NCBI GenBank assembly: GCA_008632985.1
Contig: QPGO01000302.1
Location: 1 to 64,000, forward strand
Direction of reading: 5' to 3'
Length of the DNA: 64,000 nucleotides
From: Psammoneis japonica
Taxonomy: Eukaryota
Every line of letters begins with the position of its first letter. Within the stretch, counting starts at the first letter, position 1. The position numbers were made by a program, and so were the translations under genes. Below are positions 1 through 64,000 of this stretch, piece by piece. The notes under the pieces were generated by a model. It did not search any database, had not been told where the DNA came from, and saw nothing but the letters and a program-made list of their open reading frames with translations.

Positions 1-716
1 CTCAAAATCTGTGCGAGAGTATCTTCCCGCATATTCATGAGTCTCCGTGGATCTCGTGAATACAGTGCCTCACAAATGGATGCCGCCGTACAACGGACCA
101 TTCGACATCGCTGTTGGTACTTTTTGCTTGCGTGCAATATACTTTGCCTTGCTAAACTGCGTCTTGGCTTCAAAGGTGGCGGAGTTTTCAATGAGCGCCG
201 CTACAATTTCGGACCCCTCGGCACCCGCATCTCGAAGGTTCATGACTTGTTCCTGATTCATGGATTGGGATTTGTTGTTATCTACAAGATGTCTATTGTC
301 GTTGGCTTGTTCGTTTGAAGGAGTAGCAACAACTTTACCACCATTGTCTTGCATTTCGTCGTCGTCATCGTCGCACTCTTGGCCCAATATTGCGGATGAA
401 TCCGGCAAAAGCTCTTGTCCTTCGGGTAGCGGCACGAGCTTTGTTCTTCCCAACTCCAAGACGGTTCCATAGGGCAATCCAATTAAATTTTTGGTGGGAT
501 AGGATCGCTTGTTGACTTTGACTGGCGGACTTTTCCCTTCCAACTCGAAACGCACTGTGCAAAGATTTGTCGTTCGTCGGAAAACACGAGAATGACATGA
601 TCGCCCTCTCGCGTAATGTTGCTCTCGTGAATTACTAACGGATCCGGTATTTCTTTCTCAGTGCATGCTTCCTCCTTATCAGTCATAGTCTCTGTTGTAC
701 TAGTACAGTCTGCCAT
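1..716 (-). CDS. TRM6: tRNA m1A58 methyltransferase non-catalytic subunit (Gcd10/TRM6), 5' part, continues beyond window start; two apparent frameshifts (~535, ~122)
   Basis: Joined frames give IxEGDHVIL...LIGLPYGTVLEL...DNRHLVDNNKSQSMNQEQV...LIENSATFEAKTQFSKAKYIARKQK(K)YQ...MREDTLAQIL, the Gcd10 motifs; ATG at 716. Confidence 0.85.
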
Positions 717-1067
717 GTTGCTTTCAACCAACGGAAAATCTCCGCCGTCTTTGAATGATGGTGTGTGTGTGTTGTGTTGCTTTTCTTTACAGTGTATTCG
801 TTGTCGCGTTGCATGGTTGTTGGTTGTTGAAGGCAGGAGCAGCAACGGACGGACAGACGACTCATCTCTTCTGACTTGCTCGCTTTGCTTTACTTCTCGC
901 TCATTCTCTATGTAGACTATCTCATCACTCTGGAACTCATCGCCGTCATACTTTGGAACTTGTTGCATTATTTGCTTGCCTTATTTGCGGCTTTATTGTC
1001 TGCTAGATATCTGGAACTGTAGAGGACACTGTATATCATTGAGAATTCCCGTGTACAAATATTCGCC

Positions 1068-1805
1068 ATGACTACTGATTCATCGGCATCTGCTTCAAGT
1101 ACTGCTGCCGACAATAATGAGCAAAAAAGCAGCGCCGACAAGCAACAGTGTGACAAGTGGGTGGACTCTGGCTTGACTCGAAACATGACGGTCCAATTTT
1201 TGCTTCAAAATCTCGTCGACATGGGCTGTAAACCTCCTCCTGGTTTTATCCGCTGCATGGATTGTGGAGATCGCAAGGCTGGCGGTGGCTTTGGAATGGT
1301 GGAAGAAGTCTCCATCGTGCCGGACGAATCCACAAAACGCCGCGCCGCCATTCCACAATGTCAACGAAGCGTCAAAGATTTGCAAGATCAATTGCAAGCA
1401 CAAGCCGACGGCAAGGTCCAATTGAAATTGTCACCCGAAATATTTCTTTGTCAACAACACATGCGCAACGAAACACACACTCATCAATCCATGGTACACG
1501 AACTCATTCATGCCATTGACATGTGCCGGACCAAGATGGATCCGTTGCACAATTGCATTCACATGGCGTGTACGGAAATTCGAGCGGAAAATTTGAGTGG
1601 CGAATGCGGTATGCTACAAGAACTAAAGGCGGGACGAGTGGAGGGTTCGATAGTCAAGCACGGACAGCAGTGTGTCAAGCGACGTGCGGCACTGTCGCTA
1701 AAGGCCAATCCCAATTGTGCGGCAAAAGCACACGACTATGTGGATGCTGCGTTTGAACGATGCTTTAAAGATACCTTTCCTTTTGATAGACATCCGAGCT
1801 CATAG
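1068..1805 (+). CDS. ATP23: Mitochondrial inner membrane metalloprotease ATP23 (peptidase M76)
   Basis: HELIHAID zinc motif, HMACTEIRAENLSGEC, CVKRRA, CFKDTFPF. Confidence 0.93.
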   Translation: MTTDSSASASSTAADNNEQKSSADKQQCDKWVDSGLTRNMTVQFLLQNLVDMGCKPPPGFIRCMDCGDRKAGGGFGMVEEVSIVPDESTKRRAAIPQCQRSVKDLQDQLQAQADGKVQLKLSPEIFLCQQHMRNETHTHQSMVHELIHAIDMCRTKMDPLHNCIHMACTEIRAENLSGECGMLQELKAGRVEGSIVKHGQQCVKRRAALSLKANPNCAAKAHDYVDAAFERCFKDTFPFDRHPSS

Positions 1806-1907
1806 CAGCATTATAAAGAAGATTTAGAAAGAGACGGCCAAAGTAGAAAAGCAACTACGATAGATCATTACAGAGTTCACAAACACAGCTATTATTATAT
1901 TTTGCGT

Positions 1908-2619
<712 letters not shown>

Positions 2620-3162
2620 GATTGTATGAGTTTGTTGCGTTCAAAGAAACGTCTGTATGGCAATTACAAAAAACAAAGAGATGTGTGAGAGGATATGAGT
2701 CGGAGTGTGCAAAAAGAGTACGCCATGTCGGTCTTTCGCCATGCTTTTTCTCTCCACAACCAATCCAGCGCTGCCAACAAGGACTATACCACAACATGTT
2801 TCGAGACGATCTTTGCCATGGTGACAGCCGCCGCCGCTTTCAGCAAGTTACAATCCACGTACCGATAACAACAAACAATCAACACTCGCACAACAGTCGC
2901 AACGATGGCGGCAGCGCGGTGTGTTTCTCCGCCGTCCGACCTGTACGTAGAATTTGTACTGAAATGTACGTGTAGTGGGTAGAGCGACTTACCGGCTTAC
3001 TAACACTTTATCCGTTTGGAAGTGTCTAATGTAAAACTCAATGTCCGACCGAAACTGAGATGTGATCTTTTTCGTCTGTCTCACATACTTTTTCTCGCCA
3101 TGACGAGAACAAAAAGCAGATCGCGACGCCTAAAAGTTTACCTGTAATCACCAAAAAACATA

Positions 3163-4298
3163 ATGAGTAGTACTACAGCAAGACAATCCTTGCTCACTGC
3201 ACGTACTGGATCGTTGCGGTTTTCTTCCCGGTCTACCGAAGCACCGGTGTTGGAACGACCACCCATTGTATTGGAATACAACGCGTCGGTGGTTCGGATT
3301 GGCTTGGCGGAAAACTTCAAGCCACACTTTGTGGAACCACTCAAGAATAGCAATAACCATAATGATATCCAGAAATCCCAACAACAATGGTACGCCGAAT
3401 TGGCACCCGTCATTTCCAAGTTATGGGACCGACTCTTTTTGGCGTCGTCATCGTCGCCTCGACGAGTTCTTGTCGTGACTGTATATGTCATGCCGCAAAC
3501 TTGGACGACCGCCATGACAAACATGCTTACAAGTCTTGGAGCAATTGTTGGCGTCTCGTTTGTTTCACTCTTGGAAATCATTCATTATGGTATTGGTTGG
3601 AAACGTGGTATACTGGTCCATGTCGGACGACAAGAGATACATGTCGTGGCTCATGTCGACGGACGAGCGCTGGACGATACGTTGCAAAGTAAGAGTTACA
3701 GCATTGCATTGTTGTTTTTTGTGTATTCGAGATGAACATTTGTACAAAACGCTGATACTTGCGTGTATTGTATCCATGTCTAGTTGTGCCCTGTGGATAC
3801 GAGCGAGTCGTCGTCATGAATGACAAGGAGACGACGGCGGTTTGGAAGGACGACACGATGGATTGGCATTGGCTCGATGAGACCCACAATCCACACAGTC
3901 TGCTATTTGCACTCTTGAAAACAATCGAGGCTATTCCATTGGATGCCAAACGAGATGCGGTTTCCAATATAGTCATCACGAGTGAAGTAGCATTGGTACA
4001 AGTGCTGACGCAATTGGAAAAGCGTCTTGGGCAACGACTTGTGGCCGTCCTGAAACAAGACAAACTACCGCCATTGTCGTCCACCATGAGGACAGATGTG
4101 GTAACAGAACAAGAAAGCACAACAACTAGAACACCAACACAGTACAAGACCATGTCGTCATTGGCACCGCACGTTTCCATTGTTTCGACAAGACCGAATC
4201 GACCCGACATGGTTTCATGGATGGCAGCCAGTGTGTGGGCAACGGTGATGCACCGGCAATCCGGCTTTCCAAAAGTGGACACGAGGCCTATTGTGTAG
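3163..4298 (+). CDS. Divergent actin-related protein (ARP10-like); intron ~3689-3783
   Basis: IVLEYNASVVRIGLA resembles the actin phosphate-1 loop; GILVHVG, IEAIPLDAKRDAVSNIVIT and SWMAASVW resemble actin motifs; GTAAG...TAG intron joins the two ORFs in frame. Confidence 0.6.
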
Positions 4299-4935
4299 TA
4301 TTGCTCTTGATTATAAATACGGAGCGGCTATTACAACGAAACGGTTTAAGAAAAGTTTCGACTGAACCATAAGATTTCAGACAGAGATGAGAAAGAGATG
4401 AGGTCTTACTTGTATGGTTTCAAATTAACAACAACAGCTACTACTGTTGCTACGTTTGAATGGTCATCATTGCTTTCTGTTGATCCTCTTCTCGAAATAA
4501 TTCATTACAGCTATATAGCAATAAAGTTCATTGACACTTGCCGCTCGTCGTGTAAATGCTCACGGATTGTCGGGGTTTGGTGTCACGGGTGTGTCGGGTG
4601 CTCTGGAGACACTGGGGCTCAAAGGAGGAATTAGTCGGTCTACCGTAGAGGATTACATGCCAACAAATTGGCCAATGCTTTTCAAATCTGAATGTCTTTT
4701 CGCGCTTTGGAAAGCTAAAACTCGCATAGTCGGCAACCCACTTGTAGTCATCGGCATCACGACTCGTAGTACAACCCACAGAGCGATGTATCAATGTCGG
4801 AGCTAGCTAGCACAAGAGGATAACGGGTTGGCATGAGCTATGCTTAGTTCAAAGTAGACTTACATTGTTATGTACGGTACAACATTCTACGAGTAATGAC
4901 TGTGCGCTAATCAGTATCAAACCCCGCGAGGTCCT

Positions 4936-5943
4936 TTAGCTGGTGCTGTGACAGGCGGTCCTTGCCATTAACTTATGAGAAGCGAGCAGAGCAACTGGGA
5001 CAAGATCAGGGTCGTAATCATTCTCACACACATCGGAAATGGTAACATCTTTACTGGGACTGACAATGCCCGTTCGGCTGGGCCATACATATTTCACGAT
5101 TGTATACAAGAGACCCGCTACGTAAATTCCCACTGGAACGAAACGCCGTGGCGATGCATGTCGCCCCATCCTCATCCGTAGAATGCCCATTCTGGCCGGA
5201 GACCAAACGGCAACCAATAGCGGGATTATGATCCAGTAACGTTTCGACATGGGCTTGATCTTCAACGCAACCGCGACCATTCCGGTCAGAGTGCCAAGAG
5301 CGACAAAAATGGATGTCAAGAACAAGTAAGGCAGACGGTTCTCTTCTCGAGCCTTTTGTATGGTCCACGGCCACAGGGGCAAAATAAGGATCAAGGACAC
5401 AGCCAAATATCGTCGATGCTTGATCATCTCTTTTCTGATCCTATTTGTCTCGATCTTGGCATGACTTATCTCGACTCCTGACTTTGGATAGCCCGGAAGA
5501 ACAGCCAAGTTGACAGATTCGATGGCCCCAGCCTTCGGTTCGTAAGTTCTCGTGGTGGTGGTTTCTTTTGTAATCTCCTTGATGCCCACACAATTCTCTT
5601 TCAACCTGTATCGAAGCTGCCCCTCTATTTGAAACAAGCCATCTTGATTAGTGCTGTTGCCGGAGAACACAATCTTTCCATTGACCGGGACGCCGCGTTT
5701 CAGAAGATCATCATACTGGCACAGCTCCGTATTCCTTAACCACAAGTGAATCGAATTGGAGAATCCTACCACAGAGCAACAGACTACCAAACTCATTGCC
5801 ACGACAAAGGCGCTGACGTGCTCTCTGCTCTGTACAAGGCTAAATGCGGAGTAGACCTGGTAGACGAGGAAGATTCCACTCAGTAACTTCTTGCTCTTTG
5901 CGGAATTCATTGCCACGTAGAAGTATTTTTCTTGTCTCTGCAC
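4936..5943 (-). CDS. Hypothetical multi-pass membrane protein
   Basis: 335-codon ORF with several hydrophobic segments and normal TpA content; no recognised motif; start uncertain. Confidence 0.55.
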   Translation of the reverse strand: MQRQEKYFYVAMNSAKSKKLLSGIFLVYQVYSAFSLVQSREHVSAFVVAMSLVVCCSVVGFSNSIHLWLRNTELCQYDDLLKRGVPVNGKIVFSGNSTNQDGLFQIEGQLRYRLKENCVGIKEITKETTTTRTYEPKAGAIESVNLAVLPGYPKSGVEISHAKIETNRIRKEMIKHRRYLAVSLILILPLWPWTIQKAREENRLPYLFLTSIFVALGTLTGMVAVALKIKPMSKRYWIIIPLLVAVWSPARMGILRMRMGRHASPRRFVPVGIYVAGLLYTIVKYVWPSRTGIVSPSKDVTISDVCENDYDPDLVPVALLASHKLMARTACHSTS

Positions 5944-6009
5944 GTTATTGACGATGGTAAAGCAATGTTCGGTTCATACGAGCATTCGACGAAGTTGCGA
6001 TAAAATAAT

Positions 6010-7030
6010 GAGAACTGAAAACGCGGGACTGTTCCTCAAAAAATGATGTCATTGCACATCGAAGAATCATCAAGAATCAATCATCACACATCGCACTTTT
6101 CTACTGCATCCTCGACTCGTGCTCCGTGGGACTGACTTCGTCACGGGACTCACGACTGAAAAAACTTGCCTCCGACACTGTCTCCGTTTGTGAGGCCCCA
6201 ACTTCATAATGTGTTCACCATGGCCAACTAATGCACACTTCTCTTTCATTATTTTCACTTTCACCATGTTTTTCATTTCTAACTGAGTCCACTTCTGCAT
6301 GTTCAACAATCCATCTGTTTTTTGTTTGCTTTTTGCCACTCTGCTCTGCACTGTCCTCCCCGCTCCAAATGGCGTTGCTCTTCCAAAATGAATGCTTTCC
6401 TTCAAATGGCTTCTTTTCATCAGTCATGCTTGGCACTGCAACTGGTTGCACTGGTGTGTCACTCTCATTCTTTGCACTTGCACCAGCTCCAACTTGAACA
6501 TGTGCCTCGCTCACAACATTCTCTCGTCGTCAGCTTCGTCTGCAGTCGGCACCCAACGTGCTTGCTGTCCTTTTTTCAATTTGCAGAGCCACACATTTCA
6601 ACTTCCATTCTGACAACACAACTTCTCCTGGACAATGCCTTGCCCTTGCTTTCAGTGTCTCAATGTTCAACTCTCCAATTTTTGCAGCTTCAGCGGCTTT
6701 GCCACTCGACTCTGTGTTGTCATTGGCGCACTTGTGGAATCCTTTTCTGCATTCAAAGAAGTTTCTCCAATGGTCAATGTGAACAATTTCATTGGCACCT
6801 TGCACATGTGCCCTCTCTTTTCTTTTGATTTGTTTGTGTTCAAAGTTTTGTCATTTGGTGGCTCTTCTTTGCTTTCCACTGGCTTGATTTTTTTGGCGCC
6901 ACTTCCCAGCTTTGTTTTGCAGCTTGTTCTTTCAAGCTCATGCTCTCCCACAGGATCAGACTCACTCAAGTTCACATTGCATTGAGTCATTTGCACATCA
7001 TCCACCTCTCCTTTAGTGGATGATGCTCAT
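6010..7030. repeat. Degenerate TpA-depleted repeat of unknown class
   Basis: Almost no TA over ~1 kb, TG/CA-rich; weak internal duplication (TVQSRVAK / TTQSRVAK on the - strand). Confidence 0.55.
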
Positions 7031-7945
7031 GTCAGAGTGCCTGGTCAGCACGTGCCATGAAACAAGTTTGTGTTGACACAATGAGTCGCAGCGACAAACT
7101 TGCCAAAAGTCCCAAGGGGCTTGGGTGCATCCTTGGGCAGCATCTCTTCTGCATTGCCACACACCGTGTGTGCCCATTGATGCACTGGCTTGGGAAGGTC
7201 TGGAATGGACAATGTCAATTGGGTCGTTGGTGAGATGTCCATCGGCCGCTGGTCATGCCCGCCTTGTGTCAACTGTTGACCGTCACCATGTTGCACAGCA
7301 CACACGAGGTGCACTCGAATCTTCTTGCATCCCATTGGGGGTGTTGATTCCTTGTGGTGTCCACACTTCCAGAGTGAAAAAAGATGTCACACTCTCAAAG
7401 CTGGGTTGTCTTGAGATGGGTTGCATGTCCCCATTTGTGGTTGCCGCTGTGCTCGTCAAGGGTCATGGCATGCTTGCAGCCCCACGGAACTTCACACCCA
7501 TGCTTCTTGCAACAAAGTGCACAATGTGGAAGGAGCAAAGATCAGCCTGGCTTTTCTGGAAACAGTGCAAAAATGCTTCCAGCCTTTGGCCATTCTCACG
7601 TGCACAGACAGTGCAAGTGATGGGGACAGCCAATTGGAGTCATCAAGGTGGTGGCAAATGGGGCCCCACCACTGAAAGCAAAGGAGGAGGCCAATGTCCG
7701 GGGTGGAGCCACTCAGAACTTTGGTTAGAGTGCCTTNAATGGTCCTTTGTATGATGTGGTGCATTGTCTTTGTTGTCTTGCTCTGTGTGATGGATGATCC
7801 CATTGCAGGCAAGGACTTCTTTGCATTTGTCATTGTTGACCAAGCAAATAAACTTGGTGAGTTTGGGGTTGCCACCAATCTCCCAGTCGTGGTCCTCAAC
7901 AACTGCCTTGACAATGCGGGCTCTTCAGCAACGGCCCACTTGGAC
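7030..7945 (-). mobile_element. Scrambled Ty1/Copia (CoDi-type) pol fragments
   Basis: LPKDAPKPLGTFGKFVAATHCVNTNLFH, TPDIGLLLCFQWWGPICHHLDD and VNNDKCKEVLACNGIIHH are homologous to the Copia pol at 32.6-35.2 kb in this window; pieces are deleted and out of order. Confidence 0.85.
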
Positions 7946-8022
7946 AGCAATCAGCAAGACATAAAAATAAATGCCGATAGCTACAATAGCAGCGCGCTCA
8001 CGGGATGATGCTGAAAACATAG

Positions 8023-10222
8023 ATGAGCAATGAAACAAGCATGGGCAAAATCTACAAGAAGCGTTTTCGCCCCGACTTGTCAGAGTCTCACGCCTTTCTG
8101 GATGTAGCTGCTTCCATATCAGTGTCGACCTTTGGTGCAAGGCGTTTGCCGGAAATCAAAGGATTATGTGCTGCAGCAAAAGAGCAGCAGCAGCGGCAGC
8201 ACAAGCGTGTCACAGACGAGGAATTCAAGAGTCGAGGCGGAAAATCCAACAGTAGGCACTTGAGACGACGTGCTACGAGTTACTTATCTCGCAGGAGGCA
8301 TCGATATCCAAGAGCTACCAAACAGAAAGCGCAAAGCGGAAAAAGTACAAAGCCTTCGTCTCGTCGGTCTCGTCGAAAGAGAGCAGCGCTTAGTCGCAAA
8401 CAGGACGAAGTAGGGAACCAGACTACACACTTTCCGGTTCGTTGGCTACCCACTCACTTGTGGCATGCCAAGCGATTTTATATGAAAACCCTATGGGGAT
8501 GGAAAGTACCAGTCGCCCACACCAACCGCGGACCACGCGCCGCATTGCGCCTGGCTCATGAGCAAGCCTTGCTTCAGGACGTTACCTGGATGACACAAAC
8601 TGTCATAGTTTCGTCTTTACAACTCGAACCGCTTTTGGTGTCTTTGCATAAGATATGTCCAAGTCTTTTGCCTGCAGCTGCACCCGGTTCGGTGTTGTCT
8701 GGCAATACTATTGGGGAAGGAGTTGTGCACGAACCGGGTCAGTTTCCTCTTGGCGCAATTGGGCCAGCTTCTTGGTGGATCACAGCTACTAGCACCCAGA
8801 GCGAAAAGACGAAATGGACTGTATGCTTTTGGACTCACCCGTCGATCGTTTCGCAGCTGAGAAAGGCAATAGATGCGGTATCATCAGAAGTTGAAGTTTC
8901 TCCGCGACAGGCTTTGGCAAGATTTCAAATCCGTGGTTCAAATGCGACTAGTGCGCTATCAAGCGCGCTGTTACCAATCGCTGAAGATAGCGTGGCGTTA
9001 GACAGGTACAGCTATAATTGGGATATTCTGGAACGGGATTCGATGCATGATCAGTTGGTTCACGGGACGGTTCTGCATGTGAAAACCAATGTTGGGTCCA
9101 ATATTTGCAACGGATCGCAACAAGCTGAGCGTGGAGGTTATGTTGAAGAAACGAGAAAGAGGATTGCTGCTTTCAATCCCAAACTGAATGTGCCTCACGA
9201 CTGGTGCCTGGATTCAAACAAGTTCGTGTTGGTGCGCGTAGTCCTTGTGACAATGCATCACAAAACGCCGGTGTAGTCGGTTGGGACATTATTTGCCGGC
9301 CTGCGGTTGCAAACGAGTTGTTTTCCGCATTAATAGATCGCGGAGGAGCAACAGTCATTGGACTTGTAGATGAACTTGCTTCGAGAATGGCGAGCGAGCC
9401 ACCGTTACCCGTTTTTCCTCGCGACTATCCCGACTCTGACGAGGGAAGACGATATTGGACTGACGAGTGCCAAGACTGGAAGACGGTACGCCAATGCCTT
9501 GAAAATGAACAAGGGAGTAAATCAACTAGGGTTGCACCATGCACGAGTGCAGAAGAGACGTCCTCGGAAGAGTCCGGTGGAGCTTTGTGCCTAACTTTAC
9601 TGTTTACCAAGATAACCAAAGATCCGTTGAAGAGTGGCGACCACCAATCGTGGTTGTACGTGGAGAATTTGGAACGCCATTTCATAACGCTTTCTTGAGT
9701 AGAGCTCGGAGCCTCACGGATAAGAGTGTCGCCGCTGTCATACCCCAAAGCACACGCAGACCACGTCGGCCTGTCCGAGCCCACAATCAAAACGTGGAGA
9801 CTGCCCCCTTGGCCAAGCACGATGCTAGAGAGCATTGCGAAATGTGCAAGGCACTCCTGTCATCCTTATCGTTGCCCGCGTTCATCAGGTGCCATATTCT
9901 TGCAAACGACCGAGGAACAATATCACCGGGGCATTACATATATGGACAGCCTTCCACCGTCAATGATGACACGAAGGCATTTTTACTGGGTGTGACTGTT
10001 GGAGGCGCTTTCTCCACTGCGTACGGACGTGGTCATGGAGTCGGGTTTGTTGAAGCCGCAAAGCTCTTGCGATTCTTTTGCGAAGATGGACGAAACGGGG
10101 CTACCGTGATTAATACCCTGTCTAGTGGAAAGCGCCGCGTCGAGCTAAATGTTTTGCTAGACCGAAATGGAGTGGCCGACGAATCTCGAGAACTGGCAGC
10201 GACCATAGCACTGCTTCTGTGA
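8023..10222 (+). CDS. POP1: RNase P/MRP subunit POP1; two apparent frameshifts (~9210, ~9590)
   Basis: RHLRRRATS, WLPTHLWHAKRFYMKTLWGWKVP, GWDII and FPRDYPD are POP1/POPLD motifs, spread over ORFs 8023-9276, 9204-9698 and 9539-10222. Confidence 0.9.
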
Positions 10223-10358
10223 ATACTACCAGTAACGGTACTAATTTTGGTATCTTGTTTGATAATTAGCCCTTTCGATTGTTTTTTTTTCTGCACGTCG
10301 AGAACAGAAAGTGGAAAGTGGAGCATCTCCAGGTGTATGAATGGCTATGATTGAGCTT

Positions 10359-11237
10359 CTACGAGATAACACTGAACTGTTCTCCAACTTTTGGAACAAT
10401 AGCACGGTTTACAACCGTGAAATATGAATTCCATGAGTCTCTTCCGAACTCCCAAGCAGCAACCGCTCGTTTTGCGTCTTGAGCTTCAAGCGCTGCTCGG
10501 ATTTCGTTCAAAGCAAAGGAAGCTTCATTCACGTAGAATCTCGCAACCGACAGTTCGCGGGGTGGTCCACTATAATTTGGGGAGGTCAAAAGAGCTGTGG
10601 CTAGCAACACTGCTTTCAAAAGAGCATCCTCTGATGGACAAGGTAGACCAGATGGAAGATCTGATACGAGCGAAACAGCTTTTTCATTCTCCCATGGTTT
10701 ACTGTCGGTCGTCAGCACTCGTCCTAGTTCTTCAAATTCGTCTCTCCCCAATTGAATGTTAAATGCGTACTTTGAATAAGCTGGAATCTTTTGTTTGAGT
10801 GAAACATACGTGCAAGAATTACCCCCGGATTCCGATGTTTCACAAGCTCCCCAGGTGTTCCATTTAGGATCATCGAAAGACCGACCAAGGGCTGTTTCTA
10901 GCTTTCTTGGCGGTGTTTTCCCACTCATGTACCAGTAGTCCTCTCGTATTATGGCTTGCTTGTTACCGTTCCGATTTCGATTTTCGTACTTGTATGAGTC
11001 GGCAACTTCTTCCTCGGCGGCATTGACTATCAGCACTGTTTCAAAGGTCGTGATCGAGCTAGCTGCCCAAGCAAAGGCTTGACGACGACTCACGATGGAA
11101 GGATTCAAACCACCACAATGAAGCAGAAAGAGGGATGAAGTGACCAACTTTGCCAGAATGGTAGCATTGTTTCTTCCTCTCTGATGTGTTGTGATTAGCC
11201 AATACGGAACCATTCTCCATTCTTGATCTCTGTTCAC
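10359..11237 (-). CDS. Hypothetical protein, possibly plastid/thylakoid-lumen targeted
   Basis: 292-aa ORF; hydrophobic N-terminal stretch followed by a twin-arginine-like SRRQAFAWAASS; start uncertain. Confidence 0.65.
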   Translation of the reverse strand: MNRDQEWRMVPYWLITTHQRGRNNATILAKLVTSSLFLLHCGGLNPSIVSRRQAFAWAASSITTFETVLIVNAAEEEVADSYKYENRNRNGNKQAIIREDYWYMSGKTPPRKLETALGRSFDDPKWNTWGACETSESGGNSCTYVSLKQKIPAYSKYAFNIQLGRDEFEELGRVLTTDSKPWENEKAVSLVSDLPSGLPCPSEDALLKAVLLATALLTSPNYSGPPRELSVARFYVNEASFALNEIRAALEAQDAKRAVAAWEFGRDSWNSYFTVVNRAIVPKVGEQFSVIS

Positions 11238-11766
11238 TTTTTTCTCAGGAAAATCGAGTCAAAATCTTCGATCTTCAACAAGTCACGATTTGGTCGCGTT
11301 TTCGAAAAAAGCTTTTCCTGTTTTTTTTCGCGCTTTTTCGACGAAGACAACGAATAATCCAGCACCACCATCCACTCATGCTACTAGTGCCCTAGTAGTA
11401 GCTAGCCAGAGCGGAGTAAATAGCTAGCTAGAGCCTGCAGCAACTGGGAACAATGGGTACAGTGGCTTTCATCAACTCGAGCTTTTGTCATTCTTCTCAA
11501 AGTGCAATATCCATGCTGCATCATCTATGGCTCTTTTCCTATTGGTACGATTTCGCGAAATGATTCCGGAGCTGTTTTTCGATGCATTCTTCGCTGTGAT
11601 TAGCTTCGAGGAACAATTTGCCCATGTAAAAGACATATTCGCAGCGACCGGGGACGAATCGCCTTTACAGCTTAGCAGAAAGTATAGGATGAAAGCACTC
11701 ATAGATCTCTTTAGCGACACCCACAGGACAACATCAACTAATTGATAAGGTGATATCTAATTTTAA

Positions 11767-12961
11767 TCACTCCAAACTATCCTCTGCGATCTTCGTGATT
11801 GGCACGCTGCTTCCTGGAAGTTCATCATCCGCATCCCATGTGTAGCCATTTCCCTTTTCCCAGGCCTCTTGAAACACTTTCAGAATTTCGCTCTTGGCGT
11901 CTTCTACTGAAATGACTGGGATGCGGAACCCAACACGGAATTCATCCGTTATCAACTTGTTTCTTCTCGCTCCTTTCTGGCTAGTCACACGAATGTCCAT
12001 TCCCAAACGATCTACGTTGGTGACTTTAATTCTTTCAATCTCGGATGGAACCTCCAACAGATGAGTCGCCGTGAGAAGTAAATCATTTCCATGATCACGG
12101 TTGAGGCGTGCCACAATATCGGTCGCTTCCTTTGCTAGTATATCAGGAGCCGCCTCACGATACTCATCGACGTCAACCCATTTGGCCAACACACCGAAGC
12201 CTCCAACAAAATAAATTTTCGACGGGATTAAGCGGTAGAAATGAAATTTTGGGGAATCCATGACCTGGTCTGCGTAGGCATGGGTAATGGAGTACCGCAT
12301 GCGCAAAGCGTCCATATCCGGTGCGCTCTCATCTATTTGTTCGACGGTCCCCGTGATTGAACATCTCGAAACATCCTGCCCCTGTCCTTGTCCAAACTGA
12401 GCAAAGAGTGTCACCATGCTGCTTCCATTCGATTCCTTTCCCATCGCATTATCGCGGATATTAATCGTGTGCATACTCATTTCGTTCATCAGAAGCACCG
12501 GGTTTCCATCGTCATCTAATACGTAGTCAACAAAGGACCCAAAAGGAGCCCCACTGATTCCTTCTGCGCTCGAAACCGTACAGAGGGTTCCGGACGTGCA
12601 CACAGATGCCACTGTCCGCGCCTTTTCGTTGACGTTCAGACGAATGTTTAGCGATGGCGATCCGTCCTCGGTGGCAGCATTAGACGAGGCGCCATTTGGT
12701 GCCAAGGTAGCCGCCAGCAGTGCACGATTCGCCTTTCTAAGGGAATTGTCCAGCTCCTGTGATCCTGGAATCAACAAATCATCGCCCACATCGCGCGAAA
12801 CATAACAGTTTTAGCACATTTCCAAAAAAAAAATGGTAAAAGTGTGAACTTGCTGTTCGCCTTTACTACTTACTGTGGGCGTTACTAGTAGAAGGAACAA
12901 CGAACCCATCCAAGGACAGGGCCTTGAGAAGAATAGCAACGGCAGTAACCCATCGATTCAT
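11767..12961 (-). CDS. PNPOx-like split-barrel (HugZ / GluTR-binding protein family) protein, plastid-type presequence; intron ~12873-12766
   Basis: GTLCTVS...GAPFGSFVDY...PVLLMNEMSMHTINI, FHFYRL, YFVGGFG, RLNRDH, VDRLGMD; exon 1 MNRWVTAVAILLKALSLDGFVVP is a signal peptide. Confidence 0.8.
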
Positions 12962-13435
12962 GTTGCTGCGATGCAGTTGTTGTTGTTGTTCTTCACAAGG
13001 CGTTGGTTGTTACACCGCGGACTGGAGGTACTGTATGTAGATGAAATTTGGAATCCGTTGTTGATGTTGAGGTTGGGGCTTCTACGTGATTTGCTGTAGA
13101 CTTGTACTGAGTACATATCTGTGACGTAGAACATCATCTCTTTCCGGGTTTGTTCATAAGATTTAAGAAGCACAAGAGTCTAAAAGTGAAGTACAGTATC
13201 ATATTGAAGATGCCGACTGCTGGCTGCAGCTATACTCTTTAGGGCCCTCTACACTCTAGTAGCTAGGTAGTTGAGAGGGTAGCTCGGCGACTAGATCGAC
13301 GACAAACAACATACTCGTACAGTACACAACTTTAGCAAAGATGCAGTTACAGTAAAGCGAGAGAAACGCACAACTTCAAAGCAGATGAACGTCTCTAGAT
13401 AGCTAGCAGTTTTGGAAAATGGATGTTCTCTCGAG

Positions 13436-14806
13436 CTAGGAGCTTTTGTCGCCTCCACCACGTTTGCGTTTACCGAATAGGTCACCCATAATCTTCTTTG
13501 TGACATCGCCAAACTCGTATTCATCTTTGCCAGTGAAGTCCGTGAGAGCCTGTACACGAGAGAAAAGGGATTACGAAAATGAGAATACAAGCAGAACATT
13601 AGCAGTCGTGATCATTTTGTATGCAATTTTGAGGTTCTCACCTTCTTGGTGATGTCTCCAAACTGGTAGTTCTCGGCGGCTTCTTCACCCAAGAATCCTA
13701 CAGCAAGCAATGTTAGGAGCGGACGTTGAGTGTTGGTTTCGATGCTCGCCTGCAGAGCAAGAACTGGCAGTTTACCTACCCTTGACCCATTCCCTCCTTT
13801 TGCTTTCGATGCTCGGATATGTCACCAAGCTCGTAATCCTCTTTTCCAGTGAACTCTAGAACTCGCTTCTGCACACGACGATCGACCTTGCGTACAAAAG
13901 AGCCACGTCAAGTGAAATAAGAGGGCAAATCCACTGCGTTCGAATGCAACGCGCACAAAAAGACTTACTTCCTTGATAAATCACCTGCTTGATACTCATC
14001 CTTTCCACAGAACTTAGCAACAGCCGTCTTGACACGGGAGTCGATTTCTTTACTGAGATCGCCAACTTCGTAGTCATCTTTTCCTGTCAGTTCACACGTC
14101 ATGTCTTTGCTCAGGTCGTCCTACCAGATACGCCAGAAAAAATGAGAAACCGATCATCTTCCGTAAAGGAGCATCGACTAAAGCTCGCCGAATACCTACC
14201 AGCGCAATCACAAGGTCTCCCAATTCGTATTCTTCTTTACCCCTCATATCAGCAACAGCGCTCTAAGCGTAGAGCAAGAGGAAACTTGGTATGAGAATGA
14301 GCAACAGAAATGCTACAAATATGTGCAGTATTTCAACGCACTTTAACTCTCGTATCAATCTCCTTTGCAACGTCACCGACTTTGTAATCGTCCTATGCGG
14401 TAAAAGAAACAACCAAATGAATATTGTAAAAACGCATGGTAGTTCAACAGGAAACGTTGTTCGTTGTTTCATAGTGCTGACTGTACCTTGCCAGTGAAGT
14501 CTCTAGTCTTTGCTTTCACATCTTCCAAGATTGCCACCCGGACCAATTCGGTAAGCTCCATGTTCAACCCCATCCATTCATCATCGGCAACCAGGTTGCC
14601 CACTTTCTCGATTTTTTCTTCTTCAACTTTTACAGCGGGTTTCTCGGTTTCTTCTTCCGCTCCAGAGTACAAGACGATTCTTTCAGCAACGCGTGGTGCG
14701 CCCACAAGATACCCATGCTTGATGGGGGAACTAACAAATGCAGCGACCAAAGTCACATGCGACCACAAAAAGATCGGACTGCCACCGCGTTTCTAACGTG
14801 CGACAT
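13436..14806 (-). CDS. Multi-exon protein built of G-K-x-x-Y-x-x-G-D repeats, predicted plastid-targeted
   Basis: Short GT-AG-bounded exons encode DFTGK|DDYKVGDVAK, GKEEYELGDL, GKDDYEVGDLSK, GKDEYQAGDL, GKEDYELGDIS, ENYQFGDITKK, GKDEYEFGDVTKK; N-terminus ...TLVAAFVSSP; TAG at 13438-13436. Confidence 0.7.
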
Positions 14807-15019
14807 GATGGAAAAGCTAAACACAAAACTGCGACGCAGCAGAGAACAAAAAAAGGGTGAAACATCAGCTGAGTCAGTAGTCAGTGTCACACAGCACACA
14901 GCAGAGAGATGGTGCAAGATCCAGCGCACCCTCTACCCTCCACAAGAACCAAGTAATGCTCTCTTTCTATCTCTCTCACACAACGCAGCAGGGAGGTGTA
15001 ATCGTCAACATTAACAAGC

Positions 15020-15960
15020 AATGGAGGTAGGAATGATGACACAACATACACATCAACAACATCAACATGGCGACAGTGACACAAGTCTGCCCGTCAGTGC
15101 GTCAGTGCGACAGGGGCTCGGGGCTTTCAACAGGTGTCACTGGCTTGTGCTGTCGTTGGCCAAACAGTTGTCCGCCCTGCTACCTGCTCTACTAGTAGAG
15201 AGCAGATGGTTCTATCCTCCGCCTCAGCATCGTGGCGCCCGCCATTGAGACGAAATGAAGCGGCCAATTGTGGCCACCCAATCCAACCAGTGTTCTCTCT
15301 CAGACAAGGATTGGTGTGCACCAGCCAGCAAATGGATGCGACCTCTGAGTCACGTTCCATGATGACAAGAAATGACAGCTGAAAATGTGTTGGCCATCCA
15401 ATGCTCTCGCAGAATGAAACACCACTGAAATGATGCTGCAATGGAGATGGTCTGTGTGGAGCATCTCTTCTCAAACCAACCCTCTGGTGTGTGCAACAGC
15501 AAATCGCACATGGATGGAGAGGCACTGTGTCAACGCATTTCTTCCTGGAGCCTTGAAGAAACTTGCAATGCCATGGTTCATTGTTGGATACCATGAAATG
15601 TGATCTCTATCTTCTGGGGATGTTGGCAGTGGGTGCAGCAGCAAGGACAAGTGGGGTCATGTCAGCAGACAATCTTGTTCATTGGGAGCAAGTTTTGCAC
15701 AAGCTTGGCCATGCTCACTTTGTGTGATGTTGTGTGACATCAATTTTGAGTGAATGACCAACCAATCAACTCAAATGCATCATTGGACCAACCACACTTC
15801 TTTTCATGCACTTCATTGGAGCAGGGCTGAAAGCCTCAAATCGAAGCACTGACTTGCTTTTGGATGTGACAGAAGAATCCTGCACTTGCAACACCGTAGA
15901 GCAGCTGGGGGCATGCAAGGCACCAGTGGTGTTTCTCCAATGTGCAAACCTTGGAACAAT

Positions 15961-16002
<42 letters not shown>

Positions 16003-16600
16003 TGGGGGGCAATTGTCATTGGTGGCCCTTTTCACCCAATGCATGTCTGCTGAGGCACCAGATTGGCTGGTGATGGAACATTCTGTCACTTGCTGCAAGG
16101 AAACAGACAATCGCTCTCTTGTTGGACTCTTCTTCTTCAGGATGCGGCAGCAGAGAGTGAAAATTTGAAACATTTTGAGCCAACGATGAGTTGTCACAGA
16201 AAGAGTTCATGCCATGAAGAAACACCAGATCACAGAATTCCATCACCTGAACAAGAAATTGCAGAAAGGAAAGAAAGCTGCATGCTTCAGCACAACAGGA
16301 GGAGGGCCAAAAACGAAAACTGGCACAGCACAGTGCACCAGTGGAACACCGACCAATGACAAATGTCCATCCAAGGTGCCATGAAATTGCACCGCTGAAC
16401 CATCCTGCTCCCCACTGTGTGGAAGTTCAACATTGATTCTACGAGTTCAAAGACTGACACATGCAAAGCAAATCCTGGAATGATGTAGATTCCCATTTGG
16501 CAAGGATTGCACCCAATCACAAAATTCGCCGGGGACGGGAAGTTAGGAGGAACAGACACAGGGGCAATTTCAAAATTGATGACCGAAAGCGCCAGCGCCC
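15020..16600. mobile_element. Degenerate TpA-depleted repeat island, class not recognised
   Basis: Near-absence of TA and TG/CA excess between two normal genes; no intact ORF. Confidence 0.55.
15963..15996 (+). repeat. (GA)n microsatellite
   Basis: Perfect GA run of ~16 units. Confidence 0.95.
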
Positions 16601-16823
16601 ATCCCGAGTGGTGTCTACTCTAGCGCTAGAGACGCCAAGGGGAAAAGTTCCGGCACGAATTCCAAATGATGTAACGACTCGCACTGTCTTCTTGGGTGAC
16701 GAGTCTTGGAGAATAAGGCGTTGCGACAAATGCATTGCAAATTCATACTACTTTTCATTAGTACCTAGGTATATTTCGCTTGGTTATTTGCACTGTAGCA
16801 GTCTTCCTTTTCATTCCCATTCG

Positions 16824-19533
16824 CTACGTCATGTGCGCTTCCATCTGTGCAAGGCGGATGTTTAGGTCGCCAGCATTGGATATTTGGCAGAGGCCTGAGA
16901 AGAGCACCAAAAGACGCGCCCTCTTCCTCAATTCTCCGAGGCGCTGCTGTAACGCACTTGCGCTCGACTGAGACTGATAATCTTGTGACGAACGTTTCAC
17001 CCTGTTGTGTTGTTCGTACAACGACTCCATGACACCCAAGAGGACAATAGGGAATGAATCACGCACGACAACGTCACGCGAGTTGAATTGATTCAACTTT
17101 ACTGAAACTTCATCGTCAGAAATGGGCAGAAGGCCCAAACTATCAATCGTTGACAAAGCGGACTCAAAGTCTCTCTTGTTGAGTTGATCCACAAAACCCA
17201 TCAATTCCATAAGGAGTTGCAACGTGTCGATAAGAACGAGCTTGTTTTCTGTCTCCAACACTTCTACCACGCGTGTGTGACCCTTTGTCAGATGCAGAGA
17301 CTTAAACTCAGTAGCGGCTTGAAGCCAAAAGCTACAAGAAGAGAGATGAAGCTGGCTGAGAGCTTTGCGGCCTCGCCGAATCAATCGGAAAGAGCATATC
17401 CCGTAACTTACGTTTGTTCCGGACTTGGGCTACATTTTAGCTGAGATGCTAGTTGGCGGTTCAACAAAGTCAAAAGAGCACTGTAGCGACCTGCGAGAAA
17501 CAACAGCTCAGCGGCATCTCTGAAATTCCCACGGTTGCCCGCTTCATCAGCTGCGTCTGCCAACAACGACGACACCGTTCCAGGAAAATGAGCGCTTAAT
17601 GCACTGCCATGTGCGCCATGCTTGAGCTCAGAATCTATCCTTCCGAGTAACTCAAACTGTCTTGATTCAACTATCAGAAGTGCGATCTACGGAAAAGCAT
17701 TGTTGAGAACGCAAGCTAGTTGACATTGAAACAATCAAACACGTATTCCGAAGCTACCAATCGCTTACCTCTTTCCTCTTCCTCCCATTTTCTGGAATGC
17801 GGACAAGATACTCCAGTGCAGCTGGAGCGTCCATTGGTCTCAAGACGTTGGCAAAAGAAACCAGGAGTGTGGTCAACACGCCACCAGGAGCCTCCGCCTG
17901 ACCAAGGTCAGTCAATCCGACACCAGAATGAGAAAGAACCAATCCGAGATGCGTTGCTTGCAGGAGCCCTAGCGATCCACCGGCCTGCGTAAGGTGTAAT
18001 AGAGACGTGCGATAACACTGCACCGCTAGAAGCGGTAGCGCGTAGTCCCACCCACCCGAATCTCCTGTTTCTTCAAAACGCCCCGGTCCCCATTCTCTAA
18101 CTACTTTTCCAATCTTCGCAAGTTCCTCCGCGGGTCGCTCGTGTTGAACAGCGTCCCACAGTACTCCAAACATGTAGTCTTCGATAGTCTTCACAACATC
18201 ACATGAGGTAATTGGTTCGGCTAGACTCAAAAGGCCTAATGAAGCCAAGAGGTACGAATCACCAGACTGGTGTGTCTTTGCGCGGTGGTACATGTCCACC
18301 AACTTGCGCCGATGTCTCTTGGAATTGGTGGAATCATTGTGCATCCCAGAGGCAGCCAGACGATGACTGAATCTGAGCCAATTGTGACAGCGTGCGTTGA
18401 ACAACGGGCTCGATTGTATCACCGTGTGTTGTCACAATGTTAAGTGCTTCGTTGGCGTCTCCGCAACGCAATGCGAAATACACGGCAGGCCAGGGTGAAG
18501 ATGTTGTCCCAACCTCGAGAGTCGCGTAATCCTTTACAACCGACTCCCTCATGTAAGAAGATCTACCAGATGTGCCATATAGATCATGGCCTGCAAGCTT
18601 GGCCGTGCGGACTCGCCCCGTAGCGTGAGCAAGAAACTGGCGACAATAATGCGTCAAAGCCCCCACCGCGGAAGAAAGTGGAGACACCTGAGGCTGACAA
18701 GTCATGTTTTGTAGAAGGGTCCATGCAATTCCATACGCTGAGTTTTGTGGCAATGACGGCGCACTCTCGTTACTTGCAATGCGTTGAAAGTCAGAGAAGA
18801 CGTCTCTTGATGAATATGAGCTGCGATTGAGTTTTGCAACCAGTTCAACATGTGATTGTATCGTCTGGAAGTCCAAAGACGAATCCATTGAAGAAGAGCC
18901 ATGACTGCTGTCTTTGATCAGAGCCAAGTTTTGATCATACGAAACAGAAGGAGTGGCAATAGCGTATGCGATTTCAGAAGCTAACCGGGGAATACTTGGA
19001 GTGGAAGGCGCCGGTAGACTCGCTCGATTCTGATGTCCTGTTACCTCCATAAGACACCGACTCCGTTCTCGATCCCAGTCCTCTTCCATATAATTATTCA
19101 CCAGCTTCTGCGACTTTAGATTCGTGTTGAAGCGCTCTTTTATCATTTCACGATCAAGGATACTCTGCTGGTGTTTAGCCAGTTCGTCGTGAACAGAGAG
19201 CTGAGGAGAACCGGCTTTTTCGTCATTGTTCAAAACACCGGTCCTTTGGCGTGAACCAGTGCCACCGTCGTTTGCTAATTGCCTTAGATTCTCCAGAGTC
19301 CATTCCTGATTAGGACCTAGAACAGACCGGGCCATGGCGTCGGTAGCGGTAGCATCATTGCTGTTTGCCGCGCTGACACTAGCATCCTTCAGTTCTCCCA
19401 ATGACATTTGCCATGCTTGTCTATTCCCATAATTGAAACCATCAACAGAAGAAAGTGGCTGAGATGCCAAAGAGGAAAAGTCAACTGGTGCTGATGCAGC
19501 GCCGCGGCAGGGCCCCGAGGAAGCCGTCGTCAT
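16824..19533 (-). CDS. NUP93: Nucleoporin Nup93/Nic96; intron ~17688-17768 and apparent frameshifts
   Basis: WDRERSR, WPAVYFALRCGDANEAL, KTIEDYMF, QATHLGLVL, ALEYL, ALSTIDSLGLLP, RARLLVLFSG are Nic96-family motifs. Confidence 0.85.
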
Positions 19534-20401
19534 GGTGCTCGGTTTTTGATTTCAGATTTCAGATTCGATTTTTTTTTCGCTCGGTGTGCGCGGCGTCGGT
19601 CCGTCCGTCGCCTCGGCGGTTGGTCCGTCAATCCTTCGGCCGGCTTTCCAATGATTCGTGTTGATCGAATGATTCGATATTATGTGCTGACGTGGTGATG
19701 ACGAATCAAAAGAAGAATGTTCGCGGGGTCTGAAGGGTTCGCATCGTCATCTGGCTTTCGCTGAATGTCAAGATGGTCGTTATATAATTTTGTCATTAAA
19801 CTATATATGAAACTTAATAAGTTCTATATTTTGATTATTGCCCTCCAAATGCTGAGGTTCTTTCTGAACCGTAGAAATTGTCGTAAAGCTTGGTACATCT
19901 TGATCACGCGCCATGTTCCCAACTCAAAAAGGGAAGCAGAGCGACGACATCGACGATCACCTTTTTGCAGAAGCTCCCGTGCCCACCTCTCGGGGCCGAA
20001 AGGGCCAACGGACCGAAATTCTTGTTCCGAATCGAGCAGCAGCGAAAGCCTGAGAAGTCACTTGAAAGAGTGTAGTCGGTGTTGATTGTTGAATCGACTG
20101 GAATGCAATTGAAGCGTAGAAAACCGAATTTTGAAGCAGGTATTGCGAAGTTTCGAAGAAAACACCGCTGAATCAGATTTCGGAGGAATTCCACGCTAAG
20201 TGACTTCTGAGCGAGCGAATTCTGCCCTCCTCGGGACGAATTTGAGGTTTCGAATCGGTATCCTACAGCTGTTGAAGGGGTATCCGTAATTTCGTACTTC
20301 TGAAAGCTCTCCCAGACAGTCCTAAGAATCGTTCTGTTAGCATTCCGACAGTCGCACTCAGTCACACGCTATCTCAACATCTCACACCCGGGTTATTAAG
20401 A

Positions 20402-22155
20402 ATGGCTGCTCCAGTTAACTATTCACAGGCGGTCTCCAAGGAGCCCCAAGAAGCATGTCGGGACTACTTACGAACTGGGAGATGCAAGTATGGCGCGTCG
20501 TGCAAGTACTTCCATCCTCCCAACGTGCAGAGTGGTGGAGGGATGAAGGGCCCAGTAAATCCGTCTGAACCGCTGTTTCCTATCAGGCCCAAAGAGCCGC
20601 CTTGTCAATACTATCTGAAACATGGCACGTGCAAGTTCGGCCAATCTTGCAAATTCCATCACCCTCCGCAGTCGGGTAGATCGACGGTTATTGGAGGTAG
20701 CTCTGTTGTAATGAATGTTGGGCCAGGCCGAAGTGCTAATGAAGCACACCTCCCTCAAACGTTTGTAGTGAATTCGCTAGGGGGTGAACATGGTGCCAAT
20801 ATTTCTGCCATGTCTTTGCAGTTTTTGCCACAGCGTCCTGGCGAGCCTGACTGTATCTATTTCTTGAGGAACGGTCGGTGCAAGTATGGAGCGACTTGTC
20901 GCTACCATCATCCCGTGACAGTTCAGCACACCAAACCGTCAGCTCCTCAAGAGATAACCCGGTCTCCTAGCGAAGGTAGGAGCAGATCTAGGTCACTCTC
21001 TGATGCCGTACCGGCAAATGTACAGTATGTGCATCAGTCTTCCTCTTCAGCTTTTGTGCAACAAGGGTATCACGGCAACGTTGGGTCTCAAGGCACAGCT
21101 TCAACCCATATCCTCGTCTCTGACAGACCAGTTTCGGTTGTAACAGTGAACAGCGCAAACGATCTCTCTTCTTTGGAAGGCTCTCGTCAACATTTGGCTG
21201 TAGGGGCTCGATCAAACTCATCCATGCGTCAGGACTTCTCTTCGATGCCTTCGTCTCCTGTAGTCACCTCTGTCGCGTCGTCGTACGAGACGGCTCTCTC
21301 GGAGATGCCTGTTCCTGCAGGTGACGGGTCTAATGCCTCTTGGAATCATCCAAGTCGTACCCCAAGCGGTGGTAGCCTTAGTAGCACTTATGCGGAGTCG
21401 CCAGGACAAGTTCAAGTTCAGTATGTGCGTACTGGAAGTGGCAATCGCGTCGCGCTATCTACCAGCGTAAGCGACACGAACATTGCTGGAAGGTACCATG
21501 GCATGAGTGGAAACTACGGAAGCCACTTCAGTGAGGGCTCTCCTAGCTATCACCGAATGTCGTCCAACCCTGTATGGGGCACTAGTAGCAGGAACCGTCA
21601 GGTTCGTGGTGGGAGAGAGGGGTCCTCCGTTACGTTTGAGCAACCGAGTCAGACTCACGAGAACAACCAGGTACTGTTGCTACAGCCGCTCATAGACACT
21701 ACCAAGACGACAATGCGAACAACCACCCTCCAGGTTTACCAATGACTCTGCGTGGACCTAGAAAGTCGCAGCAAAGACAGCCGTCTGAGTTGGATGATGA
21801 TGAAGGCTTGACCATGATGACATCGGCGTTGCTAACTATGCTAGACACTCCTGACGAAGGGGCCAGCTCTTCTCCAGATGACAGTGTTCCTATATCAGAT
21901 GATACAACAGTGCCTACGAATAACTTTGAGGCTGGTAATCGGCCTTACCCATCGAATGGGGTCGATCATCACGGAGGATCAACTGAGTCATCGCGTCATG
22001 ATGACTCGACATCCCAGTGGTCACGTTCGTTACAGGGTGCACCGTCAGTCGGACGACCCCTGGAACGAAATATTCAGTCCATGGCAGCTTTTCCACCTCA
22101 TCCCACTGCCCAGGGCTCGCCGTACGCCACAAACGGCAACTTCTATCTTCCCTAG
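20402..22155 (+). CDS. CCCH zinc-finger protein (three C-x8-C-x5-C-x3-H fingers) with low-complexity tail; probable frameshift near 21700
   Basis: CRDYLRTGRCKYGASCKYFH, CQYYLKHGTCKFGQSCKFHH, LPQRPGEPDCIYFLRNGRCKYGATCRYHH. Confidence 0.88.
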
Positions 22156-23001
22156 AGAGAGAGCCTTCGGGTCGAGCAACGGTCCTTTTTGTGCACACTG
22201 TATTCACCACCACACGCCCCAAAGATCGCCCTTCATGTTAAAGACATTATCACCTCACCGAAACGCTCTCATTTTTGTTGCTAAGGATTCTTGTGAATTC
22301 ACAATGATGCTAGCTGGGAAAACGCTATATATTGTTAGACCTATCTGCGCGGTAGATTAAATTTTTGATAAGTTATATAATTCTGTTTCTTGTAGCCAGG
22401 CATTTCTTCGATAGTACGATCTTGCTTCCTCATTCGTTGATACTGGCGCTGATTGACTTTCTTTCACTTCTCCGTAGGATTATTTGCAGTGCAAGTATGA
22501 TGACTTCCAAGAAAGCTGCGCTCCGTCGGTTCACCTACAGTTTGCTATTTTGTTGATCATTCGACAGGGCAAGCATCAGTTACGGCAGGAACTACCGGTA
22601 CATACAGTGAAGGCCTAGCTAGTAGAGGGTCCTAAGAGTAGCTACTCTCTCAAGCTAGCTAGAGCTAGGCCCTAGCTAGAGAGAGAGGAGTAGGGCCCTC
22701 TACTCCAGCTCTAGAGCCAGAAGGGAAGGGGGGTAGGTGTCGGATGTCACTCTAGGCCTACTTCTCCTTTCGCCGGATTGCTTCGAATGAATCGATCGAA
22801 ATGGCTGCATGTAGGGCCCTAGGTCTACGTCGTAGCAACGGTATGGATACGTGCGTCGTGCGTGCGTGCATGGTGCTCGTCTGTGACCGCCCGTCCGTCG
22901 CGCGCTCGTCACTCGTCATTCAGGGCCAGAAGCGAACATCGCAATGACCCAGACCACCGGCTTTCAGGCAGCGACGAAACACCCAGCGGCTTGCAATTAG
23001 A

Positions 23002-24667
23002 ATGATGTCTCCAAAAGAGAATGGAAGTAGAGTTGAGGGCATGAGCAATGGGGATAAAAAGCCAGAGGCCTCGTCCTTATCCGTTGCTTCGGATCTCATT
23101 CGAATGATGGATTCGGCTTTTTATGAAATGAGCTCAGCAGCAGCATCCGCAGCCAAAGAGGCCGAAGATGCCCGTCGTAACGCACACGCTGTTTCAGAAT
23201 TGGCACGTCGCTTTTCGAGCCCGTCACGTGAAAATCGCAATGGTGGTAATGGGGAGGAGTTGCCGTCGTCTTCTGTTTCGACTTCTTTGAACGAAAAGAC
23301 TACTACCGAAGCTCATCCGGAAAATACGCGTACAACTAACTCACAAGAAATTGATGTGAGCGGAGAAGATCTGGCACATGCAGTCAAGGAAAGCACCGCA
23401 ATGCTTCTTCCTGATGTAGATGAGACATCGACGGAGAGCTCACCACAGAGTGTTGAGGCAGATGAAGGTGTTGCAACTGGAGGAAAGCGCGTAGAGCCTC
23501 AGCTTCAGCCTGAAGTTACCTCTGAACGAGTGGCGCAGTCACACGCCGACGATGTTCTGGCACTTACTCTTGAGCTCGATCGAACAAAGGAGGCTCTCGA
23601 AGAGGAGCAGAGCTCTCGGCATCAAATGAAAGCTGCTCTGCAGGAGATGAAGTCGAAAAATGTACAGCTCGAAGCTCAAGTTCAGAAGCTGAAAAACGAG
23701 ATGGAAACTCAACGAGAGGATGACAGAAGAAAAACCGACAGTCTACAGTACCAGCTAGAACAAGCTCAGATCAGAGTCGAGGCAGCCGAAGAAGATGCAC
23801 AGCTAGCTCTTGATCTTGCAAAAGGCAATGCTGAAGATCGAGAAATGGTAGAAACTTGGTTGCAGCGATCTCTGCAGGAGGTGCAAGTATTGAGAGATCA
23901 GCTACAGCACGCTGGTGTATCTCCCAAAGAGATTTTCTCTTCTCCATCTCAGCCACCGTTTGATGAGCCTGAACCTGATACGAAGAAGAGGGTGGTGCGA
24001 TTTGCCGATGCACCCACTCAACCTTCTCCGCAGTCGCCGAAAGTTGCGCCGAAATCACTGGTGGTGGCTGGAAAGTCGGTATTGCTTCATAGCGGTGGGA
24101 AACCTTCCTCGCCCTCTGACGCCGGACAGCATGCTTTGCACTCCATTGTATTCACTCCAGAAAAGTCAGCAGAACGTCGTCGGAAGCTGAGAGAACGTAT
24201 CGAGGATATAAATCAGACCGGGACGCCTTCATCCTCCTCAACTGCCATTGTGCCCAGTCCTGGGAGGGCTATTTATGACGGTGCTGACATGGGCTACGCA
24301 TTCAAAGCGATGGAACACTGTCAGAATATTGTGTCTTTGTTGAGAGAGAGTGGCAAACGGCTTCGGCTAGGGGGGCATTGGTGGACACGCGATGCGCCGG
24401 ACGAGACTGATCCCAATAATGTTGAAGCGATGGCCCGACAGTATTGTCATTCTGTGGAGGTAAGAGTATTTACCCGCCCTTTTTTCTCTGGCGGCTAACC
24501 TCTGTTGTTTCATCATTCTCACATGCTGAAATCCTTAATCGTTCGTCGATGTATTTCAGATGAAGCTCGACCGGCAAAAGGGAGAAATGAGTGAACTGCA
24601 CGCGTTGTGCGATTACCTTGAACAGAACTTGAAGTCATCCACCACACCAACCAGTGCTAGCAAATAG
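23002..24667 (+). CDS. Hypothetical coiled-coil protein; intron ~24460-24559
   Basis: 498-codon ORF with a long E/Q/L/K heptad region; GAG|GTAAG donor and a short last exon MKLDRQKGEMSELHALCDYLEQ. Confidence 0.75.
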
Positions 24668-25129
24668 TCATGAATTCTTTAGGAAGATATTCTTTTTTAG
24701 AAGAGAATTACCTAAGCTCTCCTCTTAGGAAGGCAAATGTGGGAATCGATAAGGAGCTTCTCAGTATTTCCGGTTTGAGTCAAGCTGTCCAGTCACATTA
24801 TTCGAGCCTACATCAGATTGAAAACTTGACACTCTCCAGTCGTCCACTTTCCAATGTGCACAGTATGACAGTGCCCGTACTGTGCACGCCTCTTTTCTAC
24901 TTCTAGAGATAACAAGAATACCAAGATCAGCGCCGGCTATCTCGGCGTTTTGATACATTCCACTTTTTTCGGCATTGTTGATAGCAAACGAAACCACCGA
25001 AATGAGAATAGCGAGGAGGGAGTCACTTTGGACGAGGTAGTGATTTGACCAGCCGATCAGGCCGCAAGAGTGTACGCAGGAAGACGCATATGCTCACCAT
25101 CAGCATTGTCGCACAACAAAAATTGGTTC

Positions 25130-25967
25130 TTGCCGGGACGCCTACCGCCTACGTACTGCCATTCCGGTGCCCAGTTGCCGCCGTCATCTTGAACTCGACA
25201 ACACGTCTTCATTTAGTATTTGACATGGTAGTATTCTCTTTTGCAGTCACGGGGGCATTATATACTGTACGTAAACCTCCTTCTGACTCACATTGGGAGG
25301 TTTCCATCCCGGAATTTCAAATACTTCCGAGACAACAACACTTCCAGGCTTGAGTTCTATTTGCAGCTTTTCTCTCAGATCAAGCATCATAGTCAATAGG
25401 GTTCAATCCGTAGACAACAACTACGTCGACACCGAAACATCAACTCTTTCCATAGATCGCGCAAGACAAAACTAGTTAATGACCAATACGTTGGAGCCTG
25501 GATAAATCGCCGAGTAGCAGCCCAAAGGTGCAGCTCTTTGGATAGAGGCAAAACAATACGTAAATTCAGGGATCGTTGTTAGTGTGTCACCCTTCGTATA
25601 AACACAGCATCAAGTCTCTAGAAAGGACCGTAAATCAATGAAGCTCACAGGGATTCATTTCGCATCCAACGCCAACGAAACCCTCTCTAGCCGCTCGAAA
25701 GACAACTCGACCGTCACCGCTGCCGCCAAGGTCAACAAACTTCAATTCAAGAGAGGCAAATTTTCTTAGTTGCAAAAACATGGAGTCCACTCTCTTTGAA
25801 TTTTGGGAGATACGGAGCTCCCCCACCATTAATAACAGGAGGAAGGCGGAGAAGAATTCCCAGATTGAGCACAAATGGCCCACCTCCGAGAACAGGTGCA
25901 AAGACGGGGTGCATTCCAACTTAGAATCGTCAACCATCTCGAGCGGTTCTTTGGTTTCACCTTTCAT
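25130..25967 (-). CDS. FAM173/ATPSCKMT-like SAM-dependent methyltransferase with many indels (sequence errors or pseudogene)
   Basis: FVDLG(G)SGDGRVVFRAAREG..GVGCEMNP, LRDLWK, VVVYGL and ELKPGSVVVS..FEIPGWKP across frames; 3' end approximate. Confidence 0.65.
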
Positions 25968-26123
25968 TTTTAGAATCTACCTCGAGAAACGCAATAGAGG
26001 AGTCGAGAGAGTTATTGTCGAGACAGACGAGTTTTTAGTTGTAATCAAGGCAGCAAGAAATAGTAAGTGATGAAAAAATGAGAAAAGAGAAGAGAGGAAC
26101 TTCAAACTGCGCGCGCGCCAAAA

Positions 26124-27542
26124 TTGAAAATGATGGTCTGTGCGTGTATGCGTGACTTTCCCATTTCCCGGTTTTCAAACGCACAACGCACAACTTCGAA
26201 GACCATGGTGCGATCGCGATCGGCGATGGAGCCCACAGGCCAACTGCTTGTGCGGGCAGCGTCAGGGTCTTTGAGGGCACCGCAGAACATTCCCTGGACA
26301 CAATATCCACATCAGTTTCATGTTGTTCAAGAGCAGTGCATCGGACTTCTGCCTTGGATTAAACGAACATTTTATGTAATTTTTGTTCTGTTTGTTCTTA
26401 CACTGTCTTCTATCGGGACCTATGGACTGTTCTATATCATGATCATGCCGTCAAATCAAGCAGTAAGGCCACTTCATTTCGATTATTCTAAGAAGGGATC
26501 AAGTCCGCCGTCGCCGCAATGCGTACCAGACACGGAGAACGTCTGCAACAATGTGGAGCCGCTTCGTTCGGATACCGACCAGGATTGGACACCAACAGCG
26601 ACGGTTGACTTGTTTTCACGACACGCACCATGGGAAGCACTGGAAGAAGATGTTGTTCCAAAGGATATTATCGACAATCGTTTACTTCAAGCACGGCATG
26701 CGTATTTTGTGGAGGTCGAGTTGCTCATGCCTGAAACCGAGAGAAACCGTCTGAACGGTATGTTTGGTGTTGTCGTGGAACTACGCAGTAACGACATTGT
26801 TCTGGCCACATCAACTCGATCTGCAAGATTTCCGTTTGAAAGTGGATGGTTGGGGGTCATTCGAAAACTTTTATCAATCGTACCGTTGCTCCTGGGAGCT
26901 GCAAGTGAATGTCGCAAAGTTCTTGTTACTCCATTTGACAACTATGTTGAAAGCGAGAGACACCCGTTGCATCATTTGGTAGTGAAGCTTGTGGTTCCTC
27001 CCAATGCATCCTTTGACGCTAGACATGTTGAGGTTGTATCAGGACAGGTTCGAATAGGAGAAGAGCTTGATGACTTCCAAAGAATCATTAGTGACTGGTT
27101 TTTTTCGTGCTACGTGATTGGAACAATGATGATTCTCGGTGTCAAGATTATGCTTTGGATGGCTTTTCAATTCTGGTGGGATAATCGACCCCAAAAACCA
27201 AGGCGACAATCGACAAAGGAGTCAGGTGAAGCAAAGCAAAATACTAGTAGCTCTGAACGTTCGCCCCAAGAATGGGACGTTCCTTTTGATGACGAGGGTT
27301 GGGATGACATTTCATTTACTCCTATGGATGAAATATTTCAAGATCCAGATATGAGTGATCTTCATAATGAAGAAATCGCTTCCTCCTCTTCCAATCCCGA
27401 ATCGGACAGTAGACGAGAGGCCGTTGTAACACCAACGCAAGGACTTGAAGAGACGAGCAGAGAAACGGATTCTTTTTTCTTGCCTGAGGGGTCCACTAGC
27501 GCGTTTATGAGAAGAGCCAATAGTGTGGAGAGATCAGAGTGA
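26124..27542 (+). CDS. Seipin (lipid droplet biogenesis)
   Basis: Two TM segments flanking PLHFDYS...YFVEVELLMPETERNRLNGMFGV, acidic C-terminal tail; start may be a downstream Met. Confidence 0.85.
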   Translation: MKMMVCACMRDFPISRFSNAQRTTSKTMVRSRSAMEPTGQLLVRAASGSLRAPQNIPWTQYPHQFHVVQEQCIGLLPWIKRTFYVIFVLFVLTLSSIGTYGLFYIMIMPSNQAVRPLHFDYSKKGSSPPSPQCVPDTENVCNNVEPLRSDTDQDWTPTATVDLFSRHAPWEALEEDVVPKDIIDNRLLQARHAYFVEVELLMPETERNRLNGMFGVVVELRSNDIVLATSTRSARFPFESGWLGVIRKLLSIVPLLLGAASECRKVLVTPFDNYVESERHPLHHLVVKLVVPPNASFDARHVEVVSGQVRIGEELDDFQRIISDWFFSCYVIGTMMILGVKIMLWMAFQFWWDNRPQKPRRQSTKESGEAKQNTSSSERSPQEWDVPFDDEGWDDISFTPMDEIFQDPDMSDLHNEEIASSSSNPESDSRREAVVTPTQGLEETSRETDSFFLPEGSTSAFMRRANSVERSE

Positions 27543-28869
27543 GGGAAGCGAGTTCATGCTCAGCCCGTTTGTCATGTGTGATAATGATCAATTATCCCCG
27601 AATATTCCATTGCATTGTCGGACGCTGTAATTTCTGAAATGCGTCTCTTGACGAGAAATGCCTCCCACTGTTTCGCTGGACGGATGTGATATTTGGCGAA
27701 CACTTCCATTCGTAAGCGCGACGTTGAACTCCATCTGGTCATAAAGCGATCAGGTCATTTTCTCGAAGGAACAACCACCGTGCAAGAACCGTTCATCCGT
27801 GATTATGGTTGCAGACTAGGTATGAAGAAGCTCGCAACTCCGCGGCCACGAAAAGCATCCAGATAGGATACTGTGGGATTCCTTATTATTAGTTTTTTAA
27901 TATTACATTAGATGCTATGCCTCATGGCGCTAACTTGTTGATGTCTGTGGTAACGGAGCTACTCTATGCTACGGTATCGGCACATCTTTCCCCTTTCGAA
28001 AAGTGACTGTTCGTGTTGCATTATCCATTTATGCGTTGACCTTCTACTCCATTCATTTGGTGGCAGGGCCTCGCTCTTCGTCCACATGGAATTCGAAAAG
28101 TACCTAAATGCGCTTTGCTATGATGGAATGCAGTCCCGAGTCGCCGACGCTAGAGTGGCTCAGTTGTAGCAGTGATGGAACCAGTCGCGCTGTCGAATCA
28201 GGATCATCATCTCGCATGTGATCTGAAGTGTCCTCAATTGGCTTTGCGATGCGTCCAAGAAATGTGCCATGCTCTAGAAATGTGTCGTGTGAATATGGTG
28301 CCAAATTTCTCGAGCCAATTTCATATTATGTAGTTGCCGCTATCCAATCTGACTTTCACCTGTCATGGCGCTGCGCTTCTTCAACATGGCAAGACTGCGT
28401 TCATCCGATTTACACATGCGTGATCGATACAGACAACAACAAATCCCTAATTTTAACTGGGTTATATCCCAGCGCCTGCTTTTGACTAATAGCAACGGTC
28501 TCGGCCATTTCCGTTGTGTCGCTTTGCCGGTCATGCTGAACCTTTAAGATTGGTAAAGATTCACCACCATGACGTGGCTTTTTGAAAACACATCAAAAAA
28601 ACATAAGAAAAATGGTCGCTAAACCTACCAGGCCCCAAGAGCCACACGCGGTCGTGGCAAGTGCCCGCTCGCAGATTTCTCCGTGTTTCTGTCACAATTT
28701 TTCCATTCGCCTCGATTCACAACTATCCGACGTCGAAAAGCCTCTGTTGCTGTTCTTTTAGCCATGGCGTTTATTGACGCCGCCATGGTCACTGTTGATC
28801 TGCGTTGAGACCTGTTTGTCGAGAAGCAAGCTTGCTCACAGTCAAAGCGAGTGTGGCAATGATAGCGTT

Positions 28870-29444
28870 TGTTGGACGAAAGCTTTTCATCCCGTTGGAG
28901 TATGACCATCGCTGTAGCGGTTCCCACCACCACTCGCCAAAGTCTTCTCTTAGAGAGCAGGGCTCTGCCATTGCGCATCTCAGTCTCCGCCATCTCCCCA
29001 CTCCCTCAGTGCCTCACCATCGACCATCGCTTCGTTCCCGGAACACTCTCTTGTTTTGTGTTTTGTGAATGTTTTGCCATGTTTTGCGATAAAATTTTTG
29101 CTTGACGGTCGATGCATGGACGGCCGGGACGTTACAAGTCCGTCCGCGTCCCGTCCGTCGCGCGTGCTCTTTGACGCGAGATCGCGCATGGACAGAAAAT
29201 GGAAAAAAGTGGACAGAAAAAAATTTCTGTCCATTTCCGTTGGGCACGATCGCGCATGGACAGAGTTTCTGTTGCCATGCTGACAACAAGCCACTTTGCA
29301 ACTTTTCTCCTTTCTATTGGGATGTCTTGAGGAGCAACATGACAAAACACAGCAAGCACGACTGCCAGGGTTCAATGGTTGGGAATGCTCGTTGTTCTTG
29401 TTTTGAGTGGCTGCACCTCTTTCACACCTCTTGTGTGCGCAGGT
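28870..29444. mobile_element. Left part of an older TpA-depleted element interrupted by the Copia, with clustered short repeats
   Basis: GATCGCGCATGGACAGA at 29180 and 29248; TGGACAGAAA...TTTCTGTCCA hairpin at 29210-29233; sequence resumes after the Copia TSD at 35911. Confidence 0.5.
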
Positions 29445-30094
29445 TGACAGGATTTGAACAAGATTTTAGTTTGTCACACGTGATCATGTGTGCTCTTGGT
29501 TCCGCGCACATCGTGCGATGCAGCTTGCTTTCGAGCCACCGGCGCTCACAAGAGCAATGACAGCAGACGGGTTCCAGCCCCGGGTGGGGCTCCGTGTGAC
29601 ATTGGGCCCGCAGAATTCTGCGTGCGAGCTTCGTGGCAAATTTGTGCTGCAATGAAAATGCAAATGATCGCCAACAGAAAAAGAGGCAATTTTACGAATG
29701 CATCTCCTCCTCCATGCTTGAAGCACATCATTTTGACAGTTTGCCCGGGTGTGCTCTTCAGACATTGAAGAACACACCCAGTGCATTTTCATTCTCACAA
29801 GTGTTGAAAACAGAAAGCCTTTGGCTTTGCAAAACAGGGAGCATGAAACAATTTCGTAGAATGCAACATGTGGAAATCTGCGTGCGCGACATGCGATGCG
29901 ATCCAAAAAACTGTTGATGTCACAGTGCAGCAGTGCGAGGCCCCACCTGGAGCTGGAACGTGCCAGCAGTGCCGACATCACGACGCCAGCCTTTCGGCTC
30001 CTGCGGCGGTCTCTGCATGGAGACTCATCTGCAGTTTAGACAGCAGCAAGGAGTTGTTGTTTTCTTCCACCCCAGTCATCTTCATTTTCTGTCA
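29445..30094 (+). repeat. 5' LTR (247 bp plus a MITE insertion)
   Basis: Colinear with 35664-35910 once 29567-29969 is removed. Confidence 0.93.
29567..29963. mobile_element. MITE copy 1 (~397 bp) inserted in the 5' LTR
   Basis: TIRs ACGGGTTCCAGCCCCGGGTGGGG / CCCCACCTGGAGCTGGAACGTGC; CAGCAG duplicated on both sides and single in the 3' LTR (empty site). Confidence 0.92.
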
Positions 30095-32405
30095 GATTGA
30101 CAGTCTCGCCAACAGCACCAGAATTTTGCTGAAAGCCGGGGACCCGAAGTGATCCATGACAGTGTTGGCCATGGTCTCCACAGTTTGGCAGCGGCATTCA
30201 GCAAAATTCTGATGCTGTTGGTGAGGCTCGCTTTGCCAACTAGAGATGAAGAGAGGGCGTGAAGGATGCCAAGAACCTTGTTGCTGATCTCAACTTGAGC
30301 ATGGTCGCTGATGAGCTTGGGCAGGGCACCGCGATTGTGAATGCTGTCTTCGAGGGTGTTGACAAATTCTTTGTCAGTTTTGGTGCCATGCACATCAGTG
30401 ACGAGAGATTCCATGCCAACAAAGAGCTGGGCGCTGGTGCAACCAGAGTCAACAGCAGGGGTGTCGGAGCACACCGTGTTGGTGGCAACGGGTTCATTGC
30501 GTTGGTGGACATTGAGAGCCGGGTTGGGTGACTTGCGCACCTTTTTCAGGTGCGTGCTGGCTGGCATGCAGGCACACTGCGTCATGCAGTCAAAAGTGCG
30601 GCAAACAGTGTCCTTTAGGAGAAAGCCAAAACAAGGGCGGAGGGACTCAAAGTCATGATCCTTGGGATTGAGTTCGTGCTCATGGCGTGCGTAGAAGAAA
30701 TCAGATGTTGGGAGCAGGTGATCATCAAGGACGGAGTCTGCTGCATGGCATTGTTGAAGACATGGCAGTGATGACAGTTGCCGAACTCATCAAAGAGGTT
30801 GGAAGTCGGGTCATCCTGGAGGTTAGACACAGCATCACACCATGTCTCATCATCGGCGAACTGGTGGTCAAGGACAGATGGATCCCATGTGTCATCACCA
30901 GCGAGAATGACATGCGGCAGAGTGTCCCATTCGGCGTCAGTGTGTGGGCGTGTGGCGATGCATGGAAGGCCGGCTTCAATGTTGATGGGAATGACGCATC
31001 CATCAACAGTGGTGATGCGCTGCAGACCATTGGGGACCTTGACGACCAATCATTGACATCATGTTTGCACCACTCAAGCTGGCCACAAGAGTGCATCGTC
31101 TTCCCCTTTCCAGTGTGGGCATGCTGGTGAAGGATGGCAATGGCAGGGCTGCGTTGCGTGTGGATGACACCACCGGCAGTGACAACAGGAATGTCGACTG
31201 GTTGATGATCGTCGACACCTTGGACGTCAACCTGGCAACCAGTGCGGGCAATGACACAAACATCATCACCTGCGACACCACCGTTTGCACCATGATCCAC
31301 AAGAGCACCTTTGTGAGTTGACTTGTGGGTTGAGGCAGAGCAGACAACATTGTGGTTGTTGACGCGATGGCATTTATGACCGTTAAGCTCAATGTCAGTG
31401 TTGGCAGTGCAGAAGGACACAGATCCATTGGATTTCTCGTCGGAGTGGACAGAAGGTGTAGATCGGGGGGTTTCTCACCAGAGCGGGCGGAGGGGGGGGG
31501 GGGGGGGTGTTCAGGTGCCAGGAGGCATTGCAAGTTGCTGGGTGGTGAAGGCTTGCACCGTGTGAGATGGGCCAGGATGGGGTTGGCATCAGCCGTGTTG
31601 GTGGCAGCATCAGATGGTGTGAGTTCTGATGCAAGATCATGGGTGTTGGCGGACAAGTTGATGTCGCCATCACTGCCAAGATGGAGGTTGTGCAGGTTGA
31701 CCATCGTCAAGTCATGGCAGTTGCCGGTGTGGGCATTGCACGAGCCAAGGATGACAGCCTTGGTGGAATGGGGCAAGGTGTCCCAAATGCACTGATGGTC
31801 CAGCGGAATGCAACGCCATTGTTCCCTGGTGAGGGAGTTGCCGTGGGTCTGTGCAGCACAAGCTTGGATGACGTCAACATCGCTGTTGATGTTGAAGAAC
31901 ACATCATCGTCAGGGTCGTCGGGGGCCAGGTCATGTTCGCAGATGGCACGGCACGGAGCATGAGGAGCCATCTTGGGGGTGAATGTGCTGTTGCACTGTG
32001 CTGTGGCAGAAAGCAGGAGTCCACAGCACTCTTCACAAGAGAGGCCCTTTCCATTCTGCGTGCGGAACTGATCGGCCTGATTCTTCACTGAACAGAGTTC
32101 TTTGACAGGGTGAATGGCGTTCTCAAGCATGACACATTTCTGGCCAGCAGAGAAATGGTCCACACCCGGGACAAGAGCTTCACACTTGTGGAGCTGGTCC
32201 TGCCAGTGAAGTGCGAAGGCATGGGTGGATCCTTTCCAGGTGCCATCACCGAGGCGAACAGTGGTGAGGTGCGTGAGAAGGGTCGAGGACTCCAGGGATG
32301 CACGAGCAGAAGCAAGGGTGCACTTGGAGAGGTCACGACAACCACTTGAGCATCAGAGGAGCCGACATGTTGACAAACAAGTGCCTTGCCTTTGTCATTC
32401 TGCAA
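30095..32405 (-). pseudogene. Inverted gag-protease-integrase segment of the Copia
   Basis: Minus-strand QNDKGKALV..DAQ (gag), LVDHGANGGVAGDDV (protease), RNEPVATNTVCSDTPAVDSG...KLISD (integrase), while LTRs and RT are on the + strand. Confidence 0.88.
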
Positions 32406-32409
32406 GATC

Positions 32410-35400
32410 CGTTCGAGTGCAGCTGAGCCGCTGCCAAACTGTGAAGACCATGGCCAACACTGTCATGGATTGCTTTGGGTCCCCGGCTTGCACCTGGCTG
32501 CTCGCCCTGATGTGCGTGTGCTTTCTGCTCAACCACATGGCGTCTGCCAAGCTCCACTGGCGTGCCCCCCACCGAGGTGCCATCCGGCTCTGCTCCCAAC
32601 ATCAGCCCGCTCCTCCGCTTTCAATGGTGGGAGCCCGTGTGCTGCCACCTGGATGATTCTGACTGGCCGTCTGAGTCCCGTGAATCACGCGGTCACTTTG
32701 TTGGCATCACTGAACACGTTGGTCACCAAATGACATTCAAGATTCTTTCTGATGACACTCAGAAGATTCTCTGCCGTTCCAACGTGCACTCCGCCCGTGA
32801 TCCGTCTGCTCCAAACCTGCATCTTGATCCTCCTGACAAGAAATCTGCTGAACCTGTCATTAAATCCCGCCATGACTCCAAGGATTTGCCAGATTCACCA
32901 GATGGGGAGGCAATCAGGATGCCCAAAATGCCGGTCTTTGACCCCAAGGACATCATCGGATGCACCTTCCTCATGAAGCCACAAGAGGATGGACAACGCC
33001 ACAGAGCCCGCATCGTCAAAGCCGTTGAGGACCATGACTGGAAAATTGGAGACAATCCTGAACTGGTCAAGTTCATTTGCTCCGTCAACAATGACGAATG
33101 CGAGGAAGTCCCAGCCTGCAACGACATCATGCACCACATTGAGCAAGGACGAGGACACCACCCTCTGGAAGTTCCAAAGCATCGCATCGCATGAAGGACC
33201 ATTGCGACCCCATGATCCCTCTTGGAAAGGCTCAAGCTGCAACGTCATGCTTGAATGGGAGAATGGGGAGATCACGTCCGAACCCCTTGCCATCATTGCC
33301 AAGGATGACCCTGTCACCTGTGCCATCCATGCGCGTGAGGACGGCCTTCTAGAAACCGAAGGATGGAGACGTTTTTGCAAGACAGCCCTCCGTCAGAAGA
33401 AGCTGTTCCGCATGGCCAACCAAGCCAAGTCACGCTCCTTTTGCACTGCTCCACGACACAAGTGCGGGTGTGAAGTGCCGCAGGACTGCAAGCATGCCAT
33501 GGCCCTTGATGAGCGTAACGGCAACCGCAAGTGGGGGGACGCAACGGACCTTGAGATGACTCAGCTTGGTGAGTGCGAGGTCTTCCACGACTGCGGACAC
33601 TACAAGGATTCCAGTGCTCCATCAGGACACAAGAAGATCCAGGTGCATCAGACGCTGCGACATCAAACATGACAGATGGCACAAAGCAAGGCTTGTTGCC
33701 AATGGACACCTCACAGACGTGCCCATCGACAGTGTCCATTCCGGAGTGGCATCTCTCTGTGGCCTGCGAACGACGATCTTCCTGACCGAACTCAGTGAAC
33801 TGGTGACCCATGCAGAAACAGGGAACAAGTGCTTAAACCACAGAGACAGAGATTTTCTGTGTGTGTAAAAATTGTGAGATTGTTTTAGTTAGAGTGCAAA
33901 TGCGTGATGGTGTCTTTTTCCAAGAAACAAGAATTCTTGTTGTGTGACAAGTCATTGGAAAGACTCAATCACAAGTCTTTTGTAACACTCATTGACACTC
34001 ATGCGGAGCCAATTTGCAGGCTCATGCTTGGTGCTGCACACATCCTGCGCAGACCCTTCGTGCGAGGTGAGTCATTTGCGCGATGGCCAGTCGCGCCGGT
34101 CTCAGTCGCATGGGTCACTCCTGCAGCCTGTTGCAGGTCTCGCACTGGGAGTCGTGTTTTCTGCAACACGCTTCTGCGGGATCAGCGTCGCTGCAGACAG
34201 CCTGCAGATGCAGGAAAGTGGCATCATTGGCGGCCATGGCAGGGATGCCCACTGCATTGAGTTAGAGACCTGGGCCACTGACATTCGGAATGCCTGTCTC
34301 GAAGCTGCGACCAAGGAGAAACTGCACATTGCAGCAGGCCCCGAGTTCAGCAAGCTGGAGGGACACATCCTTGTCATCCACAAGGCCTTGTGCGGACTCC
34401 ACAGCTCTGGCCTCAGATGGCATGAATGCTTTGCCAATTGCTTGCATGCTGAAGGCTTCTTCCCATGCAAAGCCGAACCCGACATCTGGCTGCGCAGGAA
34501 TGGTGACCACTGCAAATGCGTGGCAGTGCATGTGGACGACCTGGCCTTTGCCATGAAGGACCCCCAGGCTTTTGCAGACACCCTCATGGAGAAATGCAAG
34601 TTCAAACTCAAGGGCACCAGACCGTTGGAGTTCCATCTTGGTTGCGACTTCACCCGTGACCCAGACGGCACCCTGTGCCTTGCTCCCCACAAGTGCATTG
34701 AGTGCATGGTTGACAACTGCGCACACCTCTTTGGGGAGAAGCCCCGCACTGATGTGCTTTCACCCCTTGACAAAGGTGACCACCCTGAGCTCGACACCTC
34801 CGAGTTACTCAAACCGGAGGGCATCCACCAATTCCAATCCTTGATTGGATCCCTGCAATGGGCCGCATCTCTGGGTTGCATTGACGCCACTGCAGCTGTC
34901 ATGTCCCTGTCTGGCTTCCATGCAGCGCCCCGCCAAGGCCACCTGGACCATGCCAAACGCATCTGCGGATTCCTCTCCAAGATGCATCATGGTGCCCTCC
35001 AAGTGTGCACCAAGGAGCCCGACCATTCGGACCTCCCTAAACCCGTGCATGACTGGGCTCAATCTGTGTGTGGGGAGGTAGAAGAGCTGCTCCCGCAAGA
35101 TGCACCCGAGCCACTTGGCAAGTTCGTCACCGCCACACACTGCGTTGATGCGAACTTGTTCCATTGCATGCTCACTGGATGCTCTGTCACCGGCATCCTC
35201 CATTTCCCAACAAGTTTCGGCTGATTGGTTCTCTAAGAAACAAGCAACAGTTGAGACTGCTGCACATGGATCCGAGTTTGTTGCTGCAAGGACATGCGTT
35301 GAGCAGATCATTGACCTGCGCATCACTTTGCAACACCTTGGCATCCCCATTTGTTAAAAATTGCCTCATGTTTGGGGACAACAAGTTGGTTGTGGACAGT

Positions 35401-35660
35401 GCTGCCATCCCTCACTCCAAGTTACACAAGTGACACACCGCCCTCTCATTCCACCGTGTGCGTGAGGCGATTGCCTCCGGTGGCCTCAAGTTTCATTTCA
35501 TCGAAGGCTCCCACAACCCAGCTGACATCCTCAGCAAGCATTGGGGTTGCTCCCAAGTCTGGAGCCTCCTTCATCCTCCAATGTTTTGGAACTTTGATCC
35601 TGAGGCTTTCAACCAATCTGACCTTGAATCTGTCGCTGTTGACCCCTCAAGCAAACTGGG
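32410..35660 (+). pseudogene. Copia integrase C-terminus, RT and RNase H pseudogene
   Basis: PNISPLLRFQWWEPV, EWENGEITSEPL, HKARLVANGH, TDIRNACLEA, KALCGLHSSG, VAVHVDDL, WFSKKQATVETAAHGSEF, NPADILSKHW; frameshifts and stops. Confidence 0.93.
33800..34257. mobile_element. ~450-bp non-coding insertion interrupting the Copia RT
   Basis: RT reading IFLTELSEL stops at ~33803 and resumes as ELETWATD at ~34259; weakly inverted ends; exact termini uncertain. Confidence 0.65.
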
Positions 35661-35663
35661 GAG

Positions 35664-35910
35664 TGACAGGATTTGAACAAGATTTTTGTTCATCACACAC
35701 AATCATGTGTGCTCTTAGTTCCGTGCACATCACGCGATGCAGTTTGCTTTCGAGCCACCAGCTCACAAGAATGATGACAGCAGTGCCGACATCATGACAC
35801 CAGTCTTTTGGCTCCTGTGGCGGTCTCTGCACGGAGACTCATCTGCTGTTTAGACAGCAGCAAGGAGTTGTTGTTTTTTCTTCCACCCCTGTCATCTTCA
35901 TTTTCTGTCA
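35664..35910 (+). repeat. 3' LTR
   Basis: TGACAG...CTGTCA, preceded by the PPT and followed by the TSD. Confidence 0.95.
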
Positions 35911-36310
35911 CAGGTCATCCTGCAGCCAACAATGAAGTGTGGCATTGAAAAGATTGCAGCAACATGTTGTGCCATGGCCCTGGCGCATCAAACAAAACAA
36001 AGCGAGGTTGTGCAATGCTCATCCTCAACATGGGGCAGAAATGACAGCATGGCCTTTCACTGTCCACCCTCACTGCGGCCCACAAATTGCATCAGACAAA
36101 ATTGACTCCCTTTAGATTCCCACAAGCAGTGCACCACCAATCCAAAGGAAGTGCACACAGGGAGTGTCAAACAATTTTTGAAGCAAGTTGGGAAGATTGG
36201 CAATCTTTTCTGGCCGCTTCTTGAGAAACAAACCCATTTGGCCAGGGTCAGGGCATGCTTGTCTGAGCAGGATTGACAACTGTTGCTCCTCTCTTCTCAA
36301 CTTGGATCTC

Positions 36311-36546
36311 GCACATCATTTTTTACTTGGCCAGGTGTGCTCTTCAGACATTGAAGAATGCACCCAGTGCACTTGTGTTCTTGCAATTTTGTCAAATGAA
36401 GTGTCTGGGGTTTCACAAAACAATGAGCATGGAATTTCTTTTGGAAGACCACACGTAGAAATGTGCACCCGAAACACATGACGGATGACAAAAAAATGAT
36501 TGTCATGTGTCAGCACTGTGAGCTCCCACCCAGGGCTGGAGCGTGT
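36311..36546. mobile_element. MITE copy 3, right half only
   Basis: CACATCATTTTTTACTTGGCCAG...CTTCAGACATTGAAGAA...GAGCTCCCACCCAGGGCTGGAGCGTGT aligns with copies 1 and 2. Confidence 0.85.
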
Positions 36547-37537
36547 TGCCAACCGCACATTGTCTCAGCCGTCTGGGTGTCTGAACATCTGGGCATGCCA
36601 TCACAGGCATGACACCAGGCACCTCCACCTGGCCAGACCAAAAGCTGTTCCTGACCCTGGAACACATGCCCCCATTGTTCACAGGGGCACCTGCAACGGC
36701 CTCTGCCCAGAACCTTGTCTGCTGCACAGACAGCAGCAAGGTGTTGTGCACTGGGTCCAGGCTGGAGCTCTGCTTGTGGTGTCCACCTGATGTCACCAAC
36801 ACTTGAGTGATGGAAACAGAGCAAGGATGACTGGCTCTTGTTCAAACTCTGTCAGGTTGACAGTCTTGATGACCCTCATCAATGCAACAAGCTCTCATTG
36901 AGCAACAAGAACATCCCAAGGACACAAGTGCACAAGTGGTGGCTGGGGTCAATTCTTTGGTCCATTTGACAGCAACCCCAGAAGCCACTCAAGAGAAATG
37001 GAAGAGCAACATTTGCAGTGTCAGGTTGGTGGGGAGTGAGGACAAAAATCAAAGAAGAGCTGGATTTTGGCAGCCAACCTTCAAAATGAACAAGGAAACA
37101 GTGAATGGCAATGGCGATAAATTGGCAGCACAAATGCCAACAGATCACTGCATTCCTCAGTCAGGGAATGGAAATCTGTCAGTGACAACAGCAAATTCTG
37201 GCACGAATTCCAAAGCGGGCTTGGGCTCAAGTCTTGCCAACCATGTGTCTCAGTCATCTGGGTGTCCAAACATCTGAGCATGCTGTCACAGGCATGAGAC
37301 CAGGCACCTCCACCTGGCCAGACCAAGAACTGCTCCTGACCCTGGAGTGCATGTCCCTGTCATTCATGGGGGCACCTGCAATGGTCTCTGCATGGAGACT
37401 TGTTTGCCACGCAGACAGCAGCAAGGTGCTGCACTGGGTCTGGGCCAGAGCTCTGCTTGCTGTGTCCACCTGATGTCATCAATGCTTGAATGATGGAGAC
37501 AGAGCAAGGATGACTGGCTCTTGCTCAAATTCTGTCA
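36547..37537 (+). mobile_element. Pair of ~305-bp LTR-like direct repeats (36547-36854, 37235-37537) with a 380-bp spacer
   Basis: Both start TGCCAACC and end CTGTCA; they share the (GGTCTCTGCATGGAGACT)...GACAGCAGCAAGG core with the Copia LTR; the first is followed by GGTTGACAGTCT, like GATTGACAGTCT after the Copia 5' LTR. Confidence 0.8.
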
Positions 37538-37799
37538 TGTCCTTCCCATGCACCCCCCCCCCCCCCCATGACTGTGGTGCAGCACACACAACGGCGTGCA
37601 ATTGTGAATGTGCAAACTTCTTTTTGTGTGACAATGCATGTTGTGCTTGCCTCCCCAGCTGCATGTTGAAGTCATTTGTCAAATGGCATGACATGACAGA
37701 TGTTCATGGCATCAACAACATTGCCATGTTTGATTTGCTCTGTGCAGCTGGTGGTGCGCACAGTTGTTGTTGTTTCATGTGGCCCAACACAGGGCTGCT

Positions 37800-40700
37800 C
37801 TAATTTTTTTTACAGTCTTTCTCAAGCAACTTTTTTTTCACTCTGCATGTGCACAGAGTGTGTGGAGTGTTCTCTTGAGCACTGTTCTCATTTGCAATCT
37901 CTTGTGTTTGTTTCTGGACAAACTTCCAGCCAGTGATGTTTCAAGTGTCAACCTTGTGTCTCTGATGAAGACAAGTTGTCCTGGCGCAGCTTGCACAGCA
38001 GTGCAATGTGCAGAATGCCCCACAAAAGCTGCTGCTGACAGCACTCCATCAAATGGACTCTCTGCATTCAGAGGTGCATTTTGTGAATCAAATGTGTGCA
38101 GCACATTGCAGGGCACTTGATGCATGTGCTCTGTCACAGTGTTTGCCTGTGGATTTTGTGTGGCTGTGGGCTTGAATTTAGTGCCGCAGTTATCTTGAAC
38201 CACAACCTGGAGTTGCTGTCTGCAGAAGTGTGTGTGAGATCGCTGAGGCCACATGTCTTGATGGCAGTTGATCACACTGATGAAACATCAAAGTTCTTTT
38301 TGAGTTGCAGGAGCTGCAGCTGCTTGGGTTGCCTCTACTTTCTTGGGCATTGGTCTGGCACCATTGTGTGAGATGCAAAAGCCCAGAGAGTCTGCTTTGG
38401 GCTTGGCAAAGAAGGACATTTTGGTGTTGACCTTTTGGCTGGCTTGATCCAGTCGCACAAGAGCTGCTTCAAACTTCTTTAGATGACATGAGAAGTCACC
38501 CTCAGCAAGGCACAGTGTGTCATCAAGAACACAGGCTCAGGCTCTGACAAACTCCAGACCTGCCATGAGCTCAGCACTCATGTGTTCTTGAAAATTGCCT
38601 GGAGCTCCACAAATTCCAATGGGGAGTTTGCAGCATTCACACTTCTTGCCCCATGGCATCATGATCTTGCACAAGCACCAAGCATGTGGCATCAGCTTGA
38701 TGTGACAGTGTCCCATGCTTAAATCTCAAATTGAGCAATGCTGCACACATCAAAAACTTCCAGCTTCTGTGGCACATCCTAAATCTTGGGCAAGGGATTC
38801 AGAGCACACATTGCCTGCTTGCTCAGCTCACAAAAGTTGGGCAGGAACCAAGCTTGACCGTTTGTCTCATGTTGAATGAGAAAGGCTGGAGCTGCCTGCT
38901 CAGAATGACTCATTTTTCTTGGGACTCCCATCTCACAGTGTCATTTGACTTCCTTTGAAGTGGCCCACGCCAAGGCTTGTGGAGCAGGAAATGGCTTCAC
39001 ATCATGTGAGATTGTTCCCAACTTCAATGTGAGGCCTGCTGATTTCCCAGTTCATTTGCCCAGAGAGCCATCAAAAAGATTCTCAAAACTTTTTAAGAGG
39101 AAGTTCAGTTGCTTCTGCTCCTCTGGGGCCAGATGCATTGCTGCAGCAGCTGCCTCATTGAGGTCAGCAACATGACAGTCAGAGCCCACGATCCTGTCAA
39201 TCCTGTCATTGAGGCCATTCATGGTGCAAGACTCTTCAATGTGATTGGCAATCAGCTTGAACACTTTGGGATCAAGAAGTGCATCAATGTTTTTCTCTGG
39301 GGCAGCCACATTTTCCCACTTGACATCTTTGCTCACAAAGTCCAGTGTGGCTCCAAGACTGCTCATCAGATTGCATCCCATGATCACATCATGTTGACTT
39401 GCAGAAGCAGCAGTGTCCTTGTCAACATGTGCTGTCTTCTCAACAAGCCCATGCTGTCAGCCACAAAGAGCCCACCTCTTTGGCACCCCAAAGCTCAGCT
39501 GCAGATTCCTTGGTTCTCTCCATTTCCATGTGAATTTGTGCAAAATCATGGTTGACAATGTTCTGCTGTCAAGGTGGATGTGCAGGAGGCTTGTTTTTGG
39601 CTTTCCCCAAGGAGGCATTCTCACAAGCAATGACTGCTGGACTTGCATGTGTTGCTTTTGCCTTTTTCTCAGGCTTTCTGACATCCAGCAATGTGCCTGA
39701 CTCCTTGACAGGTGCCAGTCATTCCTCAGAATTGTCATGAGTCATTTTTTCAATTTGACAGTTGTCCTGACCAAGGGTGTCAGAGTCTGAATCTTTGGCT
39801 TGATGTTTCTTGTCCTTTGCCAGGGAGCTCATCTTGAGGGTTTTCTGAATTGCTTGAGCAACCACAGTTCTCATCTCTTCTTTTTGAGAGACATTTTTTG
39901 CATCACCATGAGACTGCATGCAATTGCCATTTGAATGTTGCCTTTTTGGCTCTCATTCAAAGTTCTCACAGTGTTCCTTTGCCAGTCTTTTAACAACCCA
40001 GCACTTGCACACACATCATGAGTGGTCTTTTTGCAACAGCTGGACCACCAATTGGACTCAGAACATTTGGCGCCAGATTGGCAGCCATTTTTGGGATCAT
40101 GATGGGATTGGTCTTTGGCTTTGAACCCAGGCTTGTTGCCAGCATCACCCTTGACATGAATCTGGTCAAATGTGTCCTCTCTGCAACCTCCAGACACTCC
40201 AAAAACTCTGCCAGCTTGTAAAAGGTGTGATTGAGAATTTCGAGACCTTGAAGAGTGGGCTGACAGCAAAGCTCAGATTCTGGTTTGACTTGAAGGGAGG
40301 ATGGCACTTGAAGTCTTCACTCACTTCTTGGGCCCAAGCTTCAATTTGGCAGATCTTCACAGAGTCTGGCTTCTTCAGATTGCTTTGCAGACAGCACCCC
40401 TGACTTTGGAATGCATTCTTTGGGAGCGTGCAATCACAGAGGTGATGTGGGCAGTTTTTGAAGGCTCCATCATCATCTTTGGAGTCAACATTCCCCACCT
40501 CATTCTCAAAAACTTTGAGAGCATCTCCCTGCAACAATGCACGCACCTTGCAAAACTTGTCAGCCTGCTCTTGGATGTTTTGTCCAAGAGCTGGGACCTT
40601 CTTGCAGTTCTTGAGGAATTCAATGTGCTTGGGAGCTCCCTGCTTGTTGCAGCACTTGGCATCAACAGCCATGTGCAGGTCTTCTTGTCTCCGGGATGAA

Positions 40701-41300
40701 AGCACTGCTCCATTTTGAGGCACTGACTTGGTTTTTGAGTGTTTTTGGCTCAGAAATCAATTCCAGCAGCACAGGTGCAATTTTTCCCTGCTTGGTGGAA
40801 GACTTGATGCTGGCTGCATGAGATGAAAGCTTCTTTTTTTTTGTTTTTGCCTTCTGTGGTGTGTGTGCACAGGGCGCTGTGCTCAAAGAATGAGTGCAAA
40901 ACAAATGAAGGTGTTTTTGGCTCAGGAATCAATTCCAGCAGCACAGGTGCAATTTTTTCCTGCTTGGTGAAAGACTTGATGCTGGCTGCATGAGATGAAA
41001 GCTTCATTTTTGTGTTTTTGCCTTCTGTGGTGTGTGCGCACACTGCGCTGTGCTCAAAGAATGAGTGCAAAACAAATGAAGGCAGAGTGAATTGCAAAAA
41101 GTGGAAAATCACAAGATTGAATTTTGTTCTGTGATTTTGGGTTTCTCCGAAAGAGCCCCAATGTCCTGGAATGTTCTTTGCACTGCTTCTTCAGACAAAA
41201 AGCCTTGCAGAGAATCTGGTTGTGACAACAATCTGGTTGTGACAATGTTTGGATTGTCTCGGTGCATGACTGATGTTGACAACTTGTGTGCATCAACATT
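37800..41300 (-). mobile_element. Ty3/Gypsy retrotransposon remnant (gag-protease-RT-integrase, deleted and degenerate)
   Basis: Integrase KPTATQNPQAN..EHMHQV...QAAPGQLVF (37.9-38.2 kb); RT LSMGHCHIKL...PWGK.CECCKLPIG (38.55-38.75 kb); protease MIMGCNLMSSLG (39.4 kb); gag-like LLQGDAL (40.5 kb); Gypsy domain order. Confidence 0.85.
40739..41082. repeat. Tandem duplication, two ~172-bp units
   Basis: GTGTTTTTGGCTCAG...GCAAAACAAATGAAG starts at 40739 and again at 40911. Confidence 0.92.
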
Positions 41301-41499
41301 GCCTGTTGATTTAATTTGCATTTTGAGCATTCAATCAGAGGATCTCAGCAGCCAGTCTGACCTTCTTGCAAGAACTTCTTGCACATCCGCAATTGTGGTG
41401 CAATTGACATGTGTGGCAATGCACAGTTTTGAGTGTGCTTGTTTCTTTCTGTGGAGCAATGCATGTTGCAAGCAAAAGCCCTGATCTGCAATCTTCCCA

Positions 41500-44400
41500 A
41501 ACTCTCTGACTGCAAAACACTGGCAGCAGGGCCATGCAGAGGGCCTCTGCCAGGGGCCACCTTTTTCCATCTCATGCAATGCACAAAAATTGTGCACCAC
41601 CAGCCAAAGCCTTCCATGACAATGTCAAGCAATTTTTTGTGCCAACACACTTTCCTGCAGCACGGCACCTGTTGGCACTGACCACAATGACTTTGGCCCA
41701 TCAGGCAACATCATTTCTGGTGCCTGCCATTGAGTGTGTGCTGTTGCTGGTGTTGCACCACAGCAACTCATGTCATTTTTCAGCACACCTGCAGTGGCTG
41801 TCACAGGTGCTGTCCCCAGCAACAATGCCATTGATGCTGATGCTGCTGTTGTTGCAAAAACCATTGCTCTCAGCTGCACCACAGGCATGGCAGGTGATGC
41901 CATTGCTGTGGCAATCAAGTCCAAAATGCACCCAAGCCAAAGTGCTGAAAATTTTGCACTTTTCTTTCTCGTGCTCTGTTGCCTGTTGCCCCCCACAGGT
42001 GCTGTGACAAGTGCCAATGCTGTCAATGAAGTTGACAATGCTGCAACACCATTGCTGTCAATCACAACAGCCCTGACATGGCAGGTGGTGCCATTCACAT
42101 GGCTGTTGATTGGGTTGCTGTCTCTGGTGCAAGCCTGCACTTGCTCTCACTGTGTGATGATGTGGTTGGATTTGTCACTTCAAAAGGACAACAACAAAAA
42201 CAAGAGCAGCAGTGCTGCAGCTTGTGCATTTCTGCTCAAATGAGCCCCTGCACTTTTGCTGCATGCAGCAAGAACCCATTGTGAGCATTGGGCCTTGCAA
42301 AAACTCTTGACTTGGCACACAAGCATGGGCCAAAGACAGAAGGTGGTGGCCTTTCAAAAGGCATTGCCAAAATGACAGGACAGTCTTCAAGGTTGTTCTT
42401 TGACCAGCACCATTGCCAGAAGAGAGTGTGGTTGATGTTTCTTTTGAAGAAAAACATCTGCGTGTGCATTGACGCTGTGAAGTCCTGTTGCCAAATGTGT
42501 GTTGCTGGCTGCCACCTGGTTGCCAATCCTTGTGCACAAACATGGCTTCCATCTTTCCAAAGTTGGGGCATGTGGCCAGCTCAAAAACACTCATGACATG
42601 GCATGTGGTTTCTTTTGCTTTCAGGGATGCAGCTCAATCATGAGCTGCCCCACCTTCCACATCTGCCTTGACATGGCCCATGCCACAGCCCCCATGACAG
42701 ACATGACAAAAGGCTTTTTCATCAATCTTGCTGTCTTGGGCCACCCATTGCTTGTGGACTTTGCCAATGCCACACGTGCACTTTTTTCCATGATGTCAAG
42801 TGACGCAACAACATGGCATCTTTTTAAAATCCCAAAAGCAAAGAATGGTGGGTAGAAACATCTGCCAAATGACTTTCATCTGCAAAAATCAAAAAACAGG
42901 TGTGAGTTGCCACTGACAAACACAGCAGCAGCATGGTCCAATGGGGTGAATGCATCAGGAGAATGGGCAGCGGTGTTGTTGGCTGCCAGTGGAAGGCATG
43001 GGGCCACAGATGGCAGTGGCATCAGCACTTGTGGGAGGAACTGCAGTGTGAGAAAAAAAGTGTGAGTTGGCATCATTTGACGGTCATTTTGCCATTGGAA
43101 AAAGGACAAAAATGTGTTGAATAACACCAGCTGCACCAAGGGCAGGAGAATCAGTGTCATGTGCACTGGTGGCAAGACACCCAGGGATGGCATTGCTGCA
43201 AGTGGCACTGCCTGAGGAAGGCAGTGGGGCATGAAGACAACAAAACCAAAACCCAATTTCTGTGTTCAAAGGTGCTGCTGTGCTTCTACCCTGCAGCTGA
43301 ACCTTGGTTTCATGAGCAGATGTTGCATTCTGATGAAGCTCATTGCAGCATGCAAGAAGTTTATGAGTCACAGAACAGCATTGGTTGGTGTCATCTGTTC
43401 AATGGCAGATTCCATTTTGTGGAGTGAAGCTCAATTGTGACACTTGGCAGACAGCGGGCATTGCAGCCATGAGGAAAAATGCAAACATTTGGGTTGGTGG
43501 TTGGCAATGACTTTGGCATGTGTTTTGTCTTGATGGTGGGAACTGTGAGATTCCCACAACAATGCAGCTCATGGTCATGACTCCCAAACTTGCAAGTCAT
43601 CTCAACACTGTGACACAGAAGCAGAAGTCAAGGCCATCTGCTCCAGAGTTGATGACCACCTGGAGCAAGGCAAAAGGCAGATTTGTTTGGCCTTGTTGAT
43701 GGACACTTGATGCACTTGACTCACCACGTGCACAATCAGCCAGCAAGCTGTGGTTTGTCCCACATTTAAGCCAAGCATCTGTGAGGTAAAAGGTTCATCT
43801 GCAAGAGGTGCTTGCACCATTGCACAAGTTGTTTTGGTGCCACACCACCACCTTCTGGTGGTGCTGATCCAGGCCAGTTGCCATGCACTCATCCTGTCGC
43901 ACTTTGTGCATGCTGGGAGTGTGGGTTGGCTTGTTGCCAGAGCTGCAGGTTGGAACAAGTGCAGCAGCACCTTTGAGTGCAGAGCTGGGGTTGTGTTTTT
44001 GTGAGTTGCTGGTGCAGTGCAGCAATTGATGTGGATCACATCAACTCTTGCATCTTTGGCGCATGCTTGGAGATGAGCCTCTCATCATCTCCTGTTGCAG
44101 TCAGTTGGGTTGCTGGAGCATTTGAGGATTCAGAAGTTGGGCCTGCAACCAATCTTGTTCTGGTCATGATCCTGGTGCCAGCAGCACTCTCTTGCACTTG
44201 CACCCGGTGCAGGTTTGGGCAAAAAGTGTGAACAGTGTGCTTGGGTGTTCCACAACCATTGCATGCACACTTTTTCTTTTCTTGCAATTTTGGCACTTTG
44301 CAGTTGCCCACAAGTTTAAACACCATGGTGCAGAAGGTGGCACATGCTCTCAACCCCCATCTTGCTCTGTCTGATGTTTGAAGCAACCAAGATCAAGCAG

Positions 44401-45250
44401 CCATGTTGGACTGGTTGCCTTGTGCTGGCCTGGCTGGGTTGGATGCTTGAAAGATCAAGTCTGGAAAGGCCAGATGCACCAGCATTTGGCCCTCCTTTCT
44501 GTCAGACTTTTTTCCTGCTCAGTGACCCAGTGCAGGATTGTTCCTCTCCCCATTGTCTGAGGCCCCTGTCAGATTGTCATCCAAGGTTGGTGAGCCACTT
44601 TGTCAAAGTCAGGAATTTGCTTTCCTTGTTGCATCATCAGCAGCTGACAGGGAGGGTGGTGAATGACTGGCGCACTTCTATCAACAAGTGTGGTTGCTCC
44701 AACAGTTGTCATTGGGGCCATTTGAATGTGCCAAGTTTCCCATTGGCTCAAGTTCATGCCTGCACTGATGGCCAAGAAAGCACTGTGTTCTCCAACAAGG
44801 ACAAGCAGGTGGCAGCACCCCCCGCTGGGATCACCGCCAGCTTGTTGTGTGCTTCATTGTTTTCCACAATCAATGCTTGTGGTTTCTTGCTCTCTTGTTC
44901 ATGGCAGTGGCAGCCACCACAAAGATTTTTGCACACACACCCAGAAAAAGCTCTCATTTTGCCAACTTGTTGTCACCACCCATGCACCACAGGTTGACCT
45001 TGGTGGCTGGACTTGCACACTCTTCTTTTCTGTGCTTGCAGATGAGCCTGCTTCTTTGCAGGTGCTTCAGGCACTCCTTGATGGGCCAACAAGTGGCCTT
45101 GCCAAGCCAAGCAACCAAGCTTGCACAGCTTTTGTTGGTTGGGGAAACTGTCTGGCACGCACATGTGAGGAGCACATGTGCAACGTCACCTGGTGGCACA
45201 GGAGAAGGGACAGATGCAGAGCAGGGATGGAGCTGAGTCATGTGGGCAGG
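41500..45250. mobile_element. Highly degenerate TpA- and CpG-depleted repeat sequence, class not recognised
   Basis: TG/CA-saturated composition, continuous with the flanking TE remnants. Confidence 0.5.
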
Positions 45251-45700
45251 GTGTGGGGTGGGATTGGGGTTGGGGTCAGCAAGCTGGGGCTGCAGTTTGG
45301 TGGAGCGACAGGTGAGTTGGTCAGCAAGCAATTTGGTTGTTGTTGCAAAGCTGGGGCTTTTTGGAGGCCCCGTGGTGATGGAGTTGAGGTGTGGTGGGTC
45401 AAGCCGAATCATGATGAAGCAGCAGATGTGGACCGTTGTGCACAGGTGCATGCAACATGGGTGGCGGGGTGTTGGAAGGAGGATTCGGCATTCCAGGGAG
45501 GTGGTGGTGGGGCAGGGACGGGGCATTGTTGATCAGCTCCGAAAAGGAGGTGGTGTGCGAAGCAGCCGGGGGCTCCGAAGTGATCGATGGCAAAAGGGAT
45601 GAGGCAGATGCCAGCGTTGTTGAGGGTGGATGTGAGGGTGGTGTTGTGTTGGGTTTCGTGTGTTCCGTTGAACTTCCGTTTGGTGCTCGCATGGTGTGCC
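45250..45700 (-). mobile_element. Possible C-terminal restriction-like endonuclease region of an RLE (CRE-like) non-LTR retrotransposon
   Basis: KRKFNG...LIPFAIDHFGAPGCFAHHLLFG resembles the K..K(Y)...FxPxxxExxGxxG tail of RLE domains; motif resemblance only. Confidence 0.45.
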
Positions 45701-45934
45701 TCGGTGTACCGTGCCGTAAGGGCTGAGAGTGGGGGCTTTGTTTTTTCCGCCTGCCCTGTTTGCGCGCGAAAATGTTCGCAGCCGCACGACGAGCGACGCG
45801 CTCGAGCACCGTGAACAACACGGGGCATCCAACAACCGAAGCACAAGCTGGAAGCACAAGAAGACCTTACTGTATTTGAGCCGCCGGTCTTCCTTTGGCT
45901 GTGAGAGAGACCCTAGAGAGAGAGAAAGAAGAAC

Positions 45935-48319
45935 ATGTCGTTAGCAACAACATCCGGTGGCGGTTTCTCGGGTGGAGGTGCCGGCGGTGCTGGCCTTGCA
46001 ATGGCTCATCATGCCGGTGCTGTTGGTCGAGCTGCACCACCACCTCAGCATCAAGCCAACAGCGCGTTTGGGAGCGGAGCATCCACCGGTGCTCCTCCTT
46101 CTGTGGCGGCTCTTGGAGCGGACTTGCTAGATAAGGACCAGTCCCTTTCGTTAAAGCAAGTGAGGAACACATCTCATCTTCCAATTGTATCTGTCGATCT
46201 CTATGGAACTGAAGCGAAAATCGCCTCGTTTCCGCCCAAGTCTGAGTCCTTGGGAGCTATTCAATTTCCCGCGTCGTCGGGATCGTTGTCGTCGACTCTG
46301 ACCTTGAATGCTACCGAGGCTTCCCATAAGGCATTGCGCAAGTGGTTATCTAAAAGCAAGGGGTATGAATCTGTTCAAACTGCTGTTCTAGTCAAGGGAG
46401 ACAACTGTGTTGAAGTTGTTCGTCCTCATCAGCTCTTGGGGGTTCGCCGGCTCAAGGACCTACCTCAGGACGTTCGCGAGTCCTATTCAATAGACGAAGA
46501 TGACTCCCCAGCTATTGCAGAGGAAGCCAACGCAGGATCCATTGGAGTTTCAATCGCGAACGGGACCATGGACGGAGGAACACCCAACGGGGACGACTAT
46601 GACCGGGTTGTGTTCAAGATTCGTCTCCATGAGAGCAAAAAGGCAGTCACGATGCTTCCCGAGGAAGCAGTTGCTCTTGCATTAAACCAAGCAAAGTTCA
46701 AGGTTGCACGGAATACAAAGTCAAAGGATGACGAGGAGGAAATTTTGGAATACCCCATGGCATTGGCTCTTCCGAGTTGGGCTTGTGGCGATGCCGGTGT
46801 CGACGCGATCATGGATGCGGTCGACGGAACAGCAGTGATATTCCAACGTAACGTAGCGGCTCTTTCGGGTGCGCTCTTTCCTGGTTCTCAGCCGGGGTCG
46901 AAAAACGTAATCTTGGAACGATTGCAGAGCACCATTCAACAGCGAGCACAGGAGTTTCAACGGGACAAGAGCCGCGACGAGGACGCGGAGTTTAGCGACG
47001 ATTCCGTATTGATTGTGGTTGGGGTCTCGGCTGGTGGTGTGGAATGCACAGCCATTTCGGTTTCAAACTATCAATTGCTCTCGGGCCAGGCCGCGTCGTG
47101 TAACAGTTGTCCGTTTGGAAGCTTCAAGGTTTTGACCAATGTTGCGTACGCAACCAAAGACCCAATTGCCAAGCTCGGCAAGTGCATCAGAAAGCTTCAG
47201 TCCACCCTGGAAGACGTTGCACCAGAAGAAGACCTCCCGGTGGCGTTTGTTACGCACGGAACTGTTGCAGAGCAATTGGCTATCAACAAGGCATTAAAGG
47301 CGACAAAGCTAGAGTCGTGGGGCAACGTCCCAATGTTTTCCACCAAGGCAGATTGTGTGGCAGTTGGAACTGCAATCCTCGGAGCCGTCGGTCACGGACG
47401 TTTACTAACTCCGGTGGAAGGTGCCACCAGTAAGAAGCACATGACGCAGCGTGCTTTGCGCCTTTTGAATGTGGCTCCTACGTCCGTTGGCATTCGCATG
47501 AACTACCACGGTGACGATCCTAGCAAGTGGGCTCCCGTCAAGGTCATTTTTGACTTTGACCGTCGAGTCCCCGCCGGGCCTCATGTGTTGGACCTGGATG
47601 CCGCCGAGTGTGCCGCGCATCGCAACGCAAACGAGTTGGAGCTTACGCACGACGAAGCCTTTGAGGCAGCCAAAAAGTATCAGGGTTCCAAAGGTATTCC
47701 GAAGCGAGAAGAGGCCGCTCTTGGATTTCGAATGCAGATTGTGCAAAAGCTGACACGAAAAGGGGGGTGGATCCCTGTCGGTAACCCAATGAGTCCTCTC
47801 TCCAAGCGCGACGATGATGACGACGAGATTCGTCACGCCTTTGAGAGCTCAAAGCTTGAACTTAGCTTTGTTGCGACGGGTATTATCACTGCTTCACTAA
47901 CGAGCGACGGAAAGTCAGTGGTGCAAGCTACGAAATCCGCACGAAACTCCAAGCTACGATATTACGCAGGAGTGATTCTTGCTATAGCGTTCTTTGGTGG
48001 GTTCTTAATCAAGTCTTACTGGGAGGAGCATGTTTTTGAACGCGATACGGAGCGTCTCTTGGCGTATTACAAGCACGTTATACCTGGCTCCTTCCATGAT
48101 GGCGATCGACAAAACGCCCGGTACCTTGTTTGGAAGTACGGAGGCAAAAAGGCAAAGCTATGGAAGCGCCTTGAAACCAAGTATGGAGTGCCAGTTCGGC
48201 ATGCTGACGAGTGGGACGATGATGAAACGGAGACAGAGGAGGAAGCTACAGAAAACTTGGACGAGGAAGAAAGCACCCAAAAGGCCGAAGACGGTGAAAA
48301 CGAAGAGCCAGATCTTTAG
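45935..48319 (+). CDS. Divergent Hsp70-fold protein with a C-terminal transmembrane helix and acidic tail
   Basis: VSVDLYGT, LPEEAVALAL, ALALPSW, DCVAVGTAILGA and LLNVAPTSVGI parallel Hsp70 motifs in order; TM YYAGVILAIAFFGGFLI; ends EEPDL. Confidence 0.7.
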   Translation: MSLATTSGGGFSGGGAGGAGLAMAHHAGAVGRAAPPPQHQANSAFGSGASTGAPPSVAALGADLLDKDQSLSLKQVRNTSHLPIVSVDLYGTEAKIASFPPKSESLGAIQFPASSGSLSSTLTLNATEASHKALRKWLSKSKGYESVQTAVLVKGDNCVEVVRPHQLLGVRRLKDLPQDVRESYSIDEDDSPAIAEEANAGSIGVSIANGTMDGGTPNGDDYDRVVFKIRLHESKKAVTMLPEEAVALALNQAKFKVARNTKSKDDEEEILEYPMALALPSWACGDAGVDAIMDAVDGTAVIFQRNVAALSGALFPGSQPGSKNVILERLQSTIQQRAQEFQRDKSRDEDAEFSDDSVLIVVGVSAGGVECTAISVSNYQLLSGQAASCNSCPFGSFKVLTNVAYATKDPIAKLGKCIRKLQSTLEDVAPEEDLPVAFVTHGTVAEQLAINKALKATKLESWGNVPMFSTKADCVAVGTAILGAVGHGRLLTPVEGATSKKHMTQRALRLLNVAPTSVGIRMNYHGDDPSKWAPVKVIFDFDRRVPAGPHVLDLDAAECAAHRNANELELTHDEAFEAAKKYQGSKGIPKREEAALGFRMQIVQKLTRKGGWIPVGNPMSPLSKRDDDDDEIRHAFESSKLELSFVATGIITASLTSDGKSVVQATKSARNSKLRYYAGVILAIAFFGGFLIKSYWEEHVFERDTERLLAYYKHVIPGSFHDGDRQNARYLVWKYGGKKAKLWKRLETKYGVPVRHADEWDDDETETEEEATENLDEEESTQKAEDGENEEPDL

Positions 48320-48698
48320 AGGCCGTTTGGAGCTTTTGAAACTCCCAACAGGAGATCTGTAAGCGGGGAAGAGAGAAGAGAGTAGCTAGCTTGTGTCACC
48401 ATACTGTAGCTTGTCTTCTGCATTCCACAATTTACTACTCTCTCTAGAGCTTGTCTAGAGTGAAAAAAATCTAAAAGTAGTCAGTTAGTTGGCCAATCTA
48501 AGGATGGAAATGCGATGCCGAATCAGATTCAGTCCTACTGATTATTATTAGAAGTTGTCTAAGCGTTGCCAAAAGTGTTTCTACAACAAGAGAGAACTGT
48601 GGTACAAGTAGTCATGATACTACGGCCTAAGCAGTAGCAACCACACTGTTTAATAGTATGAAGCAGATAGCATGGAAATGAGGACTGATGAATATGGT

Positions 48699-49688
48699 CT
48701 ACAATGGTACGCTTGGCCATCCCACTCCAGCAGCTCTTTTGGATCGACCAAAAGCGGGATTAGACAGCAAAGTCGGCGGCTCGGCGGAAAGATTGAGCTG
48801 CTCAAGCTGTTGTGTAGGCGCTGCTGTCTCCGCAGGTACTGGTTTCTGGGAAGTTCTGCTTGCTTGATACATTTCTGGAGTCGGTGGAGTCGTTCTGATG
48901 TACCAGCCCCACTCTGGACTGACGCAGCCATTGCTCGCCACACCGAACGGCTTGGTGGGCATAACCAATCCGTTCGCTCCTCCACCAAACCCCTTGGGAG
49001 CTAGCTTCGACGATTTTCCTCGTCTCTCGAGGCCGATATTAGCTTTCATTGAGCGTGATCGCCTCATTGCTGACTTGACAGGCTTTGACCCGGCTGTACT
49101 CGAGGGTAAAAGTGGAGATGAGTTTGACGAGTCGCGACCGTCGTGCTCGGCCTGCTCCAAAGAACAAAAAGAAGAACGTTTAGAGTATGAACCAGCTGCT
49201 AAGAGTTCCAACAAATTGAAGAAAGAAGCACTTACTTCATCGATAACTACTGCGAGATCTTGACCGCTCTCGTCCGACCAACTCATCTTTTTCGATCTCT
49301 TCAAGTTAGGCTCGTCAACCTCAGCAGCGGTCTCTGCTGAGACGGCATGATGCGCGTGCAAAGCTTCTTGTTCCGACGCAAACTCTCCAAAATGCGATAT
49401 ATCTGACCCAAGTAGTTGAGGGGGAGATCTTTTCTTGCTCCCGCTTATATCCACACATTGAGTCGATTCTAGAAGAGGCGATCGTCTTCCACGTCGCTCC
49501 GTGGTCACGCCGGCACCATCCGAGTCTTGAACAAGCTCCTGTTTCACTTTTTCTTCCTCGTCGCGTTGCTTTGCCATATCACCACCAATCATCCACATTA
49601 TCGTTCCAACCACAGGAGCTCTCAAAAACACAGAGAAGAGTCCCAGGTCATCAACGCGATCTGCCTCCAATGGTTGCTCAAATGCCAT
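48699..49688 (-). CDS. Hypothetical low-complexity protein (KKMSWSDE and SPEWGWY motifs); probable in-frame intron 49235-49152
   Basis: Long ORF, ATG at 49688, 84-nt GTAAG...CAG segment. Confidence 0.7.
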   Translation of the reverse strand: MAFEQPLEADRVDDLGLFSVFLRAPVVGTIMWMIGGDMAKQRDEEEKVKQELVQDSDGAGVTTERRGRRSPLLESTQCVDISGSKKRSPPQLLGSDISHFGEFASEQEALHAHHAVSAETAAEVDEPNLKRSKKMSWSDESGQDLAVVIDEVSASFFNLLELLAAGSYSKRSSFCSLEQAEHDGRDSSNSSPLLPSSTAGSKPVKSAMRRSRSMKANIGLERRGKSSKLAPKGFGGGANGLVMPTKPFGVASNGCVSPEWGWYIRTTPPTPEMYQASRTSQKPVPAETAAPTQQLEQLNLSAEPPTLLSNPAFGRSKRAAGVGWPSVPL

Positions 49689-50049
49689 GGTCGTCGGAGC
49701 TTCTGGCAGCAAGTAAGCAGTGGCAACAAATTTTGCTTCGGGCTGGCGCTGAACGAAGAAACTGTTCTGTGACTGCAACACGCGTTGGGACCTGGTACAA
49801 AACCTACGTGACAACCTCCCGTACAAGTGCACTGAACGAACTAATATACTTATTGGGAACTAAAGGTGATAATTAGTGGGTCGGACAAACTGGCTGCCTT
49901 CAACTTGCGCGCGAAGTGTCAAGGCAATCAAATTACTATCCTCATCTTTGAATAACTGAATTTGGGCTGGAATGGGGTGCGTCAGCTATCGTCAGCCAAC
50001 TGGTAGAAAGGTCGTAGAAATATACATACGTGTTTTATAGTATGTGACA

Positions 50050-52470
50050 TGTACGGCGCGAAAATGCACGCAGACGCGCAAGATTGCCAACGTCTTATGT
50101 GTGATGGGCTACTGTGCTTCAAAGGAACGTTGGGATCGTGCGTGGCGTGCGCATCGCACTGTGGTTGCGGTTGAGAATCCCCATGGGATTCCCGGCCACC
50201 GCCTCAGCGGATCAGCACCTCGATGACGTGCAACAGTGATCCACAGCACTGGATCTAAGGTGTGTGATAAACAGCAGTAGTTGCACCGTAGAAGCAGCAG
50301 CTGACAGGAACCCGGACATGCGAGTCTGAAGGTCTGTGCAGCAATGCAGCCTGGACAAAATGGAGGACATCCGGCACTGTGCCGAGAACAAACGTCACTT
50401 CACCCATTCCACCAGGCGGAGGAGCAACATACCCCGCAACCAACCCCCAGTGCTGGGCATGCTCAGCAGCAACCTCGAGACGCTCCTCTTCCTTCCGAGT
50501 GGGGGGGGCGGGGTGCCGCGGCGATCCCTTGACACAACGCCACAAGTTGGTCGTTCGTCATGCCGCCATTGTTGCCAACACCGCCAACTGCCAACAGACG
50601 ATCCGAGATGTCGAAACCATCAAAATCCGCAGCGTCATCCATCTTGCTCGCATCAAACAAAGGGCTGCCCTTCGTGACCGAGCGCTCGTCGTTGTTTGCT
50701 GCAATGCATTGCATGCCACGCTTCCATGCAGCTCCCAGTGGGAAATCCGCACCCAACTCCGGAGTGGGCTCATCCACAGGAATGCCACTGGGGAAAGTCT
50801 TGCCTGGTGGCAAAGGCAGGAACAGCTTCAGAACAGAGATCTGAGGGTGGTCTTCCGCAGCCGCAGGTGGAGGGAAATGCAGACGCCCCACAGGTGCAAC
50901 CCAGTCATCCTCCGGTGGAGTTGTTGGGCCGTCAACAGTGTCCGGCGCCTGATTGCGAAGTCATTGAAGCTTGAAAGGAGTTGAGAGCGACAGAGACTGG
51001 GGTGTGACTCCCAATCTCGTCCGACAAGCTCCCAATGACAGAGGTGGTCCCTTCCGTCGAAGCAAACACTTGAGGGCGGGTGAGAATCATGATCCACTTT
51101 GAGCAAACAAAGGCAAACTGGGTTGCTTTCATTGGATTGGATGTGACAGTGTGGCGAACCTCATGGTTCACACCCGGTCGAAGCGTCGAAGCCAGTGCCA
51201 TTGCATTCTCGTCTGAGAACGGAAACGCTGTTGTGTGGTGCTGGTCAGCAGCACCACGACCCTGCTGGACAGCAGCGGCGGAAGGAGCAAACACAGTCAT
51301 TGAACAATGACTTCACAGACTCAGTGTAAATGGCTGACTTCGGAAATTGTGAGGAGCCACTCCCATGGGTTCCGGCCGTGAACTCTGCAGGTGGAGCATC
51401 CTGTCCACAACTTTGTGGTGTTTGATTCAGATTTTCAAAATTTTCAATGGCTGCAAACAATGTGAACCGTGAACCCTGCATGACGGTTGCTCTCAAGCAG
51501 GCACCACTGGGGCTTGGAGGACCCATCATGCTCCGTGCCTGCATCGAAACATTCGTGGCTCGGACAGACATGTTGTGTGGTCGAGCGCTGAGCATGCAGG
51601 ACCAGCAGTTGAACAACCAGCAAGAAACAGAGATGCCATTCTCAAGAGGCACACACACATGAACATGTTCACAATCCCACACTCGACGCGTTCCAGATGC
51701 AGGTGGGAATCCGTGTGACATTGGGCCCGCAGACTTCTGCGTGCGAGCTCCGCAGTAAAATCACACGGTGATTAAAATGTCAATGATCGCCAACAGAAAA
51801 TGAGGCAATTTTGCGAATGCACAAACTCGCACATGATTGAAGTACATCATTTTTTACTTGGCCAGTTACATTCTTCAGACATTGAAGAATGTAACTGGCG
51901 CATCATTGTTTCTATAAATTTGTCACACAAAACGTCTGGGGAACAGCGAGTCTGGACAATTTTTTTAAAATGTCACACGTAGAAATCTACGTGCAAAACA
52001 TACGACGGATGATAAAAATCATTGTTGTCACACGTCAGCACTGCGAGCTCCCACCTGGGGCTGGAACGCGTCACTCGCACCAGCGAGGGGGTCAACCATG
52101 GCCGACAGCATGCGGCCATTTCCCGCCGGCGAGGGTGTGACCCACACACGCCGAGCGGTTGTCAAGAAAGTGGCTTTTGGTTGCATAGAGGAGACCATCC
52201 TCTCAGTGTCAGGCATTGCCGCATTGGCACAGTAAAAAAGAGGGGGATGGAGACAACGACTGTTCATGAGTCGGTTCCGGAATCCCAGTCAAATTGCTCT
52301 GTCATGAGCGCAGAATTTGATGGAGTGAACATGTGGGACACCTGTGTCACTCCCCGATCCTTAGCAATCATCAACAGAGTGTTAATTTTGCAATGAGACA
52401 TGGTCGCTGCAGTGGACCATGGTTGCACCCCTCTGATGCTGACTGCCAAGGGAACAATGCGTGGATTGGT
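50050..52470. mobile_element. TpA-depleted, CpG-retaining repeat island with a decayed - strand ORF; class unknown
   Basis: Very few TA outside the nested MITE; stacked pseudo-ORFs; lies between normal genes. Confidence 0.55.
51686..52071. mobile_element. MITE copy 2 (386 bp), the least mutated copy
   Basis: Perfect terminal ACGCGTTCCAG / CTGGAACGCGT; CACTCG duplicated at 51680-51685 and 52072-52077. Confidence 0.95.
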
Positions 52471-53015
52471 CAGTCTAGGATCTCGTCGCGTCCGTTTGTC
52501 CTCCGTCCTCGGCCTCCCGTCTGTCCCTCGCTAGTCTACCTCCGCGATGACCCCCGCGACTCACCCAGCCACAGCTTCCTCTCATTGCTTGGCTTGGAGT
52601 CTAGGGCTAGAATAGATACCGGTAGATACTTTACGATAGAGATAGATAGATTTCTTGAAGATTGCTTGATAGATTGAATGAATGGATGGAATGGATGGAT
52701 GGAGCCAGCCACCGCACTCTCTCTAGAGCTAAGAGTTAGATTTGCCATTGACAGTTTTGCTACACCCCAGAGAGCTCCATCCAGTACAGTCTCAACTCAT
52801 TACTTCTATACTTCTGCATTTAAAAAAGTTGTTATCAATCTAATTCTACCTACTACTCTAACTCTACAACCACAGGCTCAGATATTCCACTAGAAAAATG
52901 ATGGACGGAAGGAGCAACTATGTTGTCTTCCAACCAGAGCACGTGAGCCTAACTTTCACGATTAAATGGCAAGATATGCTCGGTTCTAGCACCAACGTCG
53001 CTTTGATAAGTAACT

Positions 53016-55524
53016 CTATTGTTTTAGTTTGAATGTGCAGAACTGACGATGCGTCGTTAAATCAACGGTATAGTCCGAACTAGTCAATACGCCACTTTCA
53101 ATCTTTCGTGTCATCATATGAAGAAAGACGGAATTCCCAACAGATACCTTTGCAAGACTTTTCAACTCCTCTGCACCAATGGGAGACAGGTCTAGTTGTG
53201 CTTGCAAGAGCTTGTCAACAGCTGCCTTGCTACGTTTGAAGCAGTCAGCGGCGGATGACAACAAATCGGTCTGCGTCACTTTGCTAAAGTCGGTGCCTTG
53301 TAGAAAGTCACTATACGATAGTGATGGTGGGTGAGGAATGACTTGGAAAGCATCAAATTGTTTCTTGAATTTTTGCTCGGGTGACGTAAACTGGTATGTT
53401 TGGTGAGGCACAGCTTTCATTTGGTCTAGAGCGGTAATGAGCTATCGATACAGCGCGCAGAAACGATGCAAGGTTAGACTGGACTTGCGCCAGACATACA
53501 TAAAGAATCACCGCAAAAAGGAATTGCAAAAGCTACTCACTCGAACGAGACCTCGACACAAATCTCGCCGCATTTGTACCAACACGATTTCAAATTCACT
53601 TCGCAAGTCCTGAGCCTCTTCTTCTTTTGTTTTCCCGTGAGTCTTTCTGCGTCCGGCGCCCTTCTTTTTACCCTTTTTCTGGGCTTCTGGTTGTGTCTTT
53701 TGTCGCCAAAGGGCTCTTGTCTGTTGAAACGAAACAATGCTGTTCAAAAGAGACGACAACAAAAAGTCTCTGTACCAATAAGCGGTCAACAACTCGCGGA
53801 TTCCGCGAAAGAGTTCGAGCTCAATTCCAATGGCAAGGTGGCGATCCATGAGCGAGTTGGTTGTGCGAAGAATGTAGAGTGTAAAGATGGGAGGGGCGCT
53901 ATCTGCACCATCACGCGCCCTGCTTTGTCCAAGGTCCACTGCATGCGCTTCTTGTTGTAGGGTTGCCCACTCTGGGAACATTACTGTGTCTATAAAAGCT
54001 CGTTGTCGATTCCGGTTCAAAAGAAATAGCTTGAGGGTATCGTAGATTGGTTTGGCTATACGACTCACAAAGGCTCGACAGTGGTGATTGTCAATGTCAT
54101 TGAGTGGAACACCACTCGCTTCAACAATGTCTTGAGCAATAAGTGTTGTCACCACATGTTGACCCAAAAGAAGATCATCAAAATACAAGTAAAGAACTGA
54201 TAGAGAGCGGCTGAGAATGTTCACCGACGAACTGGAGACGCGTTCCAACATGTCTCTGGTTCGACCCAGCGTCGTCCCTTTCAAAAGCAAGTCGCAAGCT
54301 ACCCAGCTAACCTCAGATATAATTGTTTTGAGGGACCCGAGTGACTCTTTAGCAGATCGAAATATCGTTTTGCGGATAGGCGTGTTACCAACGAGGGGAC
54401 GATTCACGTAGGGATCGAAGCACTTGGAGAGCAGCTGCTTTTCCGCGTCGCTGTACTCCGAAACGAATTTCTGCAGTTGGTCCATTTTCCTCTCTCCTAG
54501 AGCGATTATCGGCTTCGTTTTTGTGGCCACGTCACGCACTGTTGTCGCAGAAAGGCTTGTCTAGTTTCGCAGCGTTGCAGTCCACAAGCAATTGAGCTGT
54601 CTCGATACAACTATTTTCGAGAACACATTCATTTGTACTTACCAACGGTAGACACGAACGAAGAAAGTCTAACAGAAATCCCAACACCAGTTTCACAACA
54701 GCACTGTTTGGATCGTCACCCACTAGAATAAGAGCATCATGAAGGGCATGAAGAGCGAATGCTTCGTCACCCTCGCCGAAAAAGTCTAGCAGTCCATAAG
54801 TATTCACTGAGAAATCTTCTTCCTCGTAAATGTCCGCATTGAAAGCAATGTTCTGAACGACAAAGGATATTGCTATCACACCTAATGCTGCTGCATAAAC
54901 CACATGTTGTGCTGGAGTTGCGTTATTTGTCCCTGACTGGATGACATGAGAGCGCCCATTCGTTCCGTCATGTCACCACCGGCACAATGAATTTGCATCT
55001 CTCTCACCACTTCAGCGTGCGTATACAAACAGCTAAAGGTGCTTTCACACACAGATGCACCACTCAGAAGTGATTCTAACCTTGTCAGTATCTCCAAACA
55101 AATGATTTCGGCTTCCTTCATTGTGAGTGATTCCCACGGCAAATTCTCGAGTCCTGTCGGTGTTGGTCGGGGCGGAACAGTTTGTTCACTAGATGCTTTC
55201 GTCGTATCATAAGCTGAAATGGGAAGTTCACAACAGTCAAGTTTTCGATCCATGAGCACAAGGGCAGTCATACTTGTGTGTAGGCTTTGGAGGAAGAGAG
55301 GCGTCTGCGTAAGTGTTTTACCACAACGAGGAAAATACCGTGACCGCGAGACATGCAACATACCTGAAATCATCACCACAGAGGAATGGATCTGACACCG
55401 ATAAGGATGATGCGCATGATTCTACCACAGATGTGATATCTACCCAGTTATCGCTGTCTTTAGAAACGTCGCTTTTCTTTTCGTCTCCGTCGCCACCGTT
55501 CAGCAACCCCGGCTCCGTCGTCAT
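53016..55524 (-). CDS. NAA35: NatC auxiliary subunit NAA35/Mak10; about 4 exons and one apparent frameshift (~54.9 kb)
   Basis: NWVDIT...F|SLHTSMTALVLMDRKLD, LSGASVCESTFSCLY, IYEEEDF, NILSRS, NRNRQR, IGIELELF..ELLTAYWY. Confidence 0.88.
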
Positions 55525-55756
55525 GGTGGCTTTTTCTGCTTTTGCTCTCTTTTTTGCTTCGCAAGTGTCCGCGCGTCGCGTCGCGCGTCCCCTTTGGCTC
55601 TCGAAAAGAAGGAAGGACACTCTGTAGAAGATTTCAATTTTCCTTGTAGAAAAGACACGGCTAGCCGTAACACGTTTATGGCTGAGCACGAAGGACACGC
55701 TAAAAGCGCACCGCACAACATCTTTCCCTTCGCTTCTTGCATTCCTTCCACGCGCC

Positions 55757-57095
55757 ATGACGATGGGATTGCCCTCCCGCGATGTCAAAGCCAGCTCAAT
55801 TGGATTGTTTCTCTTGATAGGGACTGGTCAACTCTTGTCTCTAGTTCTTGCCTTCCCGACTAGATTTTCAAAGCCTTTTGGCGGGAGCGTTTCATGTCGT
55901 TCGTTTGTTTCTCAATCGAAAATTGCCTTGAGTTCAGTTGAAACAGTATCTTCGAATGAAGATCTTTTGCCAGGAATTGAAGCTATCGATTCTATGAATG
56001 CGGATCTGCGTGAAAGCCTTGAGTTGTTGCGCAATCAGCCCTACTTTCGCCTCTATAGTATTGACATGTTAGCCAGCTGTGAGTACTTACCACAAGAGCT
56101 GTTTGAGTGCTACAGCGAACGTTGCGAGATCTACCCAGTGGATGAAGAAGAAGTGAGTATCGTGCTTCCATCCCTGTTCTATGCAATGATATGTGTTTAC
56201 AGTAGTTATTTTTAACCAGATGATGATTTGCTCATGCCTGAATGCGTAGATACCGACTGATATGAAAGATGTAGACGCAGATGAACATGATTTTGAGTTG
56301 GACGGTTGGGCTCGATGGGACATGCCAACTGATGACTACTATGACATTGAACAGTTCCCAGAAGGCTACACAGGATACGACGGATCAGATATATGGCGCT
56401 TCATTCACGATCGGATTGCTTTTGAAGGCTACGAATACGATGATGATCATTGGAAGGCAGACTTCAACAAAGCTGTTTCGGGTTTGCATTCAATGATATC
56501 AGCTCAGGTCGTTAGAGGAATCCAAGACAAGATCGACAGTGGCGAAGAATTTACAGATGAGGAAATATGGCGTGATGCAGACGCAGAGTTTGAACGGCGT
56601 CTTGGTCAAGGTGGTGAGACCCCTCTGGCTATTGAGAACCTTTATTTCTGCTACATGCTTTTGCTTACCGGAGCGTCAAAGGCGAGAGACCGATTGTTGC
56701 AAGACTGTGATTCTGGAAAGATTGATGCAGATGCTGCCTCGGCTTTGAGGCCTGTTTTGTCAAGCGAATTACTTGATCACCCTTCTGTTGGAGTTGCGTA
56801 CGCAAAGCTTCATGATCACGCTGTGAAGGACTCAGACTCCAAGGCTGCCTTGTGGGAGGCGCGGCTTCGAACAAGGGAACTAGTTCGGATCATGAATTGC
56901 GTTCAGTGCAACAAGTGCCGCCTTCACGGCAAAATATCCGGCATGGGACTGTCTACTGCACTACAGCTGAGCCTTGGCTTCACCGGAGAAGGTGGCGATG
57001 CGACGCGTGTTCATCGGGTGGAGCTCGCGTGTCTGATGGCTACTCTCGATAAGTTCTCGAAGGCAATCGAAACATGTCAACGAATGCGTTCTTAA
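55757..57095 (+). CDS. ERO1: ER oxidoreductin (ERO1-family) protein; intron 56153-56249
   Basis: YFRLYSIDM, PEGYTGYDG..IW, VSGLHSMIS, NLYF, IMNCVQCNKCRLHGKI (CxxCxxC), GLSTAL. Confidence 0.92.
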
Positions 57096-57523
57096 GGCAA
57101 AGTCCGACATTGCTACAAGCTCTTGATCATAATCATTCTCGACTGAAGTACATTTTCTATATCTATAGGCAATTTTTAGATTTAACCTTTCGCTCAATCG
57201 ACACAGATTCGCGTCCAACAAACTTTCATTATCTGCCCCTTATGGCAGACATGGTGCGACATTTGGTTACCAATCAGCAGTATGTACTGTACTTCACTCC
57301 CAAGCTTCGAAGAAATTGTCCCTATGCAATATATTTGTTCGTGTGTCTCATCGTTGAGGCTCAAAACGCGTTTGTTTCCTACTTGGTTGAGGCAGCTGTA
57401 AACTCCCAGCTCACGGCTTCTTCCTCGACCTGCTTCACAAGAAAAGTCAGATGGCGACTCGATAACTGCTAATGAGGTTTCTCGAGGGCAGACACTTAAA
57501 AAAGGAGTCTCGGATCTGTTCGA

Positions 57524-59597
57524 TTAACCTGCAGTGTACGCAGGCGATCCGTTGAAACTGTCGGAACTAGGTTTTGGAGCTTGTATCTGTGAAGCGGAAG
57601 TGCTTTCGGTCTTGACAAGATCTGCGGTCGCAGGGATTGGATTGCTTGAATCGAACGGAGAAGCTGGATTTCGGACCAACGTCACACAGAAACACTTAGC
57701 AATCCCATCGTCTCCCTTGATAAGAGAGACACAAAGACCAAGGTCATCTCGATCCTTCATCGATCCTCTGAGCAAACATGTTCTTTGACCTTGAGCCTTG
57801 GCATTAGAAGGCGGTGAAATCATTTGACTGATGAGGTCAAACGCATTCTGTAGATCTTGACGACTTGTCAGGTTGAAGACAGTCATGGCACAAACTTCCT
57901 GCTTCGTGTAACCGGACAACGAACAGAAGAGTTCGTTGCAGTCGATAAAAGCACCGCCCATTGACGCAATCGCCTGATTAATTCGAAAGAAAGACAAACG
58001 GTTAATGCCCGGATTGATGAAATTGCGAAAATCGGACGATGGATTTTGGGACAATGTACCCTAACTTACCATACCCACTGAACATGAATTGAAGACAAAC
58101 CGATATTCATGCTCTGCGATGTTTGACACCAACAAAGTATCATCCTGTCGGTCGTCTTTGGGGTTACCAGGGTCATCGCCACCTCCACTACTCGTGTCCG
58201 GCTGTGCAAGAACAAGATAAACGGTCAGCAAAATATATCTGAATACAAATATTCCGCGCAGGAATCAGATACGTACCTGCTGATAAAAGCTCATAGCTGA
58301 TTTCGGTGGCACACCACCGAAGTTTCCAAGAGACCAAACACCATTCTGAGCCGCAACGTGCCGTACAGCCTTGGCCGCTTGCGGACCCAGTGCACCGCCT
58401 CCAATCATCTGTAGCTGCTGAATCAACTGATGCCGATCTCTACTCACAATCAAAGCAGAGGAGGCGGAAAAGCAAGTTCAGAAAAGAATCCTTTCCAAAG
58501 GGAACTGAAATCGGCACTTCTCGGCACTTACATTTCGGATTTGTATTGATGCTGCTGCAGCATTCTGATGTAGTTGGCAGCTTCCGTCAACACCGAGCTT
58601 TTCGTTCCTTTGGGAACTATGACGCCACCACTAGATAAGAGGTTCCGAAGCTCGTTGATTTGTCGAGATATACGGAAACTCCTCTCCTTCTCGCGTGCAT
58701 TTCGTTCCTCTCTCTTCTGTTCGTCAAGGTGCTTTCCTTTCTTAGCTTTGCCTTTCGCTGACTTTGCAGCTCCCGAATCCTTGGTCGCAGAGTTCGTCGC
58801 CCCTGAACTATTGGCGCGCGAAGATGGCGCACTGTCCGGGATTTTGGTCTTTGCGTTCTTCCGACCACGTGAGGACTTTGCCTCATCGTCGTCGCTGTTG
58901 TACCCACCACTGTCGTTGTCTGACTCTCCGTTGTCTCTAGTGCGGCGCTTCTTTCCAGATAGTTGGCGAGTCCCTGAATTATTTGTACGACGAAAGAAGA
59001 GATTGAGTTAGTCACATGCATAAGCGTGCAGAAAATGAGCCTTTCGGGTTGCGAAAGACATTCACTCCATTCGTTACCTTGTTTGTTTTGGACTTGCGTC
59101 GAATCTGCCGCAGAGCTAGGCTTCTGATTCTTTCCACCTCTGTTGGCTGAGTTAATCGGTGATTTTGGCAGAAGGTTTGGAGTAGCAGCGATAGGTCCTT
59201 TCGGGGCAGTCCCTGCTGATGCCCGAGGTGAATATGTGCTTGCTTTTCTCCCACCATCGCTATCGCTTTCTCCGTTCTTCGCGTCAATCTCAGAAGCCTG
59301 AAGCGATACTCCGTTCAGCATGGCTTCCTCGCTATCGAAATTGAATCCAAATGTATTATTTCCCAAACTAAGAATGCCTGAGTTGTCTGAGTTGTTCCCG
59401 CTGCCTCCGCCACTTGAGTTACTGCCAACGCCGCTCCCATCTCTCTTCAAGGTACGATCTTTAGTCGCTCCATTTGATGGCTTTGAACCTGCATCCGCGG
59501 CTGCAACTTTCTCCTTTGCGTCTGATATTTTTTCTTGGCTGTTTCGCGGGGGCGGTGCTTCTGAACTACTTTTCATTGATAGTCCGCCTTTGTCCAT
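57524..59597 (-). CDS. bHLH-PAS transcription factor (diatom type), several introns
   Basis: KREERNAREKERSFRISRQINELRNLL...KSSVLTEAANYIRML (bHLH, ~58.55-58.72 kb); AIASMGGAFIDCNELFCSLSGYTKQEV..MTVFNL (PAS). Confidence 0.88.
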
Positions 59598-60449
59598 AGC
59601 GAAGGTTTGTTCGGGATAGTCTACTAGCTAGAGATTGAGAACAAGAATGAGAGATTCCATAACGTTGGCAACAATGCTGTAAACGAGAACCCGCGTGACG
59701 ACGTATCGACTTCCAGACACGACACATGACGTCAGTTTCGACAGGATGAAGAACAATATGCACGTAGCAACACGTACGCCAGTACCAAGCAACACTCCCG
59801 CCAACACAGCCACCGCTGAAAACAAAGACGATGACGACAAGAAAGCGTGCTTTTAATCGCTTCGATAACACACGATTTCACGTTGTCACTCACTTCTTTC
59901 CTTTATCGATGATTTTCTCAATACGATGTGAATTCCCAACGGGTCAAACCTGGGTGAGGTGACATGTATTAGCGACCGGCTCTGTCTCTGTTGAACTTCT
60001 TTGCCTCTTTCTTTCTCTCGTATTTTTTGTGCGGTGTTGTGTGACGACAGCACTTCTTGTTCGAAAATATATTTATATTTGTATATGTTTATAATTTCAT
60101 TCAGTATTCAGTCATTAATATTCATAAGAAGTACGTCACCCGTCTCTGACGAATATGATGACGTTATCACTTATGACCGTGTCATTTTATTTATTCCATG
60201 GTAAAACGTGAAAAAGTTCCCGCCAAAACTAACAGATAGCCCTGCTTATTATTTACGAGCTCGAATTTGCACAGACATGCTCCAGAGCGTGTCTGTGCAT
60301 TTACGTAGATTTTGTACCAGTCGCATCGTAGAGTGATGTTGTTCGCCTGCCCCAACGAACTCTTTCTCGTACATAAAATATTACTCACGCCTGCCGGATA
60401 GGTTGGAGGTACATTTTCCTGGTACAAACACGTAGAATTTAACGCAGCT

Positions 60450-60520
60450 GCAGTGACCCTCGTTTTGGGGGGTCACTGCACGCGCGGTGGCAGTGACCCT
60501 CGTTTTGGGGGGTCACTGCA
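60450..60520. repeat. Two identical 31-bp hairpin units at 40-bp spacing
   Basis: GCAGTGACCCTCGTTTTGGGGGGTCACTGCA at 60450 and 60490; each has a 10-bp perfect stem. Confidence 0.92.
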
Positions 60521-61301
60521 TAAGCAGGGATAGTGGCGCGACCGAAAGACCACAGTCATCTTTAATCTACTCTACTATCGTTCTCTATCTCTCTCTACTA
60601 GGAGTACCGGTAGGGGGCCTTTCTACAGTAGCTACAGTAGAGAGTAGAGCCTCTGCGTACTCTCTCTAGCTACGGTAGCTCACTGCTCTAGTAGCTGGCA
60701 GCTCTCTGCTCTAGAGAGTGGAGCTAGAGTGCCTTAGTAAGGAGAGGAGTGCATGCAAGAGAGCTGCCATACTACTAGCTAGCTAGATTCCCTACTTGAC
60801 CAAGAGGAGAAAAGCATGGTTAACACCATCTGCATTGCAGCAGTTTCTGCTGAGCGTGATTGCGCTGGTTCGCCGGGACCAGGTTTCTCACAAACAAAGA
60901 ACTGGGACTTCCGAGCGGGAGACTAAGTGTAGCGAAAACTGGTACAGTGCCGAAGGAGTCCTCACTCTGGAGATATCGACAAGGTTCAAGGTGGTGGTGG
61001 ACCAACACGCGCTTCAACCATTGTTTTGCACGAGTGCTGCAGCATGCAGGTGCTCGTTGAGTGAGTATGGTAGTCGGTGGAATGCGAAAGCATGCGCGAT
61101 CTTCACCCCGGCTCACGCACGATCGGGTGACTCAACACTCAACCAAATGAAGACATTCGATGGGTCAAGCGACTGTACATTGTCACTTCAAATAGGTACG
61201 ACGTCGATTTTAAAAGATATATCCATTGGCCTGAGAAAGAAAAGGGTGCGATTATGACAGACAACCAGCAAGATTCGGTAGCCGCTGACCAACGACCAAG
61301 C

Positions 61302-62117
61302 ATGGCAAAGAAAAGAAGCAGCTTGTTCAGTCGAGCAAGGCAGAGTTTCTACAGGTGCGTCGATGTTGTTGGTAAACATTGACAACTAACGAGCACGTCA
61401 GATCTGGAGTTTTCTGTTGTCGGATATCCCTGATTGCGTTCTTTCTCTGTTCGTGCTCTTTCAGATCTGGGGGGAAGAAAGGTGCCAGCGTGGAAACCCT
61501 TCGCGGAAACAAAGGTGCTGATTTTGAAGGGCACGCCCGAGTGAAACGGGGGAAGACAAGAGGCTTAGGTTGCTCATGCTTTGGTGGAAAGGAGGTAAGG
61601 CATTACGAGTCTCCTTCAACCTTTACCGCCAAATTTCTGGCAGGTCGAGTCGTCCCACATACTTTACTCTCCTCGCCTCTTTGCACAGGAAAAAGATCGT
61701 TTTATACTCATCAAAGGGCATTTCTGCTTCGTTTTCTCAGACGAAGATGCGAAGTCGCCCAAGTATGCCATCGATCTCACACATAGAAAAGCTTCGATTC
61801 AAGAAGCATCAAGGGATGGTAAAACGGTTGTTCTATTAGAGACAGGCCTCGGTGATGTGGATTACGAATTTGTGTTCGACACCAAGCAGGACAAAAATAT
61901 TGCAAAGAAGTTTTCTAGCGCCGTCGGAGAAGAAGCTGCTCGAGCGGAAGCAGAACTTGTGAAAAAGCGTCTCGGCCACGAGCACTTGATGAAGACCCGG
62001 CCCTCTGTCAGATACGCGGAGAAGATTGGCGAGAAGAAAGTTGAGAGTCAACCTGATGCTCCTGTAACAGCTGCCGAAATTGCTGATGCCTCTCCACTGC
62101 CGATGAATGCTATCTAA
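61302..62117 (+). CDS. Small PH-like domain protein, 3 exons
   Basis: Spliced reading MAKKRSSLFSRARQSFYR|SGGKK...FEGHARVKRG...GGKE|EKDRFILIKGHFCFVFSDEDAKSPKYAIDL...; GT-AG introns keep the frame. Confidence 0.7.
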
Positions 62118-62239
62118 AGCTATTCCTCAAGTTGTAGTACATGAAGCGGCACAACAAGAGATCCATTTTGTGTGAAGCGAAGAAGTCTAGAGATATCTAG
62201 TAGAATGTCCCTGCGTGTTCGCCCTGCGTGTTTGGTGCC

Positions 62240-63012
62240 CTACCTTCCAGTTGGACGACCAGCCACTGACACTAAGTTGATGCAGTATCGATTGCCCTTT
62301 TTGTCCGGGAGATTATGTCCAAGATGAGTTCCGTCTATCGACACTGATTCTCCGTCAGGGAGAATCCTCATGTTCTCCCAAACGACCTCGTCGTCTCGAA
62401 ACGACGGCTTGCAGCACAGAGAAAAGTTCAGTGGGCCACTAAATGCACATAGTACTTTATCAGAATCATATCGACGGTACGGCACTTACCCACCCATGGG
62501 AACGGCTCTCAATGAGAAACTCCTCCATAGTCCTGCCTCGCGGAGCAATGAAAAGAGGTTTGCCAGTGTTTGAGTCGTAGAATGTGATTTCACCTTTCGC
62601 AGTTTTAGCGTCATCAATAAACGAAGTCTTCTCAAAATACCCAGAGTGTTCGGCGTAGTGTCTAGTGTTGTCGTTTTGGGCAGGTTCGAGAATGAAAGTT
62701 ACATGCAAAAGAAGTCATGAGAGGGTGCGTGAGAACCACGAAACAACCAAAGTACCGTGTTACTACAGCAAACTTAAATCTCCTCCCTACCTGTTGAAGT
62801 TGCAGATTCGATCCGCAGTACTTTTATCACATCCCCATCTTAAATTATCCTGAACAGGTCTGCAAAAAGAACACGAGCAAACCGGTGAATGAAACTAAGA
62901 TTGAGTAACTCGCTGTCAAAGCCAAAAAAGGCTCTTACGTGTTCGAACTACCATGTTTCTTTTTAGCCATGATAGTTTCATCGCCCATAACCACTTTACT
63001 TTGTCGACTCAT
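62240..63012 (-). CDS. MsrB/SelR-like protein, about 4 exons
   Basis: VQDNLRWGCD..TADRICNFN|RHYAEHSGYF...FYDSNTGKPLF...HGW|PSFRD...GTHLGHNLPD..GNRYCIN. Confidence 0.85.
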
Positions 63013-63369
63013 GGTGATGCGGTGGCCGAAAGGAGGGAGGAAGATGGTAACAACAGAGCAAGAGTTTTACTACCGGGATGCTGTCAGCGACGGCAGAAGG
63101 CCGAAGGCCGGCCGCCGCCGAAGCCCGAAGCTGAAATGAAAAACGATGAGCGCGACAAACGTGCCGTGCCAGGGGCAGACGTTGTGTTCAAAAGCCAACT
63201 AAAAAACAAATTGGTTCCTCCTCCTCTTTTAGGTGGAACTCTCTAGATAGATCGAAGTCTGAAACCGAAAGATTTTGGATTGCCGCCCTCGCTACTATCA
63301 GAAAATAGAGCCATGACGATTGCCTGCACCAATCATTTTGCTGCATTTTGCGCCGGGCGTTCGAATTAA

Positions 63370-64000
63370 TTGTGACACATGACGGTCATTTCGGTGCGCA
63401 CTTTTGCGCGACCCACGCGACATGACTAACATGCGTTAGTGCGTGGTGCTGGTTGTTTTGCTTCTGACCGTTCTGTCTTCTGTGAGGTTTCATGAGGCTG
63501 TCTGTGCACATTGATGTTGTCCAGTTGTGCATGTTGATGTTGTCTGAGGCAAGCTGCATTGGATCAAGTGAACGTGGAAATGTGCGAAATTTGCGCATTG
63601 TTGCAGTTTCTTTGCCAAACAGCCAGTCCTTGTTCATGGCCACACTCAATCCACGGCGGCTTAAGTGAAAGTCCATGTGCATGTGTTTTGCGCATTGATG
63701 CAGTTGTCTTTGCTGAGTGGTTGTTTGCAACTTGCTCAATTCCATCACCTCTGGCCACACTTCTTCTGAAGGGACTTTGCTTGCTCCTTCTCCTGCTCCG
63801 CCATCTCCTCCTCGGTGAAAAATCTCCCCGACCGCTGTGGAATCGCCGCTGCACATGCTGCCTTCAGCTCCTCCATGGTTGAATCATCCTTGGGCGCGAC
63901 CGTTGTTTCCACATGATGACTGTCCGCTGTCGTGTTGTCTTGCACAAGTGCAGAAGTGACATCAAAATTTCCCGAGGCAAGGTCAAACGCCGCTCTTGCT
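63370..64000. mobile_element. Start of another TpA-depleted repeat island, runs off the window
   Basis: After ~63440 only one TA (CTTAAG) was seen in ~560 bp; TG/CA-rich. Confidence 0.55.

What the first reader, a model, noticed from the sequence alone, without database searches (positions are those of the whole stretch)
28870..45700. Candidate repeat-targeted TpA->TpG/CpA (A:T->G:C) hypermutation system, an inverse of RIP
Seen: across ~17 kb of nested Copia, Gypsy, MITE and unclassified repeats, TA is almost absent. By eye there are roughly 25-30 TAs in 36-45.5 kb, where several hundred are expected, and TG/CA are saturating. Flanking genes have ordinary TA content. The same signature recurs in four other islands and is independent of element class. 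Established: fungal RIP and 5mC deamination cause C:G->T:A, and RIP creates TpA; neither removes it. Inference: this lineage has a genome-defence or heterochromatin-linked mutator converting A to G (or T to C) at TpA in repeats, e.g. DNA adenine deamination or a mutagenic A/T modification. I know of no description of this in diatoms, but I cannot search the literature.
Basis: partly seen in the sequence, partly recalled or inferred. Interest (0 to 1): 0.95.

Follow-up and report, generated by a model that had tools for sequence, protein, structure and literature searches.

The report
TpA-erasing hypermutation of diatom transposons
In this diatom genome piece, dead transposon DNA has had almost every TA step rewritten to TG or CA while neighbouring genes are untouched, a mutational genome-defence signature so far reported only in a 2026 preprint on an unrelated alga.

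Summary
In 28870-45706 there are 60 TA, against 1015 +/- 25 in shuffles and about 675 at the density of the flanks. TG and CA are at 1.7-1.8 times expectation and CG is also low. Four smaller islands show the same pattern.

The loss is a polarised mutation. In a rearranged Copia element, 0 of 39 conserved Tyr codons survive: 23 are TGY and 10 are CAY. Other residues, Arg aside (23 of 54), are kept at 549 of 635. Intact relatives have normal TA content. Repeat copies inside the window differ by CA/TG doublets, so at least some hits came after duplication. Contigs from a public run reproduce the TA-free sequence.

TA loss runs ahead of CpG loss. The island edges are sharp where they could be read.

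However, only Copia was confirmed among the claimed element classes, and targeting looks regional rather than purely repeat-dependent.

The same TpA-only A:T>G:C hypermutation was reported in 2026 in Bigelowiella natans. The named homologues of two window proteins are all diatom, so this is a new member of that kind. The enzyme is unknown; adenine deamination is my leading guess.

The parts
28870..45706 (.). Main TA-depleted island (TA obs/exp 0.03-0.13 by block; CG obs/exp 0.86 at the left end falling to 0.08-0.14 on the right)
29445..30094 (+). LTR-like repeat, left copy. It is interrupted by a 395-bp insert (29566-29960) that is itself a dispersed repeat.
   Evidence: matches 35664-35910; the insert matches 51685-52068 and 36311-36545
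30110..32423 (-). Copia polyprotein remnant, about residues 215-1000 of full-length relatives, inverted relative to the rest of the element
   Evidence: tblastn
32429..35610 (+). Copia polyprotein remnant, about residues 943-1850. RVT_2 lies at about 34277-34672. All conserved Tyr codons are converted to TGY or CAY.
35664..35910 (+). LTR-like repeat, right copy
35911..45706 (.). Unclassified TA-free and CG-poor DNA with no protein-family hit. 35.9-41.1 kb shows raised summed contig depth. 41053-43940 is covered by one unbranched 2887-bp contig at depth 63.
36543..37540 (+). Direct repeat pair (36543-36857 and 37231-37540, 82.6% identical). Eleven CA/TG doublets account for 22 of its 48 mismatches.
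6281..7960 (.). Second island. It holds non-colinear Copia fragments (7057-7957, minus strand), also Tyr-free, and a single N at 7737. The first cluster of TAs begins at 7962, 5 bp past the last Copia match.
15214..16440 (.). Third island, unclassified (TA obs/exp 0.04, CG 0.27)
50431..51756 (.). Fourth island, unclassified (1 TA in 1326 bp while CG obs/exp is still 0.69)
63438..64000 (.). Fifth island, cut by the window end (TA obs/exp 0.03, CG 0.62)
51685..52075 (+). Copy of the 390-bp dispersed repeat. Its first ~70 bp overlap the end of island four and the rest lies outside. It keeps TA where the two island copies (29566-29965, 36150-36550) have TG or CA.

Best explanation
The islands are silenced transposon DNA in a diatom genome. 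They have been subjected to a TpA-specific A:T>G:C hypermutation process. It acted after these copies diverged from functional elements and, at least in part, after duplications within this locus.

How it works, as far as the data go: at each palindromic TpA, the A of one strand or the other is converted to G. The plus strand then reads TG or CA. The site is no longer TpA, so it is immune to a second hit, which is why CG is not produced. Ordinary CpG>TpG/CpA decay, expected from the CpG methylation of diatom transposons, runs in parallel but more slowly. Both processes converge on TG/CA.

Shown: the loss is real, it is polarised, it is specific to TpA, and there is one change per site. At least some hits followed duplication. 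It is confined to the islands, with sharp edges where they could be read, and it outruns CpG loss.

Inferred: the hits are enzymatic. The most likely route is deamination of adenine to hypoxanthine, which is read as G, by an ADAT/TadA-type deaminase recruited to silenced chromatin. I put about 0.4 on that enzyme class. The process would serve as a genome defence of the same kind as that reported in Bigelowiella natans.
For: (1) Depletion: 60 TA against 1015 +/- 25 in shuffles; 3.56 TA per kb in the island against 40.1 in the flanks.

(2) Polarity: of 39 Tyr columns conserved in at least 80% of 63 full-length relatives, 0 are Tyr in the window, 23 are Cys (TGY) and 10 are His (CAY). All other residues except Arg are kept at 549 of 635. 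Arg is kept at 23 of 54, with 12 Cys, 9 His and 5 Gln. The second Copia locus at 7.0-7.96 kb shows the same: 12 Tyr columns, 0 kept, 6 TG and 4 CA.

(3) Relatives are normal: all 120 listed homologues have 2.3-5.3% Tyr. DNA of three related loci has TA obs/exp 0.72-0.85 and CG 0.97-1.14. Of 215 TA in relative L001 that align to the window, 2 remain TA, 73 are CA, 50 are TG and only 10 are CG. The other 14 dinucleotides are kept at 32-57%.

(4) After duplication: in 10 intra-window repeat pairs, CA/TG doublets make up 40 of 66 adjacent double transitions, where 29 of all classes are expected under independence. In a three-copy repeat, the copy that lies almost wholly outside the island has TA where the island copies have TG or CA, at two sites with different outcomes.

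(5) Speed: blocks with CG obs/exp of 0.62-0.86 already have TA obs/exp of 0.02-0.13. In the Copia element, 19 CGN Arg codons survive but no TAY codon does.

(6) Not an assembly error: contigs of run X1 at depth about 60 match 37.5-45.3 kb with 0-4 other letters per 0.5-2.9 kb.

(7) Precedent: de novo mutations that fall only at TpA, all A>G or T>C, at about 1000-fold rate in silent integrated viral DNA of B. natans (I read Results and Discussion). ADAT-type Tad2/Tad3 editing in fungi has 96.7% of edited A preceded by T (passages read).
Against: - No genome is held. I could not run a genome-wide test, look for a deaminase gene, or see chromatin or methylation data.
- The library type of run X1 is not on record. 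I infer accurate short reads from the uniform word depth; this is not shown.
- Only one element class (Copia) was identified.
- At 10 Tyr sites shared by the two Copia loci, 8 have the same outcome and 2 differ. Part of the mutation may predate their separation, or the outcome may be set by sequence context.
- Surviving TAs are concentrated at TTAA and CTAA/TTAG. This does not match the favoured fungal Tad2/Tad3 motif TTAGGA.
- Nothing here separates adenine deamination from thymine oxidation. Both change the same base pair.
Confidence: 0.72

Rival explanations
1. The mutational process is the same, but the chemistry acts on thymine. A TET/JBP-type dioxygenase would oxidise T at TpA in silenced repeats to 5-hydroxymethyl- or 5-formyl-uracil. 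That base mispairs with G, giving T>C. The same enzyme class acting on 5mC might also contribute to CpG loss.
For: It yields the same base-pair change and the same outer-neighbour context, so every sequence result above fits equally well. In dinoflagellates a TET/JBP homologue makes 5hmU, and 5hmU is enriched in repeats (abstract and passages of PMC11572971). Early work on Crypthecodinium reported 5hmU preferentially in TA and TC contexts, as quoted in PMC11071213.
Against: The TA preference was not recovered in Breviolum. Mispairing of oxidised thymine is, from my recall, partial, so near-complete conversion would need many generations. No diatom thymine hydroxylase was examined here. TC is not depleted in the islands (TC obs/exp 0.95).
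Confidence: 0.15
2. Editing happens outside the chromosome. Transposon RNA or cDNA is hyper-edited A>G during retrotransposition, as with ADAR- or APOBEC-type restriction, and already-mutated copies then integrate.
For: The confirmed elements are LTR retrotransposons. Two separate Copia loci share the outcome at 8 of 10 Tyr sites. Many related contigs, differing mostly by transitions (798 against 120), exist in run X1.
Against: Both strands are hit: at Tyr columns conserved in at least 60% of homologues, 31 are TG and 14 are CA on the sense strand. About 10 kb with no retro-element signature, including a unique 2.9-kb contig, is equally TA-free. Duplicated segments in place differ by CA/TG doublets. 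In B. natans the mutations arise in situ in integrated DNA.
Confidence: 0.07
3. Sequencing or assembly artefact: a modified base at TpA in repeat DNA is misread, so the TAs are really there.
For: The window spans 64 kb across repeats and contains a single N at 7737. The library of run X1 is not on record.
Against: Run X1 contigs at uniform depth of about 60 reproduce the TA-free sequence, yet differ from the window at scattered sites. They are therefore not a copy of it. Only one strand is changed at each palindromic site: CG is seen at 10 of 215 aligned TA positions. Symmetric misreading of a modified base would give CG. Homologous sites in different copies read TG in one and CA in another.
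Confidence: 0.04
4. Passive causes: ordinary mutation bias, selection against TA, or an ancestrally TA-poor element family.
For: TA is mildly under-represented in the flanks, with obs/exp between 0.45 and 0.77 in most 1-kb bins.
Against: A functional polyprotein cannot lack Tyr, and all 120 listed relatives have 2.3-5.3% Tyr. TA loss is complete while CpG is only partly lost. The transitions from island to flank are abrupt where they could be read.
Confidence: 0.02

Closest known systems
TpA-restricted A:T>G:C hypermutation of integrated viral and other foreign DNA in Bigelowiella natans (bioRxiv 10.64898/2026.01.13.699255; abstract, Results and Discussion read)
   Same: The dinucleotide and polarity are identical (TpA>TpG/CpA). 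It is local to silent foreign DNA next to normally mutating genes. It does not depend on copy number: their NCLDV region is single copy, and here a unique 2.9-kb contig lies inside the island. The long-term signature is the same, low TpA with high CpA+TpG in clusters. Their TpA-poor CDS are enriched in reverse-transcriptase and DDE domains.
   Different: The host is a diatom (stramenopile), not a chlorarachniophyte. The confirmed targets here are LTR retrotransposons. Depletion is near saturation (obs/exp 0.02-0.13), whereas their NCLDV region has rho 0.45. CpG is co-depleted here, which their text does not mention. Real-time mutation was measured there but not here. Their supplementary tables were not open to me.
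Repeat-induced point mutation (RIP) of fungi
   Same: Functional analogy: dense transitions that destroy transposon reading frames, confined to particular DNA, with sharp edges and strong dinucleotide context.
   Different: RIP is C:G>T:A, mostly at CpA, and it creates TpA (abstract of PMC2621366 in the listing). Here the change is A:T>G:C and removes TpA. Dependence on duplication is not shown here and looks unlikely.
5-methylcytosine deamination at CpG in methylated transposons
   Same: It explains the CG>TG/CA component: CG obs/exp is 0.08-0.86, and Arg CGN codons have become TGN or CAN. LTR retrotransposons of Phaeodactylum are methylated, in a CpG context according to preliminary data (passages of PMC2806351).
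   Different: It cannot remove TA. TA loss here is faster and more complete than CG loss.
ADAT (Tad2/Tad3) A-to-I mRNA editing in filamentous ascomycetes (PMC13431901, passages read)
   Same: A>G change with a strong requirement for T before the edited A: 96.7% in N. crassa, and P(TA) is 22-233 times that of the other contexts.
   Different: The substrate there is RNA hairpins, and the change is not inherited. The favoured wider motif TTAGGA contrasts with the relative resistance of TTAA and TTAG sites here.
5-hydroxymethyluracil in dinoflagellate repeats (PMC11572971, PMC11071213; passages read)
   Same: An enzymatic modification of the T:A pair that is enriched in repeats and linked to transposon silencing, with an old report of TA context.
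   Different: It is a modification, not a fixed mutation. No TpA depletion is described in the passages I read, and the TA preference was not reproduced in Breviolum.

Membership tests
TpA-directed A:T>G:C hypermutation of foreign DNA (B. natans type) | Changes fall on TpA and not on other A/T contexts | tested here: met
   Aligned TA is kept at 2 of 215, while AA, AT and TT are kept at 32-46%, like the other dinucleotides. Tyr is kept at 0 of 39, against 549 of 635 for residues other than Tyr and Arg.
TpA-directed A:T>G:C hypermutation of foreign DNA (B. natans type) | Polarity is A>G / T>C, giving TpG or CpA depending on the strand | tested here: met
   Tyr to Cys (TGY) 23 and to His (CAY) 10. 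TA in a relative aligns to CA 73 and TG 50 in the window.
TpA-directed A:T>G:C hypermutation of foreign DNA (B. natans type) | Confined to foreign or mobile, silent DNA beside normally evolving genes | tested here: inconclusive
   Confinement to five islands beside genes is met. Two islands contain Copia; the other three are unclassified. Transcriptional silence could not be tested.
TpA-directed A:T>G:C hypermutation of foreign DNA (B. natans type) | Independent of copy number | tested here: inconclusive
   One unbranched 2887-bp contig at depth 63 covers TA-free 41053-43940. The tool warns that depth is not copy number. One repeat copy lying almost wholly outside an island is unmutated.
TpA-directed A:T>G:C hypermutation of foreign DNA (B. 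natans type) | De novo hits at about 1000-fold elevated rate in real time | not testable with these tools
   This needs mutation-accumulation lines or pedigrees. The only hint is that, among the 40 of 928 differences shown between window and X1 contigs, two sites (38370, 43122) and one doublet (38877-8) in the low-copy part of the island involve TA or TG/CA.
TpA-directed A:T>G:C hypermutation of foreign DNA (B. natans type) | ADAT2-like candidate deaminase present in the genome | not testable with these tools
   No genome is held. None is encoded in the window.
Fungal RIP | C:G>T:A transitions that raise TpA and lower CpA/TpG | tested here: not met
   TpA is almost absent and CpA/TpG are at 1.7-1.8 times expectation.
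Fungal RIP | Acts on duplicated sequence only | tested here: inconclusive
   (see the copy-number row above)
CpG methylation-deamination decay | CG depleted with matching TG/CA gain | tested here: met
   CG obs/exp 0.34 overall and 0.08-0.14 in 37.6-45.7 kb. Aligned CG goes to TG 109 and CA 57, with 74 of 369 kept. This accounts for only part of the signature.
RNA-stage editing fixed by retrotransposition | Changes on the sense strand only, in retro-elements only | tested here: not met
   At Tyr columns conserved in at least 60% of homologues, the sense strand shows 31 TG and 14 CA. Unclassified DNA is equally affected.

The most novel reading that the evidence does not exclude
TpA-directed adenine-to-guanine editing of chromosomal DNA is an old, chromatin-guided genome defence. 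It would be shared by at least two branches of the SAR supergroup, Rhizaria and stramenopiles. In diatoms it would be the main and fastest route by which transposons are killed, acting in place on any silenced DNA whatever its copy number and outrunning CpG decay. If a natural enzyme that edits A in duplex chromatin lies behind it, that enzyme would be new to biochemistry.
Probability: 0.4. Interest if true: 0.92.

Novelty: new member of a known kind. Interest (0 to 1): 0.8.

Why it matters
Known mutational genome defences and the main decay route of methylated DNA all push C:G to T:A. Examples are RIP, APOBEC-type editing and 5mC deamination.

A process that removes TpA by A:T>G:C has been reported only once, in a 2026 preprint on one chlorarachniophyte. 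That report rests mainly on two integrated viruses.

Finding the same signature at near saturation in retrotransposon islands of a diatom would have four consequences:
- It would show that the process is not a curiosity of one species.
- It would point to a wider, possibly ancient, system.
- It would place the system in a group with genetic tools and large ecological weight.
- It would give annotators a simple marker for silenced foreign DNA: TA-free, TG/CA-rich blocks with misleadingly long open frames.

It also bears on how diatom transposons are inactivated, and on whether nature has a DNA adenine editor.

Tried and rejected
- Whole-genome analysis: no genome is held.
I replaced it with scans of 41 ORFs of 110 aa or more and 85 ORFs of 70-109 aa. 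Only RVT_2 was found. Two sub-threshold hits (CSN7a_helixI, DUF6418) were dismissed as chance. The Gypsy and MITE claims could therefore not be confirmed, and 35.9-45.7 kb stays unclassified.
- Pfam is insensitive to this Copia lineage. Its gag-protease-integrase part gave no hit, although tblastn with relatives maps it.
- Context rules from TA sites aligned to relative L001: rejected as unreliable. Synonymous T/C differences at third codon positions inflate apparent TA>CA. Only Tyr sites were used for polarity.
- Strand bias: at conserved Tyr columns TG exceeds CA (23:10 at the 80% cut-off:14 at the 60% cut-off), but the L001 set shows the reverse (50:73). No claim is made.
- Runs X2 and X3 gave no cover over most of the island. 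I draw no conclusion about expression or small RNAs.
- Atlas searches: ATP23 gave no taxon signal. The 800-aa neighbour gave only a 0.86 lead to a diatom-dominated HSP70-like cluster.
- tRNA scan of the whole window: none found. Tandem-repeat scan of 28000-46500: two trivial arrays.
- Literature: eight of the nine searches found no description in diatoms. One search found the B. natans preprint.
- Metagenome scan with the mutated RT: only 3 loci from 2 contigs, all with normal TA. No second TA-free example was found outside the window.

Full report
**1. The observation**

In 28870-45700 there are 60 TA (obs/exp 0.06), 370 CG (0.34), 1919 TG (1.70) and 1797 CA (1.84).

Two hundred mononucleotide shuffles of 28870-45706 give 1015 +/- 25 TA, with a minimum of 953. 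The flanking DNA carries 40.1 TA per kb and the island 3.56. TA-free stretches reach 1513 and 1402 bp.

Four more islands show the same pattern: 6281-7960, 15214-16440, 50431-51756 and 63438-64000.

Most 1-kb bins of the flanks have TA obs/exp between 0.45 and 0.77, and CG near 1.0. They encode ordinary eukaryotic proteins: ATP23 peptidase, POP1, a CREG-like protein, Nup93, a CCCH zinc-finger protein, seipin, NAA35 and ERO1.

**2. What the DNA is**

Among 41 ORFs of 110 aa or more (33 of them in or touching the main island, 8 in the smaller islands), and 85 ORFs of 70-109 aa in the main island, the only credible Pfam hit is RVT_2, the Copia reverse transcriptase, in 33986-35221 (E 2e-12).

A homology search returned 963 relatives. 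Of the 120 listed, 63 are full-length polyproteins of 1800-1960 aa. Mapping four of them by tblastn shows one rearranged element:
- residues about 215-1000 lie on the minus strand at 32423-30110;
- residues about 943-1850 lie on the plus strand at 32429-35610;
- LTR-like repeats flank these at 29445-30094 and 35664-35910.

Non-colinear Copia fragments also fill 7057-7957.

The region 35.9-45.7 kb has no recognisable protein remnant.

The host is a diatom. Every named homologue of the seipin and NAA35 genes comes from a diatom (Seminavis, Nitzschia, Fistulifera, Amphora, Odontella, Attheya, Chaetoceros, Ditylum, Mayamaea, Epithemia), at no more than 48% identity.

**3. Polarity**

A TA-free sequence cannot encode tyrosine, so conserved Tyr columns give the ancestral state.

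Take the 39 columns where at least 80% of the 63 relatives have Tyr. The window has Tyr at none, Cys (TGY) at 23 and His (CAY) at 10.
- All residues other than Tyr and Arg are kept at 549 of 635.
- Arg is kept at 23 of 54. Its replacements are Cys 12, His 9 and Gln 5, the expected products of CGN>TGN/CAN.

The second Copia locus behaves the same way: 12 Tyr columns, none kept, 6 TG and 4 CA.

Of 156 changed conserved residues, 45 are explained by one TA>TG/CA step and 46 by one CG>TG/CA step.

The relatives are normal. All 120 have 2.3-5.3% Tyr. DNA of three related loci from two metagenome contigs has TA obs/exp 0.72-0.85 and CG 0.97-1.14.

In a codon alignment with the closest of these (1587 codons), 215 TA in the relative correspond in the window to:
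- TA at 2;
- CA at 73;
- TG at 50;
- CG at only 10.

CG is kept at 74 of 369, and the other 14 dinucleotides at 32-57%.

So the change is TA>TG or TA>CA, with one strand changed per site, and it is specific to TpA.

**4. Timing and place**

Ten repeat pairs inside the window span 2037 aligned columns. They differ by 244 transitions and 124 transversions. Of 66 adjacent double transitions, 40 are CA against TG. The next classes are AC/GT with 14 and AT/GC with 6, and 29 of all classes are expected if changes were independent. A CA/TG doublet is what two independent hits on one ancestral TA or CG leave behind. In the pair 36543-36857 / 37231-37540 alone, 11 doublets make up 22 of 48 mismatches.

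A 390-bp repeat occurs three times. Most of the copy at 51685-52075 lies just outside island four, and it keeps TA. The two copies inside the main island have TG or CA at those positions, and at two sites they differ from each other.

Against full independence, the two Copia loci share the outcome at 8 of 10 comparable Tyr sites.

TA loss runs ahead of CpG loss. Blocks 28870-30100, 50431-51756 and 63438-64000 still have CG obs/exp of 0.62-0.86 but TA of 0.02-0.13.

The edges are sharp where they could be read:
- the last Copia match ends at 7957 and TAs resume at 7962;
- on the right of the main island, 1028 TA-free bases end at 45707, about 210 bp before the next gene's open frame.

The left edge, 28.87-29.47 kb, is more gradual, with 7 TAs in 600 bp.

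**5. Is the sequence real?**

Three coded runs from one sample hold the locus. Their library type is not on record.

Contigs of run X1 at a word depth of about 60, the same as over the flanking genes, cover 37553-45340 in pieces of 0.5-2.9 kb with 0-4 other letters each. One of these is an unbranched 2887-bp contig over 41053-43940.

They are not a copy of the assembly. Among the 40 of 928 differences shown, those in the low-copy part of the island fall mostly on CG against TG/CA. Two sites involve TA against TG/CA, and one is a TG/CA doublet.

The 29.4-36 kb part attracts thousands of related contigs. Their differences from the window are 798 transitions and 120 transversions.

A misread modified base is also unlikely on internal grounds. 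Symmetric misreading of a palindromic TA would give CG, which is rare. Homologous sites also read TG in one copy and CA in another.

What remains open is that the read technology of X1 is inferred from its uniform depth, not documented.

**6. Mechanism**

The data show a process that needs an intact TpA, changes the A:T pair next to it on either strand, stops after one hit, and is limited to particular chromosomal blocks.

Surviving TAs are not random. Relative to the density in the flanks, the survival rates are:
- TTAA 39%;
- CTAA/TTAG 23%;
- GTAA/TTAC 11%;
- ATAT and GTAC none.

An A on the outer side therefore appears to protect the site. The baseline is only the flank composition, so this is a lead rather than a measurement.

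I favour enzymatic deamination of adenine to hypoxanthine by an ADAT/TadA-type enzyme, with about 0.4 confidence in that class. Such enzymes have an inherent need for U/T before the target A. In fungal Tad2/Tad3 mRNA editing, 96.7% of edited A follow T. The authors of the B. natans study propose an ADAT2 homologue.

Thymine oxidation by a TET/JBP enzyme would produce the same pattern. Its precedent is repeat-enriched 5hmU in dinoflagellates. Nothing here separates the two chemistries.

Editing at the RNA or cDNA stage is disfavoured for three reasons: both strands are hit, unclassified low-copy DNA is affected, and differences arose after duplication.

The CpG component is ordinary methylation-linked decay. 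Diatom LTR elements are methylated.

**7. Comparison with what is known**

RIP and 5mC deamination have the opposite polarity.

Nine literature searches were run. None found a description in diatoms. One search found a 2026 preprint on Bigelowiella natans, of which I read the abstract, Results and Discussion.

That preprint reports the following:
- In mutation-accumulation lines, 231 of 302 new point mutations fell in two integrated viral regions.
- 230 of those 231 were A>G or T>C, and all of these fell on TpA.
- The rate was about 1000 times background.
- The genome holds 124 clusters of TpA-poor, CpA+TpG-rich windows.
- TpA-poor CDS are enriched in reverse-transcriptase and DDE domains.

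The word 'diatom' does not occur in that text.

The window therefore shows the same kind of process in a second, distantly related lineage. Here it acts on retrotransposons, is close to saturation, and is combined with CpG decay.

**8. Verdict**

It is not supported in its details (the element classes and strict repeat targeting).
- Novelty: a new member of a very recently described kind.
- Limits: one 64-kb window, no genome, no enzyme, and run metadata missing.

Noticed in passing
29445-35910: The Copia element is rearranged. Its 5' 2.3 kb (polyprotein residues about 215-1000) is inverted relative to the 3' part. A 73-bp inverted duplication (30130-30202 against 32422-32492, 90% identical) sits at the junction, covering residues about 943-970. 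Residues 1-214 were not found.
   Followed up: partly
29566-29960, 36311-36546, 51685-52075: A dispersed repeat of about 390 bp and unknown class occurs three times, at 71-72% identity. One copy is inserted in the left LTR-like repeat. The copy that lies almost wholly outside island four is the only one that keeps its TAs.
   Followed up: partly
7737: The only N in the window sits exactly between two non-colinear Copia fragments inside island two. It may mark an assembly join or an ambiguous base.
   Followed up: no
28000-46500 (all six frames): TAA and TAG are nearly absent, so the islands carry many overlapping open frames of 110-450 aa on both strands: 59 stop-to-stop frames of 110 aa or more overlap 28.6-45.9 kb. 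Gene callers could mistake these for genes.
   Followed up: partly
45917-48316 (+): An 800-aa open frame begins about 210 bp beyond the island edge. It has no Pfam hit. Its only lead is a language-model match of 0.86 to a diatom-dominated HSP70-like cluster.
   Followed up: partly
27501-29000 and 45855-47000 versus 29000-45800: Run X2 contigs cover only the genic flanks. The tiny run X3 has 42-153-nt contigs only over the Copia element and its LTR-like ends (29991-30032, 33070-33147, 35425-35846). Library types are not on record, so I make no claim about expression or small RNAs.
   Followed up: no
40739-41082: Tandem duplication of a 172-bp unit, 94.8% identical, inside the unclassified part of the island.
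   Followed up: no

What the first reader, a model, noticed from the sequence alone, without database searches (positions are those of the whole stretch)
34259..35350. Tyrosine-free reverse transcriptase: Tyr became both Cys and His, so the change is strand-symmetric
Seen: the 410-aa ORF 33992-35224 contains no Tyr. Conserved Copia positions read NACLEA (TGT 34295; expected NAYL), LCGL (TGC 34391; expected LYGL), HVDD (CAT 34529; expected catalytic YVDD), KCKFKLKG, THCVDANL and AHGSEF (CAT 35265; expected YGSEF). The Gypsy RT shows the same pattern (MGHCHI for MGYYHI). TAY->TGY is A->G on the sense strand and TAY->CAY is A->G on the antisense strand. This fixes the ancestor as TA rather than CG. 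Inference: ADAR-type editing of element RNA before reverse transcription would be strand-biased, so this happened on double-stranded DNA. It inactivates elements by missense change rather than by creating stops.
Basis: partly seen in the sequence, partly recalled or inferred. Interest (0 to 1): 0.85.

Follow-up and report, generated by a model that had tools for sequence, protein, structure and literature searches.

The report
TpA-erasing hypermutation of diatom transposons
A dead copia-type retrotransposon in a diatom-like genome has lost every tyrosine codon because nearly all TA dinucleotides in the surrounding transposon nest were converted to TG or CA, a repeat-restricted DNA mutation pattern that my searches did not find described.

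Summary
The 410-aa ORF 33992-35224 has no Tyr. At 32 Tyr columns conserved in intact relatives, three copia pieces in the window read Cys 22, His 7, Phe 2, Trp 1 and Tyr 0, while other residues are 88% kept.

The cause is regional. In 29133-46128 and three smaller blocks, TpA O/E is about 0.06 against 0.60 in host genes. CpG is partly lost, TpG and CpA rise to 1.75, and the other twelve dinucleotides are unchanged. A gypsy RT, a fragment of an unknown protein family and copies of a 388-bp TIR element show the same loss. Eighty intact relatives have normal TA. Contigs of a public DNA run reproduce the TA-free sequence at single-copy depth.

TA loss is bimodal and outruns CpG decay. It is near strand-symmetric overall and prefers T-A-Y.

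Best reading: a RIP-like process on integrated DNA converts TpA to TpG/CpA, most likely by adenine deamination. The enzyme is unknown. Ten literature searches found no description.

The parts
29133..46128 (.). 17-kb nest of transposable elements almost free of TpA: 62 TA where about 693 are expected at host density. TG 1933, CA 1807, CG 387.
29445..35910 (+). Copia A, a dead Ty1/copia (CoDi-like) element. It is flanked by a perfect 5-bp target-site duplication CAGGT (29440-29444 and 35911-35915).
29445..30094 (+). 5' LTR of Copia A (TG..CA ends), interrupted by the insertion at 29566-29964.
35664..35910 (+). 3' LTR of Copia A. It is 86-92% identical to the 5' LTR, and 97-97.5% identical when transitions are ignored.
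29566..29964 (+). c29, a TA-depleted copy of a ~390-bp TIR element (MITE-like) inserted into the 5' LTR, with a 4-bp TSD AGCA.
30113..32423 (-). Inverted internal segment of Copia A (gag-protease-integrase, about residues 234-1044 of relatives). Tyr columns read 4 Cys and 1 His.
32429..35634 (+). Integrase C-terminus, RT and RNase H remains of Copia A in three frames. It contains the Tyr-free ORF 33992-35224 of the finding.
34529..34531 (+). CAT (His) at the catalytic Tyr of YVDD.
37868..38725 (-). Gypsy/Ty3 RT fragment and integrase fragment with an internal deletion. Tyr is replaced by His or Cys, and there are many TGA stops.
7057..7957 (-). Copia B, a fragment of a second copia element inside TA-depleted block 6280-7726. 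Six of 6 Tyr columns read 4 Cys and 2 His.
51685..52072 (+). c51, an unmutated copy of the TIR element. It has 24-nt TIRs (88% complementary), TSD ACTC, 13 TA and 25 CG.
36311..36546 (+). c36, a 5'-truncated, TA- and CG-depleted copy of the TIR element.
36543..37540 (+). LTR-like direct repeat pair (36543-36857 and 37231-37540). Identity is 82.6% in the normal alphabet and 97% in a purine/pyrimidine alphabet, with 12 TG/CA doublets.
50430..51756 (-). Block that is TA-free but still CpG-rich. It holds the N-terminal ~260 residues (51291 to 50595) of a ~760-aa protein family with no Pfam domain. The one conserved Tyr column reads TGC.
15213..16440 (.). Small TA-depleted block of unknown content (4 TA, 135 TG, 135 CA).

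Best explanation
The Tyr-free RT is a side effect of a transposon-restricted hypermutation acting on integrated double-stranded DNA in a diatom-like genome. Within TE-occupied blocks almost every TpA becomes TpG or CpA, which is an A:T->G:C transition at one of the two A:T pairs of the palindromic dinucleotide. The site is then no longer a target, so TA never becomes CG. Ordinary CpG->TpG/CpA decay runs alongside but more slowly. The TpA process appears fast and close to all-or-none, like RIP in fungi, and it prefers an A followed by a pyrimidine (TAC > TAT > TAR). Tyr codons (TAY) are therefore wiped out, mostly to Cys. TAA and TAG stops also vanish, which produces spurious long ORFs on both strands. 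Shown: the pattern, its restriction to TE blocks, its independence in different copies, and its occurrence in an element with terminal inverted repeats. Inferred: that the chemical step is enzymatic deamination of adenine in DNA (A to hypoxanthine, read as G), perhaps by a TadA/ADAT-like deaminase, whose U-A-C preference I recall and did not test, and that the process works as a genome defence.
For: (1) Specificity. Only TA (O/E 0.06 against 0.60 in host genes) and CG (0.37 against 0.99) fall, and only TG/CA rise (1.75 against 1.14). AA, AG, AT and the rest are unchanged, and the mass balance fits (212 predicted against 218 observed TG+CA per kb).
(2) Ancestral TA. Tyr is kept in 0 of 32 conserved columns. 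Eighty intact relatives have TA O/E with median 0.66 and minimum 0.47, even those with CG O/E of 0.2. Paralogs still read TAC at 35142.
(3) Not an artefact. Single-copy-depth (~63x) contigs of a public DNA run match 37.5-47 kb almost perfectly: 2887 bp with 4 differences, 1429 bp with 0.
(4) DNA level and independent per copy. Seven repeat pairs contain 37 TG/CA doublets and no TA/CG doublet. At the 13 TA sites of the unmutated TIR-element copy c51, c29 and c36 read CA 10 times, TG 8 times and TA 3 times, with discordant outcomes at some sites. Copia A's LTRs come from a single insertion (TSD CAGGT). They are 97% identical when transitions are ignored but 86-92% otherwise.
(5) Speed. 500-bp windows are bimodal: 69 have TA O/E below 0.1, few lie between 0.1 and 0.3, and the main mode is 0.5-0.6. 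TA-free windows span CG O/E from 0 to 0.8. In Copia A, 0 of 21 Tyr columns in the plus-strand RT part and 0 of 5 in the inverted part keep Tyr, against 16 of 24 Arg in the plus part and 6 of 11 in the inverted part, while the LTRs differ at only 7 of 258 non-YR positions.
(6) Context. Residual TAs are YTAR in 31 of 62 cases (host 20%) and RTAY in 2 of 62 (host 28%), chi-square p = 3e-9. Cys codons are TGC 15 and TGT 7; His codons are CAT 6 and CAC 1 (Fisher p = 0.026). In my own site-by-site reading of the listing, 11 of 13 discriminating c51 sites follow the rule (binomial p). Thr and Ile (ACN, ATH after a T) are lost more than Asn and Lys (p = 0.013).
(7) Near symmetry overall. Coding-strand gains are TG +25/kb and CA +20/kb. 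Paralog differences are A>G 338 against T>C 332 and C>T 406 against G>A 423.
Against: No whole genome is held. No enzyme could be sought, and the pattern rests on one 64-kb window plus one coded sequencing study that may be the assembly's own sample. At a palindromic TpA the primary lesion cannot be told apart: A->G on one strand equals T->C on the other. Post-integration timing is not proven for most TA sites. The 3 TG/CA doublets between Copia A's LTRs could derive from CpG, and one doublet in the inversion duplicate does come from an Arg CGC. Only one TA/TG difference separates the LTRs. The two copies of the inversion-junction duplicate share TGC at a conserved Tyr, so that change may predate the rearrangement. 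The TIR element could be an unusual solo LTR rather than a MITE, since no TE library was available. One TIR-element copy (c51) is unmutated, so being repeated is not sufficient. The preceding-base prediction of the flank rule was not seen at Tyr codons (R: 9 Cys/4 His; Y: 8 Cys/3 His). The trinucleotide comparison with relatives was confounded by composition.
Confidence: 0.72

Rival explanations
1. The process is at DNA level, but the primary event is on thymine. TEs carry an enzymatic thymine modification at TpA (5-hydroxymethyluracil, 5-formyluracil or a J-like base made by a TET/JBP dioxygenase), and the modified T mispairs with G or is misrepaired. The result is T->C on either strand.
For: TpA is palindromic, so T->C and A->G cannot be told apart in the sequence. 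In dinoflagellates 5hmU preferentially replaces T in TA and TC dinucleotides, is enriched on repeats, and helps to silence TEs (passages of PMC11572971). The loss coincides with CpG-decayed blocks, which are presumably methylated and silenced.
Against: I recall 5hmU as pairing normally with A and as only weakly mutagenic, whereas the loss here outruns methyl-CpG decay. TC is not depleted: TC O/E is 0.99 in blocks and 1.15 in host genes, and no matching CC gain was assessed. Base-resolution mapping in Breviolum found no motif (figure legend of PMC11071213). No evidence that diatoms have 5hmU was seen.
Confidence: 0.18
2. Editing before integration. Element RNA and/or single-stranded cDNA is deaminated at UA/TA during each retrotransposition cycle (ADAR-like or APOBEC-like logic), and the edited copies then integrate.
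For: The copia family is very abundant. Summed depth reaches 65,680 against about 63 for single-copy sequence. Its copies differ mainly by transitions: 1499 transition places against 319 transversion places. Differences between copies alone cannot separate per-cycle editing from decay in place. The duplicated inversion junction shares TGC at a Tyr site. Tyr codons are biased towards A->G on the sense strand, 22:7.
Against: Both TG and CA outcomes occur in every element. LTRs of one insertion differ by transitions at YR sites, including one TA/TG difference. TIR-element copies, which have no RT step, are mutated. An unrelated protein fragment and non-coding spacers are TA-free. TAG is poorly targeted, whereas ADAR as I recall it favours UAG. 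I also recall ADARs as confined to animals.
Confidence: 0.07
3. There was no hypermutation. The TA-free state is an assembly or base-calling artefact at modified bases, or it is the native composition of these elements.
For: Long-read base-callers are known (recalled) to miscall modified bases in fixed motifs. The one DNA study that holds the region may be the assembly's own sample.
Against: k-mer contigs of a DNA run reproduce the block at the same depth as the adjacent unique DNA and without bubbles: 2887 bp with 4 differences, 1429 bp with 0. Strand-discordant miscalls would also produce CG and TA, but CG is depleted and no TA/CG doublets occur. Catalytic and invariant Tyr are replaced, and 80 relatives have normal TA.
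Confidence: 0.03

Closest known systems
Repeat-induced point mutation (RIP) of ascomycete fungi
   Same: Both are restricted to transposons and repeats. Both are near-saturating, dinucleotide-specific transitions on both strands of genomic DNA, independent in each copy, bimodal in composition, and inactivating for elements.
   Different: The direction and the target are opposite. RIP makes TpA from CpA (C:G->T:A), lowers GC and creates stops. Here TpA is destroyed (A:T->G:C), GC rises, and TAA/TAG stops and Tyr codons vanish. The host is a diatom-like stramenopile. Cytosine-methyltransferase-like chemistry cannot produce this change. Dependence on duplication and on the sexual cycle is untested.
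Methyl-CpG deamination decay of silenced TEs (animals, plants, diatoms)
   Same: It is present in the same blocks, with the same TG/CA products, the same strand symmetry and the same TG/CA doublets between copies.
   Different: It cannot remove TpA. CpG-depleted copia relatives from other organisms keep TA O/E of 0.47-0.52. In this window TA loss is complete even where CG O/E is still 0.6-0.8.
ADAR- or APOBEC-edited retroelements that re-integrate (mammals; recalled, no paper read here)
   Same: Retroelements carry clustered A->G or G->A transitions.
   Different: Those changes are confined to one strand of the element and arise before integration. Here both strands are affected, a TIR element is affected, the LTRs of one insertion differ, and the neighbour preference (T-A-Y) is different.
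5-hydroxymethyluracil marking of TEs in dinoflagellates (PMC11572971, passages read)
   Same: In an alga, a modification with a stated TA/TC preference is concentrated on repeats and linked to TE silencing.
   Different: That is an epigenetic mark in a different supergroup, with no reported loss of TpA. Here fixed base substitutions are seen.
TadA/ADAT tRNA adenosine deaminases and their DNA-acting laboratory derivatives (recalled; only a search listing was seen)
   Same: They carry out A-to-I chemistry with a U/T at -1 and, for TadA, a C at +1. This matches the order TAC > TAT > TAR found here.
   Different: The natural enzymes act on the tRNA anticodon loop. To my knowledge no natural eukaryotic enzyme of this family is known to mutate genomic DNA. 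No such gene could be sought here.

Membership tests
Ty1/copia LTR retrotransposon (diatom CoDi-like) | RVT_2-type reverse transcriptase with the gene order gag-PR-INT-RT-RNase H | tested here: met
   Pfam RVT_2, E = 2e-12. 924 homologs; the best are 63% identical and include Cylindrotheca entries. tblastn with full polyproteins maps INT before RT.
Ty1/copia LTR retrotransposon (diatom CoDi-like) | Direct LTRs with TG..CA ends and a 5-bp target-site duplication | tested here: met
   LTRs at 29445-30094 and 35664-35910; TSD CAGGT on both sides.
Ty1/copia LTR retrotransposon (diatom CoDi-like) | Intact catalytic Y-x-D-D and an open polyprotein frame (an active element) | tested here: not met
   YVDD reads HVDD. 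Tyr is kept in 0 of 21 conserved columns of the plus-strand RT part and 0 of 5 of the inverted part. There are frameshifts, a 380-bp insert, an inversion of 30113-32423 and one R->TGA stop.
RIP (fungal repeat-induced point mutation) | C:G->T:A transitions, mainly CpA->TpA, which raise TpA/ApT | tested here: not met
   TpA falls to O/E 0.06 and CpA/TpG rise to 1.75. The change is A:T->G:C.
RIP (fungal repeat-induced point mutation) | Acts on duplicated DNA in the genome, on both strands, independently in each copy | tested here: inconclusive
   Copies differ by independent outcomes and the family is highly repeated. However, one 388-bp repeat copy (c51) is untouched, and dependence on duplication itself could not be tested.
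RIP (fungal repeat-induced point mutation) | Premeiotic timing and dependence on RID/DIM-2 | not testable with these tools
   No genome is held and no experiments are possible.
ADAR-type RNA hyper-editing fixed by retrotransposition | A->G on the transcribed (sense) strand only | tested here: not met
   TA->CA occurs as well: 7 of 29 Tyr codons. Coding-strand gains are TG +25/kb and CA +20/kb. The TIR element reads CA 10 times and TG 8 times.
ADAR-type RNA hyper-editing fixed by retrotransposition | 3' neighbour G favoured (recalled preference) | tested here: not met
   TAG and TAA are the best-surviving contexts. Residual over host: TAA 7.2%, TAG 5.2%, TAC 2.1%, TAT 1.4%.
Methyl-CpG decay | CG->TG/CA with no effect on other dinucleotides | tested here: not met
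   CpG decay is present (Arg CGN to TGN 6 times and to CAN 6 times). It cannot account for the TA loss, which also occurs where CpG is retained.

The most novel reading that the evidence does not exclude
This diatom lineage has a genome-defence system that is the chemical mirror image of RIP. A DNA-acting adenine deaminase with T-A-Y preference, possibly derived from TadA/ADAT, is directed to transposon or heterochromatin domains and erases TpA there within a short time. It kills elements by removing all Tyr codons and leaves stop-poor, GC-enriched relics. That would make it, to my knowledge, the first natural eukaryotic mutator of genomic DNA that works by adenine deamination.
Probability: 0.35. 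Interest if true: 0.92.

Novelty: new variant of a known kind. Interest (0 to 1): 0.8.

Why it matters
Programmed or targeted hypermutation of repeats is known almost only as cytosine-based chemistry (RIP, methyl-CpG decay, APOBEC). A repeat-restricted A:T->G:C process at TpA would add a second chemistry to genome defence. It would point to a natural DNA adenine deaminase or a mutagenic thymine mark in an ecologically dominant algal group.

It also has practical consequences:
- Such relics escape Pfam. Only 1 of the ORFs from the blocks was recognised.
- They generate long false ORFs on both strands, because 90% of the remaining stop triplets are TGA.
- They inflate LTR-divergence ages.
- They bias TE annotation in diatom genomes.

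Tried and rejected
- **Whole genome.** None is held, so no search for deaminase or TET/JBP genes and no genome-wide TE statistics were possible.
- **Earlier findings.** Four look-ups gave nothing relevant.
- **Literature.** Ten searches and term look-ups in PMC2806351, bioRxiv 10.1101/2025.10.24.684338 and PMC7884421 found no description of TpA->TpG/CpA hypermutation. Supplements were not opened.
- **Pol-eta-type WA->WG mutagenesis.** Rejected, because AA and AG are unchanged.
- **GC-biased gene conversion and selection.** Rejected, because only TA is affected among the A/T-containing dinucleotides, and catalytic residues are destroyed.
- **Strand-processive action as in RIP.** No clustering of outcomes was seen. 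This is my own count from the Tyr list: 8 runs of C/H outcomes against about 8.2 expected.
- **Trinucleotide comparison with relatives.** An attempt to derive outcome fractions was confounded by the family's higher GC and was not used.
- **Preceding base at Tyr codons.** It did not predict Cys against His.
- **Loose end of run X2 at 29046.** Tested as a possible unmutated allele: no transition-only relationship, dropped.
- **RNA.** No RNA holder was listed among the sequencing runs.
- **Pfam on the gypsy read-through** (TGA=X): no family.
- **Block 50430-51756.** ESM Atlas, a PDB profile search, Pfam and a cluster-name look-up did not identify the ~760-aa family, so it is not known whether this block is a TE.
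Full report
**1. What the window is**

The window is a compact eukaryotic locus. Ordinary nuclear genes (Gcd10p, peptidase M76, ubiquitin-S27a, POP1, CREG, Nup93, CCCH zinc finger, seipin, NAA35, ERO1, bHLH) fill the stretches of normal composition. The nearest named relatives of both host and element proteins are diatom proteins:
- Cylindrotheca copia RTs at about 60% identity.
- Nitzschia inconspicua seipin at 32%.
- A Thalassiosira oceanica gypsy protein.

No whole genome is held for the window.

**2. The observation**

The 410-aa ORF 33992-35224 has no Tyr. Sixty homologs average 4.7% Tyr. Its first ~89 residues are not RT; they read through a ~380-bp insert.

I mapped the whole element with 120 homologous proteins and with 45 full polyproteins translated from 80 metagenomic loci. 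Over 626 conserved columns in three copia pieces:

| Consensus residue | Kept |
|---|---|
| Tyr | 0 of 32 (22 Cys, 7 His, 2 Phe, 1 Trp) |
| Arg | 23 of 44 |
| Thr | 17 of 28 |
| Ile | 17 of 22 |
| every other residue with more than two columns | 81-100% (Met: 1 of 2) |

Fisher test, Tyr against the non-Tyr, non-Arg columns: p = 2e-27.

The gypsy RT on the minus strand at ~38.2-38.7 kb shows MGYYHI read as MGHCHI and NYYRDMW read as NCHQDMW.

**3. The cause is regional**

Per-kb dinucleotide profiles and TA-gap mapping show a 17-kb block (29133-46128) and smaller blocks (6280-7726, 15213-16440, 50430-51756).

| Dinucleotide | O/E in blocks | O/E in host genes |
|---|---|---|
| TA | 0.06 | 0.60 |
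| CG | 0.37 | 0.99 |
| TG, CA | 1.75 | 1.14 |
| other twelve | essentially unchanged | |

The TG+CA gain equals the TA+CG loss: 212 per kb predicted, 218 observed. The big block has 62 TA against about 693 expected at host density. Ninety per cent of the remaining stop triplets are TGA. This explains the many overlapping ORFs on both strands. Pfam recognised only the RVT_2 ORF in the blocks.

**4. Anatomy**

- **Copia A** spans 29445-35910. It has TG..CA LTRs and a perfect 5-bp TSD CAGGT.
- Its gag-PR-INT part (30113-32423) is inverted, with a 63-73-bp duplicated junction.
- Its 5' LTR carries a ~390-bp insertion, **c29**, with a 4-bp TSD AGCA.
- c29, **c36** (36311-36546) and **c51** (51685-52072) are copies of one element. 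c51 has 24-nt terminal inverted repeats and TSD ACTC. I read this element as MITE-like. An odd solo LTR cannot be excluded.
- **Copia B** (7057-7957, minus strand) and a **gypsy fragment** (37868-38725, minus strand) are separate elements.
- An LTR-like pair lies at 36543-36857 and 37231-37540.

**5. Not native and not an artefact**

Eighty intact relatives have TA O/E with median 0.66 and minimum 0.47. This includes relatives whose CpG has decayed to 0.2.

In the only public DNA study that holds the region, contigs at single-copy depth (~63) match 37.5-47 kb almost perfectly: 2887 bp with 4 differences and 1429 bp with none. The copia part is hugely repeated, with summed depth up to 65,680. 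Paralogs differ by 1499 transition places against 319 transversion places, distributed symmetrically (A>G 338, T>C 332, C>T 406, G>A 423). At 35142 (TGC at a Tyr column), 43% of the depth reads A.

That study may be the assembly's own sample. Even so, k-mer contigs without bubbles argue against strand-discordant miscalls at modified bases. The absence of any TA/CG doublet argues the same way.

**6. Evidence that it happened on DNA, independently in each copy**

- Seven repeat pairs contain 37 TG/CA doublets. Such adjacent double differences are expected when one YR dinucleotide decays separately in two copies.
- When transitions are ignored, the Copia A LTRs are 97-97.5% identical and the second LTR-like pair 97%. 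In the normal alphabet they are 86-92% and 82.6% identical.
- At the 13 TA sites of the unmutated TIR copy c51, c29 and c36 read CA 10 times, TG 8 times and TA 3 times. Outcomes are discordant at some sites.
- An element with TIRs and a TSD should transpose as DNA, so RNA or cDNA editing cannot explain its loss of TA.

Some caution is needed. Doublets can come from CpG, and the one in the inversion duplicate does, from an Arg CGC. Only one TA/TG difference separates the two Copia A LTRs.

**7. Kinetics**

TA O/E in 500-bp windows is bimodal: 69 windows lie below 0.1, and the main mode is 0.5-0.6. TA-free windows span CG O/E from about 0 to 0.8. Blocks 50430-51756, 29133-29600 and 45500-46128 have lost TA but keep CpG.

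In Copia A no conserved Tyr column keeps Tyr. About two-thirds of conserved Arg columns are kept in the plus-strand part (16 of 24) and 6 of 11 in the inverted part. The LTRs differ at only 7 of 258 positions outside YR dinucleotides. The TpA process is therefore much faster than methyl-CpG decay and looks episodic.

**8. Context and symmetry**

- Surviving TAs are enriched in YTAR (31 of 62 against 20% in host) and depleted in RTAY (2 of 62 against 28%); p = 3e-9.
- Tyr-derived codons are TGC 15, TGT 7, CAT 6 and CAC 1 (Fisher p = 0.026).
- By my own reading of the listing, 11 of 13 discriminating sites in the TIR family obey the rule "the A followed by a pyrimidine is the one changed" (binomial p).
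- Thr and Ile are lost more than Asn and Lys.
- The 22:7 excess of Cys over His (p = 0.008) probably reflects the TAY context and not a strand effect. It has the same sign in elements on either window strand and in the inverted segment.
- Total coding-strand gains are near equal: TG +25/kb and CA +20/kb.
- Not everything fits. The preceding base did not predict the outcome at Tyr codons.

**9. Mechanism**

Shown: a TE-restricted, TpA-specific A:T->G:C conversion of genomic DNA, running alongside CpG decay.

Inferred: the chemistry. I favour enzymatic adenine deamination. The speed and the T-A-C/T preference resemble the U-A-C target of TadA-type deaminases (recalled; only a search listing was seen).

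The main rival is a mutagenic thymine modification at TpA. In dinoflagellates 5hmU prefers TA/TC and marks silenced repeats (passages of PMC11572971).

Pre-integration editing, artefact and native composition are much less likely.

**10. Comparison and novelty**

The phenomenon behaves like RIP, but its chemistry and product are the reverse, so it fails RIP's defining feature. Ten full-text searches and three paper look-ups found no description of it. That is no proof that it is unpublished, and supplements and subscription journals were not covered. I rate it a new variant of a known kind (repeat-targeted hypermutation). There is a substantial chance that the underlying enzyme class is new.

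Noticed in passing
window 30113-32492: Copia A has an internal inversion of its gag-PR-INT part. A 63-73-bp segment is duplicated in inverted orientation at the junctions (30130-30202 against 32422-32492). That segment is 90% identical in the normal alphabet and 100% identical when transitions are ignored.
   Followed up: partly
window 51685-52072, 29566-29964, 36311-36546: A family of ~390-bp elements. c51 has 24-nt terminal inverted repeats; c51 and c29 have 4-bp target-site duplications (ACTC and AGCA); c36 is 5'-truncated. It is probably a MITE. One copy is unmutated and two are TA-depleted. An internal 17-nt perfect hairpin in c51 stays 93% complementary in the mutated copy c29, as context-determined outcomes would predict.
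   Followed up: partly
window 50430-51756 (coding remains 51291 to 50595, minus strand): This block is TA-free but still CpG-rich. It encodes the first ~260 residues of a ~760-aa protein family with a C-terminal C..C..C..H motif. The family has no Pfam domain, no PDB relative and no name, and it is unknown whether it is a TE or a host gene.
   Followed up: partly
window 33866-34246: A ~380-bp segment interrupts the RT between two HSPs whose query ranges overlap. It supplies the non-homologous N-terminus of the 410-aa ORF.
   Followed up: no
window 28448-28778 and 28001-29268 against 41000-47000: The public DNA run shows variant letters at partial depth in the host gene upstream. Summed depth there is about 111-144, against about 63 in the unique parts of the TE nest. 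The nest, or this haplotype of it, may therefore be present on one homologue only.
   Followed up: no
window 40739-41082: A tandem duplication of ~173 bp, 95% identical, lies inside the oldest, most CpG-depleted part of the nest.
   Followed up: no
window 29133-46128, both strands: Many overlapping ORFs of 100-450 aa lie on both strands (for example 31003-32163 minus and 34102-34980 minus). They are by-products of the loss of TAA and TAG and should not be called genes.
   Followed up: yes
window 15213-16440 and 63437-64000: Two further short TA-depleted stretches of unknown content lie between host genes. No protein similarity was found.
   Followed up: no

Follow-up and report, generated by a model that had tools for sequence, protein, structure and literature searches.

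Neighbour-biased loss of TpA from dead copia retrotransposons in a pennate diatom, with DNA editing as the probable cause

Introduction

Fungal RIP is a genome defence in which repeats accumulate transitions at one dinucleotide, transposons are inactivated and sharp compositional islands are formed. It converts CpA to TpA, hence TpA goes up and CpA and TpG go down. ADAR hypermutation produces clustered A-to-G changes in viruses and retroelements with a 5' U favoured, but it edits AA as well, prefers a 3' G, acts on a single RNA strand and requires an RNA stage. TadA recognises the motif U-A-C-G, and the natural substrates of TadA and ADAT2 are tRNA loops. In methylated diatom transposons, CpG decays through deamination of 5-methylcytosine.

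The closest described case is that of Mettrop et al. (bioRxiv 10.64898/2026.01.13.699255), whose main text reports only TpA-to-TpG and TpA-to-CpA changes in integrated viral DNA of Bigelowiella natans. According to that text, the changes are confined to foreign or selfish DNA at rates orders of magnitude above background and leave clusters poor in TpA and rich in CpA plus TpG, with coding sequences of this kind enriched in reverse-transcriptase and DDE domains. The process is described there as sporadically active, with 231 new mutations observed in culture lines, and an A-deaminase is proposed, with ADAT2 discussed and RIP cited. The main text makes no mention of a neighbour-base analysis or of diatoms, and the supplements and figure 2B may hold context data. 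Natural targeted A:T-to-G:C editing of genomic DNA is thus far represented by this one 2026 preprint on one alga, with no enzyme found, and we found no report of TpA-only hypermutation in a diatom in the literature. Here we describe a TpA-depleted island within a 64,000-nt window (the whole stretch of DNA analysed) and the influence of neighbouring bases on which TpA sites survive in it.

Results

The window is pennate-diatom nuclear DNA, and the 800-aa ORF beside the island has its best matches in diatoms at 46-52% identity. The island lies within a gene-dense stretch and consists of nested, degenerate and dead remnants of copia LTR-retrotransposons (Table 1). Each of 33 segments of 500 nt between 29001 and 45500 held 0-7 TA, at an observed/expected ratio (o/e) of 0.00-0.22. 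Both edges are sharp (to ≤250 nt) and adjoin housekeeping genes, which were spared and keep a TA o/e of mostly about 0.5-0.75. The frequency of the AT dinucleotide in the island was normal, and G+C was slightly raised in parts of it (0.50-0.58 versus about 0.47). Depletion begins about 480 nt ahead of the high-copy LTR, within DNA of near single-copy depth.

The two copia polyprotein remnants in the island are arranged head-to-head, with an inverted repeat at 30130-30195 and 32427-32492, and the inverted halves of the element were depleted of TpA to an equal degree. The LTR-like repeat at 29445-30094 has relatives at 35664-35910, 36311-36545 and 51685-52068. No recognisable element was found across 9 kb of the island. 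The copia family is very abundant, with 12567 contigs matching at 80-100% identity and 962 polyprotein relatives found. Intact relatives had a TA o/e of 0.49-1.15, and 0 of 1665 windows of their sequence fell below 0.2. Between the two copies of the tandem duplication there are 45 transitions and 6 transversions, and 12 dinucleotides read CA in one copy but TG in the other, so that these hits postdate the DNA duplication and were made in place.

Four smaller TpA-poor patches were observed in the window, and copia remnants were present in the island and at least one of these. Together the patches hold 11 TpA, 1 of them RTAY by one count; a second count located an ATAC inside a patch (15589) and a GTAT at the edge of one (7750). 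A single N is present within a small patch, at position 7737. An LTR-like copy outside the island has kept its TpA, and when it is aligned pairwise with each of the two in the island, TG or CA stands opposite 10 of its TpA sites in one case and 8 in the other.

Table 1. Features of the window and their coordinates.
Feature	Position	Strand	Remarks
Second TpA-poor patch	6250..7750	-	Overlaps copia RT fragments (tblastn, minus strand, 7057-7936)
Third TpA-poor patch, unclassified	15250..16500	.	5 TpA
Seipin ORF	26082-27539		Left flank of island
TpA-depleted island	28960..45706	.	57 TpA in 16.7 kb; CpA/TpG o/e about 1.5-2.1
LTR-like repeat	29445..30094	+	Summed read depth about 70,000
Copia polyprotein remnant, frameshifted	30110..32396	-	Residues about 215-970 of intact relatives (tblastn of full-length relatives)
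Copia polyprotein remnant	32429..35610	+	Residues about 943-1850 of intact relatives; RVT_2 at 33986-35224
Range of the sequence-only reading	33000..45700	.	42 TpA: RTAY 0, YTAR 22, mixed 20
Tandem duplication	36543..37540	+	Copies 36543-36857 and 37231-37540
Unclassified old repeat DNA	36546..45706	.	TA o/e 0.00-0.12, CG o/e 0.00-0.27; parts at single-copy depth
First RTAY (GTAC), marking right edge of island	45707..45710	+
800-aa ORF	45917-48319		Right flank of island
Fourth TpA-poor patch, unclassified	50500..51750	.	1 TpA; CpG not depleted
LTR-like copy with TpA kept	51685..52068	+
Fifth TpA-poor patch, running past window end	63500..64000	.	1 TpA, a TTAA

Nearly all of the island's TpA has become TpG or CpA by transitions, equally on both strands and, in relative terms, far more quickly than any other change. 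Changes were polarised against 64 of the 120 relatives listed (those of at least 1800 aa), using 725 codons with at least 80% agreement among at least 30 relatives. None of the 39 conserved Tyr codons was kept: 25 had become TGY, 1 TGG, 10 CAY and 3 other codons, with the TG fate (26) exceeding the CAY fate (10; binomial p = 0.011). These Tyr residues, shared by at least 80% of the aligned relatives, lie within a frameshifted pseudogene. Conserved Arg was kept at 23 of 50 codons, with losses to TGN and CAN, and all other residues were kept at 67-100%. At codon position 2, A had changed to G in 26 of 39 TA contexts versus 3 of 196 AA, CA and GA contexts (AA to AG, 2/60), and at codon position 1, T had changed to C in 10 of 39 TA contexts versus 0 of 55 TT and TG contexts. 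No conserved His, Gln, Cys or Trp codon had turned into TAN (0/77). Expressed as relative losses, which are not per-generation rates, Tyr was lost at 39/39 codons, A changed to G elsewhere at about 1.5%, and CpG in Arg codons was lost at about 57%.

A mass balance of the sense strand against the near full-length loci (27 of 79 related loci) gave the same direction. TA fell from 49.9 to 4.2 per kb (-45.7/kb) and CG from 45.8 to 40.0 per kb, while CA rose from 77.3 to 105.5 and TG from 75.7 to 100.0 per kb, the joint CA and TG gain equalling the TA loss. No strand bias was evident, with sense-strand gains of +28/kb for CA and +24/kb for TG. CpG also decays to TpG and CpA, more slowly than TpA; its o/e was still about 0.85-1.0 at 29.0-30.0 kb, a stretch that has already lost its TpA. 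No neighbour bias of the TpA kind was seen for CpG (survival of RCGY versus YCGR, 0.45 versus 0.31).

The surviving TpA sites were strongly skewed by context. An initial sequence-only reading of 33000-45700 had stated that ATAT, ATAC, GTAT and GTAC (RTAY) are absent until about 45706, and our count bears this out: none of the 42 TpA was RTAY, and the first is the GTAC at 45707. The YTAR survivors there were TTAA 9, TTAG 8, CTAA 4 and CTAG 1, and the mixed survivors GTAA 5, TTAC 4, GTAG 3, CTAC 3, ATAA 2, TTAT 2, CTAT 1 and ATAG 0; the CTAT (44679) is missing from the list given in that reading. In the whole island (29001-45700) RTAY, YTAR and mixed sites numbered 0, 29 and 28 (n = 57), with 0, 17 and 15 in 29001-36000 and 0, 12 and 13 in 36001-45700. 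Two baselines were used: the genic DNA flanking the island in the window (1546 TpA; RTAY 28.1%, YTAR 20.1%) and related intact copia elements from the metagenome, all 79 loci together (22589 TpA; RTAY 32.5%, YTAR 18.0%). The probability of no RTAY among 57 was 7e-9 with the flank baseline or 2e-10 with the relatives baseline, and among the 42 sites of 33000-45700 it was 1e-6 or 7e-8, respectively. A chi-square test on the three classes gave p = 5e-10 or 3e-12 depending on baseline. The sample is one window with 57 surviving sites; these sites have 57 distinct 10-mer and 53 distinct 8-mer contexts, so the absence of RTAY is not produced by repeated copies.

Depletion across the NTAN tetramers was not uniform, and we found that flanking bases determine the speed of TpA loss. 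Read per strand as T-A-N, loss was graded by the base 3' of A in the order T > C > G >> A. An additive per-strand model fitted better than uniform loss (p about 1e-13) and was not rejected against a saturated model (p = 0.11 or 0.055). Its loss rates, in model units, were 0.3-0.5 for A, 1.1-1.2 for G, 1.8-1.9 for C and 2.6-2.7 for T; some survivors may be regenerated rather than ancestral, in which case these rates are model-dependent and the ranking alone is robust. RTAY offers a good target on both strands and so became extinct, while TTAA and TTAG/CTAA persist. The per-strand T-A-Y target proposed earlier agrees with the additive model and with the polarised changes, but its division into purines and pyrimidines is too coarse. 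Likewise, of the YTAR class that had been called most resistant, TTAA and TTAG do persist, but CTAG is nearly gone, with a normalised survival of 0.04-0.05, below the 0.11-0.13 of GTAA/TTAC (CTAG versus other YTAR, p = 0.0008 or 0.018), as the 3' order implies. A second A, at +2, was also enriched among survivors.

The changed sites pointed in the same direction, with exceptions. After T, A had changed to G in 7 of 71 conserved Thr, Ile and Met codons (TAC/TAT) versus 0 of 60 Asn and Lys codons (TAA; p = 0.015). Products of the mixed class rose by 19.2/kb with a 3' Y versus 10.2/kb with a 3' R; under the genic-flank baseline this bias was absent in 29-36 kb (14.4 versus 16.0 per kb). Tyr codons split by a preceding R or Y differed in the predicted direction, without significance (p = 0.47).

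Discussion

The island as a whole is probably best explained by enzyme-driven, neighbour-biased editing of TpA to TpG and CpA in the DNA of dead copia retrotransposons. Once integrated and silenced, selfish elements would be edited by the enzyme directly in their DNA, a process of the kind that produces TpA-only hypermutation in Bigelowiella natans. For the chemical step our preference is tentative, and we put its chance at somewhat less than even: a candidate TadA/ADAT2-like enzyme with the cytidine-deaminase fold would be drawn to repeats and deaminate the A of TpA to hypoxanthine, which would be copied as G. In the data the 5' T is absolute and a 3' pyrimidine is favoured, which a T-directed enzyme reading R-T-A would match as well. 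As TG and CA are fixed sequence in contigs of single-copy depth, a persisting base modification is needless. Deamination of 5-methylcytosine explains the second signal of the island, namely the conversion of CGN Arg codons to TGN or CAN and the low CG o/e (0.00-0.27) of its older part.

Strand symmetry makes a changed A in T-A-Y indistinguishable from a changed T in R-T-A, and the data are fitted as well by an activity directed at T as by a TadA-like A-deaminase. The same targeted hypermutation could accordingly act on thymine, for example by oxidation of T to 5-hydroxymethyl- or 5-formyl-uracil and consequent mispairing with G. Thymine-oxidising enzymes exist in protists, and all context results can be recast for the opposite strand (A > G > C >> T before T) with the fit unchanged. 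We regard thymine chemistry as rather unlikely; the sole published proposal, in the main text of the Bigelowiella preprint, is an A-deaminase (10.64898/2026.01.13.699255), itself a proposal, and the sequence offers no evidence against thymine. A more distant reading is ADAR-like A-to-I editing at the transcript stage: reverse transcription would fix the edits made in retrotransposon RNA, and each copy would carry its mutations from the outset. This would suit the fact that the recognisable targets are retrotransposons and that A-to-G is among the two changes seen. We consider it very improbable: the sense strand gains CA on a par with TG, AA sites were left unedited, the order T > C > G >> A mismatches the 3' G preference of ADAR, the CA-versus-TG sites between the tandem copies arose after DNA duplication, depletion starts ahead of the LTR near single-copy depth, and the changes described in the B. 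natans main text arise in integrated DNA viruses (10.64898/2026.01.13.699255).

The context pattern might instead reflect the creation of new TpA in TpA-free DNA. We estimate that background transitions at about 205 CA+TG/kb could yield a few TpA per kb, near the 3.4/kb seen, but random regeneration predicts about 25% RTAY against the 0/57 observed, and island CA and TG stand equally in RCAY/RTGY and YCAR/YTGR contexts (56.5 versus 51.0 per kb). Together with the lack of TAN gains at conserved codons, this makes regeneration slightly less credible still, and the missing RTAY despite a supply of RCAY/RTGY means that removal is context-dependent in any case. Least probable of all, and about equally so, are an untargeted origin and an artefact. 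The slightly raised G+C might suggest GC-biased gene conversion, a mutation bias of the region, selection acting against TA, or a TA-poor composition that the family has always had. Gene conversion of this kind favours all A/T-to-G/C changes in any dinucleotide, but A-to-G change here is almost confined to TA, as the earlier reading had argued in disfavouring it, and its claim that depletion is dinucleotide-specific and neighbour-dependent is upheld by the dissimilar A-to-G frequencies in TA and in AA, CA and GA contexts. The normal AT frequency and the loss of highly conserved Tyr from a frameshifted pseudogene also speak against an untargeted origin, and the TA content of intact relatives against an always TA-poor family. 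Miscalling of modified repeat bases as G or C during sequencing or assembly could be suspected from the one N at 7737, and no record gives the library type of the run that confirms the sequence. However, contigs assembled from exact 31-mers agree with 37553-45340 to within 0-4 differences at a word depth of 59-69, like that of the neighbouring gene (62.9), in a run that may be the assembly's source, and a persisting modified base would give mixed A/G reads by strand rather than clean single-depth contigs.

Editing of TpA in a diatom would be a second case, from a lineage both distant and ecologically dominant, and its having run to saturation in transposons suggests that the process is widespread and old. 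Recognition of diatom repeats would change, as edited copies lack TpA, abound in codons for Cys and His and have all six frames open, and transposon ages estimated from divergence would come out inflated. The neighbour-base ranking provides a testable fingerprint that can be compared with the 231 Bigelowiella mutations, with candidate deaminases and with thymine-modifying enzymes. If diatoms do use such editing as a defence and share its origin or mechanism with Bigelowiella, then algae across the SAR group (Stramenopila, Alveolata, Rhizaria) would widely possess an immune-like system based on targeted A:T-to-G:C editing, and the enzyme could be identified by way of the flank fingerprint. A natural A-editor of double-stranded DNA would also be of interest to builders of base editors.

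Compared with known systems, the island resembles fungal RIP in having repeats riddled with transitions at a single dinucleotide and in its sharp boundaries, but the direction is reversed (TA to TG/CA), with o/e values of 0.00-0.22 for TpA and 1.5-2.1 for CpA/TpG in place of the TpA excess and CpA/TpG deficit of RIP. The decay of CpG, as noted, differs in being slower and in showing no RCGY/YCGR bias of the TpA type. ADAR hypermutation shares A-to-G changes in selfish sequences and a favoured 5' U, but the equal CA and TG gain, the AA contexts and the 3' order rule against it here. TadA, ADAT2 and TadA-derived base editors likewise need a 5' T (U) and favour a 3' pyrimidine; here a 3' T at least equals a 3' C and a 3' G is tolerated, unlike U-A-C-G in detail. 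B. natans is similar in that almost only TpA-to-TpG/CpA changes are seen here (36 of 39 Tyr codons) with the genes next door spared. It differs in its host, a chlorarachniophyte (Rhizaria) rather than a diatom, in that mutations were caught arising there while ours are deduced from the end state, and in the mild depletion given for its viral regions in the main text (Rho TpA 0.45; 10.64898/2026.01.13.699255) against the near-complete loss here. We give an even chance to the view that the island records a RIP-like but chemically opposite diatom defence, with the preference T-A-T > T-A-C > T-A-G >> T-A-A and an origin or mechanism in common with that of Bigelowiella.

Extent and composition of the TpA-poor island

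The window contains about 48% G+C overall, and its observed/expected ratio (o/e) for TpA lies mostly at 0.5-0.75. TpA collapses from about 28960 to 45706. In 500-nt windows across 29001-45500 (33 in all), TpA counts are 0-7 (o/e 0.00-0.22), and CpA and TpG in this island reached 1.5-2.1 times expectation. For CpG, near-normal levels at 29.0-30.0 kb gave way to roughly half at 30-36 kb and to near-absence (o/e 0.00-0.27) at 36-45.5 kb. The two losses were uncoupled, since CpG o/e at 29-30 kb was 0.85-1.02 with TpA already at 0.07-0.12, and past 36 kb both were gone; TpA editing is a much faster clock than CpG loss. Because TAA and TAG are almost missing, the DNA of 28000-47000 is open in all six frames, and 54 stop-to-stop ORFs of at least 120 aa were observed there, the longest of 449 aa and most of them meaningless. 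Gene callers applied to such DNA can be expected to produce spurious Cys- and His-rich proteins.

Four smaller TpA-poor patches were observed elsewhere in the window, one of them with a single N at 7737. The third directly adjoins an LTR-like copy whose TpA content is normal (11 in 250 nt), which indicates that depletion tracks the individual element or its age and not simply the neighbourhood.

Features in and around the TpA-poor island
Feature	Position	Strand	Remarks
Copia copy, residues ~215-970	32396 to 30110	-	tblastn
Copia copy, residues ~943-1850	32429 to 35610	+	tblastn
LTR-like repeat	29445-30094
LTR-like repeat	35664-35910
LTR-like repeat	36311-36545
LTR-like repeat	51685-52068
Small TpA-poor patch	6250-7750 (approx.)
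Small TpA-poor patch	15250-16500 (approx.)
Small TpA-poor patch	50500-51750 (approx.)		1 TpA in 1250 nt; CpG not depleted
Small TpA-poor patch	63500-64000 (approx.)

Within the island, an RVT_2 domain was found on ORF 33986-35224. A search with this ORF yielded 962 relatives (E <= 1e-10), and polyproteins of 1850-1940 aa were common among them. Using tblastn, the copia remnant was resolved into two truncated head-to-head copies, both frameshifted. The copies share residues ~943-970, and their junction (within 30110-35610) is marked by a 66-nt inverted repeat (30130-30195 / 32427-32492, 92% complementary). The 9 kb of 36.5-45.7 kb were matched to no element class by Pfam, tblastn, protein and HMMER searches. 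Pfam returned only chance-level matches for 82 ORFs of 36.2-45.9 kb and no families for 40 ORFs from the small patches. ORF 40169-40756(-) had no match in a protein search, and ORF 44957-45532(-) had none in an exhaustive HMMER search. Relaxed tblastn with 64 copia proteins reached a best E of 0.13 in 36-45 kb, and a weak match (E = 0.004) was observed at 45158-45613.

To the right of the island, an 800-aa ORF (45917-48319, +) had 85 relatives, none of those listed being identical to it, the best being from the pennate diatoms Cylindrotheca, Seminavis and Nitzschia (46-52% identity). This ORF is without a Pfam domain, its named relatives are all diatoms, and one source gives "transmembrane protein". 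The remaining flank ORFs were housekeeping (Gcd10p, POP1, Nup93/Nic96, Seipin, NAA35, ERO1).

One sequencing run contained a fraction of 0.94 of the words sampled from 39500-49000, and its contigs cover 37553-45340 with 0-4 differences each and a word depth of 59-69 (62.9 for the neighbouring gene); this run may be the assembly's own source. A second run from this sample covered the flanking genes and not the island, and its contigs departed from the window at 29046 and 41065 and continued TA-rich. That run may represent a transcript library or another allele. The copia part was matched at 80-100% identity by 12567 contigs, whose depths sum to 5,000-70,000, showing the family to be very abundant. 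Differences between copies were mostly transitions (332-423 places per transition type vs 31-47 per transversion type). Reads aligned to the window gave 1852 variant-letter places; the 40 places covered, 30 of them inside the island, are a sample too small to yield a spectrum.

Sequence context of surviving TpA

The sequence-only reading had claimed that TpA flanked by a 5' purine and a 3' pyrimidine (RTAY) was gone and that YTAR was most resistant. It took this to fit a per-strand target T-A-Y and, speculatively, an enzyme of TadA-like specificity or a context-specific modification. The absence of RTAY was confirmed, with none among the 42 TpA of 33000-45700 (22 YTAR, 20 mixed) or the 57 of 29001-45700 (29 YTAR, 28 mixed). 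Both island halves were without RTAY (RTAY/YTAR/mixed of 0/17/15 and 0/12/13). Of the 1546 TpA of the genic flanks 28.1% were RTAY, and so were 32.5% of the 22589 TpA in 79 metagenome loci of related intact elements, which puts the probability of 0 in 57 at 7e-9 (flank baseline) or 2e-10 (related loci). The 57 sites lie in 57 distinct 10-mers and are thus not copies of one another. The first RTAY rightward is the GTAC at 45707, and one ATAC persists inside a small TpA-poor patch, a survivor that lends the context reading no support.

Survival of TpA in the island by tetramer, normalised to each of the two baselines
Tetramer	Genic flanks	Related loci
TTAA	0.46	0.26
CTAA+TTAG	0.26	0.23
GTAA+TTAC	0.13	0.11
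CTAC+GTAG	0.08	0.07
ATAA+TTAT	0.075	0.06
CTAG	0.04	0.05
ATAG+CTAT	0.025	0.02
RTAY	0	0

We fitted a model in which the two strands are hit independently and the base 3' of A determines the rate. Rates were 0.3-0.5 for A, 1.1-1.2 for G, 1.8-1.9 for C and 2.6-2.7 for T, and are not literal survival rates if some of the 57 TpA were regenerated rather than ancestral. Random regeneration would yield about 25% RTAY, and context-dependent removal is therefore needed regardless. Uniform TpA loss was rejected against the per-strand model (p ~1e-13), the four-base model outperformed a purine/pyrimidine split (p = 3e-5 or 0.005), and the additive per-strand model was not rejected against a saturated one (p = 0.11 or 0.055). 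A per-strand context preference was thus supported, also by the polarised changes described below, but the T-A-Y target needs refining to a 3' order of T > C > G >> A. Read per strand, the +2 base was A in 54% of island survivors vs 26% in the flanks. The lasting TpA were those within T-runs and A-runs (TTTA / TAAA).

For the bias among products, the related loci replaced the genic flank as baseline. Mixed-class products increased by 19.2 per kb with a 3' Y vs 10.2 per kb with a 3' R; on the genic-flank baseline this bias was seen in 36-45.7 kb but not in 29-36 kb, where it lends the neighbour effect no support. CpG loss showed no neighbour bias of the TpA kind. Five of the six GTAG survivors read GTAGAA (29857, 30692, 35079, 36456, 42853), a motif also conserved in the LTR-like repeat, and its recurrence could reflect shared ancestry or a protected site.

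Direction of change

Sixty-four of 120 listed relatives (at least 1800 aa) were aligned to the window, and we kept the 725 codons of 30000-35700 with at least 30 relatives aligned and at least 80% agreeing. None of the 39 conserved Tyr codons was retained, these now reading TGY (25), TGG (1), CAY (10), TTC (2) and CTC (1). Conserved Arg was kept in 23 of 50 cases, the losses being to TGN/CAN, which is CpG decay, and all other residues were 67-100% kept. A->G at codon position 2 was observed in 26/39 cases after T vs 3/196 after A, C or G, and T->C at position 1 in 10/39 before A vs 0/55 before T or G. Among Tyr codons (TAY) TG exceeded CA (26 vs 10, p = 0.011), with no strand bias in the element overall. 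After a T, conserved Thr/Ile/Met codons were G-initial in 7/71 cases vs 0/60 for Asn/Lys (two T-AA surviving; p = 0.015). The Tyr outcome did not depend significantly on the preceding base (TG 14 / CA 7 after R, TG 12 / CA 3 after Y; p = 0.47).

In a mass balance of the sense strand, the near full-length loci (27 of the 79) served as reference. TA stood at 4.2 per kb, down from 49.9 in these loci, and CG at 40.0 (reference 45.8), with CA up at 105.5 (reference 77.3) and TG at 100.0 (reference 75.7). The 51.5 per kb lost compare with 52.5 per kb gained, shared evenly by CA and TG. No window of 500 nt among 1665 from the 79 loci had a TA o/e below 0.2, which is no evidence of absence elsewhere, since both peptide patterns used to pick these loci contain Tyr and edited copies could not surface. 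The LTR-like copy at 51685-52068 kept TpA where the island copies read TG or CA. When the two LTR-like ends were compared as sister LTRs, the short stretches that aligned well (120 and 134 nt) differed mostly at CpG sites.

Mechanism and comparison with known systems

Between two tandem copies (36543-36857 and 37231-37540), 45 transitions but 6 transversions were counted, with CA in one copy facing TG in the other at 12 dinucleotides, indicating changes made in the DNA, in place. ADAR-like RNA editing is disfavoured by these in-place changes, by the equal depletion of the two inverted halves of the element, by an onset of depletion about 480 nt ahead of the high-copy LTR, and by the lack of editing at AA. 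GC-biased gene conversion, already argued against from the sequence alone, is excluded by the dinucleotide specificity. An enzyme recruited to silenced repeats probably produced this record, a TadA-like one being a candidate. The record is strand-symmetric, so that deamination of A in T-A-Y and modification of T in R-T-A would leave the same trace.

Our literature search turned up no account of TpA loss in diatom repeats; the lone diatom-paper match to "TpA" was the word "Tpase". The closest system is in Bigelowiella natans (bioRxiv 10.64898/2026.01.13.699255), where, according to the main text of the preprint, two integrated viral regions acquired 231 new mutations, 230 of them A->G or T->C and all of these at TpA, at a rate about 1000 times background. 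Reverse-transcriptase and DDE domains were overrepresented among the TpA-poor coding sequences, and an ADAT2-like deaminase was proposed. That main text, as distinct from the supplements and figures, mentions neither diatoms nor tri- or tetranucleotide context. Such systems have been described only very recently, and the diatom case is a new lineage, at saturation.

Follow-up and report, generated by a model that had tools for sequence, protein, structure and literature searches.

The closest described counterpart of the DNA considered here comes from the chlorarachniophyte Bigelowiella natans, in whose integrated NCLDV and virophage DNA a hypermutation of TpA has been reported (Mettrop et al., bioRxiv 10.64898/2026.01.13.699255, 2026 preprint). 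According to that preprint, of the 231 de novo mutations recorded in two integrated viral regions, 230 were A-to-G or T-to-C changes, all of these on TpA, and the TpA mutation rate was about 1000 times background. The genome contains 124 TpA-depleted clusters, and its TpA-depleted coding sequences are enriched in reverse-transcriptase and DDE domains (Mettrop et al., 2026). Full-text literature searches for TpA-directed A:T-to-G:C hypermutation of selfish DNA gave no report besides this one. Two other processes share features with what we find. RIP, known from Neurospora and other ascomycetes, ruins transposons by DNA-level, dinucleotide-specific transitions while leaving genes intact, and sets up sharp compositional domains. 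Methylation-driven CpG decay gives the same TG and CA products in the same domain-wise pattern.

The DNA analyzed here, called the window, is a stretch of 64,000 nt from the diatom Psammoneis japonica (contig QPGO01000302.1 of assembly GCA_008632985.1, positions 1 to 64,000). Five TA-free islands, 21.5 kb in total, have a TA rho of 0.05, with TG at 1.69 and CA at 1.81 (2419 TG and 2270 CA dinucleotides), whereas in the gene-bearing remainder of 42.5 kb the values are 0.59, 1.15, and 1.16. Roughly 70 TAs remain in the islands, with a bias towards TTAA and TTAG. The main island ends no more than about 100 nt from the start of the next transcribed gene, and from about 35911 to 45000 it is CpG-free as well (CG rho 0.09-0.17). 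Pfam scans were run on two sets of ORFs, 20 long ones (13 from gene-bearing DNA, 7 that lie in the islands or overlap them) and 89 in and around the islands; in the islands they recognized only a Ty1/Copia reverse transcriptase. By these scans the targets in the islands are transposons and unclassified repeats, rather than DNA of NCLDV or virophage origin. The scan of the 89 ORFs also gave one sub-threshold chance match. The reading that we consider likely is that of a diatom nuclear genome in which a DNA-level process converts TpA to TpG or CpA on repeat domains, and in which one of three copies of a MITE, copy 2, is young and unconverted. The features on which the argument draws are collected in Table 1.

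Table 1. Positions (in the window) and properties of the islands, the MITE copies and the Copia element.
Feature	Position	Strand	Details
Main TA-free repeat island with copies 1 and 3	29006..45940		17 kb
Small TA-free island, left flank of copy 2	50431..51685		1 TA in 1255 nt; CG rho 0.67
Direct-repeat pair	36543..37540	+	36543-36857 and 37231-37540
MITE copy 1	29567..29963	+	complete, 397 nt, 2 TA, 18 CG, degraded termini
Copy 1 TIR			20 nt at 90%
Copy 1 TSD, CAGCAG	29561-29566 and 29964-29969		insertion inside 5' LTR of Copia element
Empty site, paralogue of copy 1 insertion	35778..35783		one CAGCAG in 3' LTR of the same Copia
MITE copy 2	51686..52071	+	complete, 386 nt, 13 TA, 22 CG
Copy 2 structure			23-nt TIR, 87% identity, first 11 nt perfect; subterminal 11-nt inverted pair
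Copy 2 central palindrome	51861-51877 / 51883-51899		arms match 17/17
Copy 2 TSD, CACTCG	51680..51685		right TSD at 52072-52077
MITE copy 3	36311..36546	+	5'-truncated, 236 nt, 2 TA, 4 CG
Dead Ty1/Copia retrotransposon	29445..35910	+	complete; TA rho 0.08, CG rho 0.55
Copia LTRs	29445-30094 and 35664-35910		247 nt, TG..CA; the first interrupted by copy 1
Copia 5-bp duplication, CAGGT	29440-29444 and 35911-35915
Copia reverse-transcriptase frame	33986..35221	+	Pfam RVT_2, 47.6 bits (cut-off 31.6); no tyrosine left

The MITE copies are true TIR transposons with 6-bp TSDs, and for copy 1 a precise empty site exists. Because of these features, change in this family is change at the level of DNA. 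Copies 1 and 2 (386-397 nt) are non-coding: the ORFs overlapping them belong to no Pfam family. The two have a 24-nt subterminal block in common. In their shortness (about 390 nt), lack of coding capacity, TIRs, TSD, precise empty site and what appears to be a high copy number they are like other MITEs, and the 6-bp TSD and the ACGCGTTCCAG terminus matched no described family. Profile and low-stringency searches detected no further copy in the 64-kb window, which also contains no autonomous partner. Copy 3 lies in the part of the main island from which CpG is gone. An 18-nt core common to the three copies recurred at 106 loci in metagenome contigs, which were dismissed as chance matches; the longest BLAST match was 30 nt, and none extended past the seed. 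A look-up of the copy 2 sequence in a sequence index gave no similar stretch.

The fate of TA was followed among three copies, all within the window. At the 13 TAs of copy 2 the alignment gives, in copy 1, CA at 5, TG at 4, TA at 1 and something else at 3; copy 3, which can be aligned at 11 of these sites, has CA at 5, TG at 4 and TA at 2. TG or CA thus stands at 9/13 and 9/11 of the sites, respectively. From copy 2 to copy 1, TA was kept once in 13 cases, as against 200/347 dinucleotides that are neither TA nor CG (Fisher p = 3.4e-4), and from copy 2 to copy 3 twice in 11, as against 130/211 (p = 0.008), the other dinucleotides being kept at 58-62% in these comparisons. Transitions tell the same: between copies 2 and 1 they affect 10 of 26 A or T positions within TA and 29 of 188 other A/T positions (odds ratio 3.4, p = 0.011), and between copies 2 and 3 the figures are 9/22 and 18/122 (odds ratio 4.0, p = 0.007). 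Most of what a preliminary description of this DNA had reported is borne out here, namely the positions of the three copies, about a dozen TAs in copy 2, TG or CA at the aligned sites in the other two, a TIR element with no RNA intermediate, and the paired strings that it quoted, every one of which is present in the alignment. Its statement that the flanks of copy 2 are nearly TA-free holds on the left; on the right it is true of the first 115 nt (52072-52186, no TA), beyond which 5 TAs occur in the next 290 nt and a normal density is reached at about 52500.

Both old copies are converted at seven sites, with different products at two and the same product at five, and at three sites TA is common to two of the three copies. 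Two of the same-product sites sit in the two palindrome arms with compensatory changes, and probably represent a subfamily difference. Because five of the seven doubly converted sites carry the same product, part of the TA loss in copies 1 and 3 could have been inherited from a source copy that was already converted. The copy 2 lineage is, to judge from its sequence, not pristine, since its TG/CA rho is 1.4-1.5 and it has itself one of the two products at several TG-versus-CA sites (alignment columns 207-208, 224-225, 245-246, 357-358, and 382-383).

The direction of the change can be read from the dead Copia element. Its reverse transcriptase has 60-63% identity to diatom Copia-type proteins and, when set against 16 diatom-type homologues, retains none of 14 conserved tyrosines (Cys 8, His 2, Phe 2, Gly 1, Gln 1), whereas 178 of 254 conserved columns are kept overall, the 14 Tyr columns included. 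From residue 101 onward, 37 conserved residues have been replaced (hand tally); a single step reverses 12 of them by TG/CA-to-TA and 13 by TG/CA-to-CG, none by any other transition, and 12 are not reversible by one transition. TG and CA are about equally frequent in the element (625 and 619). TA is thus the ancestral and TG/CA the derived state, because conserved Copia tyrosine codons were lost to Cys/His codons, copies 1 and 3 differ in product at two sites, and TA is shared at three.

The two LTRs of one element are identical at integration. Those of the Copia element now differ at 23 of 245 sites: 9 of CpG type, 3 TG-versus-CA sites, 1 TG/TA and 7 others. In the direct-repeat pair, 48 substitutions separate the two members, and 22 nt of them make up 11 TG-versus-CA sites, because of which the repeats appear to have resolved to TG or CA independently after duplication. 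The LTR pair and the other repeat pairs document independent resolution in place better than the three MITE copies do. Short-read contigs of the same sample, 0.5-2.9 kb long, match the islands and depart from them at 0-4 letters apiece, so the TA-free state is not an assembly artefact. Where assembly and read contigs differ at 36-45 kb, 12 of the 19 sites are of CpG type (hand count); these differences may record ongoing mutation, but they could also be alleles or base-calling errors. One of three coded runs, X2, all from one sample, resembles spliced RNA; its contigs cover neither the islands nor copy 2, and this was not taken as evidence on expression.

The decay of CpG is a second layer in the window, found at 35911-45000, in copy 3 and in the Arg codons of the Copia element. 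Of the CpGs of copy 2, 12/22 are kept in copy 1, whose domain has a CG rho of 0.55, and 3/13 in copy 3, whose domain has one of 0.09. Each old copy mirrors its host domain, as mutation in place predicts, because both share the saturation of the island and only copy 3, along with its sub-domain, shows the CpG decay. TpA loss and CpG decay are separable processes, since copy 1 and the Copia element are TA-free yet keep about half of their CpG. The loss of CpG was discarded as a measure of the age order of copies 1 and 3; it tracks the host domain, and private transversions are more numerous in copy 1 than in copy 3.

By every available proxy, copy 2 is the youngest of the three. It has the fewest private transversions (6, against 20 in copy 1 and 10 in copy 3) and is the best preserved, with 11/11 matches in the terminal repeat, an intact palindrome and a perfect TSD. 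In the source reads its bin has a summed contig depth of 47802 as compared to about 62 for single-copy DNA, or about 770 times, a single summed figure per 667-nt bin that counts anything at least 95% alike and that part of the element could drive; the bin of copy 3 has 453. Among these abundant look-alikes, the read contigs contain no variant at a share of at least 10% inside 51686-52071. The TAs of copy 2 are therefore features of the family rather than private gains. Copy 2 is probably a recent insertion.

Being TA-poor is not by itself a sign of age. The TA-poor stretch at 35000-36333 also has a depth of 19000-21000, with three variant rows, two of them in high-depth contigs. Either some TA-poor repeats multiplied after conversion, or TA-poverty can be a property of a lineage, and the equation of TA-poor with old is weakened therefore. 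Divergence is likewise a poor clock here. The copies diverge by 28%, and over 239 aligned columns free of gaps a hand count gives 37 private non-hotspot differences for copy 1. Most of the divergence between copies, and most of that of copy 1, is older than the insertion, because the LTR that hosts copy 1 and its partner LTR differ at only 7/245 non-hotspot sites. The use of three-taxon branch lengths as ages was abandoned, as the LTR clock allows copy 1 a residence time far shorter than its branch length implies. The youth of copy 2, as first described, stands. What does not is the time series of progressive TA loss that was read into the three copies: they occupy only two states, copy 2 being essentially untouched and copies 1 and 3 equally saturated, and they are not one burst seen at three ages. 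The accompanying view that each TA resolves independently agrees with the two sites of different product and draws no support from the five of seven where the product is the same.

Could copy 2 have kept its TAs for a reason other than youth? It might be no younger than the others and escape by its location or nature, being short, lying next to genes with 115 nt between it and the margin of a small island, and staying outside chromatin that attracts the mutator. Copy 2 does lie at the right margin of its island, copies 1 and 3 do take their state from host domains and not from branch lengths, and in B. natans hypermutation is regional and not always active (Mettrop et al., 2026). But both immediate flanks of copy 2 are TA-free, so its locus was exposed at some time, and an escape by location leaves aside its superior termini and palindrome, its few private transversions, and the great abundance of its look-alikes. 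We regard this explanation as rather unlikely. The polarity could also be turned around, a possibility that the preliminary description had itself raised: the family consensus would be TA-poor, and copy 2 would owe its TAs to C-to-T or G-to-A changes at CpA/TpG. A majority rule gives just this result, as at 5 of the 11 shared sites the old copies agree on TG or CA, and the private transitions of copy 2 are under that rule mostly C>T (8) and G>A (5). Such a gain is nevertheless very improbable, given the two sites where the old copies differ in product, the three where two copies share TA, the lack of variants at 10% or more among the copy 2 look-alikes, and the Copia residues, which set the direction across the window as TA loss.

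An entirely different route would be ADAR-like A-to-I editing of double-stranded transcripts, fixed through reverse transcription. Editing of double-stranded RNA hits both strands, Copia elements do go through RNA, and ADARs prefer a U before the edited A, according to the discussion in the preprint (Mettrop et al., 2026). The MITE, however, has no reverse-transcribed stage, the LTRs split at TG-versus-CA sites only after they had been made identical at integration, and the unclassified spacers and direct repeats are just as TA-free; there is thus little room for RNA editing, and we give it hardly any credence. Hardest of all to credit is an origin without any history of mutation, the TA-poor state being either compositional or a sequencing artefact of modified DNA. 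TA is already scarce in the background, and the island sites where assembly and read contigs disagree cluster at CpG, as might result from base-calling of modified bases. Against this, independent read contigs give the same TA-free sequence, conserved tyrosine codons have become Cys/His codons, and a site that is TA in one paralogous copy is TG or CA elsewhere.

We therefore return to the reading in which DNA-level conversion of repeat domains is combined with a young copy 2. All three sequences are copies of a non-autonomous cut-and-paste (TIR) transposon of about 390 nt. A mutation process would turn TpA into TpG or CpA (A:T to G:C, on either strand), targeting whole repeat domains and sparing the intervening genes. 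Copies 1 and 3, residing in the 17-kb repeat island, would have taken on its saturated state, whereas copy 2, from a TA-containing and currently abundant subfamily, would have landed in a small island already converted and would be unconverted still because the conversion of that island came before its landing. The window establishes that the conversion is specific, that it has a direction, that it acts on both strands and in place and is restricted to domains, and that copy 2 is relatively young. The chemistry may be an enzymatic deamination of adenine in 5'-TA-3', by analogy with what the authors of the B. natans preprint propose for their case. Targeting would be by silent chromatin rather than by copy number, and the conversion rate may be tens to hundreds of times background, a rough lower bound taken from the LTR clock. 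We can go further only tentatively, to a possibility that we think less likely than not: that diatoms and chlorarachniophytes share, by SAR descent or by convergence, a defence that deaminates 5'-TA-3' on DNA in silent selfish domains at tens to a thousand-fold of background. It would be independent of cytosine methylation, spare TTAA/TTAG, and be slow or episodic enough to be outrun by a MITE burst of hundreds of copies.

The same signature, at saturation in a diatom's transposon islands, would imply that the process extends beyond a single species and beyond viral inserts. The two kinds of element contribute different evidence: a cut-and-paste element with a precise empty site speaks for change on DNA, and an LTR pair identical at integration for change in place. 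One abundant MITE family with both old and young members makes, in addition, a practical assay for rate, sequence context, and domain dependence, and its young copies in islands are a natural place for spotting new mutations.

How does the diatom locus compare with the known systems? With B. natans it shares the confinement of A:T-to-G:C changes to TpA, the outcome of TpG or CpA by strand, the restriction to non-host domains, and the lasting signature of TpA depletion with gain of CpA+TpG in clusters. The hosts and targets differ: a chlorarachniophyte (Rhizaria) with viral and virophage DNA in one case, a diatom (stramenopile) with Copia, a MITE, and unclassified repeats in the other. TpA depletion is near-complete here (rho 0.02-0.11), in contrast to 0.45 in the NCLDV region of B. 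natans. The mutations in B. natans were seen live, whereas here the signature is read from sequence alone, and in part of the island a distinct CpG decay is superimposed. Methylation-driven decay of that kind acts on CpG and not on TpA, and its domain here is smaller than the TA-free domain. RIP is opposite in chemistry and direction: it makes TpA from CpA, whereas here TpA is destroyed, with CA and TG in excess. RIP is also triggered by duplication, and in fungi; the host here is not a fungus, and a very abundant, near-identical MITE subfamily is unconverted. The depth of the copy 2 look-alikes, coarse as that figure is, together with their lack of variants at 10% or more, makes it less plausible that copy number alone triggers the process in a 386-nt repeat.

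The three elements compared here (copies 1 to 3) belong to one family of short inverted-repeat elements, which their terminal repeats, target duplications and an empty site define as a non-autonomous cut-and-paste transposon (MITE). Copies 2, 1 and 3 align over 386, 397 and 236 nt, respectively, with 71–72% identity, and a profile built from them found no fourth copy in the 64-kb window. The empty site of copy 1 is a single, uninterrupted CAGCAG in the 3′ LTR of the same Copia, a dead Ty1/Copia element. The target duplication, empty site and inverted repeats are those of cut-and-paste movement, and the preliminary description was right to claim an element without an RNA intermediate. Copy 2 also has a subterminal inverted pair of 11 nt and a central palindrome with arms matching at 17/17; the match is 13/14 in copy 1, and no central palindrome of 10 nt or more was detected in copy 3. 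Relative to copy 2, the palindrome in copies 1 and 3 has matching changes in both arms, one transversion pair among them, which argues that the hairpin was maintained during subfamily divergence.

Positions, structure and TA content of the features discussed
Feature	Position	Structure	TA content
Copia, complete	29445–35910	LTRs 247 nt, TG..CA; 5-bp duplication CAGGT at both sides	
MITE copy 1	29567–29963	termini degraded; palindrome (29747–29779) 14 nt at 93%; target duplication CAGCAG; within Copia 5′ LTR	at copy 2's TA sites: CA 5, TG 4, TA 1, other 3 (13 sites aligned)
MITE copy 2	51686–52071	23-nt terminal inverted repeat, first 11 nt perfect; 6-bp duplication CACTCG, perfect; palindrome at 51861–51899	
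MITE copy 3	36311–36546	5′ part missing; palindrome region at 36335–36373	at copy 2's TA sites: CA 5, TG 4, TA 2, other 0 (11 sites aligned)
Direct repeats	36543–36857, 37231–37540		
Five islands, 21.5 kb	6281–7726, 15214–16440, 29006–45940, 50431–51756, 63438–64000	almost without TA	count 68 (71 in the context tally); rho: TA 0.05, TG 1.69, CA 1.81
Rest of window, 42.5 kb			count 1698 (1702 in the context tally); rho: TA 0.59, TG 1.15, CA 1.16
Segments skipped by X2 contigs	49151–49234, 53442–53540, 54561–54642	84, 99, 82 nt; ends CT..AC	
Gene near main island	45917–48319		
Block skipped by X1 contig	50219–52400	2182 nt; contains small TA-free island and copy 2	

Copy 2 had been described as keeping about a dozen TAs where copies 1 and 3 (the old copies) have TG or CA. 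It has 13, the old copies 2 each, and TG or CA stands at 9/13 and 9/11 of the aligned sites; every string pair quoted earlier is present in the alignment. TA is retained from copy 2 to copy 1 at 1/13 sites, vs. 200/347 for dinucleotides that are neither TA nor CG (p = 3.4e-4), and to copy 3 at 2/11 vs. 130/211 (p = 0.008). Transitions are commoner at the two bases of TA than at other A/T, 3.4-fold in copy 1 (p = 0.011) and 4.0-fold in copy 3 (p = 0.007), again as proposed. Two of the "converted" sites belong to the palindrome difference, and the reverse case occurs at one site (TA in copy 1, TG in copy 2). The old copies have different products (CA vs. TG) at two sites and TA is common to two copies at three, so that 5 of the 11 shared sites give direct evidence of TA as the ancestral state. 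At the seven sites converted in both, the product is the same at five. Chance would allow this (binomial p ~0.45, by hand), and so, just as well, would descent from a source copy that had been converted earlier. At five TG-versus-CA sites copy 2 itself has one of the products, and its TG/CA is raised; its lineage probably passed through conversion before.

For the polarity of change, Copia provides a stronger test than the MITE sites. Its reverse transcriptase is 60–63% identical to diatom Copia-type proteins, and there is no tyrosine among the 412 residues of the frame, the median being 4.8% among the 120 homologues listed. The 14 conserved tyrosine columns have Cys (8), His (2), Phe (2), Gly (1) and Gln (1); with these counted in, 178/254 conserved columns are kept. 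Replacements of conserved residues number 37 from residue 101 onwards (hand tally): a single TG/CA-to-TA change reverts 12 and a single TG/CA-to-CG change 13, any other single transition reverts none, and one transition is insufficient for 12. Tyrosine loss and this tally show that TA was destroyed; scarcity of TA was not an original property of the sequence. Among the homologues listed, one from a public metagenome contig (P0048) is also tyrosine-poor (0.9%), with Tyr 4, Cys 6, His 5 and Phe 3 at 18 conserved tyrosine columns; it keeps conserved Arg at 21/24 and conserved columns overall at 309/360. It looks like a copy converted at TpA only, in other DNA.

The change involves both strands, TG and CA being equally enriched (625 vs. 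619 in Copia; 2419 vs. 2270 in the islands). The two Copia LTRs, identical at integration, have since diverged at 23/245 aligned sites: nine CpG-type, six nt making up three TG-versus-CA sites, one TG vs. TA, and seven other. The direct repeats differ by 48 substitutions, 22 nt of which form 11 TG-versus-CA sites. When an ancestral TA (or CG) common to two resident copies is resolved independently in each, sites of this kind result. None is found in the near-identical tandem pair at 40.7–41.1 kb, so some duplications are later than conversion. The proposal that each TA resolves independently is borne out by the LTR pair and the direct repeats. An RNA-editing route is ruled out for these sequences by the TG-versus-CA sites between resident copies and by the cut-and-paste nature of the MITE. 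With TA loss of ~86% or more in Copia and non-hotspot change of ~1.4% per LTR, the rate of change at TA sites would have been tens to hundreds of times that at other sites, provided that Copia integrated with a normal TA content; saturation of the sites makes this a lower bound.

The observation is confirmed and its interpretation supported in part, but the copies do not form a graded time series of TpA loss: saturation is the same in copies 1 and 3, and copy 2 has hardly been affected. Both old copies are TA-poor, and CpG of copy 2 is kept at 12/22 in copy 1 and 3/13 in copy 3; the dinucleotide state of each is that of its host domain, which fits mutation in place. Nor do the three copies represent different ages of one burst. 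Since Copia had integrated before copy 1 inserted into its LTR, the residence time of copy 1 is bounded by LTR divergence (7/245 non-hotspot). The private non-hotspot differences of copy 1, 37 in 239 gap-free aligned columns with 20 transversions among them (hand count), exceed this bound, so most of the 28% divergence arose before the insertions and is that between subfamilies. Old and young are cleanly contrasted by the copies, and the DNA-level argument from them is sound, but they do not amount to a calibrated time series; change in place is better recorded in the window by the two Copia LTRs, by the tyrosine codons of Copia and by the direct repeats at 36.5/37.2 kb.

That copy 2 is the youngest is upheld by four lines that agree. 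It has 6 private transversions (copies 1 and 3 have 20 and 10); it alone of the three has perfect termini, duplication and palindrome; and it is TA-rich between flanks nearly without TA, as had been noted (left, 1 TA in 1255 nt; right, 0 over 115 nt). The fourth line is depth in DNA-run contigs of the same sample, which is one summed figure per 667-nt bin and counts sequence at least 95% alike: ~62 for single-copy sequence, 47802 for the bin with copy 2 and 453 for that with most of copy 3. Nowhere in copy 2 do these contigs show a different letter at a share of 10% or above. Look-alikes of copy 2 at 95% or more are thus very abundant, and all of them contain TA in the same way; the TAs of copy 2 are family features, not private gains, and a TA-poor consensus from which copy 2 gained TAs is contradicted. 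Against these lines, sparing of copy 2 by position, not age, seems an improbable account.

One TA-poor region bears on the equation of TA-poor with old and unique. The stretch 35000–36333 (Copia end, 3′ LTR and beyond) is TA-poor with a summed depth of 19000–21000 in DNA run X1, and such a repeat, abundant at 95% or more, is a poor fit to that equation. Only three variant rows fall there, two in high-depth contigs, and a tiny run (X3) has 31–45-nt contigs at 35640–35685. One X1 contig passes directly from 50218 to 52401, two other letters intervening and the shorter side being 30 nt; a contig at 50314–50345 has a depth of 30, half the single-copy value. The ends of the skipped block show neither a terminal repeat nor a duplication, and an allele without it possibly exists.

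The window is nuclear DNA of a diatom; the named best matches of its mitochondrial protease ATP23 gene are Cyclotella, Discostella, Cylindrotheca and a Bacillariaceae bin (identity ≤74%). An assembly artefact as the source of TA-free sequence is rejected, since short-read contigs of the same sample reproduce it. CpG is also lost in ~35911–45000 of the main island (CG rho 0.09–0.17) and is about half kept in Copia (0.55; 0.55–1.08 for Copia and the DNA to its left, 29006–35910). Conserved Arg columns of Copia keep Arg at 6/17 (His 5, Cys 3, Gln 1). As CpG loss affects only part of a TA-free island, there are two separable decay processes, with different domains and the same products.

Residual island TAs are biased in context: TTAA 12 vs. 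61 in the background (4.7-fold), TTAG 14 vs. 81 (4.1-fold), a preceding T in 36/71 vs. 351/1702, and ATAT 0 vs. 126, with GTAC and ATAC/GTAT rare; where the old MITE copies retain TA, it is in TTAC and GTAG. The bias may be due to a sequence preference of the mutator that extends beyond TA, or to the route by which new TAs arise. Assembly and short-read contigs differ at ~19 sites in 9 kb of island (36004–45340) vs. 3 in ~7 kb of genes, mostly CpG vs. TG/CA (12 sites), with TA vs. TG/CA at two (38370, 43122) and TG-versus-CA at one (38877–38878). Either allelic variation or miscalls at modified bases could account for these. Contigs of run X2, labelled as guessed DNA, skip three segments that are GT..AG introns of minus-strand genes, and the run thus behaves like RNA. 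One X2 contig, from 45855, places the start of a gene within ~100 nt of the island's right edge.

RIP is similar in outline, but its chemical direction is opposite to that of the diatom process and it is rejected; the TA-containing look-alikes of copy 2, abundant by a coarse depth figure, would also speak against triggering simply by copy number, as in RIP. Full-text literature searches for another TpA-directed signature gave one relevant paper, a preprint on Bigelowiella natans (Mettrop et al., bioRxiv 10.64898/2026.01.13.699255). It reports that 231 of 302 nuclear mutations in mutation-accumulation lines fell in two integrated viral regions, and 230 of these 231 were A-to-G or T-to-C, every one at TpA, at ~6e-7 per site per generation, ~1000 times background; as the agent, its authors suggest an adenine deaminase resembling ADAT2 that would act on DNA. 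At the level of sequence, the diatom signature shares with B. natans the restriction to TpA, both products and the confinement to domains. It differs in the host lineage, a diatom, in its targets, which are transposons and not viruses, and in that the signature is saturated.
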